NCBI GenBank assembly: GCA_963745605.1
Contig: CAVUYC010000015.1
Location: 11,437-75,436, forward strand
Length of the DNA: 64,000 nucleotides
From: an uncultured Chloroflexia bacterium
GTDB lineage: Bacteria > Chloroflexota > Dehalococcoidia > Dehalococcoidales > UBA2162
Direction of reading: 5' to 3'
The notes below the pieces were generated by a model, which saw nothing but the letters and a program-made list of their open reading frames with translations, searched no databases and was not told the origin of the DNA. The position numbers and the translations under genes are program-made. The stretch's first letter is position 1, and every line of letters begins with the position of its first letter. Positions 1-64,000 of the stretch are shown piece by piece.

Positions 1-2
1 TG

Positions 3-125
3 CTTAACGTCGAGGACCTGCCAGGCATACTGGGCGCGCCGAAGCTGGAGACCGATCACGAGCAGAACCGTAGTCTGCTCAAGCGCATAGCGGATGCCGT
101 CCAAAGGAGACACGATCAGCGTTAA
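3..125 (+). CDS. 3' end of a CDS entering the window (unknown product)
   Basis: Open frame LNVEDLPGILGAPKLETDHEQNRSLLKRIADAVQRRHDQR ending in TAA at 123-125, convergent with the next gene. Confidence 0.5.
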   Translation, partial: LNVEDLPGILGAPKLETDHEQNRSLLKRIADAVQRRHDQR

Positions 126-217
126 CCGCCGGCATACAGCCCACACGCCCATCGACACCATTCAGCCTGAGACTTTCACAGCGGCCCCGGCCAACGCCTT
201 TTACGGGAGCCCTTCTT

Positions 218-1498
218 TCAGTACTTGCCGAATTCTCTGGTGGCCTCGACCCAGGCCCTGACCAGTTCAGGCTTGCTTCCCGACATCTCGCCCACGCCGG
301 TGCTCATGATAAAACCTCCTCCCTTGCCCACGACTTCACACACCCTCCTGGTCCAGGAACGTACCTCTTCAACGCGCCCTCCCTGGAGCATCGAGTTCGG
401 CATTCCTCCCATGATACACATGGTCCGGCCGACGACTTCCTTTACCTTAAATATGTCACTACGTTGGAACCATCCGGCCGTCTTCGCTTTGGGCAGCTCA
501 GCGAGGTACTTGAGCCTTTGGTCCCAAACTCCCTCGTAAAACACCGATGGCATGATGCCAGCTTCGATGAGAGACATCATCATCCGCTTTAACTGCGGCC
601 AGTAGAACCTCTCGAACTGCGGGATGGAGAGAAAACCATCGGATCCTCTGTGCAAGGGGATGAAGGCCCGCTTGATCCCGGTTGCGCGGCTAAAGTCAAT
701 AGCAAACTTGAGTTGGAAGCGCAGAACTTTTTCTTCGGCAAGAAGGAGCTTTTCAGGCCGCTGCATGATATCAAGCATGATTCCGCGCATGCCCCGGAGC
801 GTGTCCGACATGAAATCGAACGGCGCCTCGACGATCGCCCCGCTGACGAAACCTGCGGGTATTCCTATTGCTTCCATTCGCCTGGTGTTCTGCTCCGAGA
901 GCTTCGAATTCTCGTCCACAATCCTGGCGGCTTTAGCGTATGCCTCAAACGCCGCGACTATGTCAGGAGCCATCAAGGCCCCCGCACCGAATATATTGTA
1001 GGTGCCGAACAAGTGCATACCCAGGGGCGGCAGTTTGGAAAAACCCTGCAGAGCACTGAATGCCCTTGGCAAGTAGACTCGGACTCCCCAATCTGACGGG
1101 TCCTCCAAAAGGTCGTCATAGTCGTCGGCCTTCATAAACTCGCTCTCAGCGAACTGGAACTCAGCATTTACGTCCAAACCGTGGCCTGGCCATTTCGTCA
1201 TCCTGTCCCCCAGCATCAAATGAGGCCTAGGGTCGGACGGTAAAGTGCCGAAAATGGTGTCGGGTTGAAAATCGAGAGCGGCCTTCTCGAGAAGCTCCTG
1301 TTGCTTCGCTGAATTCTCGACAAGCTCCTGTTTCGTAATACCTGCCATCTCGGCCAGCAAGTAGCTGACCGTAAGCTGGATGGGAATCCGGTCGGGCTGC
1401 CTCAGCTCCATGGCCGCCCTGAGCCGCGCCGACCGCTCATTGAATAGTTGCTCGCCTGATTTCCCGGAATCCGGATGTGAAATATCGAAGTTCGCCGT
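218..1498 (-). CDS. Uroporphyrinogen decarboxylase/MtaA-CmuA-like TIM-barrel protein; probable start upstream of the ATG at 1411
   Basis: PDRIP N-terminal motif, APFDFMSDTLRGMRG, PLHRGSDGF, FERFYWP, CIMGG; paralog of 10379-11719. Similarity to the paralog extends upstream of ATG 1411, and the frame stays open to an ACG at 1498 preceded by AGGAGG. Confidence 0.85.
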   Translation of the reverse strand, partial: TANFDISHPDSGKSGEQLFNERSARLRAAMELRQPDRIPIQLTVSYLLAEMAGITKQELVENSAKQQELLEKAALDFQPDTIFGTLPSDPRPHLMLGDRMTKWPGHGLDVNAEFQFAESEFMKADDYDDLLEDPSDWGVRVYLPRAFSALQGFSKLPPLGMHLFGTYNIFGAGALMAPDIVAAFEAYAKAARIVDENSKLSEQNTRRMEAIGIPAGFVSGAIVEAPFDFMSDTLRGMRGIMLDIMQRPEKLLLAEEKVLRFQLKFAIDFSRATGIKRAFIPLHRGSDGFLSIPQFERFYWPQLKRMMMSLIEAGIMPSVFYEGVWDQRLKYLAELPKAKTAGWFQRSDIFKVKEVVGRTMCIMGGMPNSMLQGGRVEEVRSWTRRVCEVVGKGGGFIMSTGVGEMSGSKPELVRAWVEATREFGKY

Positions 1499-1720
1499 TT
1501 GACCCTCCTATAGTCCGAGAGTTGATTTCGCGCCCGCATTATACTACCAGGGGTCTGTCGCGTCGAAACCAACGCCAACGCTACTCTTGTCTTCGCCCCG
1601 AGCATCGCAGCGAAATCGAATAAAAGGACTGGTTCGCAGCTATAACTGGATTCCGCTCTGATTGACACGTGCACCGGAATCTGGTTTACTCCTCGTGCTT
1701 TGAGATGAGTGACGAGCAAA

Positions 1721-2734
1721 ATGGTGATATCCTCAAGGGACATTTTCAAGAGCCTCTTTGAACCAAAGGACAAACCCAGGATGCCTTTCGTGCCCTGGGT
1801 TTGTTCATTTGCTGCGAGACTGGAGCAACTCCGCCTCGACGAAATGCTCGCAGACCCGGGGCTGCTGTCCTCAGCGCTTTTGAACGCACAGCAACTCTTT
1901 GGCTACGACGCGATCGTAACCGCTTTTGATACCACCCTGGAAGCAGAGTGCTTGGGCTGCGCTGTCGATTGGGGTGAAGATGGGTTTGCCCCCGTGGTGG
2001 TCTCACATCCCATCGAAGAAGGCGCCACCGTCCAGGATCTACAAGCCATAGAGATAACCAAAACGGGCAGGCTTCCTGCCATCGTCGAATCAACAAAGAG
2101 AATCAGAATCGTCCGCGGTGGAAAGGTCGCCGTGGTCGGCGTGGTCACCGGGCCTCTTACCCTGGCAAGGCATCTCGGTGGAGACTCATTTTGGGCTGGT
2201 ATCGAGGCGCGCGCCGATCACTCGGAAAAGGTACTGGCCTTTGCAGCAGGCACGGTTCTGAAAGTCTCCAGGCTATATTGTGAAGCCGGTGTTGACGCGA
2301 TCCTTTTGGCGGACGATGCCGTCGCCAAAGTTGACGCCCAAACATGCAATAGTCTGATAGCGCCCGTGAAGAGCGTCACGAACGTCGCCAGGTTCTACGG
2401 CGCACGTTCGATCTTGTTGCCTGGAGCAGTTACGTCCGACACTCTCGACGCCGTTCTTTCGTTGCCGGTTGATGCGATCGTGCTGCCACAATCGATGCCG
2501 CCTACGGGGACGACGGGAACTCGCGCCAGCAACCCAATCCTCGGCCTGGCAATACCAGACGAAGCGTTGACAAGTCCAGAGATCGCTTCAGGCTGGGCAA
2601 CCGGCGCTGATGGACTTGCTCGGAGTTCTTTCATTTCCACGAGTCGGGACGTACCATCATCGGCGTCCGTTACCGCCATGCGAGCGCTTGCAGACTTCTT
2701 CCTGACACACAACGACAGCCCCAAACCCGCCTGA
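1721..2734 (+). CDS. Uroporphyrinogen decarboxylase/MtaA-like family protein (divergent)
   Basis: RMPFVP, FDTTLEAECLGC, GVVTGPLTLA, EAGVDAILLAD motifs typical of the URO-D/MT2 fold; start 1709 or 1721. Confidence 0.75.
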   Translation: MVISSRDIFKSLFEPKDKPRMPFVPWVCSFAARLEQLRLDEMLADPGLLSSALLNAQQLFGYDAIVTAFDTTLEAECLGCAVDWGEDGFAPVVVSHPIEEGATVQDLQAIEITKTGRLPAIVESTKRIRIVRGGKVAVVGVVTGPLTLARHLGGDSFWAGIEARADHSEKVLAFAAGTVLKVSRLYCEAGVDAILLADDAVAKVDAQTCNSLIAPVKSVTNVARFYGARSILLPGAVTSDTLDAVLSLPVDAIVLPQSMPPTGTTGTRASNPILGLAIPDEALTSPEIASGWATGADGLARSSFISTSRDVPSSASVTAMRALADFFLTHNDSPKPA

Positions 2735-2839
2735 TCGTGATCGCCCCGTAGGGCCCACCCTCCAGATGATAAGGAATCTGGCCTTCTCGAGGCGATGGCC
2801 CTGTTGGCCAACGTGCCCCGTCGCAGAGTAAAGCTCGAT

Positions 2840-4018
2840 TCAGTTTGCGACGGACTGACGGACTACCTCAGCAACGTCGAAGACCTGCAGTCTGCTGCCG
2901 CTCTCTTTTACCGCGTCCTTGAAATTGCGCTCACACCAGGGGCAGCTTGTGACAATGGCCTCTGCTCCAGTCTGTTCGGCCTCCTTGAGGCGCTCGTTGG
3001 CCGTCCACAGCGCGAGTTCCGGGTTAGCCTGGCTCACTCCCCCTCCCGCCCCACAACACCAGGCGTTCTCTCTAATCCTCCCCATTTCAATCAGTTGAAC
3101 TCCAGGAACGCGTCGCAGAATATTCCGAGGAGGGTCATAAAGCGGAACAGCGAGATGCCGGCCAATATGGCACGGATCGTGGTACGTCACTCTCATGTTC
3201 AATTTGCGCGAAAGGTTGAGCTTGCCTTTTTCCAGCAACTCCTCCAAAAAGGTCACGGAGTGAACGACACGTGGTTTCACTGTGACACCGAACCGTGGGT
3301 ATAGATTCTTGAAGAAGCTGTACCCATCGGAGCACGAAGTCACCACAGTACTGACCCCGATGCTGTTAAAGGTTTCGGCACTATGCTGTGCATATTTCTG
3401 AAACTCGCCAAGATAACCGGTCTCGAACGCACGCCCGCCGCAACAACTCTCCTGGTTGCCCATGATACCCAAGTCCACCCCGGCATTCTCAAGTAAGTCG
3501 ATCATGTTCCGGGGCACGACTGCCAGATCAGCGTCGAAAGATAACATGCAACCTGCATGGAAGAGGACTTCGACTCTCTCCTCCGCCGCATTCTTGACCT
3601 TCAGACCGCGGGCCCAGGAATCACGCTGGGCCTTCGGCAGTCCGAATACGTTATCCTCACCCCGTAATCCGTAGTACATCTGCATATACCCAGGGTTGAA
3701 CAGTCCCCTGGTTACGGCCTCAGTCCGCAAAGCCTGAACGATCTCGAATATGTGCTGATGGTGGTATACCCCGCATTGCTGCTCGCATGACAGACATGCA
3801 GTGCACGAGTAGACCCGGTCTCGAAGCTCTTCATCAGAAAGGGAGAGCACTCCTTCTTGAATTCCACGAGCGATGAAGACCTTGCCGGAAGGAAAATAGG
3901 ATTCTACCTGGTACCTTTCGCCAGATGGACAAGCAGGAACAAAACTGTTGAGCACATCCTTGCAAGTCCCGCAGTGGGTACATGCCCATAACCATTCCCT
4001 CACAGAATCTAGAGTCAT
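2840..4018 (-). CDS. (Fe-S)-binding CCG-domain oxidoreductase subunit (GlcF/HdrD-like)
   Basis: CTHCGTC...CP and CTACLSCEQQC ferredoxin motifs; two CCG domains (SCCGG, YHDPCHIGR, WCCGAGGG, TSCPWC); SD AAGGAGGT. Confidence 0.9.
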   Translation of the reverse strand: MTLDSVREWLWACTHCGTCKDVLNSFVPACPSGERYQVESYFPSGKVFIARGIQEGVLSLSDEELRDRVYSCTACLSCEQQCGVYHHQHIFEIVQALRTEAVTRGLFNPGYMQMYYGLRGEDNVFGLPKAQRDSWARGLKVKNAAEERVEVLFHAGCMLSFDADLAVVPRNMIDLLENAGVDLGIMGNQESCCGGRAFETGYLGEFQKYAQHSAETFNSIGVSTVVTSCSDGYSFFKNLYPRFGVTVKPRVVHSVTFLEELLEKGKLNLSRKLNMRVTYHDPCHIGRHLAVPLYDPPRNILRRVPGVQLIEMGRIRENAWCCGAGGGVSQANPELALWTANERLKEAEQTGAEAIVTSCPWCERNFKDAVKESGSRLQVFDVAEVVRQSVAN

Positions 4019-4045
4019 GAGACCTCCTTTTCCAATCCCGACTAA

Positions 4046-5491
4046 CTAGGCCGGAGCGCCCCACCGTCCCGGGTTAAACGTGTCGTTCGGGTCCAACATT
4101 CTTTTAACTTTTCGGTGGAACTCAACCCATTCCGGGCCAGCTCTGTCCTCGATCTTTCTGATCGCCCAGGCCGGGGTCTTGTACGGAACGAAACCCATGT
4201 CCAGTACCATATCCATCTGCTCACGGCAAAGGGCGGTTACCCTGTCGACCATCTTGTGGTCCTCTTTATCGAACGGGAGCATCCACCTTAGCCCTACAAA
4301 GTGTCCTTCACTCATGACCCTCGTGTAACAGCTTCTACTCAGGTTGTACTTGTCCTCAAGCTCACAACCTTTCTCAACCGTCTTAAGCCACCGGCTCATT
4401 GGACCATAGCATCCGACCCAGGTTAAGCCACCACCCGAGCTGAGAACAGGAAGAGTCTGCATGGGAAACCGGGCAGTAGTGCTCGGCGTGGCTGGGGCGG
4501 AGCTTATCCCTTGTCCGTTCAACTCGTTTTCCACAACTCCGGTTATGACGCCGATCTTAGCCTTCAACTCAGCCTCCGTATTGCCCGACACCTCCAACGA
4601 TGCCGTAAACTCGGGCTCGCCCACCTGTCTGGCGAGCGCGGGAAAGAGAGATGCCTTCTTGTGCTCCATGGCAATTCTGGAGACCTTTCCGAGAGCATAG
4701 GAGGTACCAATGAGGTCGTCAGGGACACGCGTTCTAGAGATCGCACGGAAGAACTCATAGGCTCCCTTGAGCCCGTCGAACTGATAGTGAAGACTGCTCG
4801 CAAATTTGGGCTTAGGCCAAAGGCTCACCGCCATCTTCGTAATGATCCCGGTAGTTCCCTGCCACCCAAGAAATAACCCGGCCAACTCTGGAAAGGGCAC
4901 AATGCTTTGCCAGCTGCTACTCACAGAACAGGAACCCAGCCTTATCAACTCGCCGGATGACAGCAGCACTTCCAGCCCACTCACCCAGTGCGAGGCAGTG
5001 CCGTATCTAAACGACAGATTGTCCAGTCCCTGAAGAAGTGAGTTGGTGACTACTCCAGTAGAGGGAGGTGAGAAAGCATACGTGTAAACAAGGTCGGGAT
5101 GGTTCTTTTCCAGATACGCCTTAATAAGGCCAAACGTGACCCCCGGCTCTACCACGGCATACATATCGATGTCGTTGACCTCAAGAATGCGGTCCATCCG
5201 TTTCAAATCGAGAAGAATCCCCCCCTTTAAGGGAATGGCCAGCCCGCCGATATTGCCTCCTGCGACGTAAGGTGTGACTGGAACGTGCATTTCATCAGCT
5301 ACTTTGACAACGGCCACCAACTCGTCCAACGATGCCGGCAAGACTGCGAGGTCGGGCCACACCGGGTCAGCCTGGGTCAAGTCCTGCGAGTAGATATACA
5401 GATCGGAGCGGTTTGTTGTGACAAATCGCTTGCCGACGAGGGCCTCAAGTCGAAGAATCAACTGTTTGAGCGACTCAGCATTCGAAATCAT
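4046..5491 (-). CDS. FAD-binding oxidoreductase (GlcD/D-lactate dehydrogenase-like)
   Basis: GGILLDLKRMDRILEV, VEPGVT, QGTTGIITK, C-terminal LDPNDTFNPG; GGAGG before ATG 5491; cotranscribed with the Fe-S gene. Confidence 0.88.
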   Translation of the reverse strand: MISNAESLKQLILRLEALVGKRFVTTNRSDLYIYSQDLTQADPVWPDLAVLPASLDELVAVVKVADEMHVPVTPYVAGGNIGGLAIPLKGGILLDLKRMDRILEVNDIDMYAVVEPGVTFGLIKAYLEKNHPDLVYTYAFSPPSTGVVTNSLLQGLDNLSFRYGTASHWVSGLEVLLSSGELIRLGSCSVSSSWQSIVPFPELAGLFLGWQGTTGIITKMAVSLWPKPKFASSLHYQFDGLKGAYEFFRAISRTRVPDDLIGTSYALGKVSRIAMEHKKASLFPALARQVGEPEFTASLEVSGNTEAELKAKIGVITGVVENELNGQGISSAPATPSTTARFPMQTLPVLSSGGGLTWVGCYGPMSRWLKTVEKGCELEDKYNLSRSCYTRVMSEGHFVGLRWMLPFDKEDHKMVDRVTALCREQMDMVLDMGFVPYKTPAWAIRKIEDRAGPEWVEFHRKVKRMLDPNDTFNPGRWGAPA

Positions 5492-5665
5492 ACGTCCTCC
5501 AACCACTGCAATTCTAAGGATGTAACTGGCGGCCTTCGCAAGACGCTGGCCAAGGGTAACACTCTCATTCAAGAGCGTCAATGATTCCCGGGCTTACCAT
5601 ACAGCCTCGAGTGTTCGTTCCACACGGACTCGGGGAGTATAATGGTGCGAGGAAGAGGTGATGGC

Positions 5666-6580
5666 ATGGATGAGCAAGAGGCTCTGACAATTGAGAACAA
5701 ACCAGCACTGCGGAAACCGTACATAGTCTGCGGAATCGACGGCTGGGTAAATGGCGGCGATGTTTCGACCGGCGGCCTCGACTACCTGATCAGGCACCTT
5801 AAGGCGGTCAAATTCGCCCACATTAACACAACTCGCTTTCACGTTTACCAGGTCCCCGGAGCCGAAGGCCTTCGTCCTTTCTTTAAGATGGAGGACGGGC
5901 TAATTGTAGAGACCACGATGCCCAAGGATCAGTTCTACTACTCTCTCAATCCGAACTCTGAGCACGACTTGATCCTCTTCACCGGAACCGAGCCCAATTT
6001 GCACTGGGAAGAGTATACCGACTCAATTGTGAATCTCGCTGCCGACTTCGGCGCGGTAGGTCTCTATACCTTCGGCGGCATTCTCGATCGCAGCCCCTAT
6101 ACCCGGTCCCCCAGGGTCTCGTGCACCTGCACCGACGCCAGAACAAAGGCAGAGATGGAAGGCTATAACGTCTCGTTTTCCAGCCGACAGGGAGCGGCAA
6201 GCTTCAACCTTATGCTCCTTTACGCCTGCAAGAAGAGACAATTGAGCGGCGCCAACCTCACTGTCAGAGTGCCCTACTACCCAGAATTCAATGTTGCCAT
6301 CGAATATGGCTCCAAGTCGGTCAAGGCAGTTCTAGCCCGGCTGGACCACCTCCTTCAATTGGACCTTGATTTCGCTGAGCTCGATCAGGTTACATCCGAA
6401 CTGGAAGGCAAGCTGGACTTTGTCCGTCAGCAGAATGCACAGTTCAATGCCTACATCGAAGAACTGGAGAAGCACTATGTCGAGATGCCATATGAGGGCC
6501 AGTTGGATCTATCTGCCAAAGATGCCGTGAAATTCGCCGAGGAATTTCTCAAGGGACACAAGGACAAGCCCAACAGCTGA
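5666..6580 (+). CDS. PAC2 (proteasome assembly chaperone) family protein
   Basis: GIDGWVNGG, GTEPNLHWEEY, VPYY motifs and C-terminal YIEELEKHY...EEFL; TATAAT at 5638-5643 favours the ATG at 5666. Confidence 0.85.
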   Translation: MDEQEALTIENKPALRKPYIVCGIDGWVNGGDVSTGGLDYLIRHLKAVKFAHINTTRFHVYQVPGAEGLRPFFKMEDGLIVETTMPKDQFYYSLNPNSEHDLILFTGTEPNLHWEEYTDSIVNLAADFGAVGLYTFGGILDRSPYTRSPRVSCTCTDARTKAEMEGYNVSFSSRQGAASFNLMLLYACKKRQLSGANLTVRVPYYPEFNVAIEYGSKSVKAVLARLDHLLQLDLDFAELDQVTSELEGKLDFVRQQNAQFNAYIEELEKHYVEMPYEGQLDLSAKDAVKFAEEFLKGHKDKPNS

Positions 6581-6601
6581 GCAACGCAGGGGAGATTTGC
6601 C

Positions 6602-7219
6602 GTGCCAGAATCCTTTAGATTGGTCTTTTATTCCGACTTCATATGACCCTTCTGCTACGTCGCTGAGCGATCCAGCCTGGTCAGGTTGGAGAAGGAATAT
6701 GACGTCCGGATAGATTGGCGAGGTTTTGAACTCCATCCAGAAACACCCATGGGGGGGATCGATCTTAGCAAGATACACCCTGGTGGGGGAACTCCCGGAA
6801 TGACTCAATACCTTGAAAGGTTTGCCGAGAGTTTCGGCGTGACCGGCATGAAATTTTCGAAGCGCATGCCGAATACGAGAAAGGCACTCGCGGTTGCGGA
6901 GTACGCGGTGGAACACGGCCAACTGGATGTCTTCCGTTCCCTGATGATGGACGCCCACTGGAAGGACAGCCGCGACATCGAGGATGGCGCAGTACTCTCG
7001 GAAATAGCCGCCCGGTCGGGCCTCAGCGGTCAAGGTGCACTCGATGCTGCTAGTGACCCGACCTACATCAAACGAGTCTTAGATATAAGGTCAGAGTACA
7101 AGGCGGTCGGCACGGGCGGCATCCCTACCTTCGTGTTCGGAACTGCAGCCGTCGAGGGATGCCAGCGCTACGAAGTCCTCGCTGAAGCAGCTCGACAAGC
7201 TGGCGCCGAACCCAGGTAG
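6602..7219 (+). CDS. DsbA/FrnE-like thiol-disulfide oxidoreductase, selenoprotein (U-P-F-C; TGA at 6644-6646)
   Basis: GTG 6602 with GGAG SD reads MPESFRLVFYSDFI-TGA-PFCYVAE, in frame with ORF 6686-7219 (WRGFELHPETP, GIPTFVF). TGA occupies the first Cys of the CxxC motif; hairpins follow. Confidence 0.9.
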
Positions 7220-7220
7220 G

Positions 7221-7988
7221 TCACTTGCTCTTTGCCTTACTCCTGGCTGATTTCTTAGGTTTTGCAGAAATCACCGCTTCTGGCAAATCCTGCAATACAC
7301 CGTGCTTCTCGGAAGCTCCGAGCTTCTGAATCAACTCGACTGAGGTTGCCTGCATTCCCTTCTCGCCCAACTCGCTGGAGTAACTCACCCCGGAACCGAG
7401 CGTCAAGTCCTCCCACCGTCCATGCAGGACGCTGTTCTTGTGAAAATACACGTCTTCACCGGTCGCGCTTCGCAAGAACCCATACCCGTGCTCCCGGTCA
7501 AGCCTCTCGACAAGACCGTTCCTGCTTGCCGTTGCTGAAGTCTTGACCTCGTATCTCTGCTTGTCAACCGCCTTTTCGAGCTCTCTCTGAGCTGAGTCAA
7601 AGCTACGTCTGATTAGCGTGACTATCGGTTCCTCACGGAACGATGAGCGAGGCTCAGCCACGCGCCGTGGGGTCCTCGGCGTCACCTCCTCAACGTCGCC
7701 TTCGGGCGTTTCCTCAATTTGCGTTGCAGAGTCTCCCCCAGGGCCGCGTTTGAAAGCCTTAGAGTGTCGCTCAACGACGATCTCGGGCCGGCCTGCCATT
7801 CTGACTGCTATCCTCATACGATAGGGATTTCCGGTTTGGTGCCTTCCCTGCTCCTGCTCCAGCGCGATGTGTGCACTGATTATGTGATCGCATACCTGTT
7901 CCAGACGTCCAATTCCTCGCGAAATCATCTCATCCAAACGGGGCGTTAGTTTCATTCCTTTGACGGTAAGCTCGGGTTCTAGCTGCAC
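7221..7988 (-). CDS. HPF/RaiA ribosome-associated domain fused to a cold-shock domain
   Basis: N-terminal HPF-like region; C-terminal GYGFL, VYFHKNSV, GEKGMQATSV cold-shock motifs; SD AGGAGGT. Confidence 0.85.
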   Translation of the reverse strand: MQLEPELTVKGMKLTPRLDEMISRGIGRLEQVCDHIISAHIALEQEQGRHQTGNPYRMRIAVRMAGRPEIVVERHSKAFKRGPGGDSATQIEETPEGDVEEVTPRTPRRVAEPRSSFREEPIVTLIRRSFDSAQRELEKAVDKQRYEVKTSATASRNGLVERLDREHGYGFLRSATGEDVYFHKNSVLHGRWEDLTLGSGVSYSSELGEKGMQATSVELIQKLGASEKHGVLQDLPEAVISAKPKKSARSKAKSK

Positions 7989-8166
7989 AATCTACCTCCT
8001 AACGTTCCTGGCTAAAGAATAACATGGAAGACGTTACATCTCAGCATCTCCGTTCATATAAGTATAGAACCCACCGCGGCCCGCGGCAGAGGGAGACAGT
8101 CATGGAAACTGGTATGAATCAGACGCGACGCCAGGCGCAATCACACCCGAGTGCTTCTGCCAAAAA

Positions 8167-10308
8167 GTGTGTGGTATAGTAGTCAACGTGCGTGAAACTA
8201 ACGACGAAGACAAGCACGGGATAAGGGAACAGGAAGGCATGCCGGCCGAAAGCGGCCGTCAGACCAAGCCCGCTGAAGACAAGATAAACCCTGATCTCGT
8301 GGTCAGCCAGAAGAAGACTGGCTCCCGTCCCGGTGACGCGTATGTGCGCACCCAACGGCCCTCCCGTCGCCTCTTCAGAGGAACAAGAGGGCGTCTTGTT
8401 GCCACGCCCGAGTCTTATGAGCCTGGAAGCGGACTCGCGAGAGGTTGGCAAAGCCTCAAAGCGACTTTCATAGGCAGGCCCTTATTCTCGCGCGACGAGA
8501 TTCACGAGCGTCTGTCCAAGTCCAAAGCGCTTGCGATATTCGGCTCGGACGCCATCTCTTCGTGCGCCTACGCCAGCGAGGCATCTCTAGTAGTGCTCGT
8601 GGTTGCAGGCAGCGGAGCTCTTCATTTCAGCTTCTACATGGCATTGGGCATTGCCGTATTGCTCTCCATCGTTGCATTCTCTTACCGCCAGATTGTCTAC
8701 GCTTACCCCCAGGGTGGGGGCGCCTACAACGTAAGCCGGGCCAACCTCGGCCGCATCGCCAGTCTGGTGGCGGCCAGCGCCCTTCTGATCGACTACGTAA
8801 TGACAGTGGCCGTGTCCATTGCAGCAGGGTCTTTTGCGATCACCTCAGCCCTCGTAGCCTCAGGGCACTCAGGATTCATCTCGTCCGTTCAGGCCGCGTT
8901 GCCCCCCTTTCTCAATCTAAATGTCGTCCTCGGGCTCATATTCATCGGAATCATAGTACTCGGGAACTTGCGAGGGATCTCCGAATCTGGTTCGATATTC
9001 TCTGTTCCGACTTACCTCTTTATTGTCAGTTTCGGGATCATGTTGGTCATCGGCTTGGTCAAGTCTCTTACTGGAACACTTTTGCCCGCTGACCCTCCTC
9101 CCCTTGTCCCCATGGCTCAACCGCTAAGTCTGTGGCTTTTGCTGAGAGCCTTTTCGGCCGGAGCTGTGGCCATGAGCGGAACAGAGGCCATTTCCAACGG
9201 CGTTCCGGTGTTCAAGCCCCCCGAATCCAGGAACTCTGCCACAACCATTACTATCATGGCTACCTTATTGGGAGTGTTTTTCGTTGGCGTATCCTACCTG
9301 GCCACGCACATGAGATTGGTTCCTGGAGATCAATCGATTGTGTCACAGGTAGCTCTGTCCGTCTTCGGGCGAAACGCCTTCTACTACGTCTTTCAAGTGG
9401 CCACGATGGGCATTCTTGTGATAGCAGCGAATACCGCCTTCAGTGGTTTCCCAAGGCTTTCATGGGTTCTTGCCGCGGACAACTTCATGCCTCACAGCTT
9501 CGGTCACCGGGGTGACCGGCTCGCGTTTTCCACAGGAATACTATTTCTCGGAGGCCTATCGGGATTCCTCCTCGTCGTTTTCAGAGGAAATGTCGACGCC
9601 CTCATTCACCTCTACGCGGTCGGCGTATTCCTCGCCTTCAGCATGTCAAACACCGGCATGGTAGTCCATTGGTTAAGGACGCGCGGCGAAGGGTGGAAAA
9701 GCAGTCTCGCTGTCAACGCTGTGGGCGCAATACTCACGACGAGCGTATTGATCATCGTGGTCGTCACCAAGTTTGCCTTCGGCGCGTGGATCGTCGTCGT
9801 CCTGATTCCCGCGTTGGTTCCATTCTTCCTATCGGTGCGCCGGCACTACGACCATGTAGGCGCGCAACTCAGGATCAAAACCGATCAGCCATCTCCGGCC
9901 AGGATCGAACAGTTTGTCGTCGTACCTATCGACGACGTCAACAATGCCTCTCTTCGCGCAATGGCGTTCGCCCGAACGCTGTCCAACCGAATCATCGTGC
10001 TCCACATTTCCACAGAGGCAGAACACGCCCTTAAGGTTCAGGAGAGGATGAAGACTTATTCCCCAGACCTGAAGTTGGTCGTGGTCGAAACTCCGTTGAG
10101 GGGCATCATGCCTCCGTTACTAGCCTACGTTAATGCCTTGCACGATCAAGACCCCAAGGCATTCATTTCCATCGTCCTCCCGGAGTTCATCACTCAAGGA
10201 TGGACGGGCAGGTTTCTGCATAACCGAACGGCGGACCAACTGACCAAGGCATTCAAAAAGCACCCTAATGTCGCAGTGATCCTCGTTCCGTACCTGCTGC
10301 AAAGGTAG
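8167..10308 (+). CDS. APC-superfamily permease, YdaO/KimA-like (start uncertain, possibly 8239)
   Basis: HERLSK..ALAIFGSDAISSCAY, AYPQGGGAY, MSGTEAISNGVP, AANTAFSGFPRL, LYAVGVF and a C-terminal cytosolic domain with LPEF. Confidence 0.88.
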   Translation: MCGIVVNVRETNDEDKHGIREQEGMPAESGRQTKPAEDKINPDLVVSQKKTGSRPGDAYVRTQRPSRRLFRGTRGRLVATPESYEPGSGLARGWQSLKATFIGRPLFSRDEIHERLSKSKALAIFGSDAISSCAYASEASLVVLVVAGSGALHFSFYMALGIAVLLSIVAFSYRQIVYAYPQGGGAYNVSRANLGRIASLVAASALLIDYVMTVAVSIAAGSFAITSALVASGHSGFISSVQAALPPFLNLNVVLGLIFIGIIVLGNLRGISESGSIFSVPTYLFIVSFGIMLVIGLVKSLTGTLLPADPPPLVPMAQPLSLWLLLRAFSAGAVAMSGTEAISNGVPVFKPPESRNSATTITIMATLLGVFFVGVSYLATHMRLVPGDQSIVSQVALSVFGRNAFYYVFQVATMGILVIAANTAFSGFPRLSWVLAADNFMPHSFGHRGDRLAFSTGILFLGGLSGFLLVVFRGNVDALIHLYAVGVFLAFSMSNTGMVVHWLRTRGEGWKSSLAVNAVGAILTTSVLIIVVVTKFAFGAWIVVVLIPALVPFFLSVRRHYDHVGAQLRIKTDQPSPARIEQFVVVPIDDVNNASLRAMAFARTLSNRIIVLHISTEAEHALKVQERMKTYSPDLKLVVVETPLRGIMPPLLAYVNALHDQDPKAFISIVLPEFITQGWTGRFLHNRTADQLTKAFKKHPNVAVILVPYLLQR

Positions 10309-10329
10309 CCTTCGCTGCGTGGAGACAAG

Positions 10330-10359
10330 AAAATGGGAGGCGCAATGCGCCCCCATTTT
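10330..10359. terminator. Bidirectional terminator-like hairpin between convergent genes
   Basis: AAAATGGGAGGCGCA-A-TGCGCCCCCATTTT inverted repeat. Confidence 0.6.
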
Positions 10360-10378
10360 GACACCCAATGAACGCGCT

Positions 10379-11719
10379 CTAATACCAGCCGTATTTCTTG
10401 ACTGAATCAACCATCGCCTTCAGGTTTTCCGGCCGGGCATAGTCGATCGCGCTTCCCGGACCAAGAATGAACCCACCGTTCTTGCCCACCTTCTTGATGA
10501 GCTTTTTGCAGAGTTCTTCCACGTCCTGAGGCGAACCGGTCTGAAGAATCGTCGGTGGCACACCGCCCTGAATGCACATATGGTCTCCCAAGACCTCTTT
10601 GGCCCGGTAGATGTCGGTCAGCTCGCAGTGGAAGAGCACTCTTCCCCTGGGTAATTCCAGCAGGTACTCAAGCCTATCGTCCCAGATGCCCTCCCAAAAA
10701 GGTGCGGACACGTAACCGAGGTCCACGTTGGCGATAATCGCTTTCTTGAGTGTAGGCCAGTAAAACTTCTCGAATTGCGTCTTCGACATGAACCCCTGAG
10801 AACCACGATGAAGTGGCATCCCTGCCCGGGTTAGATTCCCCCTTGAGTCCGGCCTCGCCGGCACCGCCTGAGAAAGCCGCCACTGAAGGATCCGGTCACA
10901 AGCAGCCAGCAGCTTTTCGGGACATCGATACATGTCAAGCATCGTTCCCCGCATCCCCCTGAGGTTGTCCGATATTGTATCGAACGGAGCCGAGCCGACT
11001 CCGCCAGCCCCGAGGGTACTTCCGTATTGCGACGGAAACCCCAGGTAATTCATCACTTTCGAAAACTCAATGCCCTCACGCCGCACCCTGTCCTGTTCTC
11101 TGCCCGCCTTCGCCAGCTTCTTACCAAGCTCCTTAAACTCGGGAGCAACCAAGAGATTCAGTAAACCGGTGAACCCCATACCCCCAATCATGTTCCTGAA
11201 AGGAGGCAGCTTGCTCACTGGAGCTAGCGTCCCGTATATCCTTGGCAAATACACTCGAAAGATGAAATCGGACGGGTCATCCAGAAAGGCGTCGTATTCC
11301 TCAGCCATCATGTATTCGCCTTCAACGAACTGGTACGGTGTGTCCGCGGGGAGATTACCTCCCGGCCATCGCTGATGCCTCACTCCCAATAGCTCGTTGA
11401 CGAGACCGGAGCTAACCAGCACCATGCTGGCTCCCGTATCCGGCTCGAAATCCAAGGTGGTCTTGAGGCAAGCCTCACGGTATGCCGCATGGTCATAGTA
11501 CATGGAGGACAAGGGCAGCCCGGCGTAACGCGCGGCGAAGACACCCGTCTGGATAGTGACAGGCACCCTGTCCGGCAGCCGCAGCGCGATCGCGTCCGAA
11601 ACACGCTTCTCCCGTTCGTCACAGAGGGATTCGGCAGTCTTGCCGTGCTTCGTCTCGATCTGATCCTTTAGAGCTTTGAGGTTGCCCCGATACTCCTTGG
11701 TCTTCCCTGGGATCGCCAT
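10379..11719 (-). CDS. Uroporphyrinogen decarboxylase/MtaA-CmuA-like protein
   Basis: PDRVPV, APFDTISDNLRGMRG, PLHRGSQGF, FEKFYWP, CIQGGVP; SD AGGAGG before ATG 11719. Confidence 0.87.
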   Translation of the reverse strand: MAIPGKTKEYRGNLKALKDQIETKHGKTAESLCDEREKRVSDAIALRLPDRVPVTIQTGVFAARYAGLPLSSMYYDHAAYREACLKTTLDFEPDTGASMVLVSSGLVNELLGVRHQRWPGGNLPADTPYQFVEGEYMMAEEYDAFLDDPSDFIFRVYLPRIYGTLAPVSKLPPFRNMIGGMGFTGLLNLLVAPEFKELGKKLAKAGREQDRVRREGIEFSKVMNYLGFPSQYGSTLGAGGVGSAPFDTISDNLRGMRGTMLDMYRCPEKLLAACDRILQWRLSQAVPARPDSRGNLTRAGMPLHRGSQGFMSKTQFEKFYWPTLKKAIIANVDLGYVSAPFWEGIWDDRLEYLLELPRGRVLFHCELTDIYRAKEVLGDHMCIQGGVPPTILQTGSPQDVEELCKKLIKKVGKNGGFILGPGSAIDYARPENLKAMVDSVKKYGWY

Positions 11720-11810
11720 TTTCCCCCTCCTTTGGGCTTTCACACGTCCGAATGTGCGCTCTCGGCCACGATGTTAATGCATTGGGTCTGCAGTGTCCAG
11801 CCGCGAAAAC

Positions 11811-11843
11811 GAAAAAGGGCGAGACCCGTAGGCCTCGCCCTTT
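11811..11843 (-). terminator. Rho-independent terminator of the MarR-ABC operon
   Basis: Minus strand AAAGGGCGAG-GCCTACGGGT-CTCGCCCTTTTT. Confidence 0.75.
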
Positions 11844-11862
11844 CCTCATTGGCTGAACTAGA

Positions 11863-13783
11863 TCAGCTCGCGGACCCTTCCGCTAGTCGCAGTTCGCCAG
11901 TAGCATGCCCGTCCCCACCCTCTTTTTGCTCGGACTCATACGTCATCTTATACAACCTGGCGTACAGACCGCCGAGGGCTAGCAACTCCGAGTGAGTGCC
12001 CTCCTCGACGATACGACCGTGCTGCATGGCTACAATCCTGTCTGCTCCGCGTATCGTAGAAAGCCTATGTGCGATTACGAACGAAGTCCGTCCCTTCAAG
12101 AGCGACTTAAGCGCCTGTTGGATAGTGGCCTCAGTTGTGCTGTCCACCCGAGCGGTGGCTTCGTCCAAAACGATGATCTTGGGGTTGGCCGCGATTGCTC
12201 GAGCGAAACTAAGTAGCTGCCGCTGGCCCAGCGAGATGTTCTGGCCGCGCTCCTCCAGCACTGTATCGTAACCGTTCTCAAGCTGCATTATGAAATCATG
12301 GGCGCCCACGGCCCGCGCAGCTCCCTCGACGTCCTCGTCTTTCGCATCTGGACGACCGTAGCGGATGTTGTCTTTCACCGTACCAGAGAAAAGGAAGGGA
12401 TCCTGAAGGACCACACCCATCTGCCGCGCCAGCGAGTTATGCAGGATATCCCGAACATCGTAGCCGTCAATCCTGATGCTACCGGAGGTCACGTCATAGA
12501 GGCGCGAGATCAACGCAGTTATGGTCGTCTTCCCGCTGCCAGTCTGGCCCACCAGCGCGATCGTCTGCCCTGGCGTCACATGCAGATTGATATCCTGGAG
12601 CACAGGGACGCCCTCGACGTAGCTGAAGTCGACGTGATCAAACACCACATCGCCACGTATGGGCGGCAAAGGCTTCGCATCAGGCTTATCGGCGACCTCG
12701 ATCTTGGTGTCGAGGACCTCGAAGGCGCGTCTGTCCGCCAGCCATCGAGCGTTGAAGCTGGGCATATTGCATCACCAGTTCACGCACCGGATCGAAGAAA
12801 CGCTGAACGTATAGCGCAAAAGCGACGACGACGCCGATCTCAATCGCGCTGTTCAGAACCTGAATACCGCCAACGACGATGACCACTGAGGTGGCGATGG
12901 CAACAGAAATTTCCACAGCAGGGTTCACGAGAGCGGTGAGACGAGCGGCCTCCACATTAGCATTGAGGTTGTTTTCATTCACCTTGTCGAAACGCTTCAG
13001 ATTCTCGTCCTCGCGATTCAGGCTCTGAATGACCCTCACCCCGGAGATGTTTTCCTGAAGGTTCGTGTTTACGATAGAAATGGCCTGACGCACCTGGATG
13101 AAGGCCTTCTTTGCGCGCTCCTGCCACCACCATAGGACGAGGATGAGCAGAGGAAGGACACCCATGGTCATCAGCGCCAGGCGCCAGTCAAGCTTGAACA
13201 TCCAGAACAGAATAACCGACAGTCCGAGAAAGTCGGCCAGAACAGTGAAAAAACCCGACGTCAGCAGTTCCTGCAAAGAGGTTACGTCGTTTTGAACGCG
13301 AGACATGACCCTGCCAACCTCGTTGCGGTCGTAAAAAGCCAACGACAGCTTTTGAAGATGCGCGAACATCTGCTTACGCAATGTGAGGAGGATGTTATGG
13401 CCCATCCAGGCAGTCGTGTTCATATAGCCGTAGTAGGAAAGCCATGACAGCAGCGCCAGGCCAACGAGCTCAATTCCCGCCACGGTCAGATCGTGCATCT
13501 GTCCCTTGGTGGCAAGGGTAATCGCGTTTCCAATCACAAACGGCTGAGTGTATGAGGCGACAGAAAAAATGATCGTTCCGATTATCGCTATGACCACACG
13601 CCGCTTATACGGCCTGGCGTACTTAGCCAACCTGACAACTACCTTGTGATCGTACGCCTTTCCCAAGCTTTCATCCGACCATCCATCGGTGGCACGACGA
13701 AGAGCACCTCCAGGCCCAAACCCGCCCCCACCTCCACCACCGCCCGGGCCGCCTCCGCCGCCACCCCAACCTCCGAAAACCAT
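11863..13783 (-). CDS. Heterodimeric ABC exporter subunit (TMD+NBD), +1 frameshift near 12730
   Basis: TMD in ORF 12686-13783; NBD in ORF 11863-12765 (GQTGSGKT, ISLGQRQ, LDEAT, IAHRLSTI). Removing one base at GGACAG-A-CGCGCC joins them. Confidence 0.85.
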
Positions 13784-13818
13784 AAACGATTCCCCCTTAC
13801 TACAAGGTCACAAACAAA

Positions 13819-15615
13819 CTAGTCCGCGGCAGCGAAAGGAAGAGGTTTGGCCGAAACAGGCACAGACTTCTTCAAGGCTTCTTCCTGATCGCGGAGTTCT
13901 AAATCATAAATCCGACGATAAAAGCCGTCTTGGCCGAGAAGATAGTCATGTTTTCCGCGTTCAACGACAACTCCCCTGTTCAACACCAGAATCTCGTCAG
14001 CCATCTTGATTGTGCGCAGCCGCTGCGCAATAACGAAGGTCGTCCTGCCCTTCATCACTTCCTGGAGCGCCTGCTGGATCAGGAACTCGGTCTCTGTATC
14101 CACGCTGGACGTCGAATCATCCAGAATGAGAATGGGAGGATCGAGAAGAAGTGTCCTCGCCATTGCGACGCGTTGTTTCTGGCCACCTGAGAGAGTAAAT
14201 CCGCGTTCCCCAACATAGGTGTCGTAGCCGTTAGGCATGTCGACGACGAAGTCATGTACTCTGGCAGCCTTCGCCGCCCTCTCGATCATCTCCTGAGTCG
14301 CGTTGGGTACCCCGTAGCAGATGTTGTCCTTGATGGTCCCTGTGAACAGGAAGATGTCCTGCTGCACGATCGTCATGCAGCGGCGCAGCGAGGCCAAAGA
14401 CACAGACCGGATATCTCTATCGTCGATCTTGATAGAGCCTTCAGTCACGTCATAGAACCTGGGAAGGAGGTTCACAACCGTCGTCTTCCCGCTTCCGGGC
14501 GGCCCGAGGAGAGCAACTATCTGCCCCGGTTTGGCGTCAATATTGACGTCCTTGAGAACCGGGCTCGTCTTGTTGTAGGCGAACGATACGTGCTCAAAAG
14601 TTACGTGCCCCTGGACGCCGGACAGCACTGGCGCCCCCGCAGCCTCCTTGACCGCCGATTCGGCGTCGAGGATCTCGAAAATACGTATCCCGGCTGAGTA
14701 GGCGCGTGCCACCTGGTTTACGACCATTCCGAGACCGCGTACAGGCTGCTGCAGCAGAGTGAGAAACAGGGCAAATTGCGCCAGCCCGCCGGCAGTCAAC
14801 CGTCCGGCGACAATTTCGCTGCCGCCCACCCATATTGTGACGGCCATCCCGATCATCCATATGCCCGCCAGCGCCGGAACCGAAAACGACTGAAGGCTGG
14901 TAGAAGCGTACGAATCCTTGAATAGAGCCAACGCCTCTTTGTCGAACTTCTCCTGCTCAAGGTCCTCGCGGCCAAATGACTTGACCACTCTTGCCCCGGA
15001 GAGATTCTCCTGAAGGACTGTGGTGAGTCGGGCAAGCCCGTTCTGAACTCGAGTCCAAATTCGTCGAAGGATCGCGCTGAAGTACCCTGAACTGACGGCG
15101 ACTATGACGAGAAAGGGAAGCGTCACCAGGCCGAGCCGCCAGTCGCTTACGAACATCAGGATGGATGCACCTACCATGACCATCAGGAAATACGCGGCCT
15201 GAAGGACACCCATCTGGACGAACATCTGCACGGCTTCGACATCCTGAGTGGCCCGCGACATTAGCTGGCCAGTCTGATGGCTGTCGTGGTAGGCAAAGGA
15301 TAGCCGCTGGAGACGGTTGTAGATTGAGTTTCGCAGATCGTAGGCTACCCTCTGACCGAGCCACTGGCCCAGATACTGCCGTCCGTACTGGGAAACGGAG
15401 CGGAACGCCGCCGCAGCAAAGATAGACAGTGCGGCGATCGTCAGAACAAAGAACCTATTCGAATGCTGCTGATTGATCCCGTAGTCGATTGCCCATTTCA
15501 GTAGCGGAGGGCTGATGAGCAAGAACGCTCCAGCGCCGAACACGCAAAACCAAGCCAGCGTGAGCCTCTTCGTATACTTGAAGACAAACCGGTAGAGCCT
15601 AAGGTACGTTGACAT
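13819..15615 (-). CDS. Heterodimeric ABC exporter subunit (TMD+NBD, degenerate site)
   Basis: GPPGSGKT, LSGGQKQR, LDDSTS (D for catalytic E), IAQR (Q for switch H), as in TM287/288-type heterodimers. Confidence 0.92.
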   Translation of the reverse strand: MSTYLRLYRFVFKYTKRLTLAWFCVFGAGAFLLISPPLLKWAIDYGINQQHSNRFFVLTIAALSIFAAAAFRSVSQYGRQYLGQWLGQRVAYDLRNSIYNRLQRLSFAYHDSHQTGQLMSRATQDVEAVQMFVQMGVLQAAYFLMVMVGASILMFVSDWRLGLVTLPFLVIVAVSSGYFSAILRRIWTRVQNGLARLTTVLQENLSGARVVKSFGREDLEQEKFDKEALALFKDSYASTSLQSFSVPALAGIWMIGMAVTIWVGGSEIVAGRLTAGGLAQFALFLTLLQQPVRGLGMVVNQVARAYSAGIRIFEILDAESAVKEAAGAPVLSGVQGHVTFEHVSFAYNKTSPVLKDVNIDAKPGQIVALLGPPGSGKTTVVNLLPRFYDVTEGSIKIDDRDIRSVSLASLRRCMTIVQQDIFLFTGTIKDNICYGVPNATQEMIERAAKAARVHDFVVDMPNGYDTYVGERGFTLSGGQKQRVAMARTLLLDPPILILDDSTSSVDTETEFLIQQALQEVMKGRTTFVIAQRLRTIKMADEILVLNRGVVVERGKHDYLLGQDGFYRRIYDLELRDQEEALKKSVPVSAKPLPFAAAD

Positions 15616-16078
15616 TATTACCGCCTCGCGAGAATGCTTTTCCCAGGGCGCGCAGAGCCACGGAGACAGCGGCGAGCTCGTCTATCGACAGAGCCTTCAA
15701 CCTTTCAGCCAGTTGCTCTCGCGTCTCGGAACGGGCCAGAGACAGAGCGGCTTTGCCGGACGAAGTCAGCGAGAGGCAGATCCTCCTCCGGTCAACTGCA
15801 GCAGTTCGGTCTACTACTCCGTCCGACACCAGCTTTTGAATCAATTTTGAGGTCGTAGGAGCAGTAAGCCCGAGATGCTCGGCCACCACGTTTAAGGACG
15901 CCTGCGGATGGTGGCTGATGAAGTTCAGAGCGTTAAATTGGGGCACAGAAACATCGCGCATTGTTCGCCGGCGCATCTCAGCCCTGATTCTGCGCCACAC
16001 TAACGGCGTCACTTCGAGGAGTTGTTCTGCACAATCGGACGCAGACGGAGAAACAGTTGCCACTCCTAATGGTTGCAT
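15599..16078 (-). CDS. MarR family transcriptional regulator
   Basis: wHTH with SLNVVAEHLGLTAPTTSKLIQKLV and DRRRICLSLT..GK; heads the ABC exporter operon. Confidence 0.88.
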   Translation of the reverse strand: MQPLGVATVSPSASDCAEQLLEVTPLVWRRIRAEMRRRTMRDVSVPQFNALNFISHHPQASLNVVAEHLGLTAPTTSKLIQKLVSDGVVDRTAAVDRRRICLSLTSSGKAALSLARSETREQLAERLKALSIDELAAVSVALRALGKAFSRGGNNVNVP

Positions 16079-16084
16079 ATCGAC

Positions 16085-16114
16085 ATTATAATGAGCGCCT
16101 AAAGCAAAAGTCAA
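16085..16114 (-). promoter_or_regulatory. sigma70-like promoter of the MarR-ABC operon
   Basis: Minus strand TTGACT-18 nt-TATAAT, 6 nt before ATG 16078. Confidence 0.65.
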
Positions 16115-16232
16115 TCCGAATCTATTTTCACGTCGACGGCAACTCAGAACGAACGCCGGAATGGACGATGAACAAACATCGGGGCCTCGCGCCCACAAGG
16201 TTGACCAAATTCGTGTTAAAATCCCATACCGA

Positions 16233-17159
16233 ATGGCAACGATTTTGGTTGGGACGTGTTCGTGGACCGACCCTACTCTAATCGAATCAGGCCGGTTTTA
16301 TCCTTCGTCGGCCAAGACCGCCGAGGCACGACTGCAGTTCTACTCATCCCAGTTCCCCATAGTGGAAGTAGACAGCTCCTATTACGGCATCCCGATGGAG
16401 CAGACCGCCGGTTTGTGGGTACGACGAACGCCCCAGCAATTCGTCTTCGACGTTAAGGCATTCCGCCTGTTTACTCAGCACCCAACCCCTCGCGTGGTCC
16501 TGCCTACCGACATCAAGATGGCTCTCCCGGCACAGGCTCAGACGAAGTCGAACCTGTATCTCAAGGACCTTCCGGACCGATTGATTGACGAGCTGTGGTT
16601 GAGGTTCGAGAGAGCGATTTTGCCACTGGATAGCGCGGCAAAATTGGGAGTCGTCCTATTCCAGTTCCCGTCGTGGTTCTACCCGGGAGACGAGCAACGA
16701 GAATACATACTTTCGTGCCAGGCGAGACTCCCACAATATCGGATTGCTGTCGAATTTCGCCACAATTCATGGATGAACGACAGGAACAGGGACCGGACCC
16801 TCAGATTCCTCGGAGACAACAACCTACCGTTGGTTTGTGTTGACGAGCCCCAGGGGTTCAATTCGAGCCTTCCACCCCTGGCCGAGGCGACCTCGGACCT
16901 GGGAGTGGTCAGGTTCCACGGGAGGAACACCCAAACCTGGGAGAGCAAAGGCATCAGGACCGTCGATCGGTTCAATTACCTCTACGGGGAAGCGGAATTG
17001 CAGGAGTGGATACCACGGATCCGGGATCTGACACGACGAGTAAGTCAATTGCACGTGCTGTTTAACAACTGCTACGAGGACAAGTCGGTGGTGAATGCCC
17101 GACGTATGAAACAAATCATCGATGCCTTGCCTCAGAGCACAGCCGCCGAGTCCCAATGA
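16233..17159 (+). CDS. DUF72 (YecE-like) protein
   Basis: ILVGTCSW, VEVDSSYY, FDVKAF, LFQFP, AVEFRH, VRFHGRN, FNNC. Confidence 0.9.
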   Translation: MATILVGTCSWTDPTLIESGRFYPSSAKTAEARLQFYSSQFPIVEVDSSYYGIPMEQTAGLWVRRTPQQFVFDVKAFRLFTQHPTPRVVLPTDIKMALPAQAQTKSNLYLKDLPDRLIDELWLRFERAILPLDSAAKLGVVLFQFPSWFYPGDEQREYILSCQARLPQYRIAVEFRHNSWMNDRNRDRTLRFLGDNNLPLVCVDEPQGFNSSLPPLAEATSDLGVVRFHGRNTQTWESKGIRTVDRFNYLYGEAELQEWIPRIRDLTRRVSQLHVLFNNCYEDKSVVNARRMKQIIDALPQSTAAESQ

Positions 17160-17359
17160 TTCTGCCCCGCATGCCACGAGCGTCGGGCCACCGGCGATCC
17201 TGGAATCTGCGAACCCCATGGCACGATACTTTCGTTGACATTAAACTTTGCAGTCACTAAACTCGTATTTGAGTTCGTTCGACTTTCCTAATGATTGCAG
17301 ATTACGGGGTGCCGCACTGCGCTTCAGCTTGAACGGTTGCGCCTGCTATTGGAGGAGAC

Positions 17360-18190
17360 ATGATTCCCGAGAAGACCCCCTTCTTTATCACCGCCGAGAA
17401 CAAGGCCCTGATCCAAAGCATAATGTCTGGCAAAGAAAGGCATCCCATCAACGTGCTGATCAAAGGCAAGCACGGACTAGGCAAATCGGAGTTGGCACGA
17501 CAATTGGCCGCCACCTATCAAATGGACTACGTCCCTATTCCCATCAACCTCCTTCAGGAATCCGGCCAGCTTATGGGACATGACGAGTTCATCGACAACC
17601 AGACGCAATTCATTGAATCCAACTTCGTGAAAGCCATACGGACCCCAAACTCTCTCATCCACCTGGAGGAGTTGAATCGTCCTGAATCGCCGAAGGCATT
17701 GGGAGAACTCTTTCCTCTTCTCGACGACAGCAGGATGATCGTCCACGACAAGATAGGTGAGGTGAAAGTGGCCAAGGGAATCGTCTTCGTCGGCACGCTG
17801 AACATTGGTTTCGAGTACACCGGGATCGACCCCCTGGACGAGGCATTGAGAGACCGCTTCCACTTTGTCGAGCTCGGCTATCTGCCCCCTCCTGAGGAGA
17901 CCAAACTGATCGAAATGCGCACCGGGCTCACTGGTCCGATCCTCAACCAGCTTGTGGAACTCGTTAATTCGTTGAGATATGACGGGCAGGAGCCTGTGCA
18001 TGTCTCGACAAGACGAATGCTGATGATCGCAGAGTTGATGCAGGCTGGTCTTCCCATGCAGATGGCAATCATCAATTGCATCGGCATCGACAAGGACAAG
18101 CTGGAATCAATATTGCTTCGTCTGGATTTCGGAGGTCTCATAGGCACAGCACGAACCAGGGCAGGGGGAGGGGAGTACGTCCTTCTATGA
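17360..18190 (+). CDS. MoxR-type AAA+ ATPase (CbbQ/NorQ/CobS-like)
   Basis: Walker A GKHGLGKS, Walker B-like IHLEELNR, sensor GTLN, LDEALRDRF, VSTR; SD GGAGG. Confidence 0.88.
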   Translation: MIPEKTPFFITAENKALIQSIMSGKERHPINVLIKGKHGLGKSELARQLAATYQMDYVPIPINLLQESGQLMGHDEFIDNQTQFIESNFVKAIRTPNSLIHLEELNRPESPKALGELFPLLDDSRMIVHDKIGEVKVAKGIVFVGTLNIGFEYTGIDPLDEALRDRFHFVELGYLPPPEETKLIEMRTGLTGPILNQLVELVNSLRYDGQEPVHVSTRRMLMIAELMQAGLPMQMAIINCIGIDKDKLESILLRLDFGGLIGTARTRAGGGEYVLL

Positions 18191-19872
18191 CCCCAGCCAG
18201 AGCCGCCAGGAGTTCAAACTGGCGAGTCAACTCGAGCACTATTAAATCGGTCGAAGGCGCCCATATCTTGAGGGCCTTGCGAAAAGTCGCGGGTGCGGTG
18301 GGCCTGCCTGCAACGCGCAAAGTCAAGTTCAATACCAACAAGAACGTCGTACAGATCGACCCTGAGAACGATGACGTTCGAATTGAGGCAGGCGACCTCT
18401 TCACCAAAGCTCCCATCCCTCCTGAGAACCTTGACGTTCTCGTAGGACGCACCCTCCATGAAGTAGATCACTACACCATAAACACCACTGGCGTGTGGTC
18501 TAGCTGCTACTATCGAGTTCTCGAACACGAGCGCGAGCTTTTCAGGGCATTCGTTAACATCGCCGAAGACGTCATGATCGATCACCGGCTTTCCTCCAAC
18601 CTAAACTTGAGAGACTATTACGAAGCCGCCATGGACAAGGTGTTCGCCGGCCGGAGACCGCCTCTACTCAACAGCCTGCTCGAGATTTGGATCGAGTACT
18701 CTCTGGCACACAACGAGCGCATTCGCTCCGACGTGCCTATCGAGTTAAAGCCTGCCTTTGATGACCTCCAGACTCTGTCTGAGGAGCTTAAGCAGCCGAT
18801 GGACCGGCTAAGCGGAACCAGGCGCAGGGCTGAACTCTACGTCTCCGTTTGGCAATCGATCAAAGATGTGGTACTTCATCCTCCAGATCTCGAAGAGGAT
18901 GAGTCGAGGGGTGAGGGGGGCACACCCCAAGAATCCAGCCCTGGCGAAGAGCAGAGCGACAAAGGCCGTACCATGCCTGGACCTACTGACAATCACAACA
19001 CCGACAAAAAGAGCAAGGACGAGAACTTGCCACTCTTGAACTCGGTTCCCGCACCCATCGACCCGAAGCTGGCGGAAGCCATCGAAGAGGCAATGACCTC
19101 TGACACTGAGGATATCACCAAGCAGGTCTACAAGGACTTCGAGGAGGCCGGATACAGCCCTCGAAGTATCCAGTTCGTCGTGACGAGGAAACAGGAGACC
19201 AAGACAATCTCTGTTAAGCCGGACGCTGACCAGGTCCGTAGCCTTGAGCGTGTGCTCCTCATCAGGAAACGGCTCCAGGGCCGGGTCATGCACGGGGAGA
19301 ACTACGGCAAGCTCGACATGCGCAAGCTGCACCGGTCACAGACCGATCTCAAAATGTTCAAGCTGAAATACCGTTTCCCCGACGGCTTCCCCGATTGCGC
19401 AATTCTTGTTGACATGAGCGGGTCCATGAGTGGAAAGCAGGCGGCAGAGGTAATCACGGCAGCGACTTCGCTTGCTCTTGTAGTGAAATGCAAAGTCTGG
19501 GCATACGCTGAGCACAGTTCCGAAATTAAGCTGATAAAGCTCGACGAGGGAAAAATCACCCACACCAGCGCGCCCGGCGGCAACACTCCAAGCGGAATCG
19601 CACTCGTGGGAGTTGGCCAGACGCTAAAACCCGGGGGCTTGATAATCCATCTTACCGACGGAGAACACAACGTTGAATACGGACCTGCCGAAGCAGTCCA
19701 GGTCCTGGCACGACGATCGATTGGGGCGGTGCATCTCATCTGGGGGACCAAAGAAGGACCTTATGCCGGACTGCCTAACCGTATTCTCACAAACGGCCTG
19801 GCTGACTTCCCCGATGCGCTTTATTGGATTCTTGTGGAGCAGCTCAGGCTCGAGGGCTTAAGCGCCAACTAG
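18187..19872 (+). CDS. VWA-domain partner protein with N-terminal HExxH metallopeptidase-like domain
   Basis: ATGA overlap with the AAA gene; LHEVDH, NIAED, acidic linker, MIDAS DMSGSM, GGNTP, LTDG. Confidence 0.82.
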   Translation: MTPARAARSSNWRVNSSTIKSVEGAHILRALRKVAGAVGLPATRKVKFNTNKNVVQIDPENDDVRIEAGDLFTKAPIPPENLDVLVGRTLHEVDHYTINTTGVWSSCYYRVLEHERELFRAFVNIAEDVMIDHRLSSNLNLRDYYEAAMDKVFAGRRPPLLNSLLEIWIEYSLAHNERIRSDVPIELKPAFDDLQTLSEELKQPMDRLSGTRRRAELYVSVWQSIKDVVLHPPDLEEDESRGEGGTPQESSPGEEQSDKGRTMPGPTDNHNTDKKSKDENLPLLNSVPAPIDPKLAEAIEEAMTSDTEDITKQVYKDFEEAGYSPRSIQFVVTRKQETKTISVKPDADQVRSLERVLLIRKRLQGRVMHGENYGKLDMRKLHRSQTDLKMFKLKYRFPDGFPDCAILVDMSGSMSGKQAAEVITAATSLALVVKCKVWAYAEHSSEIKLIKLDEGKITHTSAPGGNTPSGIALVGVGQTLKPGGLIIHLTDGEHNVEYGPAEAVQVLARRSIGAVHLIWGTKEGPYAGLPNRILTNGLADFPDALYWILVEQLRLEGLSAN

Positions 19873-19886
19873 ACCACCCAATGCAT

Positions 19887-20402
19887 CTAGTCTCTCGCTA
19901 ACGCCCTGAGGAACTCACCAAAGTTTTCCGAAGATTCGAGCTGATCAGATGTCCTTCTGAAGTCACGGGTGGCTCCGTAGTCTCCTGCTTCTTCGTAAAC
20001 CCTGGCAATCCGCCTGGCGAGTTCCTTCACTTTCATCTGCAGCAGGGCCTCGAGTTGAGTCAATCCCTTCTCCAGTTCATCCTTTCGAGCTTCGATGTCA
20101 GACGTTTCTCGCGAGATGCCGAGACTCCTCGTCTCTGCGAGCGAAACAGGCCGGGCCTCGAGGGCCGCCACCCGAGCGAGGAGACCATCCCTTTCTTTCT
20201 GGAGTTGCGCAATCACTTCCTGCTGCTTCAGCACCTTGGTCTCAAGTGCCGTTGTCCGTTCATCTGGGGACACGATCGCGTCAGCCTTCCTCTCCTCGCC
20301 ATCCATGTTCTCAGAGGGCTTTCGGGGAGACGACAAAAGGCCACGGATGTCCGTCAGGACGGCCATTCCCGCCACCCTCTTTTCAGGTCTTTTGGGCTTC
20401 AC
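19887..20402 (-). CDS. Coiled-coil hypothetical protein downstream of parA (start uncertain)
   Basis: Heptad-rich LETKVLKQQEVIAQLQKERDGLLARVAALE and IEARKDELEKGLTQLEALLQ; overlaps the parA 3' end. Confidence 0.7.
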   Translation of the reverse strand: MKPKRPEKRVAGMAVLTDIRGLLSSPRKPSENMDGEERKADAIVSPDERTTALETKVLKQQEVIAQLQKERDGLLARVAALEARPVSLAETRSLGISRETSDIEARKDELEKGLTQLEALLQMKVKELARRIARVYEEAGDYGATRDFRRTSDQLESSENFGEFLRALARD

Positions 20403-21159
20403 GTTCCAAAAGCTCCTTTGCGAGATCCCGGTATTCCTGAGCGCCGGCTGACTTGGACGCATATAAGATCACAGGTAGTTCGTGAACCGGTCCCTCGGCA
20501 AGTTTCGTATGGCGAAAAATGATGGTTTTCAGAAGAGTGTCGCCGAACGTCACCTCCATACTTTCAGACACCTCCTGGCTCAGCCTGGTCCTCCGATCAT
20601 ACATCGTTCTTAGGACTCCCTCGATTTTGAGACCAGGATTGACCTCATCGCGGATCACACCGATGACCTGCAAGAGATGACTCACCCCGTATAAAGTCAA
20701 GGGCTCGCACTGCACTGGAATCAGGACGCCATCGGCGGCAGCAAGAGCATTCATCACGAGTAGTCCCAGCGTGGGCGGACAATCGATCAAAACAAAATCG
20801 TAGTCTGCCTTAGCCGGGGCCAACTTCTTCAGCAGCGCCTTTTCCCGGCCGATCTTGCCGACAAGCTCAGACTCAGCCATCGCAAGGTCTACGCTGGCGG
20901 GCAAGATATGAAAGTTGATCCTTTCACGAGTCATAACGACATCATTCACTTGCACACTTGGATCGACCAGCAGGTGATGGGTCGATTTCTTCAGTTCGGT
21001 AGGGTTAATACCCATACTGAGGGTGAGGGAGGCTTGCGGGTCAAGATCAACCACGAGAACCTTCTTTCCCAAGTCACACAGACTTGCCGCAAGATTGATT
21101 GAGGTGGTGGTCTTTCCGGTTCCGCCCTTGTGTTGGGCGACAGCTATTGTCTTGGCCAT
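20383..21159 (-). CDS. parA: ParA/Soj family ATPase
   Basis: Deviant Walker A KGGTGKTT, DLDPQASL, DCPPTLG, IPVQCE, TMYDRRT. Confidence 0.9.
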   Translation of the reverse strand: MAKTIAVAQHKGGTGKTTTSINLAASLCDLGKKVLVVDLDPQASLTLSMGINPTELKKSTHHLLVDPSVQVNDVVMTRERINFHILPASVDLAMAESELVGKIGREKALLKKLAPAKADYDFVLIDCPPTLGLLVMNALAAADGVLIPVQCEPLTLYGVSHLLQVIGVIRDEVNPGLKIEGVLRTMYDRRTRLSQEVSESMEVTFGDTLLKTIIFRHTKLAEGPVHELPVILYASKSAGAQEYRDLAKELLEREAQKT

Positions 21160-21234
21160 AGCGTGCTCTCAAACCCCACTGTTGACAGACTCATTCGGCA
21201 AATCGCCGGACGGATTCCTAAAGACTTGCTCCTG

Positions 21235-22701
21235 CTAATTGGCGAGACCCCTGAGCGCGTCCACTATCCAGATCATTCCTTCAGTATCGCGTCCACAATA
21301 GGTCTCGAGATCCCGGCGGGTTTTCGCTTTCCTGCTATCGGGCATTTCCCCGTAGGTCATATCCAGATATGCCAGGCTCGCCTCATCCCCAACGCTTATG
21401 TCAAGGTCATCGTAACCCTGTCCTGTCAACGTGGGCATAACCTGCTTGATCGATGCGCTTCCTCTCTGCCGGGGATGATAATAACTGAACTCGCGGAACG
21501 GGTCGAGAAGGTCAACCATTCTGGTGCAGACAGAGTCGGCCCATCCCTTGTGTTCAGGGAAGGCCTCTCCGAGCTCCTTCATAATGCCCTCTTCAAAGCT
21601 CTGATTGTAAACCACCACGCTGCCCCTGTTGCCAATCAGCCTGTGCAACTCGGCAATAAACCCCGGTCTTGGGTCTTCCGCATTGTCAGAAAGGAAACCA
21701 AACTTCCAGGCCATAGAACCAGGCCTGTCGACAACGTGCAACGAAAATTGGAACGGCACTTGCTGGTACGGCCTGATGCCGTCGACCAAGGGAACAGCGC
21801 TGTTGAACGTTTCAAAATCAAGGTAATGAACAGGATAGCGAAGGGAACCCAAGAAGGAGCCTATTGCGACCTTGTCGGCATGGTGGCAGGCATTCTGGTC
21901 GCACCACTTTTGAACCTTCTGAGCGTCGGTCAGCTTCAGAGAATCAGGAATATCCTTGAGGAATCGAATCCCCTGGTTCAGAAGGTCAAACCCTTTGGCT
22001 TTGCCACGGTAAAGGTCGAGAACCGTGTTCTCCGGCAGCGTTTCCCAGCATGCAGCGACGGGGCACTCATACGGATCCGTGCAATGAAGACCGACACTGC
22101 TCTCAGGTGGTATTGTCGACGCCATGGCTTCCACCATGGTGCGAACGTGGGTTTCGATTCCCGCCTCGGCTTCCGTCACCCTGTCGCTGACGTCTTCCGC
22201 AGTGAGCAATCCAGCGGGGTCTATCTCCCCACGCTTGACGTACTTGTTATTGATATGCAAAACGTAGCACTTGTTAATCAACATGCCGCGTTTCTGACAA
22301 CAATACTTCTGAAACGAAACGTCCTGAACGTTCTCATCCTTAACTCTGGTCGAACTCTTGACCTCGATGATATCCCATCTCCCGTCGGTCGCGGGTCTTA
22401 GCACGTCAACGTGGGAATACACTGTGTCGGCAAGAATCCCGGCCTCGAAGAATGGCTGTCCTTGTTTGAGGAACTTCGCGGTAAGATCGATTGAATGTCT
22501 GAAGCTAGACTCGGGTACTCGAACTCCCCCGGGGAACAGTCTTTCGGCAAGGCCTTGAACCATGTGTCCTTGGTCGAATAGATGCTGAGTCTGAGCATTC
22601 GGCCTCGGGATAGCATCGGGCGTGTTGACCTGAAGCCAGAGATATTTCAGACACTGAAGGCCGTTAAGGTACCTCGATTTTGAAAGGAACGACGGCGCCA
22701 A
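21235..22701 (-). CDS. DUF2779 domain-containing protein (nuclease-like)
   Basis: LSKSRYLNGLQC..YLWL start, IIEVKSST, YLDFET, PYQQVPFQFSLH, YNQSFE, SASIK, YCGRDT; likely TTG start at 22701. Confidence 0.85.
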   Translation of the reverse strand: MAPSFLSKSRYLNGLQCLKYLWLQVNTPDAIPRPNAQTQHLFDQGHMVQGLAERLFPGGVRVPESSFRHSIDLTAKFLKQGQPFFEAGILADTVYSHVDVLRPATDGRWDIIEVKSSTRVKDENVQDVSFQKYCCQKRGMLINKCYVLHINNKYVKRGEIDPAGLLTAEDVSDRVTEAEAGIETHVRTMVEAMASTIPPESSVGLHCTDPYECPVAACWETLPENTVLDLYRGKAKGFDLLNQGIRFLKDIPDSLKLTDAQKVQKWCDQNACHHADKVAIGSFLGSLRYPVHYLDFETFNSAVPLVDGIRPYQQVPFQFSLHVVDRPGSMAWKFGFLSDNAEDPRPGFIAELHRLIGNRGSVVVYNQSFEEGIMKELGEAFPEHKGWADSVCTRMVDLLDPFREFSYYHPRQRGSASIKQVMPTLTGQGYDDLDISVGDEASLAYLDMTYGEMPDSRKAKTRRDLETYCGRDTEGMIWIVDALRGLAN

Positions 22702-22877
22702 CCTCAACCCCTTATATGGAAATACCCATGGCGTGGATCGAACTCTGTGTACGGAATTATACCCCGGCGCGACGAGTCCAGCAATTTGCGTTACGGATTC
22801 GCTTGTACCTCTTCCGCATTCACCTTGACTGAGCAGGTTGCTACCCTTACGATTCTTTCTAGGCAAAAGGAGAGCTC

Positions 22878-23309
22878 ATGGCTAGAATTGAAATCGCTTC
22901 CCCCGAGAAATACATCTACTCGACCGAGATCCCTATCCGAATTGGCGACATCAACCGCGGCAGGCATCTCGCTCACGACGCAGTCCTGGGCATTGTAGAA
23001 GAAGCGCGTGTGCGCTTCATGAAGAGCATGGGCTATGACGACGAGAAGATTGACGGCATTGGGATGATCACGGTTGACGCCGGCGTAATCTACCGGAAGC
23101 AAGGGTTCTACGGACAGACTCTAAAGGTGGAGTTGGCAGTTACCGAAATGAGCCGGAAGGGCTGCGACATAGTGTACAGGATCACCGATGCTGCGACAGG
23201 CGAAGAAATGATCCGGGCAAAGAACGGCATGCTCTTCTTCGATTACCGTGCTCAAAGAGTCGCTCCTGTTCCGGACGTATTTCGCAAACGTTTCGAACCG
23301 GTCTCCTGA
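22878..23309 (+). CDS. Hotdog-fold thioesterase family protein
   Basis: IRIGDINRGRHLAH...EEARVRF; SD AGGAG. Confidence 0.85.
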   Translation: MARIEIASPEKYIYSTEIPIRIGDINRGRHLAHDAVLGIVEEARVRFMKSMGYDDEKIDGIGMITVDAGVIYRKQGFYGQTLKVELAVTEMSRKGCDIVYRITDAATGEEMIRAKNGMLFFDYRAQRVAPVPDVFRKRFEPVS

Positions 23310-23520
23310 GCATACGCCAGCAGGTTCAGACAGGATCTCAAAGGTTATGCGGAACTCAGCATCAGACAGAGGACAGAGGCATGGCACCCTGCTTTGGGAA
23401 CACCGAGAGACAGACCCTCGCCAAAAACTGTTTCGGGGAAGTCCTCTCTGCCGGGCAAGCGCACTGAGCGCTGATGGCCCATTGGGAACCAATTTAGGAA
23501 TGGAGAGGGAGGGGTAACAC

Positions 23521-23914
23521 ATGCTCAAAGGAGTATGCACAATAACGGTTCAGGTGACAGATCAGGAAAAAGCTTTGTCCTTCTACACGACGAAACCTGG
23601 CTTCGAGAAACGTCGCGACCAGCCGATGGGTCCCGGACAATGCTGGCTCGAGGTGGCGCCACCCGCAGCCCCAGGCCCGGATACTGCTCTACAAAGCATC
23701 CAGGGAAATGCCTGGCGCGGAATCGTACGAAGAAGCAATTTCCAGGATAGGGAAGAACACCGGGATGGTTTTCGAGACAGATAACATCGAAGGCACCTTT
23801 TCCAAGCTTGGGGCCAACGGAGTCAAGATAGTCGACCCTCCCAAGAAGCAACCTTACGGTTGGTGGGGAGTCTTCGCCGACCAGGACGGCAACATTTACG
23901 GCGTTCACCAATAG
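23521..23914 (+). CDS. VOC/glyoxalase family protein, +1 frameshift in the C-run near 23670
   Basis: VTDQEKALSFY...WLEVAPP in one frame, MVFETDNI...QPYGWWGVFADQDGN in the next. Confidence 0.8.
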
Positions 23915-24031
23915 CCGCTGAGGCCTATTCCACTGGCAGCCGCAATTCTCAGGCGTCGCTGCCCTTGTCTGTGCCCAATCTATAGCCAGCCGTTTGCCAA
24001 CACGCTGGCAGTTGACCAATCTCAAAATCGA

Positions 24032-24061
24032 TTGACACCCCCTTTCTACGAGGGCTACACT
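24032..24061 (+). promoter_or_regulatory. sigma70-like promoter of selenoprotein gene 1
   Basis: TTGACA-18 nt-TACACT, followed by GGAGG/GAGGT SD and ATG 24097. Confidence 0.55.
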
Positions 24062-24096
24062 TGGGGCACTTTAGCAGGATTGGAGGATCGAGGTAG

Positions 24097-25845
24097 ATGG
24101 CACAGAAATACAAGTGTTTGAATCCGGTCGGCACTCAGGAGCCAATAGACCTCTTGCCCCTGGCGCCGCGACTCGACAAACTCGACGGGAAGAGAATCCA
24201 CCTCAGCATTTGCGGTGAGCCTGATATCACGATCCCACTAGAAAAACGACTCAAGGGTGACTATCCCAACGTTGACTGGACAGTAAAGAAGACTTACGGC
24301 ATCGCCCCGCTCAAGCTCTCAGAGGAAGAAATGAAGACCACGGATGCCGCCATCCTCGGCGTCTGCTGGTGACACGGCGCGGTAAACAGGCAGTTGCCTT
24401 ATTTGACCGATCTCGAGGCCGCAGGTATTCCCACTGTACTAATCGACCTTGCCGAAGAGACCAACAAAGTCCGGCACGACGCACTGATCTACGGCGTGCC
24501 AGCAATGCGCTATGTGGAAGCGTCTCGCACCATGCACGGCGTGCCGGATGTGGATCGTATACTACCCTCAGTCCTGGACGCGCTGGTTCGCCCACTCACC
24601 GACGAGGAAAAGAAGAGCGGAGTCTACGCCCCCAGTACACCGCGCATCCTTTTTGAAGGCTCCTTGGAGGACGCTGAGGAATTCTATAATCAGACGGAAA
24701 GAATTCCCGGAATCCTGGACGCTCCGTTCGCGGTATACACTGATGGTCTGCCGGTTGTCATCCCTACCGAGGAACGCGTCGAGAAGATGCTCAAAGGGAC
24801 CCGCCATAAAGCAGACGAGATCATAAAGCTTCAGCGTGACGTTTATCTCAGAGGCATCGGCGAGGTAAACCCGGGCTCGACGAGAAGAAAGGGTGAAGAG
24901 GTTCGCTTCATGCCCATGGGCCGCATTGCGACCGTCGAGCAGGTCGCCGTCAATGCAGTAATGGCCGGGTGCAAGCCAGAATATCTACCGCTAGTCCTGG
25001 CGATCGCTGAATCAGGCGGAGGAACAGGGGACGGCCGTGGCAATGGTGGATCGTATGTCGTCTCAGGGCCTATCTACAAAGAAATCGGAATGAATGTCAG
25101 CTATGGCAGGTTCAGTCCGGGCAATCCTTCCAACAAGACCATTGGCCGCGTTGGCAGCCTTATGTGGAGGAACCTAGGTGGATATAAGGAGCGCGTGTCC
25201 ACCATCATGACCTACGGAGATCCCTTAACGAACGGAGGGTTCATTATCGCCGAGTACGCCGAAGGTCTGCCCCCGGGATGGAAAGGACTCAACGAGGAAT
25301 TGGGATTCCGAAAAGACGAGAGCGTGCTGATGACGTGCCGGCCCGGCAACTGGGGCATCGGCCAGGAACATATGCCTGGAGTCTACCGATCCCTTCAGAA
25401 GAGCGGCCACGGCGCAATAGCTCGTTTTCTCGACGTTAAGGGAAAACCGGGCCCCCACAACTACATCGAATACATTACCGACAAGATTTGGGGCGACTAC
25501 GAAGGCGGCATAACGCTTATCCTGGTTCCTTCGATGGCCATGGATATGTACAACTATGGCTTCAAGACTAAGGATGCCATCTACGATTACATCTGGAAGA
25601 AGAGCTTCGAGCCCATGTCTCAATACCGCATGCGGGGAAGGCCCGACTGGTTCACAAACGGCTGGACATCAATCGAGAAGACTTCCGGCAAGAGATGGAG
25701 AGAGCTTCCCGATGATTACAGAGTTCCCGCCGGAGGCGAGAGCCCCTGGGAGAACCTCATTCTTGTATGCGATGGCGAAGAGACCGCCAGCGAGCGGTTT
25801 AGCGGCGGCCACGGCGCCGCTTACAGCATCGACGCCTGGAGATAG
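24097..25845 (+). CDS. Putative selenoprotein 1 (582 aa, Sec92, C-W-U-H-G-A), UGSC-like N-domain fused to a conserved unknown domain
   Basis: ORFs 24097-24372 and 24394-25845 are in frame and separated only by TGA 24370-24372; downstream hairpin; same arrangement in paralog 30654-32405. Confidence 0.87.
24373..24409 (+). promoter_or_regulatory. Bacterial SECIS-like hairpin
   Basis: CGGU-AAA-C-AGGC[AGUU]GCCU-UA-UUU-G-ACCG; loop starts 19 nt after the UGA. Confidence 0.8.
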
Positions 25846-25859
25846 ATGCGGCCTAGGTG

Positions 25860-25896
25860 GAGTTGGGCTGTGCCCCCTGGGGGCATCGCCCAACTC
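25860..25896 (+). terminator. Long hairpin after selenoprotein 1
   Basis: GAGTTGGGC-TG-TGCCCCC/GGGGGCA-TC-GCCCAACTC followed by TCTT. Confidence 0.55.
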
Positions 25897-26130
25897 TCTT
25901 ACCCCCCTTCGATCACTCAACTCGAATTTAGGTACTATACCCTAAGGCATAGTACCCGGGTCAACCAACCCGCCATATAGGACTTTTCCTCAGGAAAGAT
26001 AGGCCTTGTGAGTGTTGTCCAAGCTATCTCAACGATCTAGAATCAGTCATCAATTACTGAATTGTATGGGATGCAATGTAAGGATATTGCCTCATGCTAA
26101 TCAAGTCTCAGGGTTGAAGGGAGCGAACCT

Positions 26131-26778
26131 ATGGGCAACACAACAGTTGTGGTCGCAGATGGCCAGGCCCTCTACTGCGAGGGAATAGCTGCATTGCTCA
26201 AGGAGAATGCGGGGTTCGACATCGCCGGAACGGCTTCAAATGGGAAGGAACTCATAAAGACCGCCGAGGACCTTTCGCCTGACGTCATACTCCTCGACGC
26301 TGCCCTTCCTCCGACTTCAGGTCTCGAATGCGTCAAGGAACTTCGCTCGAACGCCGGATCATCGAAGATCCTGGTTCTAACCGAACAAGAGAGCGAATTG
26401 GATATTCTCAGCGGATTCAGGGCTGGGGTAAACGGTTTTCTCTCCAAGAAGTCAAGCTACTCTGATCTTGTTTCAGCGATAAACAGCGTCTCCCGGGGCG
26501 ATTTTGTAGTACACATTTCCATAGACGCCACTACAATGCACGAGTACTTTGATGACTCCACACAGGGACAGGGAACATCGGGGCCGGACAGGCTTACAAG
26601 GCGCGAACGCGAAATCGTCAAACTTGTAGGCGCCGGGACCAGGACCGCAGAGATCGCGCAGCGCTTACAGATTGCCCCCAAGACAGTCTCAGGGCATCGC
26701 GCCAATATCATGAAGAAGCTCGGGGTCCATTCTCAGACTGAACTAGTGAAATTCGCCATCCTGAGGCATATGGTTTAG
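26131..26778 (+). CDS. NarL/LuxR family response regulator
   Basis: REC domain (PDVILLD) plus LTRREREIVKL..TAEIAQRLQIAPKTVSGHRANIMKKL HTH. Confidence 0.92.
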   Translation: MGNTTVVVADGQALYCEGIAALLKENAGFDIAGTASNGKELIKTAEDLSPDVILLDAALPPTSGLECVKELRSNAGSSKILVLTEQESELDILSGFRAGVNGFLSKKSSYSDLVSAINSVSRGDFVVHISIDATTMHEYFDDSTQGQGTSGPDRLTRREREIVKLVGAGTRTAEIAQRLQIAPKTVSGHRANIMKKLGVHSQTELVKFAILRHMV

Positions 26779-26898
26779 TCGTCTGCGCTTGAAAGGAACA
26801 GTTGTTGGTCAAGTCAGGGACTGGTCGCCATTAATTTGTGCCCGTAGAATTGCATCAACCGTCGACTGGAACAAAGTCCAATCCGGGAGGGACGCCGA

Positions 26899-27417
26899 AT
26901 GGGATACTTTGTCTCGCTCATACCCACTGCTGCCGAAGAAGTATCGGCCTTTTTCGATCTGGCTCCAATCTCGCAAACCGACGTAGTTTATGACCTCGGC
27001 TCCGGGGACGGAAGGGTCGTCTTTGCAGCAGCCCGACTGGGAGCAGGAAAAGCGATTGGAGTTGAACTAAATCCTGTGCACGTCGAGGAAGCAAAAAAGA
27101 CAGCGGACAAACTCGGTTTGCATGCTCGAGTCCAGTTCGTTCATGCGGATCTCATGGACATAGATTTGAGCGAAGCTACATTGGTAGTCACCTACCTCTT
27201 CTCAACCGCCTCGGACGCCCTGAGACCAAAGTTCGAGCGAGAACTCAAACCTGGGGCGCGGGTGGTCATGGAATCGTTTCCCATTCACGATTGGGAGCCT
27301 GATGCGATTAAGAGACTGGAGCACCGTACCTTCTATCTCTACACGATGCCGCCGCGTCTGGATACGAGGTGGCCGCCCAAGACCGTCCGCTCGAGCGCGA
27401 CGTCAAAGCCGGACTAA
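26899..27417 (+). CDS. Class I SAM-dependent methyltransferase
   Basis: VYDLGSGDGR, GVELN, ATLVVTYL, ELKPGARVV. Confidence 0.88.
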   Translation: MGYFVSLIPTAAEEVSAFFDLAPISQTDVVYDLGSGDGRVVFAAARLGAGKAIGVELNPVHVEEAKKTADKLGLHARVQFVHADLMDIDLSEATLVVTYLFSTASDALRPKFERELKPGARVVMESFPIHDWEPDAIKRLEHRTFYLYTMPPRLDTRWPPKTVRSSATSKPD

Positions 27418-27620
27418 CGCGCCTGTCGTTGGGAACTCGTGATTACCACCCCTTTGTTCCGCTTCATCAGGCCACAAAACTCGCCCACTCGGGGAATGTT
27501 GAATCGAGGAAGGCCAGCAGCAAGCGCCGTACGCTTCAAACATTGATTGATGTACGACACGGCTTCGGGACACTCTAGCCGCGGTGTAGACGCCATTGAA
27601 CCGCGTCGCTCCAAAGCAAC

Positions 27621-28460
27621 TCAGAGCGTGCTGCCGAGAACAAACCAGTCAATCAGTTCCCGCGCTATCGTCATTTTGGGAGGAATCTCAGGAAGGTGTG
27701 CCGAATCGAACCAGCCAGCCTCGCCTACTTCCAATCCATCAACCTTGATCTCTCCGCTCTCGTACTCAGCGGTGAATCCCAACATCAACGAGTTGGGAAA
27801 AGGCCAGGGCTGACTTGCGAAGTACTTGAGATTCTGCACGCGAATCCCAACCTCTTCGTAGACTTCCCTCTTGAGGCATTCCTCCAGCGTCTCGCCGGGT
27901 TCGACGAAGCCCGCCAGGATACTGAACATTCTCCCCCTCACCCCAGCCCTCCGCGCGAGCAGAATCTTGTCTTCTCTGACGATCGCGGCGATCACCGCCG
28001 GGGAAAGCCGCGGGTAGCTGATGAGACCACAAGCAGGGCATTTCTTCCCTCGTTCACCATGCATCGTCTCAGTAGGATGTCCGCACCTTCCACAGAACTG
28101 GTTTGTCTGGTCCCAGGTCACGATCTGAAGAGCCCTCCCGGCCAGGAGATAAATGTCCTCATCGACGAGGCCGTAGCTCGATCGAAGGTCCACCAATGAC
28201 GTTCCTGCTGGGGCAATGGCACCGGGGGGCAAGTCAGCTGAATAGCAGTTCTTCCCCTCGAGGATCCCAAGATATTGGGTTCTCACCGCCACGATGTTCC
28301 AATTGCGCAGGTCCTCCACGGAGGGCGTGCTCGCAGTTTGCCCAGCAGTCTTCAGTAGAATCTTGCCTTCCGCAAAAGCAAAGACATATGCGTTGTCCTC
28401 AAGCTCTGTGGGAGGCGTTACCAGAGGGACAAAACGATTGTAGATGCTCATCCTGGTCAT
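27621..28460 (-). CDS. nudC: NAD(+) diphosphatase
   Basis: Zn ribbon FCGRCG..CPACG, YPRLSPAVI, Nudix box AGFVEPGETLEECLKREVYEEVG, SQPWPFPNS. Confidence 0.93.
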   Translation of the reverse strand: MTRMSIYNRFVPLVTPPTELEDNAYVFAFAEGKILLKTAGQTASTPSVEDLRNWNIVAVRTQYLGILEGKNCYSADLPPGAIAPAGTSLVDLRSSYGLVDEDIYLLAGRALQIVTWDQTNQFCGRCGHPTETMHGERGKKCPACGLISYPRLSPAVIAAIVREDKILLARRAGVRGRMFSILAGFVEPGETLEECLKREVYEEVGIRVQNLKYFASQPWPFPNSLMLGFTAEYESGEIKVDGLEVGEAGWFDSAHLPEIPPKMTIARELIDWFVLGSTL

Positions 28461-28720
28461 GCATGATCCACCCTTTTCACGTCGACTCCAATCCGGCTGC
28501 TTCCAGAGGATCCCGGACGTTTGTTGACACGATACTGAGCCCGATGATAGTATCACCAGCACGATCCCGGACGGTAATTGGGGCACTATTTTTGCCTCGA
28601 TGAGAACAACAAAGGAGGAGACTATAGCACTTAGAATTCGCTAAATTTGCCAGTATACCCAGGCAGAAAGCTGACCATCCATCGTTAGCAAGGGAACAGC
28701 AACGTTTTGGAGGAAAGACT

Positions 28721-30553
28721 TTGAAAAGAAATTTGGCGTGCATTCTTCTGTCTTCGCTTGTTTCTGGCATTCTGGTCCTGGCGTCATGCTCCCAGCCCAC
28801 GCAAACGACAACCGCTAATCCCGTCCCCACCTCCACAACATCGTCACAGACGACGACTACTACCAAGCCGGTTTCTACGACAACCACCACAGCTGAAAAG
28901 CCGAAATACGGCGGCACAATCAACATCGCCGCTGCTGCCGACCCGGTCTACTGGGATCCGATACGGACGGTGGTTAGCCAAACGATCAACCTGACCCACG
29001 AGCAGACATTTCAAGGCGACTGGGCGAAAGGAACTGCCGGCGGCTTCGGCACCGGAGAAACAGACTGGGGATATGCCGACAACGACCTTTTTGACCTCAA
29101 GACCGGATATGTCGCGGAGAGCGTCAAGTGGACCACTGATGCGGCAAACAACGTGGGCTTCGTCGTATACAAAGTGCGCCAAGGCATCCATTGGGCGTTG
29201 GATCCCAACAACGAGGCCAGCCGCTTAGTGAACGGCCGCGAGCTGACGGCCGACGATGTCCTCTTCTCGTTCAAATGGTCAACAACCTATGCACAAGGCT
29301 ATGTCTTCCGCAACAACCAAGAACTGAGGACTGCCGAGTTCACCAAGACGGCACCGTGGGAGGTAACGGTCAAGGTCCCGCTTGCAGCGCTTATGATGGC
29401 TGTGACCCGTTACAACGACACAGTCATGATCGTACCGCCAGAAGTTGTAAACAAGTACGGTAACATGGACGACTGGAAGACTTCGGTTGGCACGGGACCG
29501 TTCATCTTGTCGGACTTCGTATCCAACAGTGTCACAACTCTCAACAGGAATCGCAACTGGTACGTCAAAGACCCTGTGGGTCCAGGCAAAGGCAACCAGT
29601 TGCCATATGTTGACCGTGTCAAAGTGTTCAGCATAGCCGATACCTCTACACGCTTGGCCGGTCTTCGCACGGGGAAGATCGACGAAATGAGCAGTGTCCT
29701 CCTTGAAGACTACCAGTCGCTCAGCAAGACCACCCCACAGATGAAGGTACAGTACTCTGATTCGTTTCAAGGCAGGGGCAACCCTCCCCTGGCGATGAGG
29801 ATAGATACTAAACCGTTCAACGACATCAAGGTCCGCAAGGCCATGAACATGGCGATCGACTTCAACTCCATACTCAAAGGATACAGGGGCGGGGAAGGGC
29901 AGATCTATACCTGGCCTCACTCCAAGATCAAGGAGTACCAAGAACTCTATCTGGACTACAACGACTACTCTGCAGCAGCCAAGGAACTGTACAGCTACAA
30001 TCCCGAAAAGGCCAAACAACTCCTTAAGGAAGCTGGATATCCCAGCGGATTCAAGACCAACATCATTCTCATCCAAGATGAGGTGGACCTTATTTCGATC
30101 TACGCCGACTACCTGTCGAGGATAGGCATCGAGATGGCGCTCGATGTCAAAGAAACCGCGGTCAAGACAAACATCCAGAACAACAAGCAGCACACGCAGA
30201 TGATAACAGGCGACACCGCCCCGATAGCTATTTTCTACAACGGCCAGCCGATCTCGGGCGTTTCCCACAACAACCGCAGCATGGTAGACGACCCGTTCAT
30301 CAACGAGAAGCTTGTGCCCATCAGGGCGGCGATGCTGACGGACCAACGCCAGGCGATGAGGATGTACCGAGAGTTAACCAAGTACGTCGTTGAACAAGCA
30401 TATGTTATTCCCGCCGTCACACCCGGATATCGAACGCTGTGGTGGCCATGGATCAAGAATTATTCGGGCGAGCTCAATGTGGGCTACGACGATCCCATAT
30501 TCCCGGCGTTCCTCTGGGTCGACCAAGACTTGAAGAGCAGCATGGGTTACTGA
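28721..30553 (+). CDS. ABC transporter solute-binding lipoprotein, family 5 (Opp/Dpp-like)
   Basis: Lipobox VLASC, Thr-rich linker, KPKYGG, GRELTADDV, VGTGPF, PFNDIKVRKAMNMAID, YNPEKAKQLLKEAGYP. Confidence 0.93.
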   Translation: MKRNLACILLSSLVSGILVLASCSQPTQTTTANPVPTSTTSSQTTTTTKPVSTTTTTAEKPKYGGTINIAAAADPVYWDPIRTVVSQTINLTHEQTFQGDWAKGTAGGFGTGETDWGYADNDLFDLKTGYVAESVKWTTDAANNVGFVVYKVRQGIHWALDPNNEASRLVNGRELTADDVLFSFKWSTTYAQGYVFRNNQELRTAEFTKTAPWEVTVKVPLAALMMAVTRYNDTVMIVPPEVVNKYGNMDDWKTSVGTGPFILSDFVSNSVTTLNRNRNWYVKDPVGPGKGNQLPYVDRVKVFSIADTSTRLAGLRTGKIDEMSSVLLEDYQSLSKTTPQMKVQYSDSFQGRGNPPLAMRIDTKPFNDIKVRKAMNMAIDFNSILKGYRGGEGQIYTWPHSKIKEYQELYLDYNDYSAAAKELYSYNPEKAKQLLKEAGYPSGFKTNIILIQDEVDLISIYADYLSRIGIEMALDVKETAVKTNIQNNKQHTQMITGDTAPIAIFYNGQPISGVSHNNRSMVDDPFINEKLVPIRAAMLTDQRQAMRMYRELTKYVVEQAYVIPAVTPGYRTLWWPWIKNYSGELNVGYDDPIFPAFLWVDQDLKSSMGY

Positions 30554-30653
30554 ACTTGGGGAGATCCGAAGGAAGACGCAGGAAACACGTAACGTAGATA
30601 CAGAATCGACTCGTCGAAGCGCTCCAAGGCGCAGAATAGACTAAGGAGAACAC

Positions 30654-32405
30654 ATGGCCGAAAAGTACAGATGTCTCAATCCCGTGGGCACACAGGAACC
30701 AGTGGACCTGAATCCGCTAGCGCCACGCCTTGACAAGTTGGACGGGAAGAATATTTACGTCAGCATCGGCGCGGGCGGCGAACAGGACATCACGATCCCA
30801 CTGCCCCAGGCGTTGCAGCGAGCCTTTCCTAATGTCAACTGGCACGTGACGAGGGCTGCTCCTCATATGACGATCGCTGGAAGCATCGCTCTCTCCCCGG
30901 AGGAGATGAAGACAGCCGACGCGCTTATCCGCGGCGTTGTGTGGTGACACGGCGCGATATGGGAGCAGTTGCCTACCCTATCGAGCTACGAAAAAGCCGG
31001 CATTCCCAGCGTCTTCATAATCTACGGCGACCAGGACGGATGCTGGAGGCAAGCCTGCAAAGTAAACGGCGTTCCAGGAATCCGCTGTGTGCATGCCTCT
31101 CGCACCACGCCGGGGGTCCCCGACGTTGACAGAATGGTGCCCGAGCTGATCGACGCCCTCATGCGCCCGCTGACTGCTGAAGAGAAGAAGAAGGGCCGGT
31201 GGGAAGTCTCCAACGACAGAATCCTCTTTGAAGGGACTCTAGAAGAGGCTGAGGAATTCTATAATCAGACCGAGTTCATACCCGAGATCAAGGCTTCTCT
31301 CGCCAAGTATGGCGATGGTCTTCCCGTCAGAGTTCCCACTGAAGAACGGGTGGCTGCGATGCTGAAGGGCACCAGCCACAAAGCGGATGAGATAATCCGG
31401 TTCCAGAGGGACCACAGACTTGGGGACCGGTCCATCCAGATCGGCAACTCCGGCAAAAAGGGTGATCCGGTACATTACCTGCCGATGAAACGCACAGCCA
31501 CCGTAGAGAAGCTTGCTGCTATCGCGGTCATGGCCGGCTGCAAACCAGAGCACATGCCTGTCCTGCTTGCCATGGCTGAGTCGGGCGGCGGCTGCGGTGA
31601 CGGCCGAGGCAGGGACGGGTATATCATCAGTGGCCCTTATTACAAAGAGATCGATATGAACGTGGACATCGGCATCATGGGCCAGGGTAGCGTCACCAAC
31701 CGTTCTCTAGGGCGCGCCTCTCAATTGATGTTCAAGAATCTGGGTGAGAATATACCCGGACGCACCAACTGCGGCATCTGGGGCAGCCCGCTTCACAACG
31801 TGTTCGCTGAGAACATGGACGCTCTACCCGAAGGATGGGAAGGACTGAACGAGGAATGCGGTTTCGAGAAGAATCAGAGCCTTCTGGTACAAGCAGCCTC
31901 GGGCGGCGGTGCGAGGGTACAGTTCTCCCCTGGCGGCTATCGAGCTTTCCAGAAAAGCGGCCACGGCGGCATCGCCCGGTCCTTGGGGGTCAAGGGCAAA
32001 CCTGGCCCCCACAATTGGCTTGAGTACATCACCCCGGGACTTTGGGCCAGGGCGGAAGGCGGAATTACGGTGTTCATGTTCCCAGAGATGGCACAGCAGC
32101 TTCGCGATTGGGGCTTCAAGTCTAAGGACGAGATCTACGAGTTCCTTTACAAGAAGAGCTTCATGCCACTCGGCGAGTACCGGATGCACTCGTGGCCGGA
32201 TATGCGCACCAACGCGTGGCTCGGTATCGAGAAGACTTCAGGCAAGCATTGGAAAGAACTTTCTGATGACTACATGGTCCCAGCCATGAATGATCCATTC
32301 GACAACTGTGTGATCGTCACCGGCAACGGCGAAGAGTCAACCATGATCGGCGGCGGCAGGACGGGCGGTCCTGACGCAGCCTGGAGCATCGACGTCTGGC
32401 GCTAG
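30654..32405 (+). CDS. Putative selenoprotein 2 (583 aa, Sec98, V-W-U-H-G-A), paralog of 24097-25845
   Basis: ORFs 30654-30947 and 30969-32405 are in frame across TGA 30945-30947; SECIS-like hairpin; end-to-end similarity to paralog (CLNPVGTQEP...SIDxWR). Confidence 0.87.
30948..30986 (+). promoter_or_regulatory. Bacterial SECIS-like hairpin
   Basis: CGAUA-U-GGG-A-GC[AGUU]GC-C-U-A-CCC-UAUCG; loop starts 19 nt after the UGA. Confidence 0.8.
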
Positions 32406-32439
32406 GTCAGAGCTTCAGAAGAGAGTCCAAGAGACCATT

Positions 32440-32463
32440 GGGGCGGCCCGAACGGGCCGCCCC
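32440..32463 (+). other. GC-rich intercistronic hairpin without U-tract
   Basis: GGGGCGGCCCG-AA-CGGGCCGCCCC perfect inverted repeat. Confidence 0.6.
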
Positions 32464-32507
32464 TCATCTAGTACCTGCGTTACAGCAACTCCTAAAGGGG
32501 GTAGGAC

Positions 32508-33738
32508 ATGCTTAGTCCCTATCGAGTCCTGGACCTCACCGACGAAAAAGGACTTCTTTGCGGAAAGATACTGGGCGACATTGGCGCGGACGTAATTAAG
32601 ATCGAGAGGCCAGGCGGAGACCGCTCCAGAGGCGTCGGCCCCTTCTATCACGACGAGCCTCACCCTGAGAAGAGCCTCTTCTGGTTCGCTCTGAATACGA
32701 GCAAGAGAGGAATCACTCTCAATCTGGAGACGGTAGACGGGCGCGAGATCTTTATGCGGCTGGTCAAGAAAGCCGATTTTGTGGTCGAATCCTTTCCTCC
32801 CGGTTACCTTGGCGGGATCGGTCTCGGGTATCAGGACCTCGAGAAGATCAACCCTGGCGTGATTGTCATTTCCATCACGCCATTCGGGCAGAGCGGACCT
32901 TATAAGGACTGGAAGACTTCGGATATCGTGGCGTGGGCAATGGGCGGAGAGATGGCTCCCTACGGGGATGCCGACCGGCCGCCAACGCGATTCAGCCATC
33001 ATTCTCAAGCATATCTTCATGCAGGTTCCGACGGTGCCCAAGGTGCGCTGACTGCCTTATACCATCGCTGGGAAACTGGCCAAGGACAGCAGATAGATGT
33101 GTCCATCCAGGAATCCGTAGTGCAATGTCTGGAACACCACACGGCGAACTGGGACCTCAGACACGCATTGGCCAAGCGCGACGCGAAATTCCGGATGGGT
33201 GCGGCCCACCAGACCACGCTGCTATGGCCATGCAAAGACGGTTGGGTATCATGGTCGCACGGGGGTAACTCCGTACTCGCTCCTAGTCTTCCCCTGATCA
33301 AGTGGATGCAGGCTGAAGGGTCTAGCAACGAGTTTTTGGACAATTTCAACTGGGACATGCCCGATTTCCCAAAGATATCTCAAGAGGAAATGGACAAGAT
33401 TGAGGAGCCGACGGCGCGCTTCTTCATGAAGCATACGAAGGCCGAACTTCTCGAGGGTGCCGTTAAGTACAAAGTCATGATGTATCCCGTCGCGACAGCG
33501 GACGATATGCTCGAGAACAGGCAACTCGAAGGCGCGAAAGTTCTGGGTGAAGCTTGAACACCCCGAGCTTGGCGAGAGCTTCTCCTATCCGGGAGCTTTC
33601 GCGGTGTTCTCCGAGTCTCCGATCAAGATTACCCGTCGGGCTCCGCTCATCGGGGAACACAACAAGGAAGTATACGAAGGGGAGCTGGGCATGACCACGG
33701 AAGAGACGGTGGCCCTTAGACAAGCAGGGGTGATTTAG
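32508..33738 (+). CDS. Family III CoA-transferase (CaiB/BaiF, BbsE-like), frameshift near 33531
   Basis: YRVLDLT, GADVIKIERPGGD, NTSKRGITLNL, ITPFGQSGPY, GQGQQIDVS; C-terminal RRAPLIGEHN in the next frame. Confidence 0.85.
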
Positions 33739-33777
33739 GCACAAACGGAGTTCACTGACACTAAACCGGAGGAATCC

Positions 33778-34966
33778 ATGCAGAAGAAACTACTTGAGGG
33801 AATCAGGGTAGCCGATTTCACCTGGCACATGACCGGTCCTATCACCACAAAGCACCTCTCTGACCTCGGAGCCGAAGTGATAATAATAGAGAGCAAACGA
33901 AGGCCGGGCTGGAGGCGCGGGCCGCCCCGCTCAAGCAGTACCGATCAGAATTGCACGAGCAAGCTAAGCGTCACTCTCAACACCAGGGACCCACGAGGGC
34001 TTGATCTGGCGAAACGCATCGTTGCCAAGTCGCACATCATGGTGGAGAATTTCGCCGGCACAGCCATTGCCCGCATGGGCCTCGGCTATGATGTCGTCAA
34101 GCAACTCAAGCCGGACATCATCATGCTGAGTACTTCGATGCAAGGCCAGACAGGACCATACTCAACGCATCCTGGGTCAGGGCACAAACTCACGGCGCTA
34201 TCCGGGTTCGCCAACATCCTTGGCTACCCGGACAGAAAGCCGGGCTGGCTAGACGCTTACACCGATTTCATTGCACCAAGGTACAACATCATTGCCATCA
34301 TGGCAGCCCTGGAGTATCGACGGCGAACTGGCAAGGGACAATATATCGATATGTCTCAATACGAGTCGGGCATTCACTTCATGTCGCCGCTCGTACTCGA
34401 TTACGAGGCGAACAGGCGTGTTGCGGGCAGAATCGGGAACAAGTGTGATTCCGCGGCACCTCATAATGCCTACCGTTGCCTCGGCCAAGACCGCTGGTGT
34501 GCCATTTCGGTCTTCACCGACCAAGAGTGGAAGAGCTTTTGCACGGTAATGGGGAATGCGGACCTTGCAGATGACCCGAGGTTCCGGACACTTCTCATGC
34601 GCAAGAAGCAATGAGGAGGAACTGGACGAGCTTGTCAACGAATGGACCAGCTACTCGGGCCGGCGAAGAGGTGATGAACTTGATGCAGGCTGCAGGTGTT
34701 CCTGCCGGCACTGGTTGAGACCGGCGAGGACCTCCTCGAGCATGATCCTCATTTGAAGAGTCGCGGTACCTTTGCCGAGCGGAGTACCCTGGCATTGGCA
34801 AGTACAGATCGCAGTTCGGCCCGCACTTCTTCATGTCCAAATACCAATACCAAATGAAGGCCGGCTCCCAAGATGGGAGAGCACAACGAATACGTCCTCA
34901 AGACAGGTCGTCGGCCTTCCGGACTCCGAGTTCGATCAACTGGTCAAGGATGGCGTCATAGACTAA
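33778..34966 (+). CDS. Family III CoA-transferase (BbsF-like), several frameshifts after 34600
   Basis: LEGIRVADFT, VENF, MQGQTGP, AYTDF (catalytic Asp), GKGQYIDMSQ, APHNAYRC; the 3' part switches frames several times, ending ...LVKDGVID. Confidence 0.8.
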
Positions 34967-35012
34967 CCTTGTGAAAACCGGTACCCCAGGGAGTCCTGGA
35001 ACCAGCGAACAA

Positions 35013-35053
35013 AGCAAAGGGGGCGGGTCTCTGACGACCCGCCCCCTTTGCTT
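35013..35053. terminator. Bidirectional terminator
   Basis: GCAAAGGGGGCGGGTC-TCTGAC-GACCCGCCCCCTTTGC between convergent operons. Confidence 0.8.
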
Positions 35054-35074
35054 CAAATATCGCTCGACTGTACC

Positions 35075-35878
35075 CTATTTCGTCTCCATATCGGTCTTGC
35101 GCCGTCTGGCGATCAATGGAGCGGTGGTCGCCCTGAGGATTCTCAGTTCATCTGCGGTAGGAGGCGTGGTGTCCTTAAGGTTGGGCGACACCTTGAGGGT
35201 CCATCCAGTCTCCGCTTTCACCTTGTCCAAAGTTATTCCGCACCCAGCGTGTACGCTCACCAGGACCATCTCGCCGCTCTCGAACTCATAGCATCCCAAA
35301 TCGCTGACCACAGCGACCGGACCGGTACCTCGCATCATCCCAAGGGACTCCCTCTGCCCTGGCCTGCCGTCAAGATATCCTGGACAGGTATTGAAGTCCA
35401 CTCGCTCTGGAAACCGTCTATTGCTCTGATTCAGCATGATGCAGGTACGCTGACAAAAGCTGACCACGTCGTTAGCTCCACCGCTCCCGGGGAAACGGTG
35501 TACCGGATTGTGATAGTCTCCGATAGCAGTGTCATTGACGTTTCCATATCGATCTATTTGCCCGGCTCCGATAAAGCCCAGGTTGATAAAGCCAGCCTGG
35601 CCAAGGTAGCTTATGTAGCTGAGACCTGCCAGCTTGTCCGCATGGAACTGCGTCCCGAGTGTGTCAGTCCCAGCCGGCAGTTCAAACTCCTCGCTTCTGA
35701 CAATGCCGTTTTCGATGACGAAGGTGCAGTTGGGCGCATGCGTGCGCTTGGCGAGAAGCGCCGCCACCATCGGCAGACCAACCCCAACGTACGCAGCCTC
35801 GTTGTCGCGGATAAGGTGAGCCGCGGATACAATCATCTGATCGTTGGCATCGTATGAGAGAGCATTCTTCTGCGTCAT
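35075..35878 (-). CDS. Family I CoA-transferase beta subunit (GctB-like)
   Basis: VGVGLP, VIENG (catalytic Glu), GAGQIDRYGNVN, PGSGGAND. Confidence 0.9.
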   Translation of the reverse strand: MTQKNALSYDANDQMIVSAAHLIRDNEAAYVGVGLPMVAALLAKRTHAPNCTFVIENGIVRSEEFELPAGTDTLGTQFHADKLAGLSYISYLGQAGFINLGFIGAGQIDRYGNVNDTAIGDYHNPVHRFPGSGGANDVVSFCQRTCIMLNQSNRRFPERVDFNTCPGYLDGRPGQRESLGMMRGTGPVAVVSDLGCYEFESGEMVLVSVHAGCGITLDKVKAETGWTLKVSPNLKDTTPPTADELRILRATTAPLIARRRKTDMETK

Positions 35879-36792
35879 TTCGCCATCTCCTTGTACCCGC
35901 TGAATACAGGCTCGGAAGGAATCTTCTCAACCCGCAAGCGATCAAAGTAGTCGTTCCCCTTGACCGCCCTCCTCAACTCGAGGAATTCGTTCCAGTCTTT
36001 AGTACCGTAAACGAACGAATTCATGAAGTTGTCGTATCCGTCCTCGGAACCTAGCTCCGCCAGCATGCCAGGCCAATCGCCAGAGTAACAGCCGGCGAGA
36101 TGAAGCGGATGAGCCCCCATAGGCTGCTCTACGACAGCGCTGACCCTGTATCCCGGGATAATCGTTCGGTTGGGATCCCGTCGCGTCACGTCGGAACTCA
36201 CTATCTCCTCGGTCGTAATAATGACGGTCCTGCTGGCATTGATGCCCTCCGCGTCAACTCCAAGGCTCCCATACCTCTGAGCATTCCCTTCCGCGTCGCA
36301 TCTTTGTACGTGCAGAATCCCAACGTCAGGGACGATAGCCTTCACCGCGCCAATCCTGCCTCCGGGAGTGAACGGATCATCTATCACTGTGATGTTCGGA
36401 TTGAACTTAAGCATGTCCGAACCGGATTGGCTGCGAATCGGCAGGAAGGACACCCCCATATGCCCCGCCATGAGCGCCTGAGCGATCCCGAAATGCGAAT
36501 ACTCAATAAACTCAGGATACTTCTCGAGCGACTTTGCGCGCATAAGCCAGTACGCCCGTGTCCATTCCTGGCCATAATACCCCGTGTAGACTCTGTCCAC
36601 ACGCCCCTCGCCAATCATGAGGCTCAGCGAAGTGAAAAGGCACCCCACCGTAGACAGGTGATCTATCTTCTGCCTAAGTATCTCAACCACTGCTGCAAAC
36701 GGCTCTCCGTGTTGCATTCCACCGATAAAAACGAGATTACCGCTCTTGACATACCTGGAGACCGCATCATACATGGACATTACTTTAGTCAC
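35875..36792 (-). CDS. Family I CoA-transferase alpha subunit (GctA-like)
   Basis: AGHMGVSFLP, PDVGILHVQRCDAEGN, DPNRTIIPG, PMGAHP; ATGA overlap with the beta subunit gene. Confidence 0.9.
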   Translation of the reverse strand: MTKVMSMYDAVSRYVKSGNLVFIGGMQHGEPFAAVVEILRQKIDHLSTVGCLFTSLSLMIGEGRVDRVYTGYYGQEWTRAYWLMRAKSLEKYPEFIEYSHFGIAQALMAGHMGVSFLPIRSQSGSDMLKFNPNITVIDDPFTPGGRIGAVKAIVPDVGILHVQRCDAEGNAQRYGSLGVDAEGINASRTVIITTEEIVSSDVTRRDPNRTIIPGYRVSAVVEQPMGAHPLHLAGCYSGDWPGMLAELGSEDGYDNFMNSFVYGTKDWNEFLELRRAVKGNDYFDRLRVEKIPSEPVFSGYKEMAK

Positions 36793-36996
36793 GTTCTGCT
36801 CCTTTTAGCCCACGGCGTCATTCGAAGATAGCTCAATCCGGAACCAGAATCACTGTGCTCAGGTACAAAGCGCGCCAAGTGTTAATACTATACAGAATTG
36901 GCCTTCAAACCGACGCTATTGTAGGGTAGCTCCAACGTCCATGCAAGCGCCAAGTGCTGTGTGTAACATGCGAATTTTCCTGCTACAATATGCGCA

Positions 36997-37516
36997 ATGG
37001 AAGATCGTGCATGGGTTCCGGTCGAGTTTTATGTGCCCTCGGGGGTTCTCAGCGGGTTCATCTACATTTCTAGCGAACTACGACTGCTAGACCTTCTAAA
37101 CGGTCACGGCCAGAGTAACGCTGACGTCTCAAGCGACTACATTGAGTTCATGAACTCGCCGGAGCTCCCGACCGACCAGAGGAACGCTCGCTTTGTGCGA
37201 AAGGCTGCCATCGGACTGGCTGCTATAGGCGAAGCTAACCTCGCTCGCGGCCTCGGGCGGCAGGATTGCCAGGGTGTATCCGTTTGCGAAGAAATCGCTT
37301 ATACATGTCAGCGTCCAGACTCCAGCCTATATCCTCGACGGGACGATGCACAGCAGACCCGACGGAAGCATCAGGGAGACTCTCGACGAGCGCACCGACT
37401 TCCTTCCTTTGACAGACGTTACGATGTACACAGAGGGCCACTTCTACGGAGAACGCCCTTTCGTCGCTGCCAGAAAAGATCAGATCATTTTCCTCAAGGA
37501 AGAGACTACGGGTTAG
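36997..37516 (+). CDS. Hypothetical protein with two similar halves, frameshift near 37260
   Basis: N-half (VEFY..GVLSGFI..RLLDLLN) and C-half (VSVQTPAYILDGTMH..TLDERTDFLPLTDV..FVAARKDQI) lie in different frames. Confidence 0.6.
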
Positions 37517-37742
37517 GCACTTCAGACCTCGGGGATTGTTCGACCGACTCCAGTCGCCCATCTCCGAACCTGGCTCTTCGTTCGACCAGGCACGTGCGCC
37601 AGCCGAATTCCATGTTCATTCGCCGTTAGTACCATTGCCAAAGCAGAGACATTCGGGAATACTACTAAAGGACTGACAGAACGCGCGGGCTCCATTTCGG
37701 CCCCTCGAGCGAACGCTGATCCCATTCGATGGAGAAGTCTAG

Positions 37743-38057
37743 ATGATCAAGGTGATAATCGGCTACAAAGTGAAATCCGGCTCCGACGTCGAATCGACAA
37801 TGTTCAAACTCAGGCAGCATGCTATGACGTTTCCCGGCTACGTGAGTTCAGAGAACCTGTTGAGCCAGTCGGACCGCTCGATATTCGCGATGGTTCAGAC
37901 TTGGGAGACCCTTGATGACTGGAAGGCATGGGAGCCTTCAGCGATTCGGAGACAGATTCACGAAGAGGCAAAAGCGCTGTTCCTGGAAGAACCCAGGGTG
38001 ACCGTGTACCGCGTGATTTCCACCCGGGGTTTCGGCAATCCTGCTCGAAGTTCCTAA
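37743..38057 (+). CDS. Antibiotic biosynthesis monooxygenase (ABM) domain protein
   Basis: FPGYVSSE, WETLDDWKAW..S..R pattern, 104 aa. Confidence 0.8.
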   Translation: MIKVIIGYKVKSGSDVESTMFKLRQHAMTFPGYVSSENLLSQSDRSIFAMVQTWETLDDWKAWEPSAIRRQIHEEAKALFLEEPRVTVYRVISTRGFGNPARSS

Positions 38058-39022
38058 CGAGGCTGTGGGGTCATTCTCACTTCTTCCTCAAGCTCATCAG
38101 CCGAGAAGAACAGGTCCGTGAGATTCTCGCTTTCCCGCTTTGAGCAATGAATGATGGCCGACGCATTGCCCAACCTCACGCACTCATCGATGGCTGCCCC
38201 TCTCACATGGCCAAAGAGGAATCCCGCCCGGAACCAGTCTCCCCCACCCAGTGTAGTGGCGGGATGCGCCAGTTCTCGTGTAGGTATGACGCCGGCGCCA
38301 CTCGCCTTGTCATAGTAGGCCGCTCCACCCGCTCCCATGGTTGCAACCACGGATTGCGTGCCAAACCCAGACGAAAGCCGCTGGCACGCTGCTTGAATGT
38401 CCTGCCCCAATCCAAAACTCGAAAGAAAATTGGCCTTCGTCAAGCAAAAGTCGGCCCTCGGCAGGAAATAGCTCTCGATCATTGCGCCTGGAGACGGACG
38501 GCTTCCCGTTCTGTAGAACAAAGCCGGCCGGTTCGGCACACTGGTTCCCGCAATCGTTTCAACGATGCCACGGTGAATTCCGGAGCAATAGCGATCAGCC
38601 ATGACAGCGTTCGCCTCGGCAATTCTGAAGCGCATTGTTGGCGTGGAGTCCCAGTCGGATGCGTTGAGTTCACCTGATGGCTGTCTTTGGTCCAGTATCG
38701 TGCGTTCACCAGGGTCGACCAACGCATAGGAGATCCTGGTCTTTCCTCGTCTCACCACGCAATCGGTTCTCACCCCCACCTTGCTCATCCATTCGATTAG
38801 GCCATTTCCCTCTGCGTCAACTCCTATCACGCCAAGGAAAGAGACTTCCATCTTCCACCGGCATAGCGCCAAGGCCGTCACAAGAGCGTTGCCTCCTGGT
38901 CTGCACACTCTCCTTTCCAAGTCAAAGTTCCCCCCTCGCTTAAGAGGCTCGGCTATTTGAAGCACAACGTTCACACACGCGTCGCCGCAGATCACTGCCT
39001 TTGGAATCCCGTTGGCTGCCAT
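38054..39022 (-). CDS. PfkB family carbohydrate kinase (divergent)
   Basis: PGGNAL, GVIGVDAEG, VVATMGAGGA, TTLGGGDWFRAGF. Confidence 0.82.
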   Translation of the reverse strand: MAANGIPKAVICGDACVNVVLQIAEPLKRGGNFDLERRVCRPGGNALVTALALCRWKMEVSFLGVIGVDAEGNGLIEWMSKVGVRTDCVVRRGKTRISYALVDPGERTILDQRQPSGELNASDWDSTPTMRFRIAEANAVMADRYCSGIHRGIVETIAGTSVPNRPALFYRTGSRPSPGAMIESYFLPRADFCLTKANFLSSFGLGQDIQAACQRLSSGFGTQSVVATMGAGGAAYYDKASGAGVIPTRELAHPATTLGGGDWFRAGFLFGHVRGAAIDECVRLGNASAIIHCSKRESENLTDLFFSADELEEEVRMTPQPR

Positions 39023-39039
39023 AATTCCTGTCCGGACCT

Positions 39040-40404
39040 CTAGTCCAATACTCCGGTCCCCACCCGTGGCAAGAAAGCCCCCTGTCGCACAAGCAAGCGC
39101 TGTAGTTCGACGGTGTCGATCTTTCTCGGTTGAAGGACGCGCTTGACCGCGATTGCCGCAGCAGCGCCTGCCGCCTGACCCATCGGGACGCACTGCTGAA
39201 TCCAGTTGTAGTCGTTGCTCGCCCTCGCATCTGCGGAGAAGCACCTTCCAGCAACGATAAGGTTATCAACCGTCCGGGGCAGGAGCGCCCGGTAAGGTAT
39301 CGAAGCCAGCGGATGCTCTTTGGAGACTGTTTGGCCCAGATGCGAGCTGACTAGAATGGCATCTTCGTGGATGACTCCCGAATTCACTTCTTCCCATGTC
39401 AGCACGTGCTCGCCCAACAGCCTGCGACTTCCCCGCGTACCTATTTGCGGGGCGGTGTCCACAATGTAGCAGTCCTCAAATCCCGGAACATTCTTCCGTA
39501 AGAAATCCAGAGATACCAGCATTGAGCGTCGGGCACTCACTTCTGCCGAAGTGAGATCTTCGACGTTGAGACAGTCCAAGTTCTTTAGCCTGTTGTTGCA
39601 CCAAAATACGTCCTCGCGCGTGGTCCTCCAATAAGTCTCGAACCCGCCCATGGACACCAACTCCCTCATCATCTCATCGTGCTTCTGAACCTGTCCGTCG
39701 CGAAAGTCTACGTACCTGTTAGCGCTTACATTGCCAAGCCGGAAGACGAGAGCAAGATTCGCTGTCCTCAGGCTGCGATCGATGGTCGCGTCGAACTCCG
39801 CACCCGCGGACGCGAAAATATCCCCGTCTCCAGTGCAGTCGATAGTGACTCTGGCGAGTATGGCTTGCCTTCCTGACTTGCTCTCGAAGACAACTCCCTT
39901 GACACTCCGCCCGTCTGCCACGGCGCACGAGGCCCACGAATGAAGATAGAGTTTAACTCCGGATTCCACAATCATGTCGTTCAGGGCGCATTTTAGAAGC
40001 TCAGGGTCGACGGTCACGCTGTATCTAACACGTTCACCAGGGACATAGGAGCCTGTTCCGCGTCTCCTCCAATGATTCAAAAGCTCGCGGTCGCTGGATC
40101 CCCACTCCTCTCGTTTGGGAAAAAGTGCTCCGCCCCTCCTATCGAGCCGCTCAACCATCTCCTGGAGCGTCCCCGCCAAGACTTGTCGTTTTGTGCCATC
40201 CGTCAGGAAGGGGATCAGTATAACAAGTCCGCCAGTTGCCATTCCCCCCAGATGGCCGTATCTCTCAACTAGGGCTGTCCTCGCCCCACAGCGCGCCGCG
40301 GTGACGGCGGCGGCCACTCCAGCGGGCCCCCCGCCAACAACCAGAACATCGGCTTCGCAACAGACTCTCGTGTCTCTTTCTGGCTCTCTTATGGTTTCGA
40401 TCAA
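39040..40404 (-). CDS. FAD-dependent oxidoreductase
   Basis: DVLVVGGGPAG, LGGMATGG, IDCTGDGD, IPYRALLP..DNLIVAGRC, MGQAAGAAA. Confidence 0.9.
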   Translation of the reverse strand: MIETIREPERDTRVCCEADVLVVGGGPAGVAAAVTAARCGARTALVERYGHLGGMATGGLVILIPFLTDGTKRQVLAGTLQEMVERLDRRGGALFPKREEWGSSDRELLNHWRRRGTGSYVPGERVRYSVTVDPELLKCALNDMIVESGVKLYLHSWASCAVADGRSVKGVVFESKSGRQAILARVTIDCTGDGDIFASAGAEFDATIDRSLRTANLALVFRLGNVSANRYVDFRDGQVQKHDEMMRELVSMGGFETYWRTTREDVFWCNNRLKNLDCLNVEDLTSAEVSARRSMLVSLDFLRKNVPGFEDCYIVDTAPQIGTRGSRRLLGEHVLTWEEVNSGVIHEDAILVSSHLGQTVSKEHPLASIPYRALLPRTVDNLIVAGRCFSADARASNDYNWIQQCVPMGQAAGAAAAIAVKRVLQPRKIDTVELQRLLVRQGAFLPRVGTGVLD

Positions 40405-40618
40405 GCTTTTGCCCTCAACTCAAAGCATGGATCCGAAGACAAGACGAGAATAGACACAAGACTCTCTGATGTCAACGTTCATTTGATCGAGCTGGATTTG
40501 ACGACCGTGTTGACAAGAATCAAGTCGGGATGCGCCGCGTTAGCCCCGTATGCCCCGACATTTGCAGAGCGTTCGGCGAACAAGAAGGCACGCTTCCTAC
40601 AGGTTTGGACGAACGCAG

Positions 40619-41791
40619 TTAGAGTTGCTCTCCCTGGCCGGCCTGTCGGGAGTTGGAGAGCTGAGAAACGTCATCCTGCGGCACAGAAACCTTCAGAGTC
40701 GTGCCCTTTCCAGGCGTTGAACTTATTGTGAAGTGTCCACCCAACAAACGAACCCTCTCATGGATTCCGGCGAGCCCCAACTTGCCAGAACGAGGAAGGC
40801 CGTAAATGCCGTCGCCCAGGTCGAAGCCTTTGCCGTTGTCCGTTATTGTCAGAGTAACGCTGCTCGGCTCGAACTCGAGCACAACTCTCGTTTCGCAGGG
40901 CTGCGCGTATTTTCGCACGTTGTTCAGTCCCTCCTGAATGACACGGAAAAGCGCCGTCTCAACCTCGGGACTCAGCCTTCGAGACTCTCCGACGATTTCA
41001 AGTTCCGCCCCTCCAGCCTGAAAGTCCATCGTAGCTTTGACCAAGGACCTGATGGCAGGAATCAGTCCGAAGTCATCCAACACGGATGACCTCAAGGCCT
41101 GACTGAATCTGTGCACGCTCTGCGCTCCAGCGTTGAGCTTTGACTGAATATCCCTAAGGAACGCACCAACATGAGGATCCAGATCACGGTTAGTCCTGGT
41201 AAAACCGTCGACCTCCCTGGAAAGCGAGGCCATCAGCTGAACCGTATCGTCGTGAAGCTCCCGGGCAATCCTCTTCCGCTCTTCTTCCTGGGCACGGGTC
41301 GTCGCCAGAAGATAGTATCTAAAATTCTCCTCAGCTGTCTTTCGCGGGGTGACATCCTCCATCGTTTCGATGACACCGATGAGCTTGCCATCCTTATCCT
41401 TTATGGGGCTCGCCGTGAAGCGCAACCACCGTCCCTTGTCCGCTAACTCCCTGAAAAAGCTCTCCGCCTCATAGGCTCCCTCGATAAGTGCGGACTTTCG
41501 ACACCTGGGACCGTAGAGGCGCTGCATGTCTTCAGCGGCCGCCCCGTCAACGATCATGTCTGCCATGACCGGGCGCTTCTTCCGGTAGAAAGCCCTCCAT
41601 TGCCCATCAGTTCCGACGACTTCTTCGGTTCGTACGCCCGTCAACGCCGCCATGGCCGGATTCCAGTGCGTTACCTTGTGTAGACGGTCAATTACGAAGG
41701 ACGGGATCGAGCAAGCATCAATGATCCTCGCCAGGGTTTCAGATTCGAATTTGTCCCGGGTGGTCCGTCTTCGCGACGCAGTCGATGTCAT
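40619..41791 (-). CDS. PAS-domain sensor histidine kinase (HisKA_3/NarX type)
   Basis: PAS/PAC, EEERKRIARELHD, FRVIQEGLNN, DNGKGF, GLAGIHER. Confidence 0.92.
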   Translation of the reverse strand: MTSTASRRRTTRDKFESETLARIIDACSIPSFVIDRLHKVTHWNPAMAALTGVRTEEVVGTDGQWRAFYRKKRPVMADMIVDGAAAEDMQRLYGPRCRKSALIEGAYEAESFFRELADKGRWLRFTASPIKDKDGKLIGVIETMEDVTPRKTAEENFRYYLLATTRAQEEERKRIARELHDDTVQLMASLSREVDGFTRTNRDLDPHVGAFLRDIQSKLNAGAQSVHRFSQALRSSVLDDFGLIPAIRSLVKATMDFQAGGAELEIVGESRRLSPEVETALFRVIQEGLNNVRKYAQPCETRVVLEFEPSSVTLTITDNGKGFDLGDGIYGLPRSGKLGLAGIHERVRLLGGHFTISSTPGKGTTLKVSVPQDDVSQLSNSRQAGQGEQL

Positions 41792-42468
41792 CAGGGCAGC
41801 TCCTCAAGCTTCACCCAGCCCTTGCGGAGTCCGTACAATATCGCCTCAACCCGCGAAGCGACTCCCAATTTGTTAAAGACTGCACGCAGTGTCCCCTCCA
41901 CCGTCCGCCTGCTCAGGTGCAGCGTATTGCCAATATCTTTGTTTCCAAGACCTCGGGCGGCAAGCTTCAGCACCTCCATTTCCCGCCCACTGAGCACAGC
42001 GTCGCCGCCTGAATCCTTGCTTCTGGAATGGGAGGTCAGCCGGTTAATAACTTTCTTTGCCACTACCGGATCTAGTACAGGCTCGCCGTTGAAAACCGCT
42101 TTGACGGCGTGAGCCAATTCGTCACCGCTCACCGTCTTCAGAAGGTACCCTGCTGCGCCGGCCTCCAGAAGTCCAAACACGTACTCGTCGTCATCGTAGG
42201 CGCTGAGGATTAGGATCGCCGTCGTTGGACGTAGCGCTTTGATGCGCTTGGTTGCCTCTATGCCGTTCAGTCTGGGCATAGCGATGTCCATCACAATGAC
42301 GTCTGGGCGAGTCTCGCTGGCGAGGCGAACTGCTTCTTCTCCGTCACCTGCTTCGCCCACTACGCGAATACCTGGCTCCTCTTCGAGAACCCGGCGAATT
42401 CCCTGGCGTGTGATGACGTGATCTTCCGCGAGAAGCACCTGAATGTCGTTGGGTTTGTTTTCGTCCAT
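41791..42468 (-). CDS. NarL/LuxR family response regulator
   Basis: LAEDH, PDVIVMDIAMP, GYLLK, LSGREMEVL..NKDIG. Confidence 0.93.
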   Translation of the reverse strand: MDENKPNDIQVLLAEDHVITRQGIRRVLEEEPGIRVVGEAGDGEEAVRLASETRPDVIVMDIAMPRLNGIEATKRIKALRPTTAILILSAYDDDEYVFGLLEAGAAGYLLKTVSGDELAHAVKAVFNGEPVLDPVVAKKVINRLTSHSRSKDSGGDAVLSGREMEVLKLAARGLGNKDIGNTLHLSRRTVEGTLRAVFNKLGVASRVEAILYGLRKGWVKLEELP

Positions 42469-42772
42469 TGCGTCCTCCGGCCACCAATAGCATCCGCGGT
42501 CCCTCGGGATTCCGCAAAACCGGATGCGAATCTGGATGACCACTCCAATTATATTGGCGCGAAGCAAGCCCAATCAACCGCAGCGCTAATGCTCCTGCGG
42601 TGGTAATTTCACTTAAGTGAGATGCGTGTTGACACGATGCGTCAACATACGCGCCGCATGCACCCACACTTGAAGGAACCCGTGAGCTACGCACGGCGCC
42701 GGTGGTGTTATGACGGATGTGCTCGCGCGGCGAACGCCTTATTGTGAATTTATAGAACTGAGTTTGAGGTGA

Positions 42773-44414
42773 ATGACTACCATGGACGTGCAAATGAGCG
42801 CGACCAACAACCATCGTGATGTCTGGCACAATCCCCTGACACCGCTCGATTTCATGAAGCGCTGCGAACTCGTATTCCCTGACAAGAAAGCCATCGTCTA
42901 TAGGGAAAGGGAATTCACCTGGAGGCAATTCGCGTCCCGCGTGTACCGCCTTGCCAACGGTCTCCAAGCAAAAGGAATTGGCAGAGGCGACCGGGTCGCC
43001 ATACTTGTCGCGCAACAACAATGCCAATCTCGAATCCTTTTACGGAATCGCAATGGCCGGGGCGATCAGCGTCCCGCTGAACTACCGCCTTCTGGCCAAG
43101 GAAGTCGAGTATATCATCAATCACTCGGGTTGCAAGGCAATCATTGCCGAGCATATCTACGCCGACTTGCTTAATAGCGTTCTCTCCGGTATGAAGAATG
43201 TCGAGCTCATCATAGAGATTGACAGCTTCGACCTCACCGATGGTGCGAGAGTCGGAGTCGCATACGAGAAATTCCTGGCGGATGCCCCACCCACGAGCCT
43301 TGAGGTGCCGGTCGAAGACGAGGAAGACGTCCTCAGCATCTGCTACACGTCTGGAACGACGGGCATGCCCAAGGGCTGCGTTCACACACACCGCGGGTCC
43401 TACCTCAACGCCCTTGGCGAAGTGATTGAGGCGCAGATGACGCCTGAATCCTCTTACCTGTGGATTCTCCCAATGTTCCATTCACAGGGGTGGTGTTTTG
43501 TCTGGGCGGTTACAGCAGTTGGGGCTAAGCACGTTTGCCTCGACGCGGTTCGAGCAGAACAAATCTACGCTCTGATGGCGAAAGAGGACGTGACGCATAT
43601 GTGCGGCGCGCCAACGTCGTGCTCGATGATCAGCGAATACATGAAACAGAACAACCTGAAATTCCCTCATACCGTGCGTGGTTTCATCGCGGGCGCTCCT
43701 CCTTCAGCAAGAAACTTCCATGACGGATGGGAACTGGGGCTTGATCTTCACCAGGTGTATGGTCTCACCGAAGTATACGGACCTCACACCGTCTGCGAGT
43801 GGAATCGCGATGCGTGGTCTGGAGCAACGGAAGAGGAGAAGATCAGGTTACGACTCCGACAAGGCGTTCCCTACGTAACATGCACGAAGGTACGTGTAGT
43901 TGATGAAGGCATGCGAGACGTGCCTGCGGATGGCAACACTCCGGGGGAAATTGTCATGCGCGGTAACAACGTGATGCAGGGGTATTACCGAGAGGAAACC
44001 AAGACAGCCGAGGCATTTGCCGGAGGATGGTTCCACAGCGGCGACTCGGCGGTTGTGGACACAGACGGCTACATTCGCATCGTAGACCGTATCAAGGACA
44101 TCGTGGTTACCGGCGGGGAAAAGGTGCCGAGCGTCGAAGTAGAGGCAGTCATTCGTGAACATCCTGCGGTCCAGGACGTCGCTGTCGTGGGCAAGCCGGA
44201 CCAGAAATGGGGCGAAATAGTTAAGGCAGTTGTCAAGACCAAAGACGGGGCGGCAGTGAGCGAACAGGAGATCATACAGTGGTGCAAGGCCAGAATGGCC
44301 GGCTTCAAGACACCACGCGAAGTTGAATTCGCTGAGATACCTCGAACTGCGACCGGGAAGATTCAGAAGAGCGTGCTGAAGAAACGCGAGATTGACCTCG
44401 CTCGAGCTCGCTAG
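42773..44414 (+). CDS. Acyl-CoA synthetase (AMP-forming), +1 frameshift near 43001
   Basis: PLTPLDF..GDRVA in the first frame; YTSGTTGMPKG, YGLTE, GWFHSGD, PRTATGKIQK in the second. Confidence 0.9.
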
Positions 44415-44460
44415 GAATCCTCACCAGAACTAGAAGAGGAAGGCCCAGGTACTTACATCC

Positions 44461-46391
44461 ATGACCGAAGATAGAGTCGAAGATAACCTGAAGAAAGCGC
44501 GGAGCTGTATCCGGAGAAATTCGCCGATATCAGCTCGGTATTCTCCTGCGTCCGTCCAGGCGCTCGAATATTCGTGGGGACGGGATGCGGGGAACCTCAG
44601 TTCCTCGTCCAATCCCTTGTGACCTACGTGGAGTCGCACCCCAAAGCCATCTTCGACGCTGAGCTAATTCATGTCGTCGGACTCGGAGTGGCTCCGTACA
44701 CGGATACACGGTTCAAGGATAATTTCCGCTGCAACGCCTTTTTCATCGGCGGCAACCTGAGAAGCGGAATCAACCGTGGGATGGCAGACTATACGCCAGT
44801 CTTCCTGTCCGAGGTTCCCAGGCTCATTTCTCAAGGGCAAACCCCTATCGATATTGCTCTCATTCAAACGTCACCTCCAGACGCCCACGGGTACCTGAGC
44901 CTCGGCGTGAGCGTGGATATTTCGAAGGCTGCCATCGAAGCGGCGAAGATAGTTATTGCGCAATGCAACTCGAACATGCCTCGAGTGCACGGCGACGGCT
45001 TCATCCATGTCAGCAAGGTGAACCACATCGTTTGCCATGACGAACCCATACTGGAGTACAGCAACCTCGTTCACGGCGACGCTGTGGATAAGGTCGGGCA
45101 AAACGTTGCGAAACTCGTCCAGGACGGGGACGTTATCCAGGTGGGATACGGAAGGCTGCCTAACTCGATTCTCCCTCACCTGAGAGGCAAGCGTCACCTC
45201 GGGGTTCACACCGAACTCCTTTCCGACGGCCTGGTCGACCTCATGCAGCGTGGCGTCATCGACAACTCCGAGAAGACTTTGAATCGCGGAAAGACTATCG
45301 CCTCATTCTGTATGGGCAGCCAGAGTACCTACGACTTCATAAACGACAACAGCGCGATAGAACTCAAAGCCATAGACTATACCAACAACCCATTGGTCAT
45401 AGCATCTCACCGCAAGATGACCGCCATAAACAGCGCTCTAGCTATAGACCTGACCGGTCAGGCGACTGCGGAGTCCATTGGGACCGTCTTTTACAGTGGC
45501 ATCGGCGGACAATCTGATTTCATGAGAGGCGCCGTTCTAGCACCGGAAGGCAAGACCATCCTCGCCATGCTGTCCACAGCGAAGAACGAGGAGGTCTCGA
45601 GGATCGTCCCACTGCTTCCCGCGGGTAGCGGAGTGACTCTTAATCGAGGCGACGTCCATTACGTGGTAACCGAGTATGGGATCGCCTATTTGCACGGGAA
45701 AAGCATCCGCGATCGTGCCATGGCGCTGGTGTCGGTGGCACATCCGAAATTCAGGCAGTGGCTGGTCGAAGAGGCAAAGAAGTACTTCCTTGTTCACGAA
45801 GACCAGATGGTCAGCATCGGTGACGGTGGGGACTATCCGGCTGATCTCGAGACATCACTGACCACCGAAAAGGGTGTGCCCGTCTCATTCCGCTCCGTAA
45901 AGCTCAGTGACGAGCCTCTACTCAAAGAATTCTTCTACGGGCTCTCAGACAGGAGTATATCGCTTCGCTTCTCCTCGAACCGCAGGGATATGCCGCACGA
46001 GCGGCTGAAGCAATTCACCGTCATCGACTATTCCAAAGAGACCGAAATCCTCGCCGTACAGCAGCACGGTCCGCGAGAGGAAGTTGTCGGGATAGGCTGG
46101 TGGTACGTTGATCCGTCAGACAATTCGGCCGAGGTCGCCTTTGCCGTCAAGGACAACTACCAGAACCAGGGGATAGGCACATCCCTTCTGCTTTACCTCG
46201 CAGACCTCGCCAAACGTCAAAGACTGGTAGCGTTCACAGCTGAAGTCGCCACCGAAAACGGTGCAATGCTGCACGTCTTTAAGAAGGCCGGATTCCGCGT
46301 GGAAGACACCCAGGCAGGTTCACACACGATGAGGCTAGCTCTCATTGAGGAACCTTCGCCTGTTCGTAGCGTTGCAGGACTCTTTTCATAG
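44461..46391 (+). CDS. Acetyl-CoA hydrolase/transferase fused to C-terminal GNAT; frameshift near 44498
   Basis: IFVGTGCGEP, DYTPVFLSE, LGVHTE, SGIGGQSDF, VVTEYGIA; GNAT with AEVAFAVKDNYQNQGIGT. The frame of 44574 has TAA at 44484, so ATG 44461 needs a shift. Confidence 0.88.
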
Positions 46392-46406
46392 CACAGGAGG
46401 AACAAG

Positions 46407-47600
46407 ATGGACTTCTCTTTCACCGAAGAACAAAAGATGCTCAGGACCATGGTACGTGATTTCGTGGTCAATGAGGTCGAGCCATTGGCCGCCGAAGTCG
46501 ATGAGCTATGCATGTTCCCGGCGGCCAGCTTCAAGAAGCTCGGCGAGCTTGGGCTCCTCGGAATACCTTACCCGGAGAAATACGGGGGAGCGGGGGCTGG
46601 TCCTATCGAATTCGCCATTGTTGTCGAGGAACTGGCCAGAGCCTGCGGTTCAACGGCGATTGTTTACCTGGTTTCTGCCGGTCTGGCAGGGAAGCCGATC
46701 TACAAATTCGGCAACGAGGAACAGCGTATCCGCTATACGGTCCCCATTGCACAAGGCGAGAAGATCGCCTGCTTCGGCCTTACTGAGGCGAGCGCCGGAA
46801 GCGACGCGACCTCGCTAACAACCACCGCCACCCGTAGAGATGGCGGCTACGTTCTCAATGGTAACAAGATCTTTATCACTAACGGAAAGGAAGCAGACGT
46901 CGCCGTTATCTTCGCCACGATCGACAAGTCGCTCAGGCACCGAGGCGTCACCGCTTTCCTCGTCGACAAGGGCACCCCGGGCTTTTCTGTAGGAAAGCTG
47001 GAACACAAGCTCGGCATTCGAGGATCATCGACAGCAGAACTTGTTCTTGAAGACTGCTTCGTGCCCGAGGAGAACCGCTTGGGAGCCGAAGGACAAGGCT
47101 TCAAGATCGCCATGTCCGCCATAGACTCAAGCAGAATCAGCGTCGCAGCGCAGGCACTCGGTATCGCCCAGGGAGCCTTCGACAAGGCCCTATCCTACGC
47201 AAAGGATAGAAGGCAGTTCGGCAAGCCAATAGGATCGCACCAGGCGATTCAGTGGATGCTTGCTGACATGATCACCCGTATTGATTCCGTCCGGCTGATG
47301 GTTTATCGAGCCGCGTTTCTAGAGGCGTCCGGACAACCCTTTATGCAGGAGTCCTGCATGGCTAAACTGCTGGCCCCAGAGGTCTCGCTCTTCGTTTGCG
47401 ACCGTGCCATTCAGATACACGGCGGTTGTGGTTATGTCAAGGACTACCCCGTTGAGCGGTACTTCCGCGATGCGCGCATCTGTGGTATATATGAAGGAAC
47501 CGACGAGATGCAGAGAATGACGATCGCTCGGAACTTGATGAGCGACTGCGCCGAGATCTCGTCCCCGGCTGCGAACAAAGTGCTGCAGCCGGTAGCCTAG
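46407..47600 (+). CDS. Acyl-CoA dehydrogenase
   Basis: FGLTEASAGSD, NGNKIFITN, KLGIRGS, RQFGKPI, IHGGCGY, IYEGT. Confidence 0.95.
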   Translation: MDFSFTEEQKMLRTMVRDFVVNEVEPLAAEVDELCMFPAASFKKLGELGLLGIPYPEKYGGAGAGPIEFAIVVEELARACGSTAIVYLVSAGLAGKPIYKFGNEEQRIRYTVPIAQGEKIACFGLTEASAGSDATSLTTTATRRDGGYVLNGNKIFITNGKEADVAVIFATIDKSLRHRGVTAFLVDKGTPGFSVGKLEHKLGIRGSSTAELVLEDCFVPEENRLGAEGQGFKIAMSAIDSSRISVAAQALGIAQGAFDKALSYAKDRRQFGKPIGSHQAIQWMLADMITRIDSVRLMVYRAAFLEASGQPFMQESCMAKLLAPEVSLFVCDRAIQIHGGCGYVKDYPVERYFRDARICGIYEGTDEMQRMTIARNLMSDCAEISSPAANKVLQPVA

Positions 47601-47606
47601 TGAATA

Positions 47607-47635
47607 AAGAGGCCGCGGCCCTGCTGCGGCCTCTT
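47607..47635 (+). terminator. Intercistronic hairpin
   Basis: AAGAGGCCGC...GCGGCCTCTT inverted repeat. Confidence 0.5.
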
Positions 47636-47655
47636 CCCGATTCAAGGAAGGCAGA

Positions 47656-48129
47656 TTGGCTCCAAGCGACGATCGTTCTCTCCAGCAGATTTACCGAAGT
47701 GCCGTGGCCGGGCTGTACGCCAGGCTCCGCAGCAACTATGACTTTATTTACAGGCGTTTTGGCGATGAAGGCCTCACCCTCATTGAAGAGATGGGACGCG
47801 AGTATGGTAAGGCCGTAGCTGACAGAGCCGCGAAACACCTGAAGAACAACGAACTGGAGTCTGTGGCCAGCTATCTCATCCGGATATTCGACACCATGGG
47901 CCACGGAGAGCCAGGCTTCATTGAAACGATTCGAGAGGGCAATAGCAGGGTCGTCATCAGGGTTTCTCGCTGCCCGCTCAACTTCCAGTTGCCGGCCATG
48001 TGCCAGGCACATACCGCAATGGAAAGGACCGTCGTGGAATCACTGAACCCTGAGCTCTCCTATCGAATCGGGAGCTCAATACCGGCCGGGCACGCTTTCT
48101 GCGAGCACATCATCGAGATACCCAAGTAG
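47656..48129 (+). CDS. Hypothetical Cys/His metal-binding protein (V4R/ATC-hydrolase-like)
   Basis: RFGDEG helix, RCP, CQAH, LNPEL, GHAFCEH pattern. Confidence 0.6.
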   Translation: MAPSDDRSLQQIYRSAVAGLYARLRSNYDFIYRRFGDEGLTLIEEMGREYGKAVADRAAKHLKNNELESVASYLIRIFDTMGHGEPGFIETIREGNSRVVIRVSRCPLNFQLPAMCQAHTAMERTVVESLNPELSYRIGSSIPAGHAFCEHIIEIPK

Positions 48130-48232
48130 CCTTTGGTGCCGGGCGTTTCGAAAGCGCCGCCAGGCGAAACATCAGGAATTGTTTTGCCTCTCCCAACCGA
48201 ACGGCCTTAGCAGCAACTGCACCGGTGGTTTT

Positions 48233-48640
48233 TCAAAGAGAGTCTCGCGTTTGAGCCTTCCTCGCTGCAAAGACCTCCAGCGCCTCTCGGGCCGTGCTCG
48301 TCAAGTCAAGCAGGCGACCATCTTCAATGCTCAGCCACCTCGCTTCGAGAATCTCATTTCCGTCCAGTGTCAGGGTTGAACTCGCCGCAACGCCGGCGAA
48401 GCATTCAATCTCGAAGCCTCCAGTTGGGTATGGGATGATGTACTTGCCGAGGTCATCCACGATCGTAATCTCGAAGCCAACTTCCTCCTTCGTTTCTCTC
48501 TTCGCTGCGTCGCGTTCAGTCTCGCCCGGCTCCAGTCTTCCTCCCGGATAGGCCCAGAGCCGTTGCGTTCTCGTCGAACGAACGAAAAGGACTTTACCCG
48601 CGTGTTCAACTATGACTGAGGCGGCCTTTGTCAGCGTCAT
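48233..48640 (-). CDS. NUDIX hydrolase
   Basis: PGGRLEPGETERDAAKRETKEEVG. Confidence 0.9.
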   Translation of the reverse strand: MTLTKAASVIVEHAGKVLFVRSTRTQRLWAYPGGRLEPGETERDAAKRETKEEVGFEITIVDDLGKYIIPYPTGGFEIECFAGVAASSTLTLDGNEILEARWLSIEDGRLLDLTSTAREALEVFAARKAQTRDSL

Positions 48641-50337
48641 CCCTTGGCTAACCTCACATCCACCACCGCCACTTTACCTGCGCCCACTGCTCGGAGTCCC
48701 TCTTTCAGCGAGGAAAGTACTTCGTCAGGATCCTCCACACGTTTCCCAAATCCGCCGCATGTCCGCGAGACAAGTGCGTAGTCTGGAGGAGGAGAAATGT
48801 CGACCCCACAAAAATATCCTTGCTCGTCCGAAAGGCGGCTTTCGGACATTCTCTCAACGATGGATCTGATCGCACCGTAGGACTGGTTATTGAAGACGAC
48901 TGACAGGAAAGGAGCCCCGAGCGAAGTCGCGGACCACAATGTGGCTACAGGACAACCCCAGACGAAACCACCGTCGGTCAGCACACTAACCACCGTCTTT
49001 TCTGGAGCCCCCACCTTGGCTCCCAATGCAGCCCCGAGAGCCCAATTGATGGAACCGCCGGCGCAGGCCAGCAATGTGAACGGATTGGACCGGTCAATTT
49101 GCGCCGCGATCGAAGATGATTGAGAAATGAGATGGTTAACCAATATCGCATCCTCGTCGAGGACCCGGTTGAGGCAATATGCTACCCAGTCGGGATGAAT
49201 CGGTTTCGCCGAAGCTCTATCGATCGCGACAGCCTTACGATCCTCCCGGCGCCTTTGATATTCTGATCTCAGCCTCTCCCCTCGTGCCCTAAACTCGTCT
49301 CGGTTCTGGGCGTTGACCTTCTCCCTGATAATTCGTACCAGGGCAGGAAGGACTTCTCTGGAATCGGCCTTCAGGAATACGGCGGCACCCCTTCCCCACA
49401 AAGAACGCCCCTGAGTCAGGGGATCGACGTCTATGTGAAGTAGAGTGGCATCAGGCTTTGGCATGCCCTCTGCGGGGACGTAGGGAAGGTCATAATCTAC
49501 GGCCAAGACGACATCTGCCTCGGTCAATGCAATATTAGCCTTGGCTCCCCCTCCCATCTCCTCCATACCTGCGCACAGCGGATGAGTGGTAGGGAAATTC
49601 ATTCTCGTCAGGCCCGGCATTACCGAAGCTCCCAGCATTTCAGCCAGATCCACCAGAGATCTAATTGTCTCCGGGTATCTACCGGTGGATCCGGGGACAA
49701 TTAATGGATTCCTTGCGGATATCATCGTGTTGGCTATCTTCTCCAGTGCGGCACCATCTGGATTAGGCAAGGATGCAGGCGACGACCGGTAATCTTCAGG
49801 TCTGCGAGGCATTATGTTCCGTACAAACGCGTCCCTAGCGTAAGACAAATAGACCGGGCCTCTCGGTTCGGTCATCGCGATGTCGAACCCGCGCTGAAAC
49901 GCCTCGTGCAGATCTTCATCAGGCCCGATAGTGTGGTCCCACTTCACGCAATTGCGCACCATGGTCCCCTGGTCATACTGTTCACCCCTCCAGTTAACCC
50001 GCTGAGGTCCGGCAGCCAGGCCCGCCATCAACACCACGGGAATACGACCCCATTGAGCGTTGTGAACTGCGCCACCCACCTGCTGAGTCCCCAACTCGCT
50101 GTGCACCATCACCACCTGTGGCTTTCCTGAGACCATGTAGTGCCCGTGGGCGGCGCTCATCGCAACAGACTCATGCAGGCACATCCGCAATTGCGGAGAG
50201 GGCTTTCCCGAAACCCTGTACTTCAACAAGGCAACCTGCAAAGGGCAGATGTCACCACCGGGATTGAAGAAGATATGTTCTACGCCGTTGGCATTGAGTA
50301 CCTCTATGAATGCATCAACACCCTGGTACGTTTCCAT
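48637..50337 (-). CDS. Thiamine pyrophosphate-dependent enzyme (acetolactate synthase/benzoylformate decarboxylase superfamily)
   Basis: LHESVAMSAAHG, PRGPVYL, TPP motif TDGGF...VFNNQSY. Confidence 0.9.
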   Translation of the reverse strand: METYQGVDAFIEVLNANGVEHIFFNPGGDICPLQVALLKYRVSGKPSPQLRMCLHESVAMSAAHGHYMVSGKPQVVMVHSELGTQQVGGAVHNAQWGRIPVVLMAGLAAGPQRVNWRGEQYDQGTMVRNCVKWDHTIGPDEDLHEAFQRGFDIAMTEPRGPVYLSYARDAFVRNIMPRRPEDYRSSPASLPNPDGAALEKIANTMISARNPLIVPGSTGRYPETIRSLVDLAEMLGASVMPGLTRMNFPTTHPLCAGMEEMGGGAKANIALTEADVVLAVDYDLPYVPAEGMPKPDATLLHIDVDPLTQGRSLWGRGAAVFLKADSREVLPALVRIIREKVNAQNRDEFRARGERLRSEYQRRREDRKAVAIDRASAKPIHPDWVAYCLNRVLDEDAILVNHLISQSSSIAAQIDRSNPFTLLACAGGSINWALGAALGAKVGAPEKTVVSVLTDGGFVWGCPVATLWSATSLGAPFLSVVFNNQSYGAIRSIVERMSESRLSDEQGYFCGVDISPPPDYALVSRTCGGFGKRVEDPDEVLSSLKEGLRAVGAGKVAVVDVRLAKG

Positions 50338-50395
50338 AGTCTCCCCTTATCGCTCACACAGAGCGCTCAGACGAAAATCGACCCAGCAGGGCTCG

Positions 50396-51244
50396 TCAGG
50401 CAACCATTCCACCGTCCACGTTGATGCTCTGACCGGTGATGTTCTTTGCGTCGTCAGATGCTAAGAATGCTACTGTCCGCCCGATGTCTTCAGGAGTCTG
50501 CTCCCTCCCAAGCGGAACGCGAGACACTACGTACTTGTCAAAGTATTCACGGGCCGAAAGCCCGGCTGCCTCCGGAGTCGCTTCAAGCCGTCTCGGAAAG
50601 CTTCGCTCGTACAACGGGGTATATAGCACTCCGGGGCACACGCAATTTACGTTGACGTTGTGTTCCGCCAACTGAAGAGCAAGCATGCGCGTGAAATGAA
50701 TCACTCCCGCCTTGGCAACTCCGTAGCTCATCATCGGCGAGAACAGCCTCGCCTTTAGATCCGCACCACCCCTTGATCCACCGCCTGCGCCCGGCCTGCC
50801 TGCAATGGATGCTACGTTTACAATCTTGCCGGAATGCTGCCGAATCAGAACCGGCGCGATAGCCCGGCTCATCACCATTGTTGCCTTGAGATTCAATTGG
50901 ACGGTGTCGTCCCATTCCTTCTCTTCCGAGTAGTCGGCCTTCGGGTTTTCGTAGTAGTACCGCGACTCCCCACCCACGTTATTTACCAGAATATCCACCT
51001 TACCGAATGCACTTATCATCTTGTCCAGCGACTGCGCGGCCAGTGAACTGTCGGTAGCGTTCGCCGACATCGCTAACGCCTTGGTGCCTGTCTGGTGCAC
51101 AAGCAGAGCAGTCTCCTCAGCATGAGCGATGTTCAGATCCAGTACACCCACATGAGCGCCCTCGCTCGCCAGGCACAGAGCAATCCCCCTTCCAATTCCT
51201 GCTCCTCCCCCTGTAACCAGAGCGATCTTGCCTTCTAACTTCAT
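50396..51244 (-). CDS. SDR family oxidoreductase
   Basis: TGGGAGIG, LVNNVG, YGVAK, ITGQSINVDGG; ATG 51244 after GGAGG. Confidence 0.93.
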   Translation of the reverse strand: MKLEGKIALVTGGGAGIGRGIALCLASEGAHVGVLDLNIAHAEETALLVHQTGTKALAMSANATDSSLAAQSLDKMISAFGKVDILVNNVGGESRYYYENPKADYSEEKEWDDTVQLNLKATMVMSRAIAPVLIRQHSGKIVNVASIAGRPGAGGGSRGGADLKARLFSPMMSYGVAKAGVIHFTRMLALQLAEHNVNVNCVCPGVLYTPLYERSFPRRLEATPEAAGLSAREYFDKYVVSRVPLGREQTPEDIGRTVAFLASDDAKNITGQSINVDGGMVA

Positions 51245-51407
51245 GCAACCTCCCGCAAAAATAGCGCGACATTCAGACAGGTTTCGGCAACATACTAAGC
51301 AACGCCTTGCCATTAATCAAGTACACGGAACCGGCCGCCACTCGCTTTGCAGACACGATTCGGCTTGAGCGCGAGCGAAGACACTAATATAATCAGGGAT
51401 ACAGACC

Positions 51408-52238
51408 ATGCCGTTACCAGTAACCCTTACAAAACGCCAAATCGAGGAAGTCTTCAACGGCTCCGCTTACCTCTACGACCGTTCCGGGCCGAGCATTTTC
51501 CAGAGGTTCGGCAATCGTTTGGCTAGCAGCATGCCTCTTGCTGCAGGAATGCGAGTCCTCGACGTCGCCACCGGAACGGGAGCTGTACTTATTCCATCCG
51601 CTCGAATGGCATCTCCGAACGGCAACGTCGTTGGCATTGACATTTCCGAAACCATCTTGAGCCGCGCCAGACGAGAGGCCGAGGCCAGCGGCCTGGCCAA
51701 CATCGAACTTTTGAGGATGGATGCCGAGGCACTGGACTTTCCAGACGGGTCTTTCGACGCCGTCACGTGCGCGTTCGCCCTTTTCATGTTTCCTGAAATG
51801 AATCGGGCACTCGAGGAAATGTACAGAGCGTGCAGAACCGGCGGTTATCTCGGCATAACATACTTCTCCAAGTCACCCCCACCGTTCGATCCGGGCTGGC
51901 GAGTTTTCGCCCAGCTGTCAACTGAATACGGTGTGGCACGCAGGATGCCGCAGCAGTTGGGCTCGACCCTCGAAGAGTTGAACGAGACCGTGACAAAAGC
52001 AGGGTTCACTCCAATCAAATCCCAAGTGGAAGACAACGACATCTGCTATGAGACATTCGAAGACTGGTGGGGTTTCATCATGACGCTTGGCTCCAGGAAC
52101 GCAGTCCTGAGTCTTGATGAGGCAAACAGGGAGCGCTTCAAACAGGACTATCAGGCCAGACTAGCTGCCCTCAAACAGGAGGACGGCTTCCACATGAACA
52201 CAGGCGTACTTTATGTTGTGGCTCAGCGACGTTCCTGA
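51408..52238 (+). CDS. Class I SAM-dependent methyltransferase (UbiE-like)
   Basis: VLDVATGTG, MDAEALDFPDGSFDAV. Confidence 0.88.
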   Translation: MPLPVTLTKRQIEEVFNGSAYLYDRSGPSIFQRFGNRLASSMPLAAGMRVLDVATGTGAVLIPSARMASPNGNVVGIDISETILSRARREAEASGLANIELLRMDAEALDFPDGSFDAVTCAFALFMFPEMNRALEEMYRACRTGGYLGITYFSKSPPPFDPGWRVFAQLSTEYGVARRMPQQLGSTLEELNETVTKAGFTPIKSQVEDNDICYETFEDWWGFIMTLGSRNAVLSLDEANRERFKQDYQARLAALKQEDGFHMNTGVLYVVAQRRS

Positions 52239-52312
52239 ATCGCGGTTCGTTGACTCCTGCCACGGACGGTCCATGGGCGCTCTGCCCCTTTTAGAATGCT
52301 CTCGAGGTCAAA

Positions 52313-53464
52313 TTGCAGTCGATCTATGACGCAATAGTTGTAGGAGCCGGGCCTGCGGGTTCATCGTCGGCATACGAATTGGCTTTCAGCGGCTTGACCG
52401 TTCTCCTGGTGGACAAAGCAGTGTTTCCCAGGCAGAAATGCTGCGGCGGCGGTGTCACAGTCAAGGCATCAAAGTTCCTCGGCGATGTTCTTCAGGAGGC
52501 CGGTGAGAAGACGATTTCCAACGCCACTTTCAAGTCAGGTCGCAGTACGTTTCTAGGACGCGCGGACGGGACGGTGATTACGACTGTGTCCAGGCAACGG
52601 CTTGACCATCATATGCTTCTCCGGGCCGAAAAGGCTGGCGCATACGTTCTTCAAGGTACAGGGGCAAGTGCTCTGACCCCGCACGCCGATTCGGTAGACG
52701 TGAATACCACCGGGGGAACGTACCGTGGCAGGTTCATCATCGGGGCGGACGGGGCAAGAGGGGTCGTGGCACGCTCGATCGGTGTGCGCCACCAATCTGG
52801 CTTCGCTGGCATCGAGACCGAGGTCGCTGTCGACCCCCAGGAGGCCAGAGATTGGGAATCCACCATCCTCGTAGACCTCGGATGGACTGCAAAGGGATAC
52901 GCGTGGCTGTTCCCCAAGAAAGACCATTTCTCGCTGGGCATCGGGTGCCTGGTTGGGACGGCCGCCGGCCTCAAGCAGAAGTACTGGCGATTCCTGAATT
53001 CTCTGGACCTGAAGAACTACCGGATCACCGACTGGTCGGCGGGATTCATACCGATGTACACACAGAGGCCAACGGTCACCGCAGGTAGAATAGCCATCGT
53101 CGGGGATGCGGCCGGCCTCGCAGACCCCCTCACCGGTGAAGGGATAGGGAACGCCGTCCTGAGCGCTCACATGGCTTCAGAGGCCGTCAAAGATGCGATC
53201 GCGCACGGTCATAATGATCTCTCTGCCTACCAGAAAGCCGTGGAAAGGGACATTGTGCCCGACATCGAGGCCGCGAGATTTCTCAGCCGGATCATCTTCA
53301 GGCTGCCTGGAAGAATGCTGGACATCGCCCGTCTTGACGGCAGACTCTGGCAAGCCGGTTGCTCTTTGGTCCGCGGCCAGACGCGGTATTCCTCAATCAA
53401 AGGCCGGGTAGGAAGTATCCCCGGGCTGTACTCCCTTCTCCGCGGTAAGGCGCTAGGCTCCTAG
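52313..53464 (+). CDS. Geranylgeranyl reductase family flavoprotein
   Basis: IVVGAGPAG, FPRQKCCGGG, IGADG, YAWLFPK, VGDAAGLADPLTGEGI. Confidence 0.9.
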   Translation: MQSIYDAIVVGAGPAGSSSAYELAFSGLTVLLVDKAVFPRQKCCGGGVTVKASKFLGDVLQEAGEKTISNATFKSGRSTFLGRADGTVITTVSRQRLDHHMLLRAEKAGAYVLQGTGASALTPHADSVDVNTTGGTYRGRFIIGADGARGVVARSIGVRHQSGFAGIETEVAVDPQEARDWESTILVDLGWTAKGYAWLFPKKDHFSLGIGCLVGTAAGLKQKYWRFLNSLDLKNYRITDWSAGFIPMYTQRPTVTAGRIAIVGDAAGLADPLTGEGIGNAVLSAHMASEAVKDAIAHGHNDLSAYQKAVERDIVPDIEAARFLSRIIFRLPGRMLDIARLDGRLWQAGCSLVRGQTRYSSIKGRVGSIPGLYSLLRGKALGS

Positions 53465-53756
53465 CCCTTGGCCTGCCGGTCGAACTCGTCCCGTCCGCCG
53501 CCCAACAATCAGGTGACCCCTGCTCCAACACAAACGAGCCGGATCAAACCGCCCCCGACCTCAAACGAGTCCTGCAGCTAGCCTCGTCCGCTCACACACA
53601 TTCGTTCCACGTCGTGCATCGATACCCAAAGGAGCACAACCGCTCAAGAGGAATGTACCTACCCTATTGCGGTATTCCATTCGATGCCTGCGCGAGACTC
53701 AACCGTTACACTGAAATCATCAGACGGGCAATCTTTGTCTTTGGAGGCTTCGCACT

Positions 53757-56441
53757 ATGGACCAGATAGCCTCGTTCTTTTCCCCTAAAAGCATCGCAAT
53801 CCTCGGATCGAGTGACAGGGAAGGATCAGTCCCCCGAATCATTCTTGACCACGCCCTCGAGGGCAAAGAGCAGCGCAAGGTATACGCCGTCGGCAATAAA
53901 GAAAGAGTCTACGATTTGCCCTTGTACCCCAAACTGTCCGACATGCCTGAGCCAGTCGAACTGGCCGTGATCGTTTTGAGGGCTGAGGCCGTGCCGGACG
54001 CCATGCTCGACTGTGCAAAGGCCGGCGTCAAGGCCACCGTGATTATCTCGGCCGGCTTCAAGGAAGTGGGGGATGAGGGCAGAAAGAGGGAGGAATTGGT
54101 CCTTGAGACTGCCCGGCAGCACGGCATCAGAATATTGGGCCCGAACTGTCTTGGCGTCATAAGGCCAAGTTCCCGCCTCAACTCGACCTTCTACGGGAAG
54201 ATACCTAAGCCAGGCAATATTACGTTCCTTTCCCAGAGCGGCGCATTGGGAACAGCGGTTTTGGACTGGGCCATAAGCAAGGACATCGGTTTCAGCGCGT
54301 TCGCGTCTCTTGGCTCTATGGCCGACGTGGACTTCGGCGATCTCATTGATTACTTCGGCAACGATCCCGAGACCAAGAGCATCATCATATACATGGAGTC
54401 TATCGGGGCGACTCTATCCAACGCCCGCAAATTCGTGAGCGCAGCGAGAGGCTTCGCACGAAATAAACCCATCATCATCCTGAAGCCGGGCGAGTTCGCC
54501 GAAAGCAACAAGGCAGCAATGTCACACACTGGCTCAATGGTCGGCGAGGACTCCTACTACGACGCCGTCTTCGATAGGGCAGGGGTGGTCAGAGTCAAAG
54601 AAATCGCCGAGCTTTTTGACTGCGCCACCATACTCAACACCGCCTCTCTGCCCAAGGACCCCAGGATAGCCATAGTTACCAACGCGGGAGGTCCGGGAGT
54701 TCTCGCCACCGATGCAATCCTAAGGCGAGAAGGGATATTAGCCACAATCAGCCAGGAGACGATAGCAGAACTTAACAAGGTGCTTCCTCCTACCTGGAGC
54801 AAAGGCAACCCGATCGATATCATCGGTGACGCCACGCCACAACGATTTGCTGTTACTTTGGAGAAGACCTTTCGCGACCCCAACATCGGCGGCATCACGG
54901 TCATTTACGTCCCCACCTCCACCACTTCGCCGATGTCATTGGCCAGGGAGCTCGTCAAGATAGCCCCAACGACGTCCAAGCCTCTCGTCAGCGTCCTTAT
55001 GGGAGGAGATGAGGCCGCACAAGCCAGGCAACTCCTCCTGGACAACCGACTGCCGGCCTACGAATTCCCCGAAGACGCGATCAAGACCTACCAGTACATG
55101 TACAAGTACGCCCATAACCTGCAGATGCTCTACGAGACCCCCGAGGACTGGCCCGTTGACACGGCAGCGCCAAAGAACTACCTCAAAATGATGGTTTACA
55201 ACGCCATCCGCGAGAACAGGCTCGTTCTTACTGAGGAAGACTCGAAGAAGCTAATCACCGCCTACCGAATCCGGGCCACGGTCCCTTTGCTGGCCAGGAG
55301 CGCTGCAGAGGCCGCAAGCCTGGCCTCCGACATGGGACTCCCGGTGGCTATGAAGATCGCTTCCAAGGAGATATCGCATAAGTCCGACGTCGGCGGAGTG
55401 ATGCTCAACCTGCGGACTCAAGACGCTGTAAACAAGGCTTTTACCGAGATGGTAGGAAGGGTCAAGAAGGCCGTTCCCTCTGCCACCATTGACGGCGTTA
55501 CGCTTCAGCCGATGGTATTGGGTGCGGACTACGAACTCATCGTTGGGGCCAAGAAGGACCCCACACTGGGACCGGTAATCTTGTTCGGCCTTGGCGGCAC
55601 AAGCGCGGAATTCTTCCGAGACGTTTCGGTAGGCTTGCCCCCTTTGAACCAGGTACTTGCCAGAAGAATCATCCAAAAGGCTAAGGTCTATAGCATGCTT
55701 GCCAAGGGTTTCCGGAACCACCCTCCGGCGGACCTTCTCAAGATCGACGAGGTGCTCATCAGGGTGTCCGAAATGATCATCGATTTTCCCGAGATCAAGG
55801 AACTGGACATCAACCCGCTCGTCGTTACGCGTGACTCCGTGATCGCCCTCGATGCACGTGTCGTGCTTGACCCCACTGTCAGGCCGGACATCGAGAGCAA
55901 AGAGCACTTAATTGTGTCCCCCTATCCAACCAGGTATGTGGAACAATGGCGCACCGAGGACGATCGGGCGATGATCATACGACCCATACGTCCTGAGGAT
56001 GAGTCCCTTGAACGCCAGTTGATCGCAGGGCTGTCCAAGGATGCTCAAAGATACCGTTTCTTTCAGCCCATAAAGGACATTACGCACGAAATGCTGACCA
56101 GATTCTGCAACATCGACTATGAGAGGGAAATGGCTTTCGTTGCGGAGTACGAGGAGAACGGAAAGCGACGTTTCGTCGGGGCGGCTCGCCTGATCCTGGG
56201 CCCAGACCTGTTTCAGGGCGAATTCGCCGTAGTCGTCGCTGACGACTTCCAGGGAGTCGGGCTCGGCCTGAAACTCAGCGACAAACTAATCGGCTTTGCT
56301 CACGACAAAGGAGTCAGACGCATCTACGCAACGGCATTGTCGGACAACACTCGGATGCTGAACCTTGGTCGCAAGTTGAGTTTCGCCATCAAAGATCATC
56401 ACAACGGCGAAATGGAATTGAGCCTCGAACTGGCACACTGA
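53757..56441 (+). CDS. Acetate-CoA ligase (ADP-forming)-like/GNAT fusion (Pat-like)
   Basis: SAGFKE, GPNCLG, SQSG, SHTGS, TNAGGPG, NPIDI, HKSDVGGV, ELDINP, C-terminal GNAT (FQGVGLG). Confidence 0.93.
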   Translation: MDQIASFFSPKSIAILGSSDREGSVPRIILDHALEGKEQRKVYAVGNKERVYDLPLYPKLSDMPEPVELAVIVLRAEAVPDAMLDCAKAGVKATVIISAGFKEVGDEGRKREELVLETARQHGIRILGPNCLGVIRPSSRLNSTFYGKIPKPGNITFLSQSGALGTAVLDWAISKDIGFSAFASLGSMADVDFGDLIDYFGNDPETKSIIIYMESIGATLSNARKFVSAARGFARNKPIIILKPGEFAESNKAAMSHTGSMVGEDSYYDAVFDRAGVVRVKEIAELFDCATILNTASLPKDPRIAIVTNAGGPGVLATDAILRREGILATISQETIAELNKVLPPTWSKGNPIDIIGDATPQRFAVTLEKTFRDPNIGGITVIYVPTSTTSPMSLARELVKIAPTTSKPLVSVLMGGDEAAQARQLLLDNRLPAYEFPEDAIKTYQYMYKYAHNLQMLYETPEDWPVDTAAPKNYLKMMVYNAIRENRLVLTEEDSKKLITAYRIRATVPLLARSAAEAASLASDMGLPVAMKIASKEISHKSDVGGVMLNLRTQDAVNKAFTEMVGRVKKAVPSATIDGVTLQPMVLGADYELIVGAKKDPTLGPVILFGLGGTSAEFFRDVSVGLPPLNQVLARRIIQKAKVYSMLAKGFRNHPPADLLKIDEVLIRVSEMIIDFPEIKELDINPLVVTRDSVIALDARVVLDPTVRPDIESKEHLIVSPYPTRYVEQWRTEDDRAMIIRPIRPEDESLERQLIAGLSKDAQRYRFFQPIKDITHEMLTRFCNIDYEREMAFVAEYEENGKRRFVGAARLILGPDLFQGEFAVVVADDFQGVGLGLKLSDKLIGFAHDKGVRRIYATALSDNTRMLNLGRKLSFAIKDHHNGEMELSLELAH

Positions 56442-56479
56442 ATGCGTACCGGCAAAGAGACGATATTCTAAACGGAGAG

Positions 56480-57608
56480 CTATTTCGTCAAGGCAGCACC
56501 AACAAGCGATCGGTTTATCTCCAGGGATGTGGCGATCCCCGCGGCTCCCGCGACGGCTCGCGACAGCATCTCGATCTTGAGCTCCCTGGTGTACCCGTAT
56601 GCCCCATGCAATTGTCGCGCCATTTCCGTGATCTGAATTATGGTAGGGACGACGAACAGCTTGGCAGTCGCCGCCTCAGTGATCCAATCGGCGGATTGAG
56701 CATCGGCAAGAGAGGCCGCACGGTAGGTCATCATCCGACTTGCCTGAAGTCGCGAGTAGATGTCGGCCAACATCCACTTTATGCCCTGCAGTGAAGCGAT
56801 CGGCTTGCCTCTGGATTTTCGCGTTTTGGCGTACCTTATAGCTTCGTCCAACGCCGCCTGGCCAATTCCGACACAGGCAGCACATTGCTCTATCTTTTCA
56901 ATCGCAATCCAATAAAGGAGGACGTCAAAACCCTTCCCCTTGGTGCCAAGAAGCCCGTTCAATGGAATCTTGACCTCGTGAAAGAGGACATCAGCTGCTT
57001 CCATTCCACCGCCACCCATCAAGTCCCACATTTTTGAGACCGAATACCCCTTCACGTTCTTCTTCGAGATGAAAGCCGTGCAGTCGCCCCGTTCATCCTT
57101 GGCATAGACCACAGCAATGCCATCGCGTGCTCCGAAACTGCTAAAACGCTTGAGACCGTTGAGCACGTAGTGGTCCCCTTGTAGAACCGCTGTAGCCGCA
57201 AGTGCCGAGGCGTCTGAGCCCGTCTCCTCCTCAGTGAACTGGACACTTGGATACGCACTCCCATCACAGAGTGGTGGAATGAACTGACGTTTTTGTTCCT
57301 CAGATCCGAAATGGGAAATGCAGTCGGTAACGCTATTTGAGAACCCGATGAGCCACCAGGCGCCCGTTCCCGAGTAGGCTACCTGCTCGCACGCAAGCGC
57401 TGCATTCAACTTCCCGGCCTGGTTGCCACCGTAGGCCCTCGGGGCGGCTATTCCCAGCAAACCCACATCTGCCATCTTTCCGATCAGGCCATCCGGCAGT
57501 CTTCCATCTCCATCGATCTGGCGAGCCGTCGGATCAATTTCTGCGCTCGCGAAACTTCCTTACCATCATTTGAAGAGCGAGTTGTTCCTCGCCCAGGACA
57601 AAGTCCAT
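56480..57608 (-). CDS. Acyl-CoA dehydrogenase, +1 frameshift in the T-run near 57554
   Basis: MDFVLGEEQLALQMMVRKF from ATG 57608 (SD GGAG), continuing in the frame of ORF 56480-57475 (FTEEETGSD, LHGAYGY). Confidence 0.88.
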
Positions 57609-57813
57609 AATGTCTCCTTCTTCAGAAACATTACGAGTCTAATACAGAAATAGCGAGCGAGGCAAAGGTTGGATCCCGTCGCTGAAGGGCGCCTAAAACG
57701 AATCAGTGATTTGTGGCGAACCTTCACCCAAACCCCAATCTGAAGGATTCTCTCCACCTCGACCTCTCGCGGCTATAATGCAGTCAGCCGACACTGCTTG
57801 ATGAGGTCCCAAG

Positions 57814-58185
57814 TTGGAAGTGAAAAGTCTCGCCTTAGTGGTGGACGATGAGCCAGGAATCCTGCGTTTCGTAAAGATAAGTCTACAGACAGCCGGTTTC
57901 GATGTGATAGCCACCTCGAACGCCGTCGATGCTTTGCAGTTGGCCCGATCAGGGACGCCCGACATCTTGATCCTCGATCTCTATATGGAACCGATGACTG
58001 GCTTCGACGTGCTCAGGGAGCTGAGGACTTTTTCGCTCTTGCCCGTAGTCATAATCACCGCGCATCAAGAGGCCGCGGAAATGGCTCTTGAGCAAGGGGC
58101 AAACGGCCTCGTCGCGAAACCGTTCAATCCAAGAGACCTTATCAGGGAAATCAGACGTGTGTTGAAGGAGGAGTCGGACCTTTAA
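57814..58185 (+). CDS. Single-domain response regulator
   Basis: VVDDE, PDILILDLYM, IITAH, AKPF. Confidence 0.88.
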   Translation: MEVKSLALVVDDEPGILRFVKISLQTAGFDVIATSNAVDALQLARSGTPDILILDLYMEPMTGFDVLRELRTFSLLPVVIITAHQEAAEMALEQGANGLVAKPFNPRDLIREIRRVLKEESDL

Positions 58186-58205
58186 TTGCACCCTTCACTG
58201 GCGCG

Positions 58206-59118
58206 TCAGCAGATCCGATTGCGTCCGCCTTCCTTTGCCTTACACAGGTTGAATTCAGCTCTGTAAGTCAGTGTACCAACATCGTCCCCTGTTCCATATG
58301 CAGCGAGTCCACCGCTTACCGAGATTGGCACTTCCTCGGTGGACCCATGTGCTGCGCCCAGGCCCTCTACCTGACCGCGCACGCTGCTCGGCAGCTATCC
58401 GTGCCGAATGCAAGTCAGTGTGGGGGAACACGACGATGAATTCGTCTCCACCATAGCGTCCCCTTATGTCAACATCTCTTGTTCTTCTTTCGAGAGTGGT
58501 GGCAATCCTTACCAGCATACCGTCGCCAAAGCCACGTCCGTGGTCGGAGTTGAGGGCGCCCATCGAATCCACATCAAGAAGGAGTACGCTGAGATACTCT
58601 CCGTACCGTCTGGCTCTGCCGATGCTCTCGTCTAGCCTCGCCATAGCAGACCGCCGGTTCAGCAGACCGGTCAACGGATCGCGATTGGCAAATCGGTCCA
58701 GCGCCTCCTTGTGAGTCTCTCCCCGCTGGATGGCCCGCCACTTCCCCATCGCGCTCTCAACTGCCTGGAACAAATCGTCCCGAGACATGGAATTCTTTGA
58801 GACTGTCGCCACCGCGCCATTGCCAAGAATCTCCGCCAACTCATTCTGAGTTTGATCAACCAGCACCACTACGGGGGCTGACTGACTCTCCACCAGATGC
58901 TTCAGCCAGAAACGGCACTCATCCGATTGATCGTCGCTCACCACAACGAGGCCAACGTTGCCCGCTTCAACGCCCTTTTTCAACTCCGAGAATTCCGTCG
59001 CTTCCTCTACGACAGCATCCTTCTCAAGGGAGCGGAAGAAGGCTCCCACCAGCCACCTGTCAGGGCCGTTCTTATCGTAAAGAAGAACGCTTGGAGATTT
59101 CGAATCGGCTTGCTGCAT
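58206..59118 (-). CDS. Diguanylate cyclase (degenerate REC + GGDEF), frameshift near 58385
   Basis: DPLTGLLNRR, RDVD I-site, RYGGDEF; corrected frame continues ISVSGG...AKEGGRNRIC to TGA at 58206. Confidence 0.85.
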
Positions 59119-59413
59119 CTTGTCCTATTCCCGATTGGTCAGATTATAGCCACTGAACCATACCATTCCTCATTCTAAGCAACGCTAAACGACGTTACAT
59201 CACCAAGAAGTAACCCTGAAGGCCGTACCATCAACCTACAAAACAGTCCGGACTGCCTGGTACCTGCAAGTTCCGCTAATTGGCGAGTTGAATGAAGGGC
59301 AAATCAAGGCCAAACGAGGACGAAACGAAGACTGTTCTAAGAAGCTGGCGCCTTAAAGGAAATTCGAGACTGGGTGTCTAGACCAGCGTCCCGCCTCTGG
59401 TTGTGGTCGGATC

Positions 59414-59689
59414 CTAACCCCCGGTCGCTAGAAGAATGAGAACAACCCTGTCTCCTGGCTTGAGGCGAAGGTCGTGGTCATCAGAAATGAAGAGACTGTT
59501 GATGTAGAATCCGTAGTTTTCAATCAGATTCTTGCCATCCGGCTGAATCACGTGACCAACCAACGCAGGCATTTTTTCGGCGAGCGCAGCCACTACTTGT
59601 TGTACGGTGGCCTGCTCCGGCACCTCAACCTGCGTCGAGTTCGTCTGAGCAAAAGGTGAGAGCCCAAACATTTCCACGGTCAGAATCAT
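59414..59689 (-). CDS. MoaD/ThiS family sulfur carrier
   Basis: 91-aa ubiquitin-like protein, LKPGDRV, C-terminal GG; follows the AOR gene. Confidence 0.88.
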   Translation of the reverse strand: MILTVEMFGLSPFAQTNSTQVEVPEQATVQQVVAALAEKMPALVGHVIQPDGKNLIENYGFYINSLFISDDHDLRLKPGDRVVLILLATGG

Positions 59690-59704
59690 AATTGTTGACT
59701 ATTC

Positions 59705-59729
59705 AGGGGCACCCGAAACGGGTGCCCCT
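59705..59729. other. Intercistronic hairpin between AOR and MoaD genes
   Basis: AGGGGCACCCG-AAA-CGGGTGCCCCT perfect inverted repeat. Confidence 0.6.
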
Positions 59730-59745
59730 CTCCACAAATAACAGA

Positions 59746-61590
59746 TTATCGAACCGGCGCCTGCTGCTGGTCCGGCCAAAGATCGGCTGCCACATCATTG
59801 AGACCAAGAGTCAGAAGTTTGGCCTTGGAGGGTTTAGTCGTGACGCGGTCCCAGTCCAGAGCCCCCAGATTCCAGTAGATGTATGAGGGAGCATCGATGC
59901 TCACTCCTGCCAGCGGTCCCATCTTCAGAGGTGGGTTGCCAACTATCCGGGGGTGGACGTACCACCGCAACTGATTAATGCCTTCCCGTAAATTGAAGGC
60001 GTGCCGCATATTCGCGATACGCTCGCCGGCTCTTAACATCTCGTCAGGAGTGACATCCATGCCGGTAGCCGCCCGCATATAATCTGCGAGCCGTTGCGGC
60101 GTGTCAGGTGCACCCCCGAAACCGAAGCCTGTAAAACAGACTCCACACGAGTTTGTGATGTGTTTCCCGAAGCTTGAAGGCCCGAAACCAGCCGTATGAC
60201 GCCCCGGAGTCGCATCCATTTGATAACTCGCGATGTTGAAACCACCGCGTGGCGATACCAGCTTGGGATCGTGCATACCGACCTCCTGGCCTCCAACATG
60301 GACGGCAAATTTCTCCGCACCCTTGCCTACTTTCTCTGCAGCGACCTTCACACCGTCCGCCAGAATGTCGCCCAGCCCTTCTCTGCGGGCCAGTTTATCC
60401 GTCAGCGCGATCATCCCCTGGTGGTTGCCCCATTTCAAGTCGATGCCACCCGTATCGCTGCTCGTCAATATCCCGTTTTCGAAACACTCGATCGCAAAGG
60501 CAATCGCCGTCCCGGCAGAGATCGTGTCGAGCCCTGCTCTGTTGCAGATGTCATTGGCCATGTTGATGGCTTCCACGTTGGTGTTCCCGCAGCAAAGCCC
60601 AAAGCTCGCTGCCGTTTCGTACTCTGGCCGGCGGCTTCCAGACGCGTATCTATAGTCTGCCGAGCCTTCCTTGAGGATACCTTTACAAGCGATAGGACAG
60701 TGCCAGCATCCGGATAGTTTGGCAACGCTCTTCGCTACTACGTCTTCGTGAAGCATCGACTTGTCGGGGAAATCTACGATGCCAACGCCCCCCCAGTTCT
60801 TCACCGGGGTGTCGCCGCTTTGAGCGGAGTTGTAAGTGATGGTGCTGGTTCCGTACTTGTGCTGCCTCTCGATGACAGACTGATTCCATGGAGGCCGCGG
60901 GACCTGCCAACCCTTGATCTGGTCCATGCGCAACCGTTCCAGCAGGTCTCTGTCCGCAACCGGCACTGACGGAGCGCCGCGGGCCACCACAGCTTTCAGC
61001 TTCTTGGCGCCCATGACCGCTCCCAGGCCGGAACGTCCGGCGGCGGAACCGTGGTCAGTCATCACACACGCGATCAACGAAACCTTCTCCCCGGCCTGTC
61101 CGATGCATGCCACCCTGGCCTGCCTGCCATACTCCGCATTCAACAAGTCCTCGGACTCGTAGGCGTCCTTTCCCCAGAGAGCCGATGCGTCCCTGATCTG
61201 CGCCTTGCCTTCATCGAGCAGAAGGTAGACAGGTTTCGGCGAGATACCGCGGACGAACACCGCGTCGAATCCGGAGAACTTGAGGTGTGGGCCGAAGTCG
61301 CCGCCCGAATTGGCGTCGCCCCAACCACCCGTGAGTGGCGACTTGCCAACTACCGTATACCGTGCCGCGGTGGGCACTGCAGTGCCGGTCAAAGGGCCTG
61401 TCACAAACCCGAGGAAATTGTCCGGACCCAGGGGATCAACCCCAGGCTTCTGCCGGCTGTAAATCACCCTGGCTGCCAGACCGTAACCGCCGATGAATTC
61501 GCGGCACATCTTGTCTTCGAGGGGTTCTTCTAAGAGAGAGCCTGTAGAAAGATCCACAAAGAGCATTCTTCCAGCGTAGCCATTTGCCAT
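59746..61590 (-). CDS. aor: Aldehyde:ferredoxin oxidoreductase family (tungstopterin) enzyme
   Basis: KSPLTG, AAGRSGLGAVMGAKKLKA, CWHCPIAC, PEYET, GLDTISAG. Confidence 0.92.
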   Translation of the reverse strand: MANGYAGRMLFVDLSTGSLLEEPLEDKMCREFIGGYGLAARVIYSRQKPGVDPLGPDNFLGFVTGPLTGTAVPTAARYTVVGKSPLTGGWGDANSGGDFGPHLKFSGFDAVFVRGISPKPVYLLLDEGKAQIRDASALWGKDAYESEDLLNAEYGRQARVACIGQAGEKVSLIACVMTDHGSAAGRSGLGAVMGAKKLKAVVARGAPSVPVADRDLLERLRMDQIKGWQVPRPPWNQSVIERQHKYGTSTITYNSAQSGDTPVKNWGGVGIVDFPDKSMLHEDVVAKSVAKLSGCWHCPIACKGILKEGSADYRYASGSRRPEYETAASFGLCCGNTNVEAINMANDICNRAGLDTISAGTAIAFAIECFENGILTSSDTGGIDLKWGNHQGMIALTDKLARREGLGDILADGVKVAAEKVGKGAEKFAVHVGGQEVGMHDPKLVSPRGGFNIASYQMDATPGRHTAGFGPSSFGKHITNSCGVCFTGFGFGGAPDTPQRLADYMRAATGMDVTPDEMLRAGERIANMRHAFNLREGINQLRWYVHPRIVGNPPLKMGPLAGVSIDAPSYIYWNLGALDWDRVTTKPSKAKLLTLGLNDVAADLWPDQQQAPVR

Positions 61591-61705
61591 ATTTGCTCCA
61601 ACCCTCCAGTCTAATTGCCAGCACATTCTAACACGAGTACGACGCTGGCACGAACCACAATTGCTGATGCAAATCTGGTCGTGTTAGACTGGAAAAGGAG
61701 TTGTT

Positions 61706-62410
61706 ATGAAGACTGTTCGTGTTAGCGCTATATTCGCCTGCCTGGCAGCCACGATGATGCTGGTAACGGCTTGTGCCGGTACCGCAAGCAAGACACCTGC
61801 TAGCTCGCCGTTAGCAAATCAGACTACGCAACCGCCGGCGGCTGCGACCGCCCCCACAGGAGGAACAATGAAGTGGAATACCCCGCCCGCGATGACGATT
61901 GATACCGCCAAGGATTACAAGGCCACCATCAAAACAAACAAAGGCGATATCGTCATCCAGCTTTTTGCCAAGGACTCGCCAAAGACGGCTAACAACTTCA
62001 TCTTCCTTGCCAGGCAGGGCTTCTACGACGGAGTGAAGTTCCACAGAGTCATAAAGGGATTCATGATCCAAACCGGGGATCCACAGGGAACCGGTGCTGG
62101 CGGGCCTGGCTACAAATTCGTCGACGAGTTGCCGACAAAGTTCTCCTATGATCCGGGCATAGTGGCCATGGCCAATGCCGGTCCTAATACGAACGGCAGC
62201 CAGTTCTTCATCTGCAGCGGACCTCAAGCCAAGAACCTCGACTCCTATCCCAACTATACTCAATTCGGCCGGGTCATATCCGGAATGGACGTCGTCGGCA
62301 AAATTGAGAACGTGCAGGTCGGTAAGCGTTACGCAGGAGATCCTGAGACATCGACACCAACTGAAGATGTTCACATGATCAGCGTAACAATCGAAGAGAG
62401 CGCTAAGTAG
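61706..62410 (+). CDS. Cyclophilin-type peptidyl-prolyl isomerase lipoprotein
   Basis: Lipobox VTAC, FHRVIKGFMIQTGDP, AMANAGPNTNGSQFFI. Confidence 0.93.
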   Translation: MKTVRVSAIFACLAATMMLVTACAGTASKTPASSPLANQTTQPPAAATAPTGGTMKWNTPPAMTIDTAKDYKATIKTNKGDIVIQLFAKDSPKTANNFIFLARQGFYDGVKFHRVIKGFMIQTGDPQGTGAGGPGYKFVDELPTKFSYDPGIVAMANAGPNTNGSQFFICSGPQAKNLDSYPNYTQFGRVISGMDVVGKIENVQVGKRYAGDPETSTPTEDVHMISVTIEESAK

Positions 62411-62500
62411 TCCCGCCCGAGTGGGGGAAGGTTGGAAAGATCAGGCGAGGCCATCGCAGGTGGTCTGGGTCAGCCAGCCCGGGGATCACGCAGGCCAACT

Positions 62501-62782
62501 CTAAGTCGAAGACTCGTAGAGCAGTGCTTTCAGAGCTTCGTCGCCTATCCCGGTAACGGATACGATTTTGGTGCGCGCCGTCATGCCGTGTTCAACAACG
62601 ACGTTGCTCTTGCGAAGGCGCAATCGCTCGCTTAAAAACTCAACCAGCTTTTCATTCGCCTTTCCGTCCACGGGAGGCGCCGCCACTCGAATCTCCAGGA
62701 CGCCATTCTTTACGCCAACTACCTCGGTCTTCGACGCGTTAGGCTTGACATGGATGGTGATCTTCACACTCTTTGATAACAC
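62501..62782 (-). CDS. DUF167 (YggU/UPF0235) protein
   Basis: VKPNAS, APPVDGKANEKL, GMTARTK. Confidence 0.9.
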   Translation of the reverse strand: MLSKSVKITIHVKPNASKTEVVGVKNGVLEIRVAAPPVDGKANEKLVEFLSERLRLRKSNVVVEHGMTARTKIVSVTGIGDEALKALLYESST

Positions 62783-62888
62783 GCTTGGATTCTACCATGA
62801 ACCGATTCAAGGCATGAGCGACTAAGAGATACATTTATCGCGCCCCACTAGTTGCTCTTGACCGCAACGCTTACGTACAATTGCCCAT

Positions 62889-64000
62889 ATGTCTGCAAAA
62901 CGTGCCCCTCTCATAGAACGCATAGCCCAGTGGCACGACCCCATGGAAGTGTTCCGACAATTCGCCAGGCGTCCCTTCAGCTTCTTCCTGGATAGCGGTA
63001 TGGACCATGCGAAGCTCGGGAGATTCTCTTTCATGGGGGCGGATCCCTTTCTGGTTGTCAAGAGTGGCCAGGACTCTGACATCGCGTCTCAAACCTCTAC
63101 CTTTGACTCGATCAAGCCGGGACGGGAGCCCGGCAGCGCGACTGGAATACTCAAAGGCGATCCGTTCGGGGATTTGCGGGATACCCTCTCTGCGTACGAG
63201 ATCGGCCCCGGTCCTTACCCAGTCCCGTTCGTCGGGGGCGCGGTAGGTTTTCTGAGCTACGATCTGGGACGGCAAATCGAGCACATCGAAACTCGCGCTC
63301 AAAACGACCTTCAACTTCCTGATCTCTGCTTTGGTTTGTACGATCTCGTGCTTGCGTTTGATCATGCGGATCACTCGGTGTGGATAGCATCGACTGGATT
63401 TCCAGAACAGAATGGGGCCTCAAGGCTCCGCAGGGCGAAAAGTCGCATCGAGGAACTGAAGCGCCTCCTGCACGATCATACCAAGGGAGATGACTGCAAA
63501 GCTGGCGAGCGAGCCAACATCATTTCTGGGGTGCGATCCAACTTCACCCGCGAAGAGTACTTGAAAGCCGTAGAGCGGGCCAGGCGCTATATTATTGACG
63601 GCGACATCTTTGAGGTCAATCTCTCACAACGATTCGAGGCCGACCCGCTGGTCGACCCGCTCCAACTGTACTGCAGGCTACGCGGGATAAACCCGGCTCC
63701 ATTCGCCAGTTACCTGGGTTTCGATGAGGTGAAGGTCATCGGCGCTTCCCCTGAGAGATTCCTCCGAAAGACAGGTCCCCTCGTTGAGACACGACCAATC
63801 AAGGGAACTCGACGCAGGGGCAAAGACGCTCAAGAGGATCGGTTTCTCGCCTCGGAACTTACCTCAAGTATCAAGGACAATGCCGAGAATATGATGATTG
63901 TGGACCTCGAACGCAATGACCTCGGCAGGGTATGCCAATATGGATCGGTTCAGGTCACCGAGTTGGCGATTCTGGAGACGTACCCTACGGTATTTCACCT
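62889..64000 (+). CDS. pabB: Aminodeoxychorismate synthase component I / anthranilate synthase-like, runs off the window
   Basis: My translation: FFLDSG, GAVGFLSYDL, GDIFEVNLSQRF, NPAPFASYL, SPERFL, TRPIKGT, KDNAENMMIVDLERNDLGRV. Confidence 0.85.
   Translation, partial: MSAKRAPLIERIAQWHDPMEVFRQFARRPFSFFLDSGMDHAKLGRFSFMGADPFLVVKSGQDSDIASQTSTFDSIKPGREPGSATGILKGDPFGDLRDTLSAYEIGPGPYPVPFVGGAVGFLSYDLGRQIEHIETRAQNDLQLPDLCFGLYDLVLAFDHADHSVWIASTGFPEQNGASRLRRAKSRIEELKRLLHDHTKGDDCKAGERANIISGVRSNFTREEYLKAVERARRYIIDGDIFEVNLSQRFEADPLVDPLQLYCRLRGINPAPFASYLGFDEVKVIGASPERFLRKTGPLVETRPIKGTRRRGKDAQEDRFLASELTSSIKDNAENMMIVDLERNDLGRVCQYGSVQVTELAILETYPTVFH

What the first reader, a model, noticed from the sequence alone, without database searches (positions are those of the whole stretch)
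24097..32405. Two paralogous ~580-aa selenoproteins with an unusual W-U-H-G-A site, each split in two by standard gene calling
Seen: both loci are a short ORF plus a long ORF in the same frame, separated only by one TGA and the same 21-nt gap. They read DAAILGVCW*HGAVNRQLPYLTDLEAAGIPTV and DALIRGVVW*HGAIWEQLPTLSSYEKAGIPSV. The TGA is at the aligned position in two otherwise diverged paralogs, so an independent error or nonsense mutation is unlikely. From memory, the N-domain (LAPRLDKLDGK...LE.AGIP.V) resembles the UGSC (seleno)protein family, whose site is U/C-G-S-C. Here it is U-H-G-A with no +3 Cys, and only paralog 1 has a Cys at -2. Inference: an uncharacterised selenoenzyme subfamily, fused to a large DGLP..PTEERV..AVMAGCKPE domain.
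Basis: partly seen in the sequence, partly recalled or inferred. Interest (0 to 1): 0.92.

Follow-up and report, generated by a model that had tools for sequence, protein, structure and literature searches.

The report
Expanded selenoprotein family lacking resolving cysteine
Both split genes are real selenocysteine-coding genes from a family with a dozen or more copies per genome in one group of Dehalococcoidales bacteria, and public databases hold them only in truncated form.

Summary
Window 24097-25845 and 30654-32405 are single 582/583-codon frames, each with one TGA (codons 92 and 98). They are 54% identical.

The TGA is conserved. In 41 related genomes, all 146 listed matches that cover this codon hold a TGA. 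A hairpin capped by an invariant CAGUUG follows 18 nt downstream. Gene callers mistake its UUG for a start codon. selA and a Sec-type selD are present. selB and tRNA-Sec were not found in this 60%-complete genome, but they sit beside selA in same-genus genomes, and here the contig ends at selA.

These two genes are 2 of about 13 copies in this genome. One relative has at least 23. The clade (W-U-[H/S]-[G/N]-A) forms one well-supported group. It was found only in the window's own taxonomic family and in Dehalococcoidales or "Chloroflexia" MAGs.

It belongs to the known UGSC selenoprotein superfamily, in which 83 of 96 domains have Cys at +3. A fusion of UGSC to an unnamed domain was reported in 2008.

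New here: the loss of the +3 Cys, the size of the expansion, profile-level homology of the Sec segment to GrdB-family proteins, and a confidently modelled C-domain with no match in the PDB. The function is inferred only: a substrate-specific Sec-dependent reductase.

The parts
24097..25845 (+). Paralog 1, full selenoprotein gene (582 codons plus TAG stop). GGAGG lies at 24082-24086, 10 nt before the ATG.
24370..24372 (+). In-frame TGA read as Sec (U92), in the context C-W-U-H-G-A.
24379..24407 (+). Proposed SECIS hairpin (alignment A3 columns 16-44). The apical loop AGUU is at 24392-24395. The TTG at 24394-24396 is the Leu codon that gene callers take as a start.
24097..24612 (+). N-terminal UGSC-like alpha/beta domain (residues 1 to about 172). 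Sec sits between strand 84-90 and helix 93-108 of the model.
24619..25842 (+). C-terminal domain of about 400 aa with no Pfam family and no PDB fold match. Probably the 'Unknown_1' domain of the 2008 paper. Cys292 lies in the conserved N-A-V-M-A-G-C motif.
30654..32405 (+). Paralog 2, full selenoprotein gene (583 codons plus TAG stop). AAGGAG lies at 30643-30648.
30945..30947 (+). In-frame TGA read as Sec (U98), in the context V-W-U-H-G-A.
30954..30982 (+). Proposed SECIS hairpin of paralog 2. The loop AGUU is at 30967-30970 and the miscalled TTG start at 30969.
28721..30553 (+). Neighbour: ABC-type solute-binding protein (SBP_bac_5). This family recurs beside 3 copies in this genome.
32508..34614 (+). 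Neighbours: two CoA-transferase family III genes (32508-33557 and 33778-34614). This family recurs 5 times beside copies in this genome.
35875..36792 (-). Neighbour: CoA_trans (family I CoA-transferase subunit). It recurs 3 times beside copies in this genome.

Best explanation
Both loci are intact genes whose single in-frame UGA is decoded as selenocysteine. Decoding is directed by a SECIS hairpin that starts 9 nt after the UGA and is capped by an invariant C-AGUU-G.

The proteins belong to a lineage-specific, heavily duplicated clade of the UGSC two-domain selenoprotein superfamily. The N-terminal alpha/beta domain carries Sec at the start of a helix. Its Sec segment is homologous to the Sec segment of GrdB-family proteins (Pfam GRDB). 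From recall, that family comprises selenoprotein B of the glycine, sarcosine and betaine reductases and PrdB of D-proline reductase. The C-terminal domain of about 400 aa has no known fold. It is always fused to, or encoded next to, the UGSC domain, and presumably holds the substrate.

Inferred mechanism: Sec acts as the nucleophilic or redox centre on a small organic substrate bound by the C-domain. Each paralog would then be a substrate-specific reductase, as the GrdB-type proteins are. Because this clade has lost the +3 Cys of the U-x-x-C motif, the Se-S (or Se-substrate) intermediate must be resolved some other way. Candidates are Cys at -2 where present (C-W-U), the clade-invariant Cys292 of the C-domain, or an external thiol.

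Shown: the gene structure, the conservation of the UGA, the hairpin, the Sec machinery, the family relations and the expansion. Inferred: any chemistry.
For: Sec decoding:
- 146 of 146 listed matches that cover the codon hold a TGA. 37 of 37 fetched copies have TGA at the aligned column.
- CAG-TTG is invariant in 38 of 38 sequences, although both codons have synonymous alternatives.
- For the proposed 12-bp hairpin, 75.4% of cells are paired, against 36-48% when the partners are slid by 1-3 columns. 0 of 500 shuffles reach the observed value.
- Pair 25-36 is AU in 22, GC in 13, GU in 2 and other in 1. Column 36 is the synonymous third base of a Pro codon.
- One copy keeps the stem by changing GGC/GCC to AAC/GUU, at the cost of a Pro-to-Phe change (L029).
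- TGA is an ordinary stop here: 22 of 49 long ORFs in the window end in TGA, and both paralogs end in TAG.
- selA scores 476 bits. selD scores 338 bits and reads C-A-G-U-A-G-K.
- In same-genus genomes G001, G002 and G004, selA, selB and tRNA-Sec are clustered.
- None of the 11 relatives without any selA match has the family.
- An independent 434-nt contig with 4 differences elsewhere bridges the TGA unchanged.

Family relations:
- UGSC-type copies with U-x-G-C share the C-domain in the same genome.
- All 80 of 80 loci from many phyla carry an N-domain fused or adjacent to the C-domain. Of their 96 N-domains, 72 are UxxC and 11 are CxxC.
- hhalign of the N-domain profile against Chloroflexota GrdB-family proteins gives probability 94.5% and E 8e-8, with the Sec columns aligned.
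- The 47 W-U sequences form one side of a branch with SH-aLRT 100. The motif columns were excluded from this tree.

Redox or catabolic role:
- A thioredoxin-reductase-like gene lies directly downstream in 4 loci from different phyla. SDR genes recur in 9 loci and acyl-CoA synthetase-type genes in 6.
- In this genome, CoA-transferases (5 family III and 3 family I), 5 SDRs and 3 solute-binding proteins recur beside the copies.
- Cys292 is present in 38 of 38 W-U sequences.
Against: - selB and tRNA-Sec were not found in the window's own genome. The genome is only 60% complete, and selA lies at the end of a contig.
- Folded alone, the two hairpin regions are no more stable than shuffled sequence (z = -0.14 and -0.66). 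RNAalifold did not recover the hairpin.
- Two covariation measures are not far above the slid controls: 30 cells changed on both sides against 26-28 at slides +2 and +3, and a score of 0.203 against 0.185.
- No selenium incorporation, RNA or protein evidence exists.
- No function is shown. The C-domain has no Pfam, PDB-sequence or fold relative.
- Sec or Cys is not universal in the superfamily. Ser, Thr, Met and Leu forms exist, and one genome (G028) mixes about 7 TGA-bearing matches with 15 or more matches without a TGA. The core function of the C-domain therefore may not need Sec.
- The Cys292 idea is weak. 9 of 44 fused UxxC forms also have Cys there, and the locus search pattern allowed only C or A at that position.
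- Pfam GRDB itself does not hit these proteins.
Confidence: 0.62

Rival explanations
1. Sec is real, but it serves as a ligand to a metal or cofactor, or as a purely structural or regulatory residue. It is not a nucleophile in substrate reduction. The protein could be a binding, sensing or carrier protein.
For: The +3 Cys that defines the redox motif of the superfamily is absent. Superfamily members with Ser, Thr, Met or Leu at the site exist, and some of these carry signal or lipoprotein-like N-termini. The N-domain model also resembles periplasmic-binding and receiver-type alpha/beta folds at Z 8-9. From recall, Sec-His adjacency (U-H) also occurs in formate dehydrogenase, where Sec ligates molybdenum.
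Against: His after Sec is not conserved: many copies have U-S-G or U-S-N. The Sec segment is homologous to GrdB-family proteins. Thioredoxin-reductase-like neighbours in other phyla point to thiol/selenol redox chemistry. No metal-binding motif was found.
Confidence: 0.2
2. The UGA is a true stop. Each locus is then two genes (a 91-97-aa peptide and a protein of about 480 aa) or a pseudogene.
For: Gene callers annotate it this way. All 120 of the 120 best database hits are 466-489 aa, and 95 of those 120 begin at the Leu codon after the TGA. Three copies in this genome do look frameshifted.
Against: The frame, the spacing and the TGA are conserved across 146 of 146 matches down to about 50% identity. 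The called start is an invariant TTG inside a conserved hairpin, with no Shine-Dalgarno sequence before it, whereas GGAGG or AAGGAG precede the upstream ATGs. Cys replaces the TGA in homologs. The N-domain would be cut in the middle of its fold.
Confidence: 0.03
3. The UGA is read as another amino acid, through a reassigned code or near-cognate readthrough (Trp or Cys), and not as Sec.
For: No direct evidence of selenium. selB and tRNA-Sec were not found in this incomplete genome.
Against: TGA ends 22 of 49 long ORFs in the window. A conserved hairpin lies at the distance expected for SECIS. selA and a Sec-type selD are present, and the full machinery is found in same-genus genomes.
Confidence: 0.04

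Closest known systems
UGSC-containing selenoprotein family (Pfam PF24696; NCBIfam NF041046), including the 'UGSC/Unknown_1' fusion noted by Zhang and Gladyshev 2008 (PMC2398784)
   Same: Sec lies at the same alignment column after a D-A-x-I-x-G strand and before the ...E-x-x-G-I-P-T-V segment. The N-domain is of the same kind. The C-domain is the same one found fused or adjacent in 80 of 80 loci from many phyla. The function is unknown in both.
   Different: The motif is W-U-[H/S]-[G/N]-A with no Cys at +3, whereas 83 of 96 superfamily domains have it. HMM scores are at or below threshold. The proteins are about 580 aa, not the roughly 147 aa of the NCBIfam profile. There are 13 to 23 or more copies per genome. 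The clade was found only in one taxonomic family and in named Dehalococcoidales or 'Chloroflexia' MAGs. I could not see Fig. S1A, so the identity of 'Unknown_1' with this C-domain is presumed.
GrdB/PrdB family (Pfam GRDB, PF07355). From recall, this is selenoprotein B of the glycine, sarcosine and betaine reductases and PrdB of D-proline reductase.
   Same: The Sec segment is homologous. hhalign gives probability 94.5% and E 8e-8 over about 94 columns, with Sec aligned. Both have the pattern strand-U-G-x-x...E-x-A-G-I-P. The idea of substrate-specific paralogs of a Sec-dependent reductase would fit both.
   Different: GRDB's domain of about 347 aa before the Sec is absent here, and Pfam GRDB does not match. 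Sec lies near the N-terminus, followed by an unrelated C-domain. A pyruvoyl partner (GrdE or PrdA), GrdA and GrdC/D were not looked for. Only the Sec segment was compared, not the reaction.
Reductive dehalogenase (rdhA) gene expansions in Dehalococcoidia (recalled, an analogy only)
   Same: Many paralogs of one putative reductase per small genome, often in tandem arrays. For example, 5 copies lie within 13 kb in G017:C56.
   Different: No sequence or cofactor relation was tested or is expected. The resemblance is only in the genomic pattern.

Membership tests
Bacterial selenoprotein gene (Sec-UGA decoding) | In-frame UGA conserved at one column among homologs, with Cys in some homologs | tested here: met
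   146 of 146 covering matches hold a TGA. 37 of 37 fetched copies have TGA at the aligned column. 11 CxxC forms occur among 96 N-domains.
Bacterial selenoprotein gene (Sec-UGA decoding) | SECIS hairpin just downstream of the UGA | tested here: met
   CAGTTG is invariant in 38 of 38. 75.4% of cells are paired against 36-48% in slid controls. Pair 25-36 is AU in 22 and GC in 13. Against this, single-sequence folding z-scores are only -0.14 and -0.66, and RNAalifold missed the hairpin.
Bacterial selenoprotein gene (Sec-UGA decoding) | selA, selB, selC (tRNA-Sec) and selD in the same genome | tested here: inconclusive
   selA and a Sec-type selD were found. selB and tRNA-Sec were not found. The genome is 60% complete and the contig ends at selA. 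In same-genus genomes, selA, selB and tRNA-Sec are adjacent.
Bacterial selenoprotein gene (Sec-UGA decoding) | Selenium in the protein | not testable with these tools
   Needs 75Se labelling or mass spectrometry.
Pfam UGSC (PF24696) | Score at or above the gathering cut-off (25 bits) | tested here: inconclusive
   Paralog 1 scores 25.1 bits. Paralog 2 has no hit at E up to 1. On the DNA, 1 of 6 W-U copies matched in the genome passes the cut-off.
Pfam UGSC (PF24696) | U/C-x-x-C motif (Cys at +3) | tested here: not met
   The motifs are U-H-G-A and U-S-[G/N]-A. 83 of 96 superfamily domains have the Cys.
NCBIfam NF041046 UGSC_fam (equivalog) | Score at or above 125 bits, on a 147-position profile | tested here: not met
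   20.7 bits for paralog 1 and none for paralog 2. The proteins are 582 and 583 aa.
UGSC/Unknown_1 fusion (PMC2398784) | UGSC-type domain fused to the conserved 'Unknown_1' domain | tested here: inconclusive
   The fusion to one conserved domain is shown. Whether that domain is 'Unknown_1' rests on Fig. S1A, and supplements are closed.
GrdB/PrdB (Pfam GRDB, PF07355) | Match to the GRDB domain | tested here: not met
   No Pfam hit. No GRDB match in the genome either, although the controls were silent too.
GrdB/PrdB (Pfam GRDB, PF07355) | Homologous Sec-bearing segment | tested here: met
   hhalign probability 94.5%, E 8e-8, Sec columns aligned.
GrdB/PrdB (Pfam GRDB, PF07355) | Pyruvoyl-bearing partner subunit and GrdA/GrdC/GrdD or PrdC partners | not tested
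   Not searched for.

The most novel reading that the evidence does not exclude
One family of Dehalococcoidales has radiated a single Sec-dependent enzyme into 13 to 23 or more substrate-specific paralogs per genome. Each pairs a GrdB-like selenol centre that has lost its resolving Cys with a substrate domain of an undescribed fold. If so, these small genomes would carry a very large selenoproteome built from one family, largely hidden by mis-annotation. Reductive catabolism of many organic acids or CoA esters would then run on selenium, in a way comparable to the rdhA radiation in their organohalide-respiring relatives.
Probability: 0.25. Interest if true: 0.85.

Novelty: new variant of a known kind. 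Interest (0 to 1): 0.66.

Why it matters
First, annotation. All 120 of the 120 best database relatives are stored as fragments of about 483 aa, and 95 of them start at a Leu codon inside the SECIS loop. Dozens of selenoproteins per genome are therefore invisible to standard pipelines. Estimates of selenium dependence in sediment Dehalococcoidales may be too low.

Second, chemistry. The UGSC family is one of the most abundant selenoprotein families in aquatic metagenomes, and its function has been unknown since 2007. Three results here give it testable leads: obligatory pairing with one partner domain, homology of the Sec segment to GrdB-family proteins, and thioredoxin-reductase-like neighbours.

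Third, this clade is a natural experiment. Sec is kept in every copy examined while the resolving Cys is lost. That bears on why Sec is kept rather than Cys.

Fourth, the C-domain is a confident model with no PDB neighbour. It is a candidate new fold.

Tried and rejected
- Folding the two downstream regions alone gave z-scores of -0.14 and -0.66, no better than shuffles. RNAalifold on 38 sequences chose a different weak structure with no compensatory pairs. I then defined the hairpin from the single-sequence folds and counted pairs on it. Because the structure was derived from these same sequences, the slid controls are the fair comparison.
- Fold searches with the full-length model matched only residues 28-171, and only to generic alpha/beta folds. 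VIA gave Z up to 9.2. The best Foldseek hit was E 6.5e-5 with TM 0.17.
- For the C-domain model alone, VIA found 0 of 48,161 chains at Z 5 or above (best 4.5). Foldseek found none at E 0.001 or below. Its top hit was class I fumarate hydratase at E 9e-3 and probability 0.14. I rejected this as a lead.
- A PDB sequence search with the family profile found nothing below E 0.09.
- The ESM Atlas gave only unannotated clusters, plus one at 0.87 in which 41% of members carry UGSC. The named-only search gave no usable hit.
- Cys292 as a relocated resolving Cys. It is Cys in 38 of 38 W-U sequences and in 0 of 6 UxxC or CxxC forms in my first set. In the wider set, 9 of 44 fused UxxC forms also have Cys, and the search pattern allowed only C or A. 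I keep it only as one candidate.
- hhalign of the C-domain against GrdB-family proteins matched only leftover N-domain residues in some rows. No homology is claimed.
- Sequencing runs: no RNA holder is listed. The DNA contigs laid were partial, and no piece spans the whole gene.
- A scan of the window for other ORF pairs split by a TGA found nothing convincing beyond these two genes.
- Literature. I searched 'UGSC'/'selenoprotein', 'selenoprotein'+'Dehalococcoidia', 'selenoproteome'+'Chloroflexi' and 'selenocysteine'+'Dehalococcoidia'+'paralog'. I read Table 1 and the start of the text that follows it in section 7 of PMC13188914 (parts 1 and 2 of 3), section 11 of PMC13326102, and passages of PMC2398784, PMC1976440 and PMC9312934. 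None describes a W-U-H-G-A clade, its expansion or a UGSC-GrdB link. Subscription papers and supplements were not seen. BSepDB lists two Dehalococcoidia with 46 and 49 selenoprotein genes, and I could not see which families these are. They may already include this one.
- One search built a tree but labelled the rows wrongly. One search is the valid run. Only rows with at least 400 matched residues were kept (80 sequences, taken from 194 domain rows).


Full report
OBSERVATION. Under the standard bacterial code the region reads as a 91-aa ORF (24097-24372) followed by a 483-aa ORF (24394-25845), and a 97-aa ORF (30654-30947) followed by a 478-aa ORF (30969-32405). Each pair is in one frame, separated by a single TGA and 21 nt. 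GGAGG and AAGGAG precede the two upstream ATGs. The two proteins are 54% identical end to end, with the TGAs aligned. Both genes end in TAG. TGA is the commonest stop among the long ORFs of the window (22 of 49), so the genetic code is not reassigned.

CONSERVATION OF THE UGA. A six-frame search of 41 related genomes gave 369 matches in 17 genomes, of which 150 are listed. The 146 listed matches that begin at query residue 45 or earlier all contain a TGA (145 contain one, 1 contains two). The 4 matches without a TGA begin at residue 108 or later. I fetched 37 copies from 13 genomes, ranging from about 50% to 100% identity. The codon aligned with U92 is TGA in all 37.

Public protein databases hold the family only in cut form. 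The 120 best of 3,369 hits are all 466-489 aa and carry no Pfam domain. 95 of these 120 begin at the Leu of Q-L-P-Y/F. In a library clustered at 50% identity (2,459 representatives at E 0.001 or below), every one of the 29 representatives that outscore the first full-length protein begins at query residue 100 or later. No close Cys form was seen.

SECIS. In 38 aligned sequences, the six bases CAGTTG at +22 to +27 from the U of UGA are invariant, although Gln and Leu have synonymous codons. Single-sequence folds place them at the tip of a hairpin with loop AGUU. On a 12-pair model (columns 16-23 with 37-44, a bulge at 24, and 25-28 with 33-36), 75.4% of cells pair. When the partners are slid by 1-3 columns, 36-48% pair. 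0 of 500 shuffles reach the observed pairing or covariation score, and 6 pairs show changes on both sides.

The clearest single pair is 25-36: AU in 22, GC in 13, GU in 2 and other in 1. Column 36 is the silent third base of the Pro codon. One copy (L029) rebuilds the stem as GGAAC/GUUCC and pays with a Pro-to-Phe change.

There are weak points. The two window hairpins are no more stable than shuffles. RNAalifold missed the structure. Two covariation measures are close to the +2 and +3 slid controls.

The loop G-U lies 23-24 nt from the U of UGA. From recall, this is within one base of the G23-U24 of the E. coli fdhF SECIS. The TTG that ORF finders take as the start of the long ORF is the Leu codon in this loop, which explains the identical 21-nt gap.

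SEC MACHINERY. The genome (2.1 Mb, 37 contigs, 60% complete) has selA at 476 bits, lying at the very end of a contig (C6:24-1100, minus strand). It has selD at 338 bits, whose N-terminus reads C-A-G-U-A-G-K, so it is itself a selenoprotein. No selB above the cut-off and no tRNA-Sec were found. The best Rfam hit is a tRNA-Ser. In same-genus genomes G001, G002 and G004, selA, selB and tRNA-Sec lie side by side, so the missing genes would fall just past the contig end.

Thirteen genomes carry the close family. selA is above the cut-off in 11 of them; the other two are 86% and 69% complete. None of the 11 relatives without any selA match has the family. Kin are not independent, so this is a consistency check and not a statistical test.

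SIZE AND RANGE OF THE CLADE. tblastn finds 13 loci at 49% identity or more, plus one fragment, in this genome. Ten look intact. Three are split into two frames or hold a second TGA. G006 (2.1 Mb, 79% complete) has 23 near-full-length copies, each with one TGA, among its 24 matches. G001 has at least 18 in the listed rows. Copies often lie in tandem: two in C21 of this genome and five within 13 kb in G017:C56.

In 200 other genomes drawn evenly from the class, none has a match at E 1e-100 or below. A scan of named genome contigs found W-U copies only in Dehalococcoidales or 'Chloroflexia' MAGs (9 of the 96 N-domains). On a tree of 80 sequences, built with the motif columns left out, the 47 W-U sequences form one side of a branch with SH-aLRT 100. 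The loss of the +3 Cys is therefore consistent with a single event.

WHAT FAMILY IT IS. Pfam UGSC hits paralog 1 at 25.1 bits against a cut-off of 25, and does not hit paralog 2. NCBIfam UGSC_fam gives 20.7 bits against 125. The link is secured by intermediates:
- The same genome holds three copies with G-[S/G]-U-x-G-C that score 56-72 bits for UGSC and carry the same C-domain.
- Fused homologs of about 570 aa in G010, G020 and G024 read A-A-U-G-S-C at the same column.
- In 80 loci from Acidobacteriota, Thermodesulfobacteriota, Alpha-, Beta- and Gammaproteobacteria, Actinomycetes and other groups, every C-domain is accompanied by a UGSC-type N-domain. It is usually fused upstream. In several Proteobacteria it is a separate gene of about 180 aa just downstream.
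- Of the 96 N-domains, 72 are UxxC, 11 are CxxC, 10 have U without Cys at +3 (9 of these 10 belong to this clade), and 3 have another residue or lack the +3 Cys.

[quoted passage not shown] The figure is in a supplement that I could not open.

LINK TO GrdB/PrdB. Chloroflexota GrdB-family genes were found in 7 of 151 genomes. This count includes the unpublished G076, which I did not otherwise use. They read ...D-A-V-I-L-T-S-T-U-G-T-S-T-R-[C/S]-G...E-L-E-x-A-G-I-P, and one reads U-G-S-C. A profile of 35 N-domains aligns to seven of these proteins with probability 94.5% and E 8e-8, over N-domain profile columns 80-189 against residues 329-427 (94 aligned columns), Sec on Sec. The large GRDB domain that precedes Sec in GrdB is absent here, and the C-domain shows no relation to it.

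STRUCTURE. AlphaFold2 gives a confident full-length model (pLDDT 87.3, pTM 0.88). Sec lies between strand 84-90 and helix 93-108 of a three-layer alpha/beta domain. That domain matches only generic receiver, SGNH and periplasmic-binding-type folds (Z up to 9.2). No thioredoxin-fold chain is among the 50 rows listed, which differs from the 2008 guess but does not exclude it. The C-domain alone models at pLDDT 89.0 and pTM 0.90, yet no solved chain reaches Z 5 and no Foldseek hit reaches E 0.001. There is also no PDB or Pfam sequence match.

CONTEXT AND MECHANISM. In this genome the copies sit among CoA-transferases (five family III and three family I), five short-chain dehydrogenases, three SBP_bac_5 solute-binding proteins and ABC ATPases. 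In other phyla the recurrent neighbours are:
- short-chain dehydrogenases in 9 loci;
- AMP-binding (acyl-CoA synthetase-type) enzymes in 6 loci;
- a thioredoxin-reductase-like flavoprotein directly downstream in 4 loci;
- selB itself, in the alphaproteobacterial split form.

I infer a selenol-based reductase whose C-domain holds a small organic substrate, with the paralogs differing in substrate. With the +3 Cys gone, the resolving thiol could be one of three things: Cys at -2 (C-W-U, present in paralog 1 but not in paralog 2), the Cys292 that is invariant in the clade (38 of 38), or an external thiol.

The Cys292 idea is weakened because 9 of 44 fused UxxC forms also have Cys there. The existence of Ser, Thr, Met and Leu forms, and of a genome that mixes TGA and non-TGA paralogs, shows that the C-domain can work without Sec. 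No chemistry is shown.

NOVELTY. The kind is known: the UGSC selenoprotein and its fusion to an unknown domain. I did not find any of the following in the tables and passages I read: the W-U-[H/S]-x-A clade, its expansion to 13 to 23 or more Sec genes per genome, the obligatory pairing of the two domains across phyla, or the GrdB link.

Noticed in passing
G000:C17:52506-53433 (locus L009 1351-2397, minus strand): selD is itself a selenoprotein gene (C-A-G-U-A-G-K near the N-terminus). About 70 codons before its end there is a second TGA, and the last part of the family match lies in another frame. This is a likely frameshift or assembly error.
   Followed up: partly
L163-L167, L169, L170 (Chloroflexota GrdB-family loci): All seven GrdB-family genes examined have a TGA right after the Pfam GRDB domain. 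Six read U-G-T-[S/G]-T-R-[C/S]-G, without Cys at +3. One reads U-G-S-C.
   Followed up: partly
L118, L132, L138, L139, L158 (Alphaproteobacteria and unclassified Pseudomonadota, e.g. Sulfitobacter, Henriciella): This is the split form: a C-domain gene followed by a UGSC gene of about 180 aa (A-D-U-G-S-C-T-T). A selB gene lies about 1 kb upstream, so the pair sits beside the Sec decoding genes.
   Followed up: partly
L090, L104, L116, L129: A thioredoxin-reductase-like flavoprotein gene of about 310 aa (Pyr_redox_2; only L090 was scanned, the other three were grouped with it by BLAST) lies next to the fused UGSC gene in four loci. In three of them it lies directly downstream. The MAGs are labelled as different phyla.
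   Followed up: partly
G028 (same order, another family): This genome has 22 matches to a non-Sec relative (Leu at the Sec column). They are a mix of 7 matches that hold a TGA and 15 that hold none, so it is a second, independent-looking expansion of the superfamily.
   Followed up: partly
G000:C17:15615-17340, G000:C22:108572-110318, G000:C27:18435-20184, and G000:C27:56908-58522 (L072 97-2023): Several copies in the window's own genome are split between two frames or hold a second TGA. They may be pseudogenes or assembly errors.
   Followed up: no
window 24361-24410: Contigs from other metagenomes match only the roughly 40-nt core around the TGA and the hairpin, and then diverge on both sides. 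This core seems to be the most conserved nucleotide stretch among the paralogs.
   Followed up: no
window 18076-19872 (+) and 21235-22866 (-): A 598-aa ORF with no Pfam match, and a DUF2779 protein next to a ParA-like ATPase gene (20383-21159). Both lie upstream of paralog 1.
   Followed up: no
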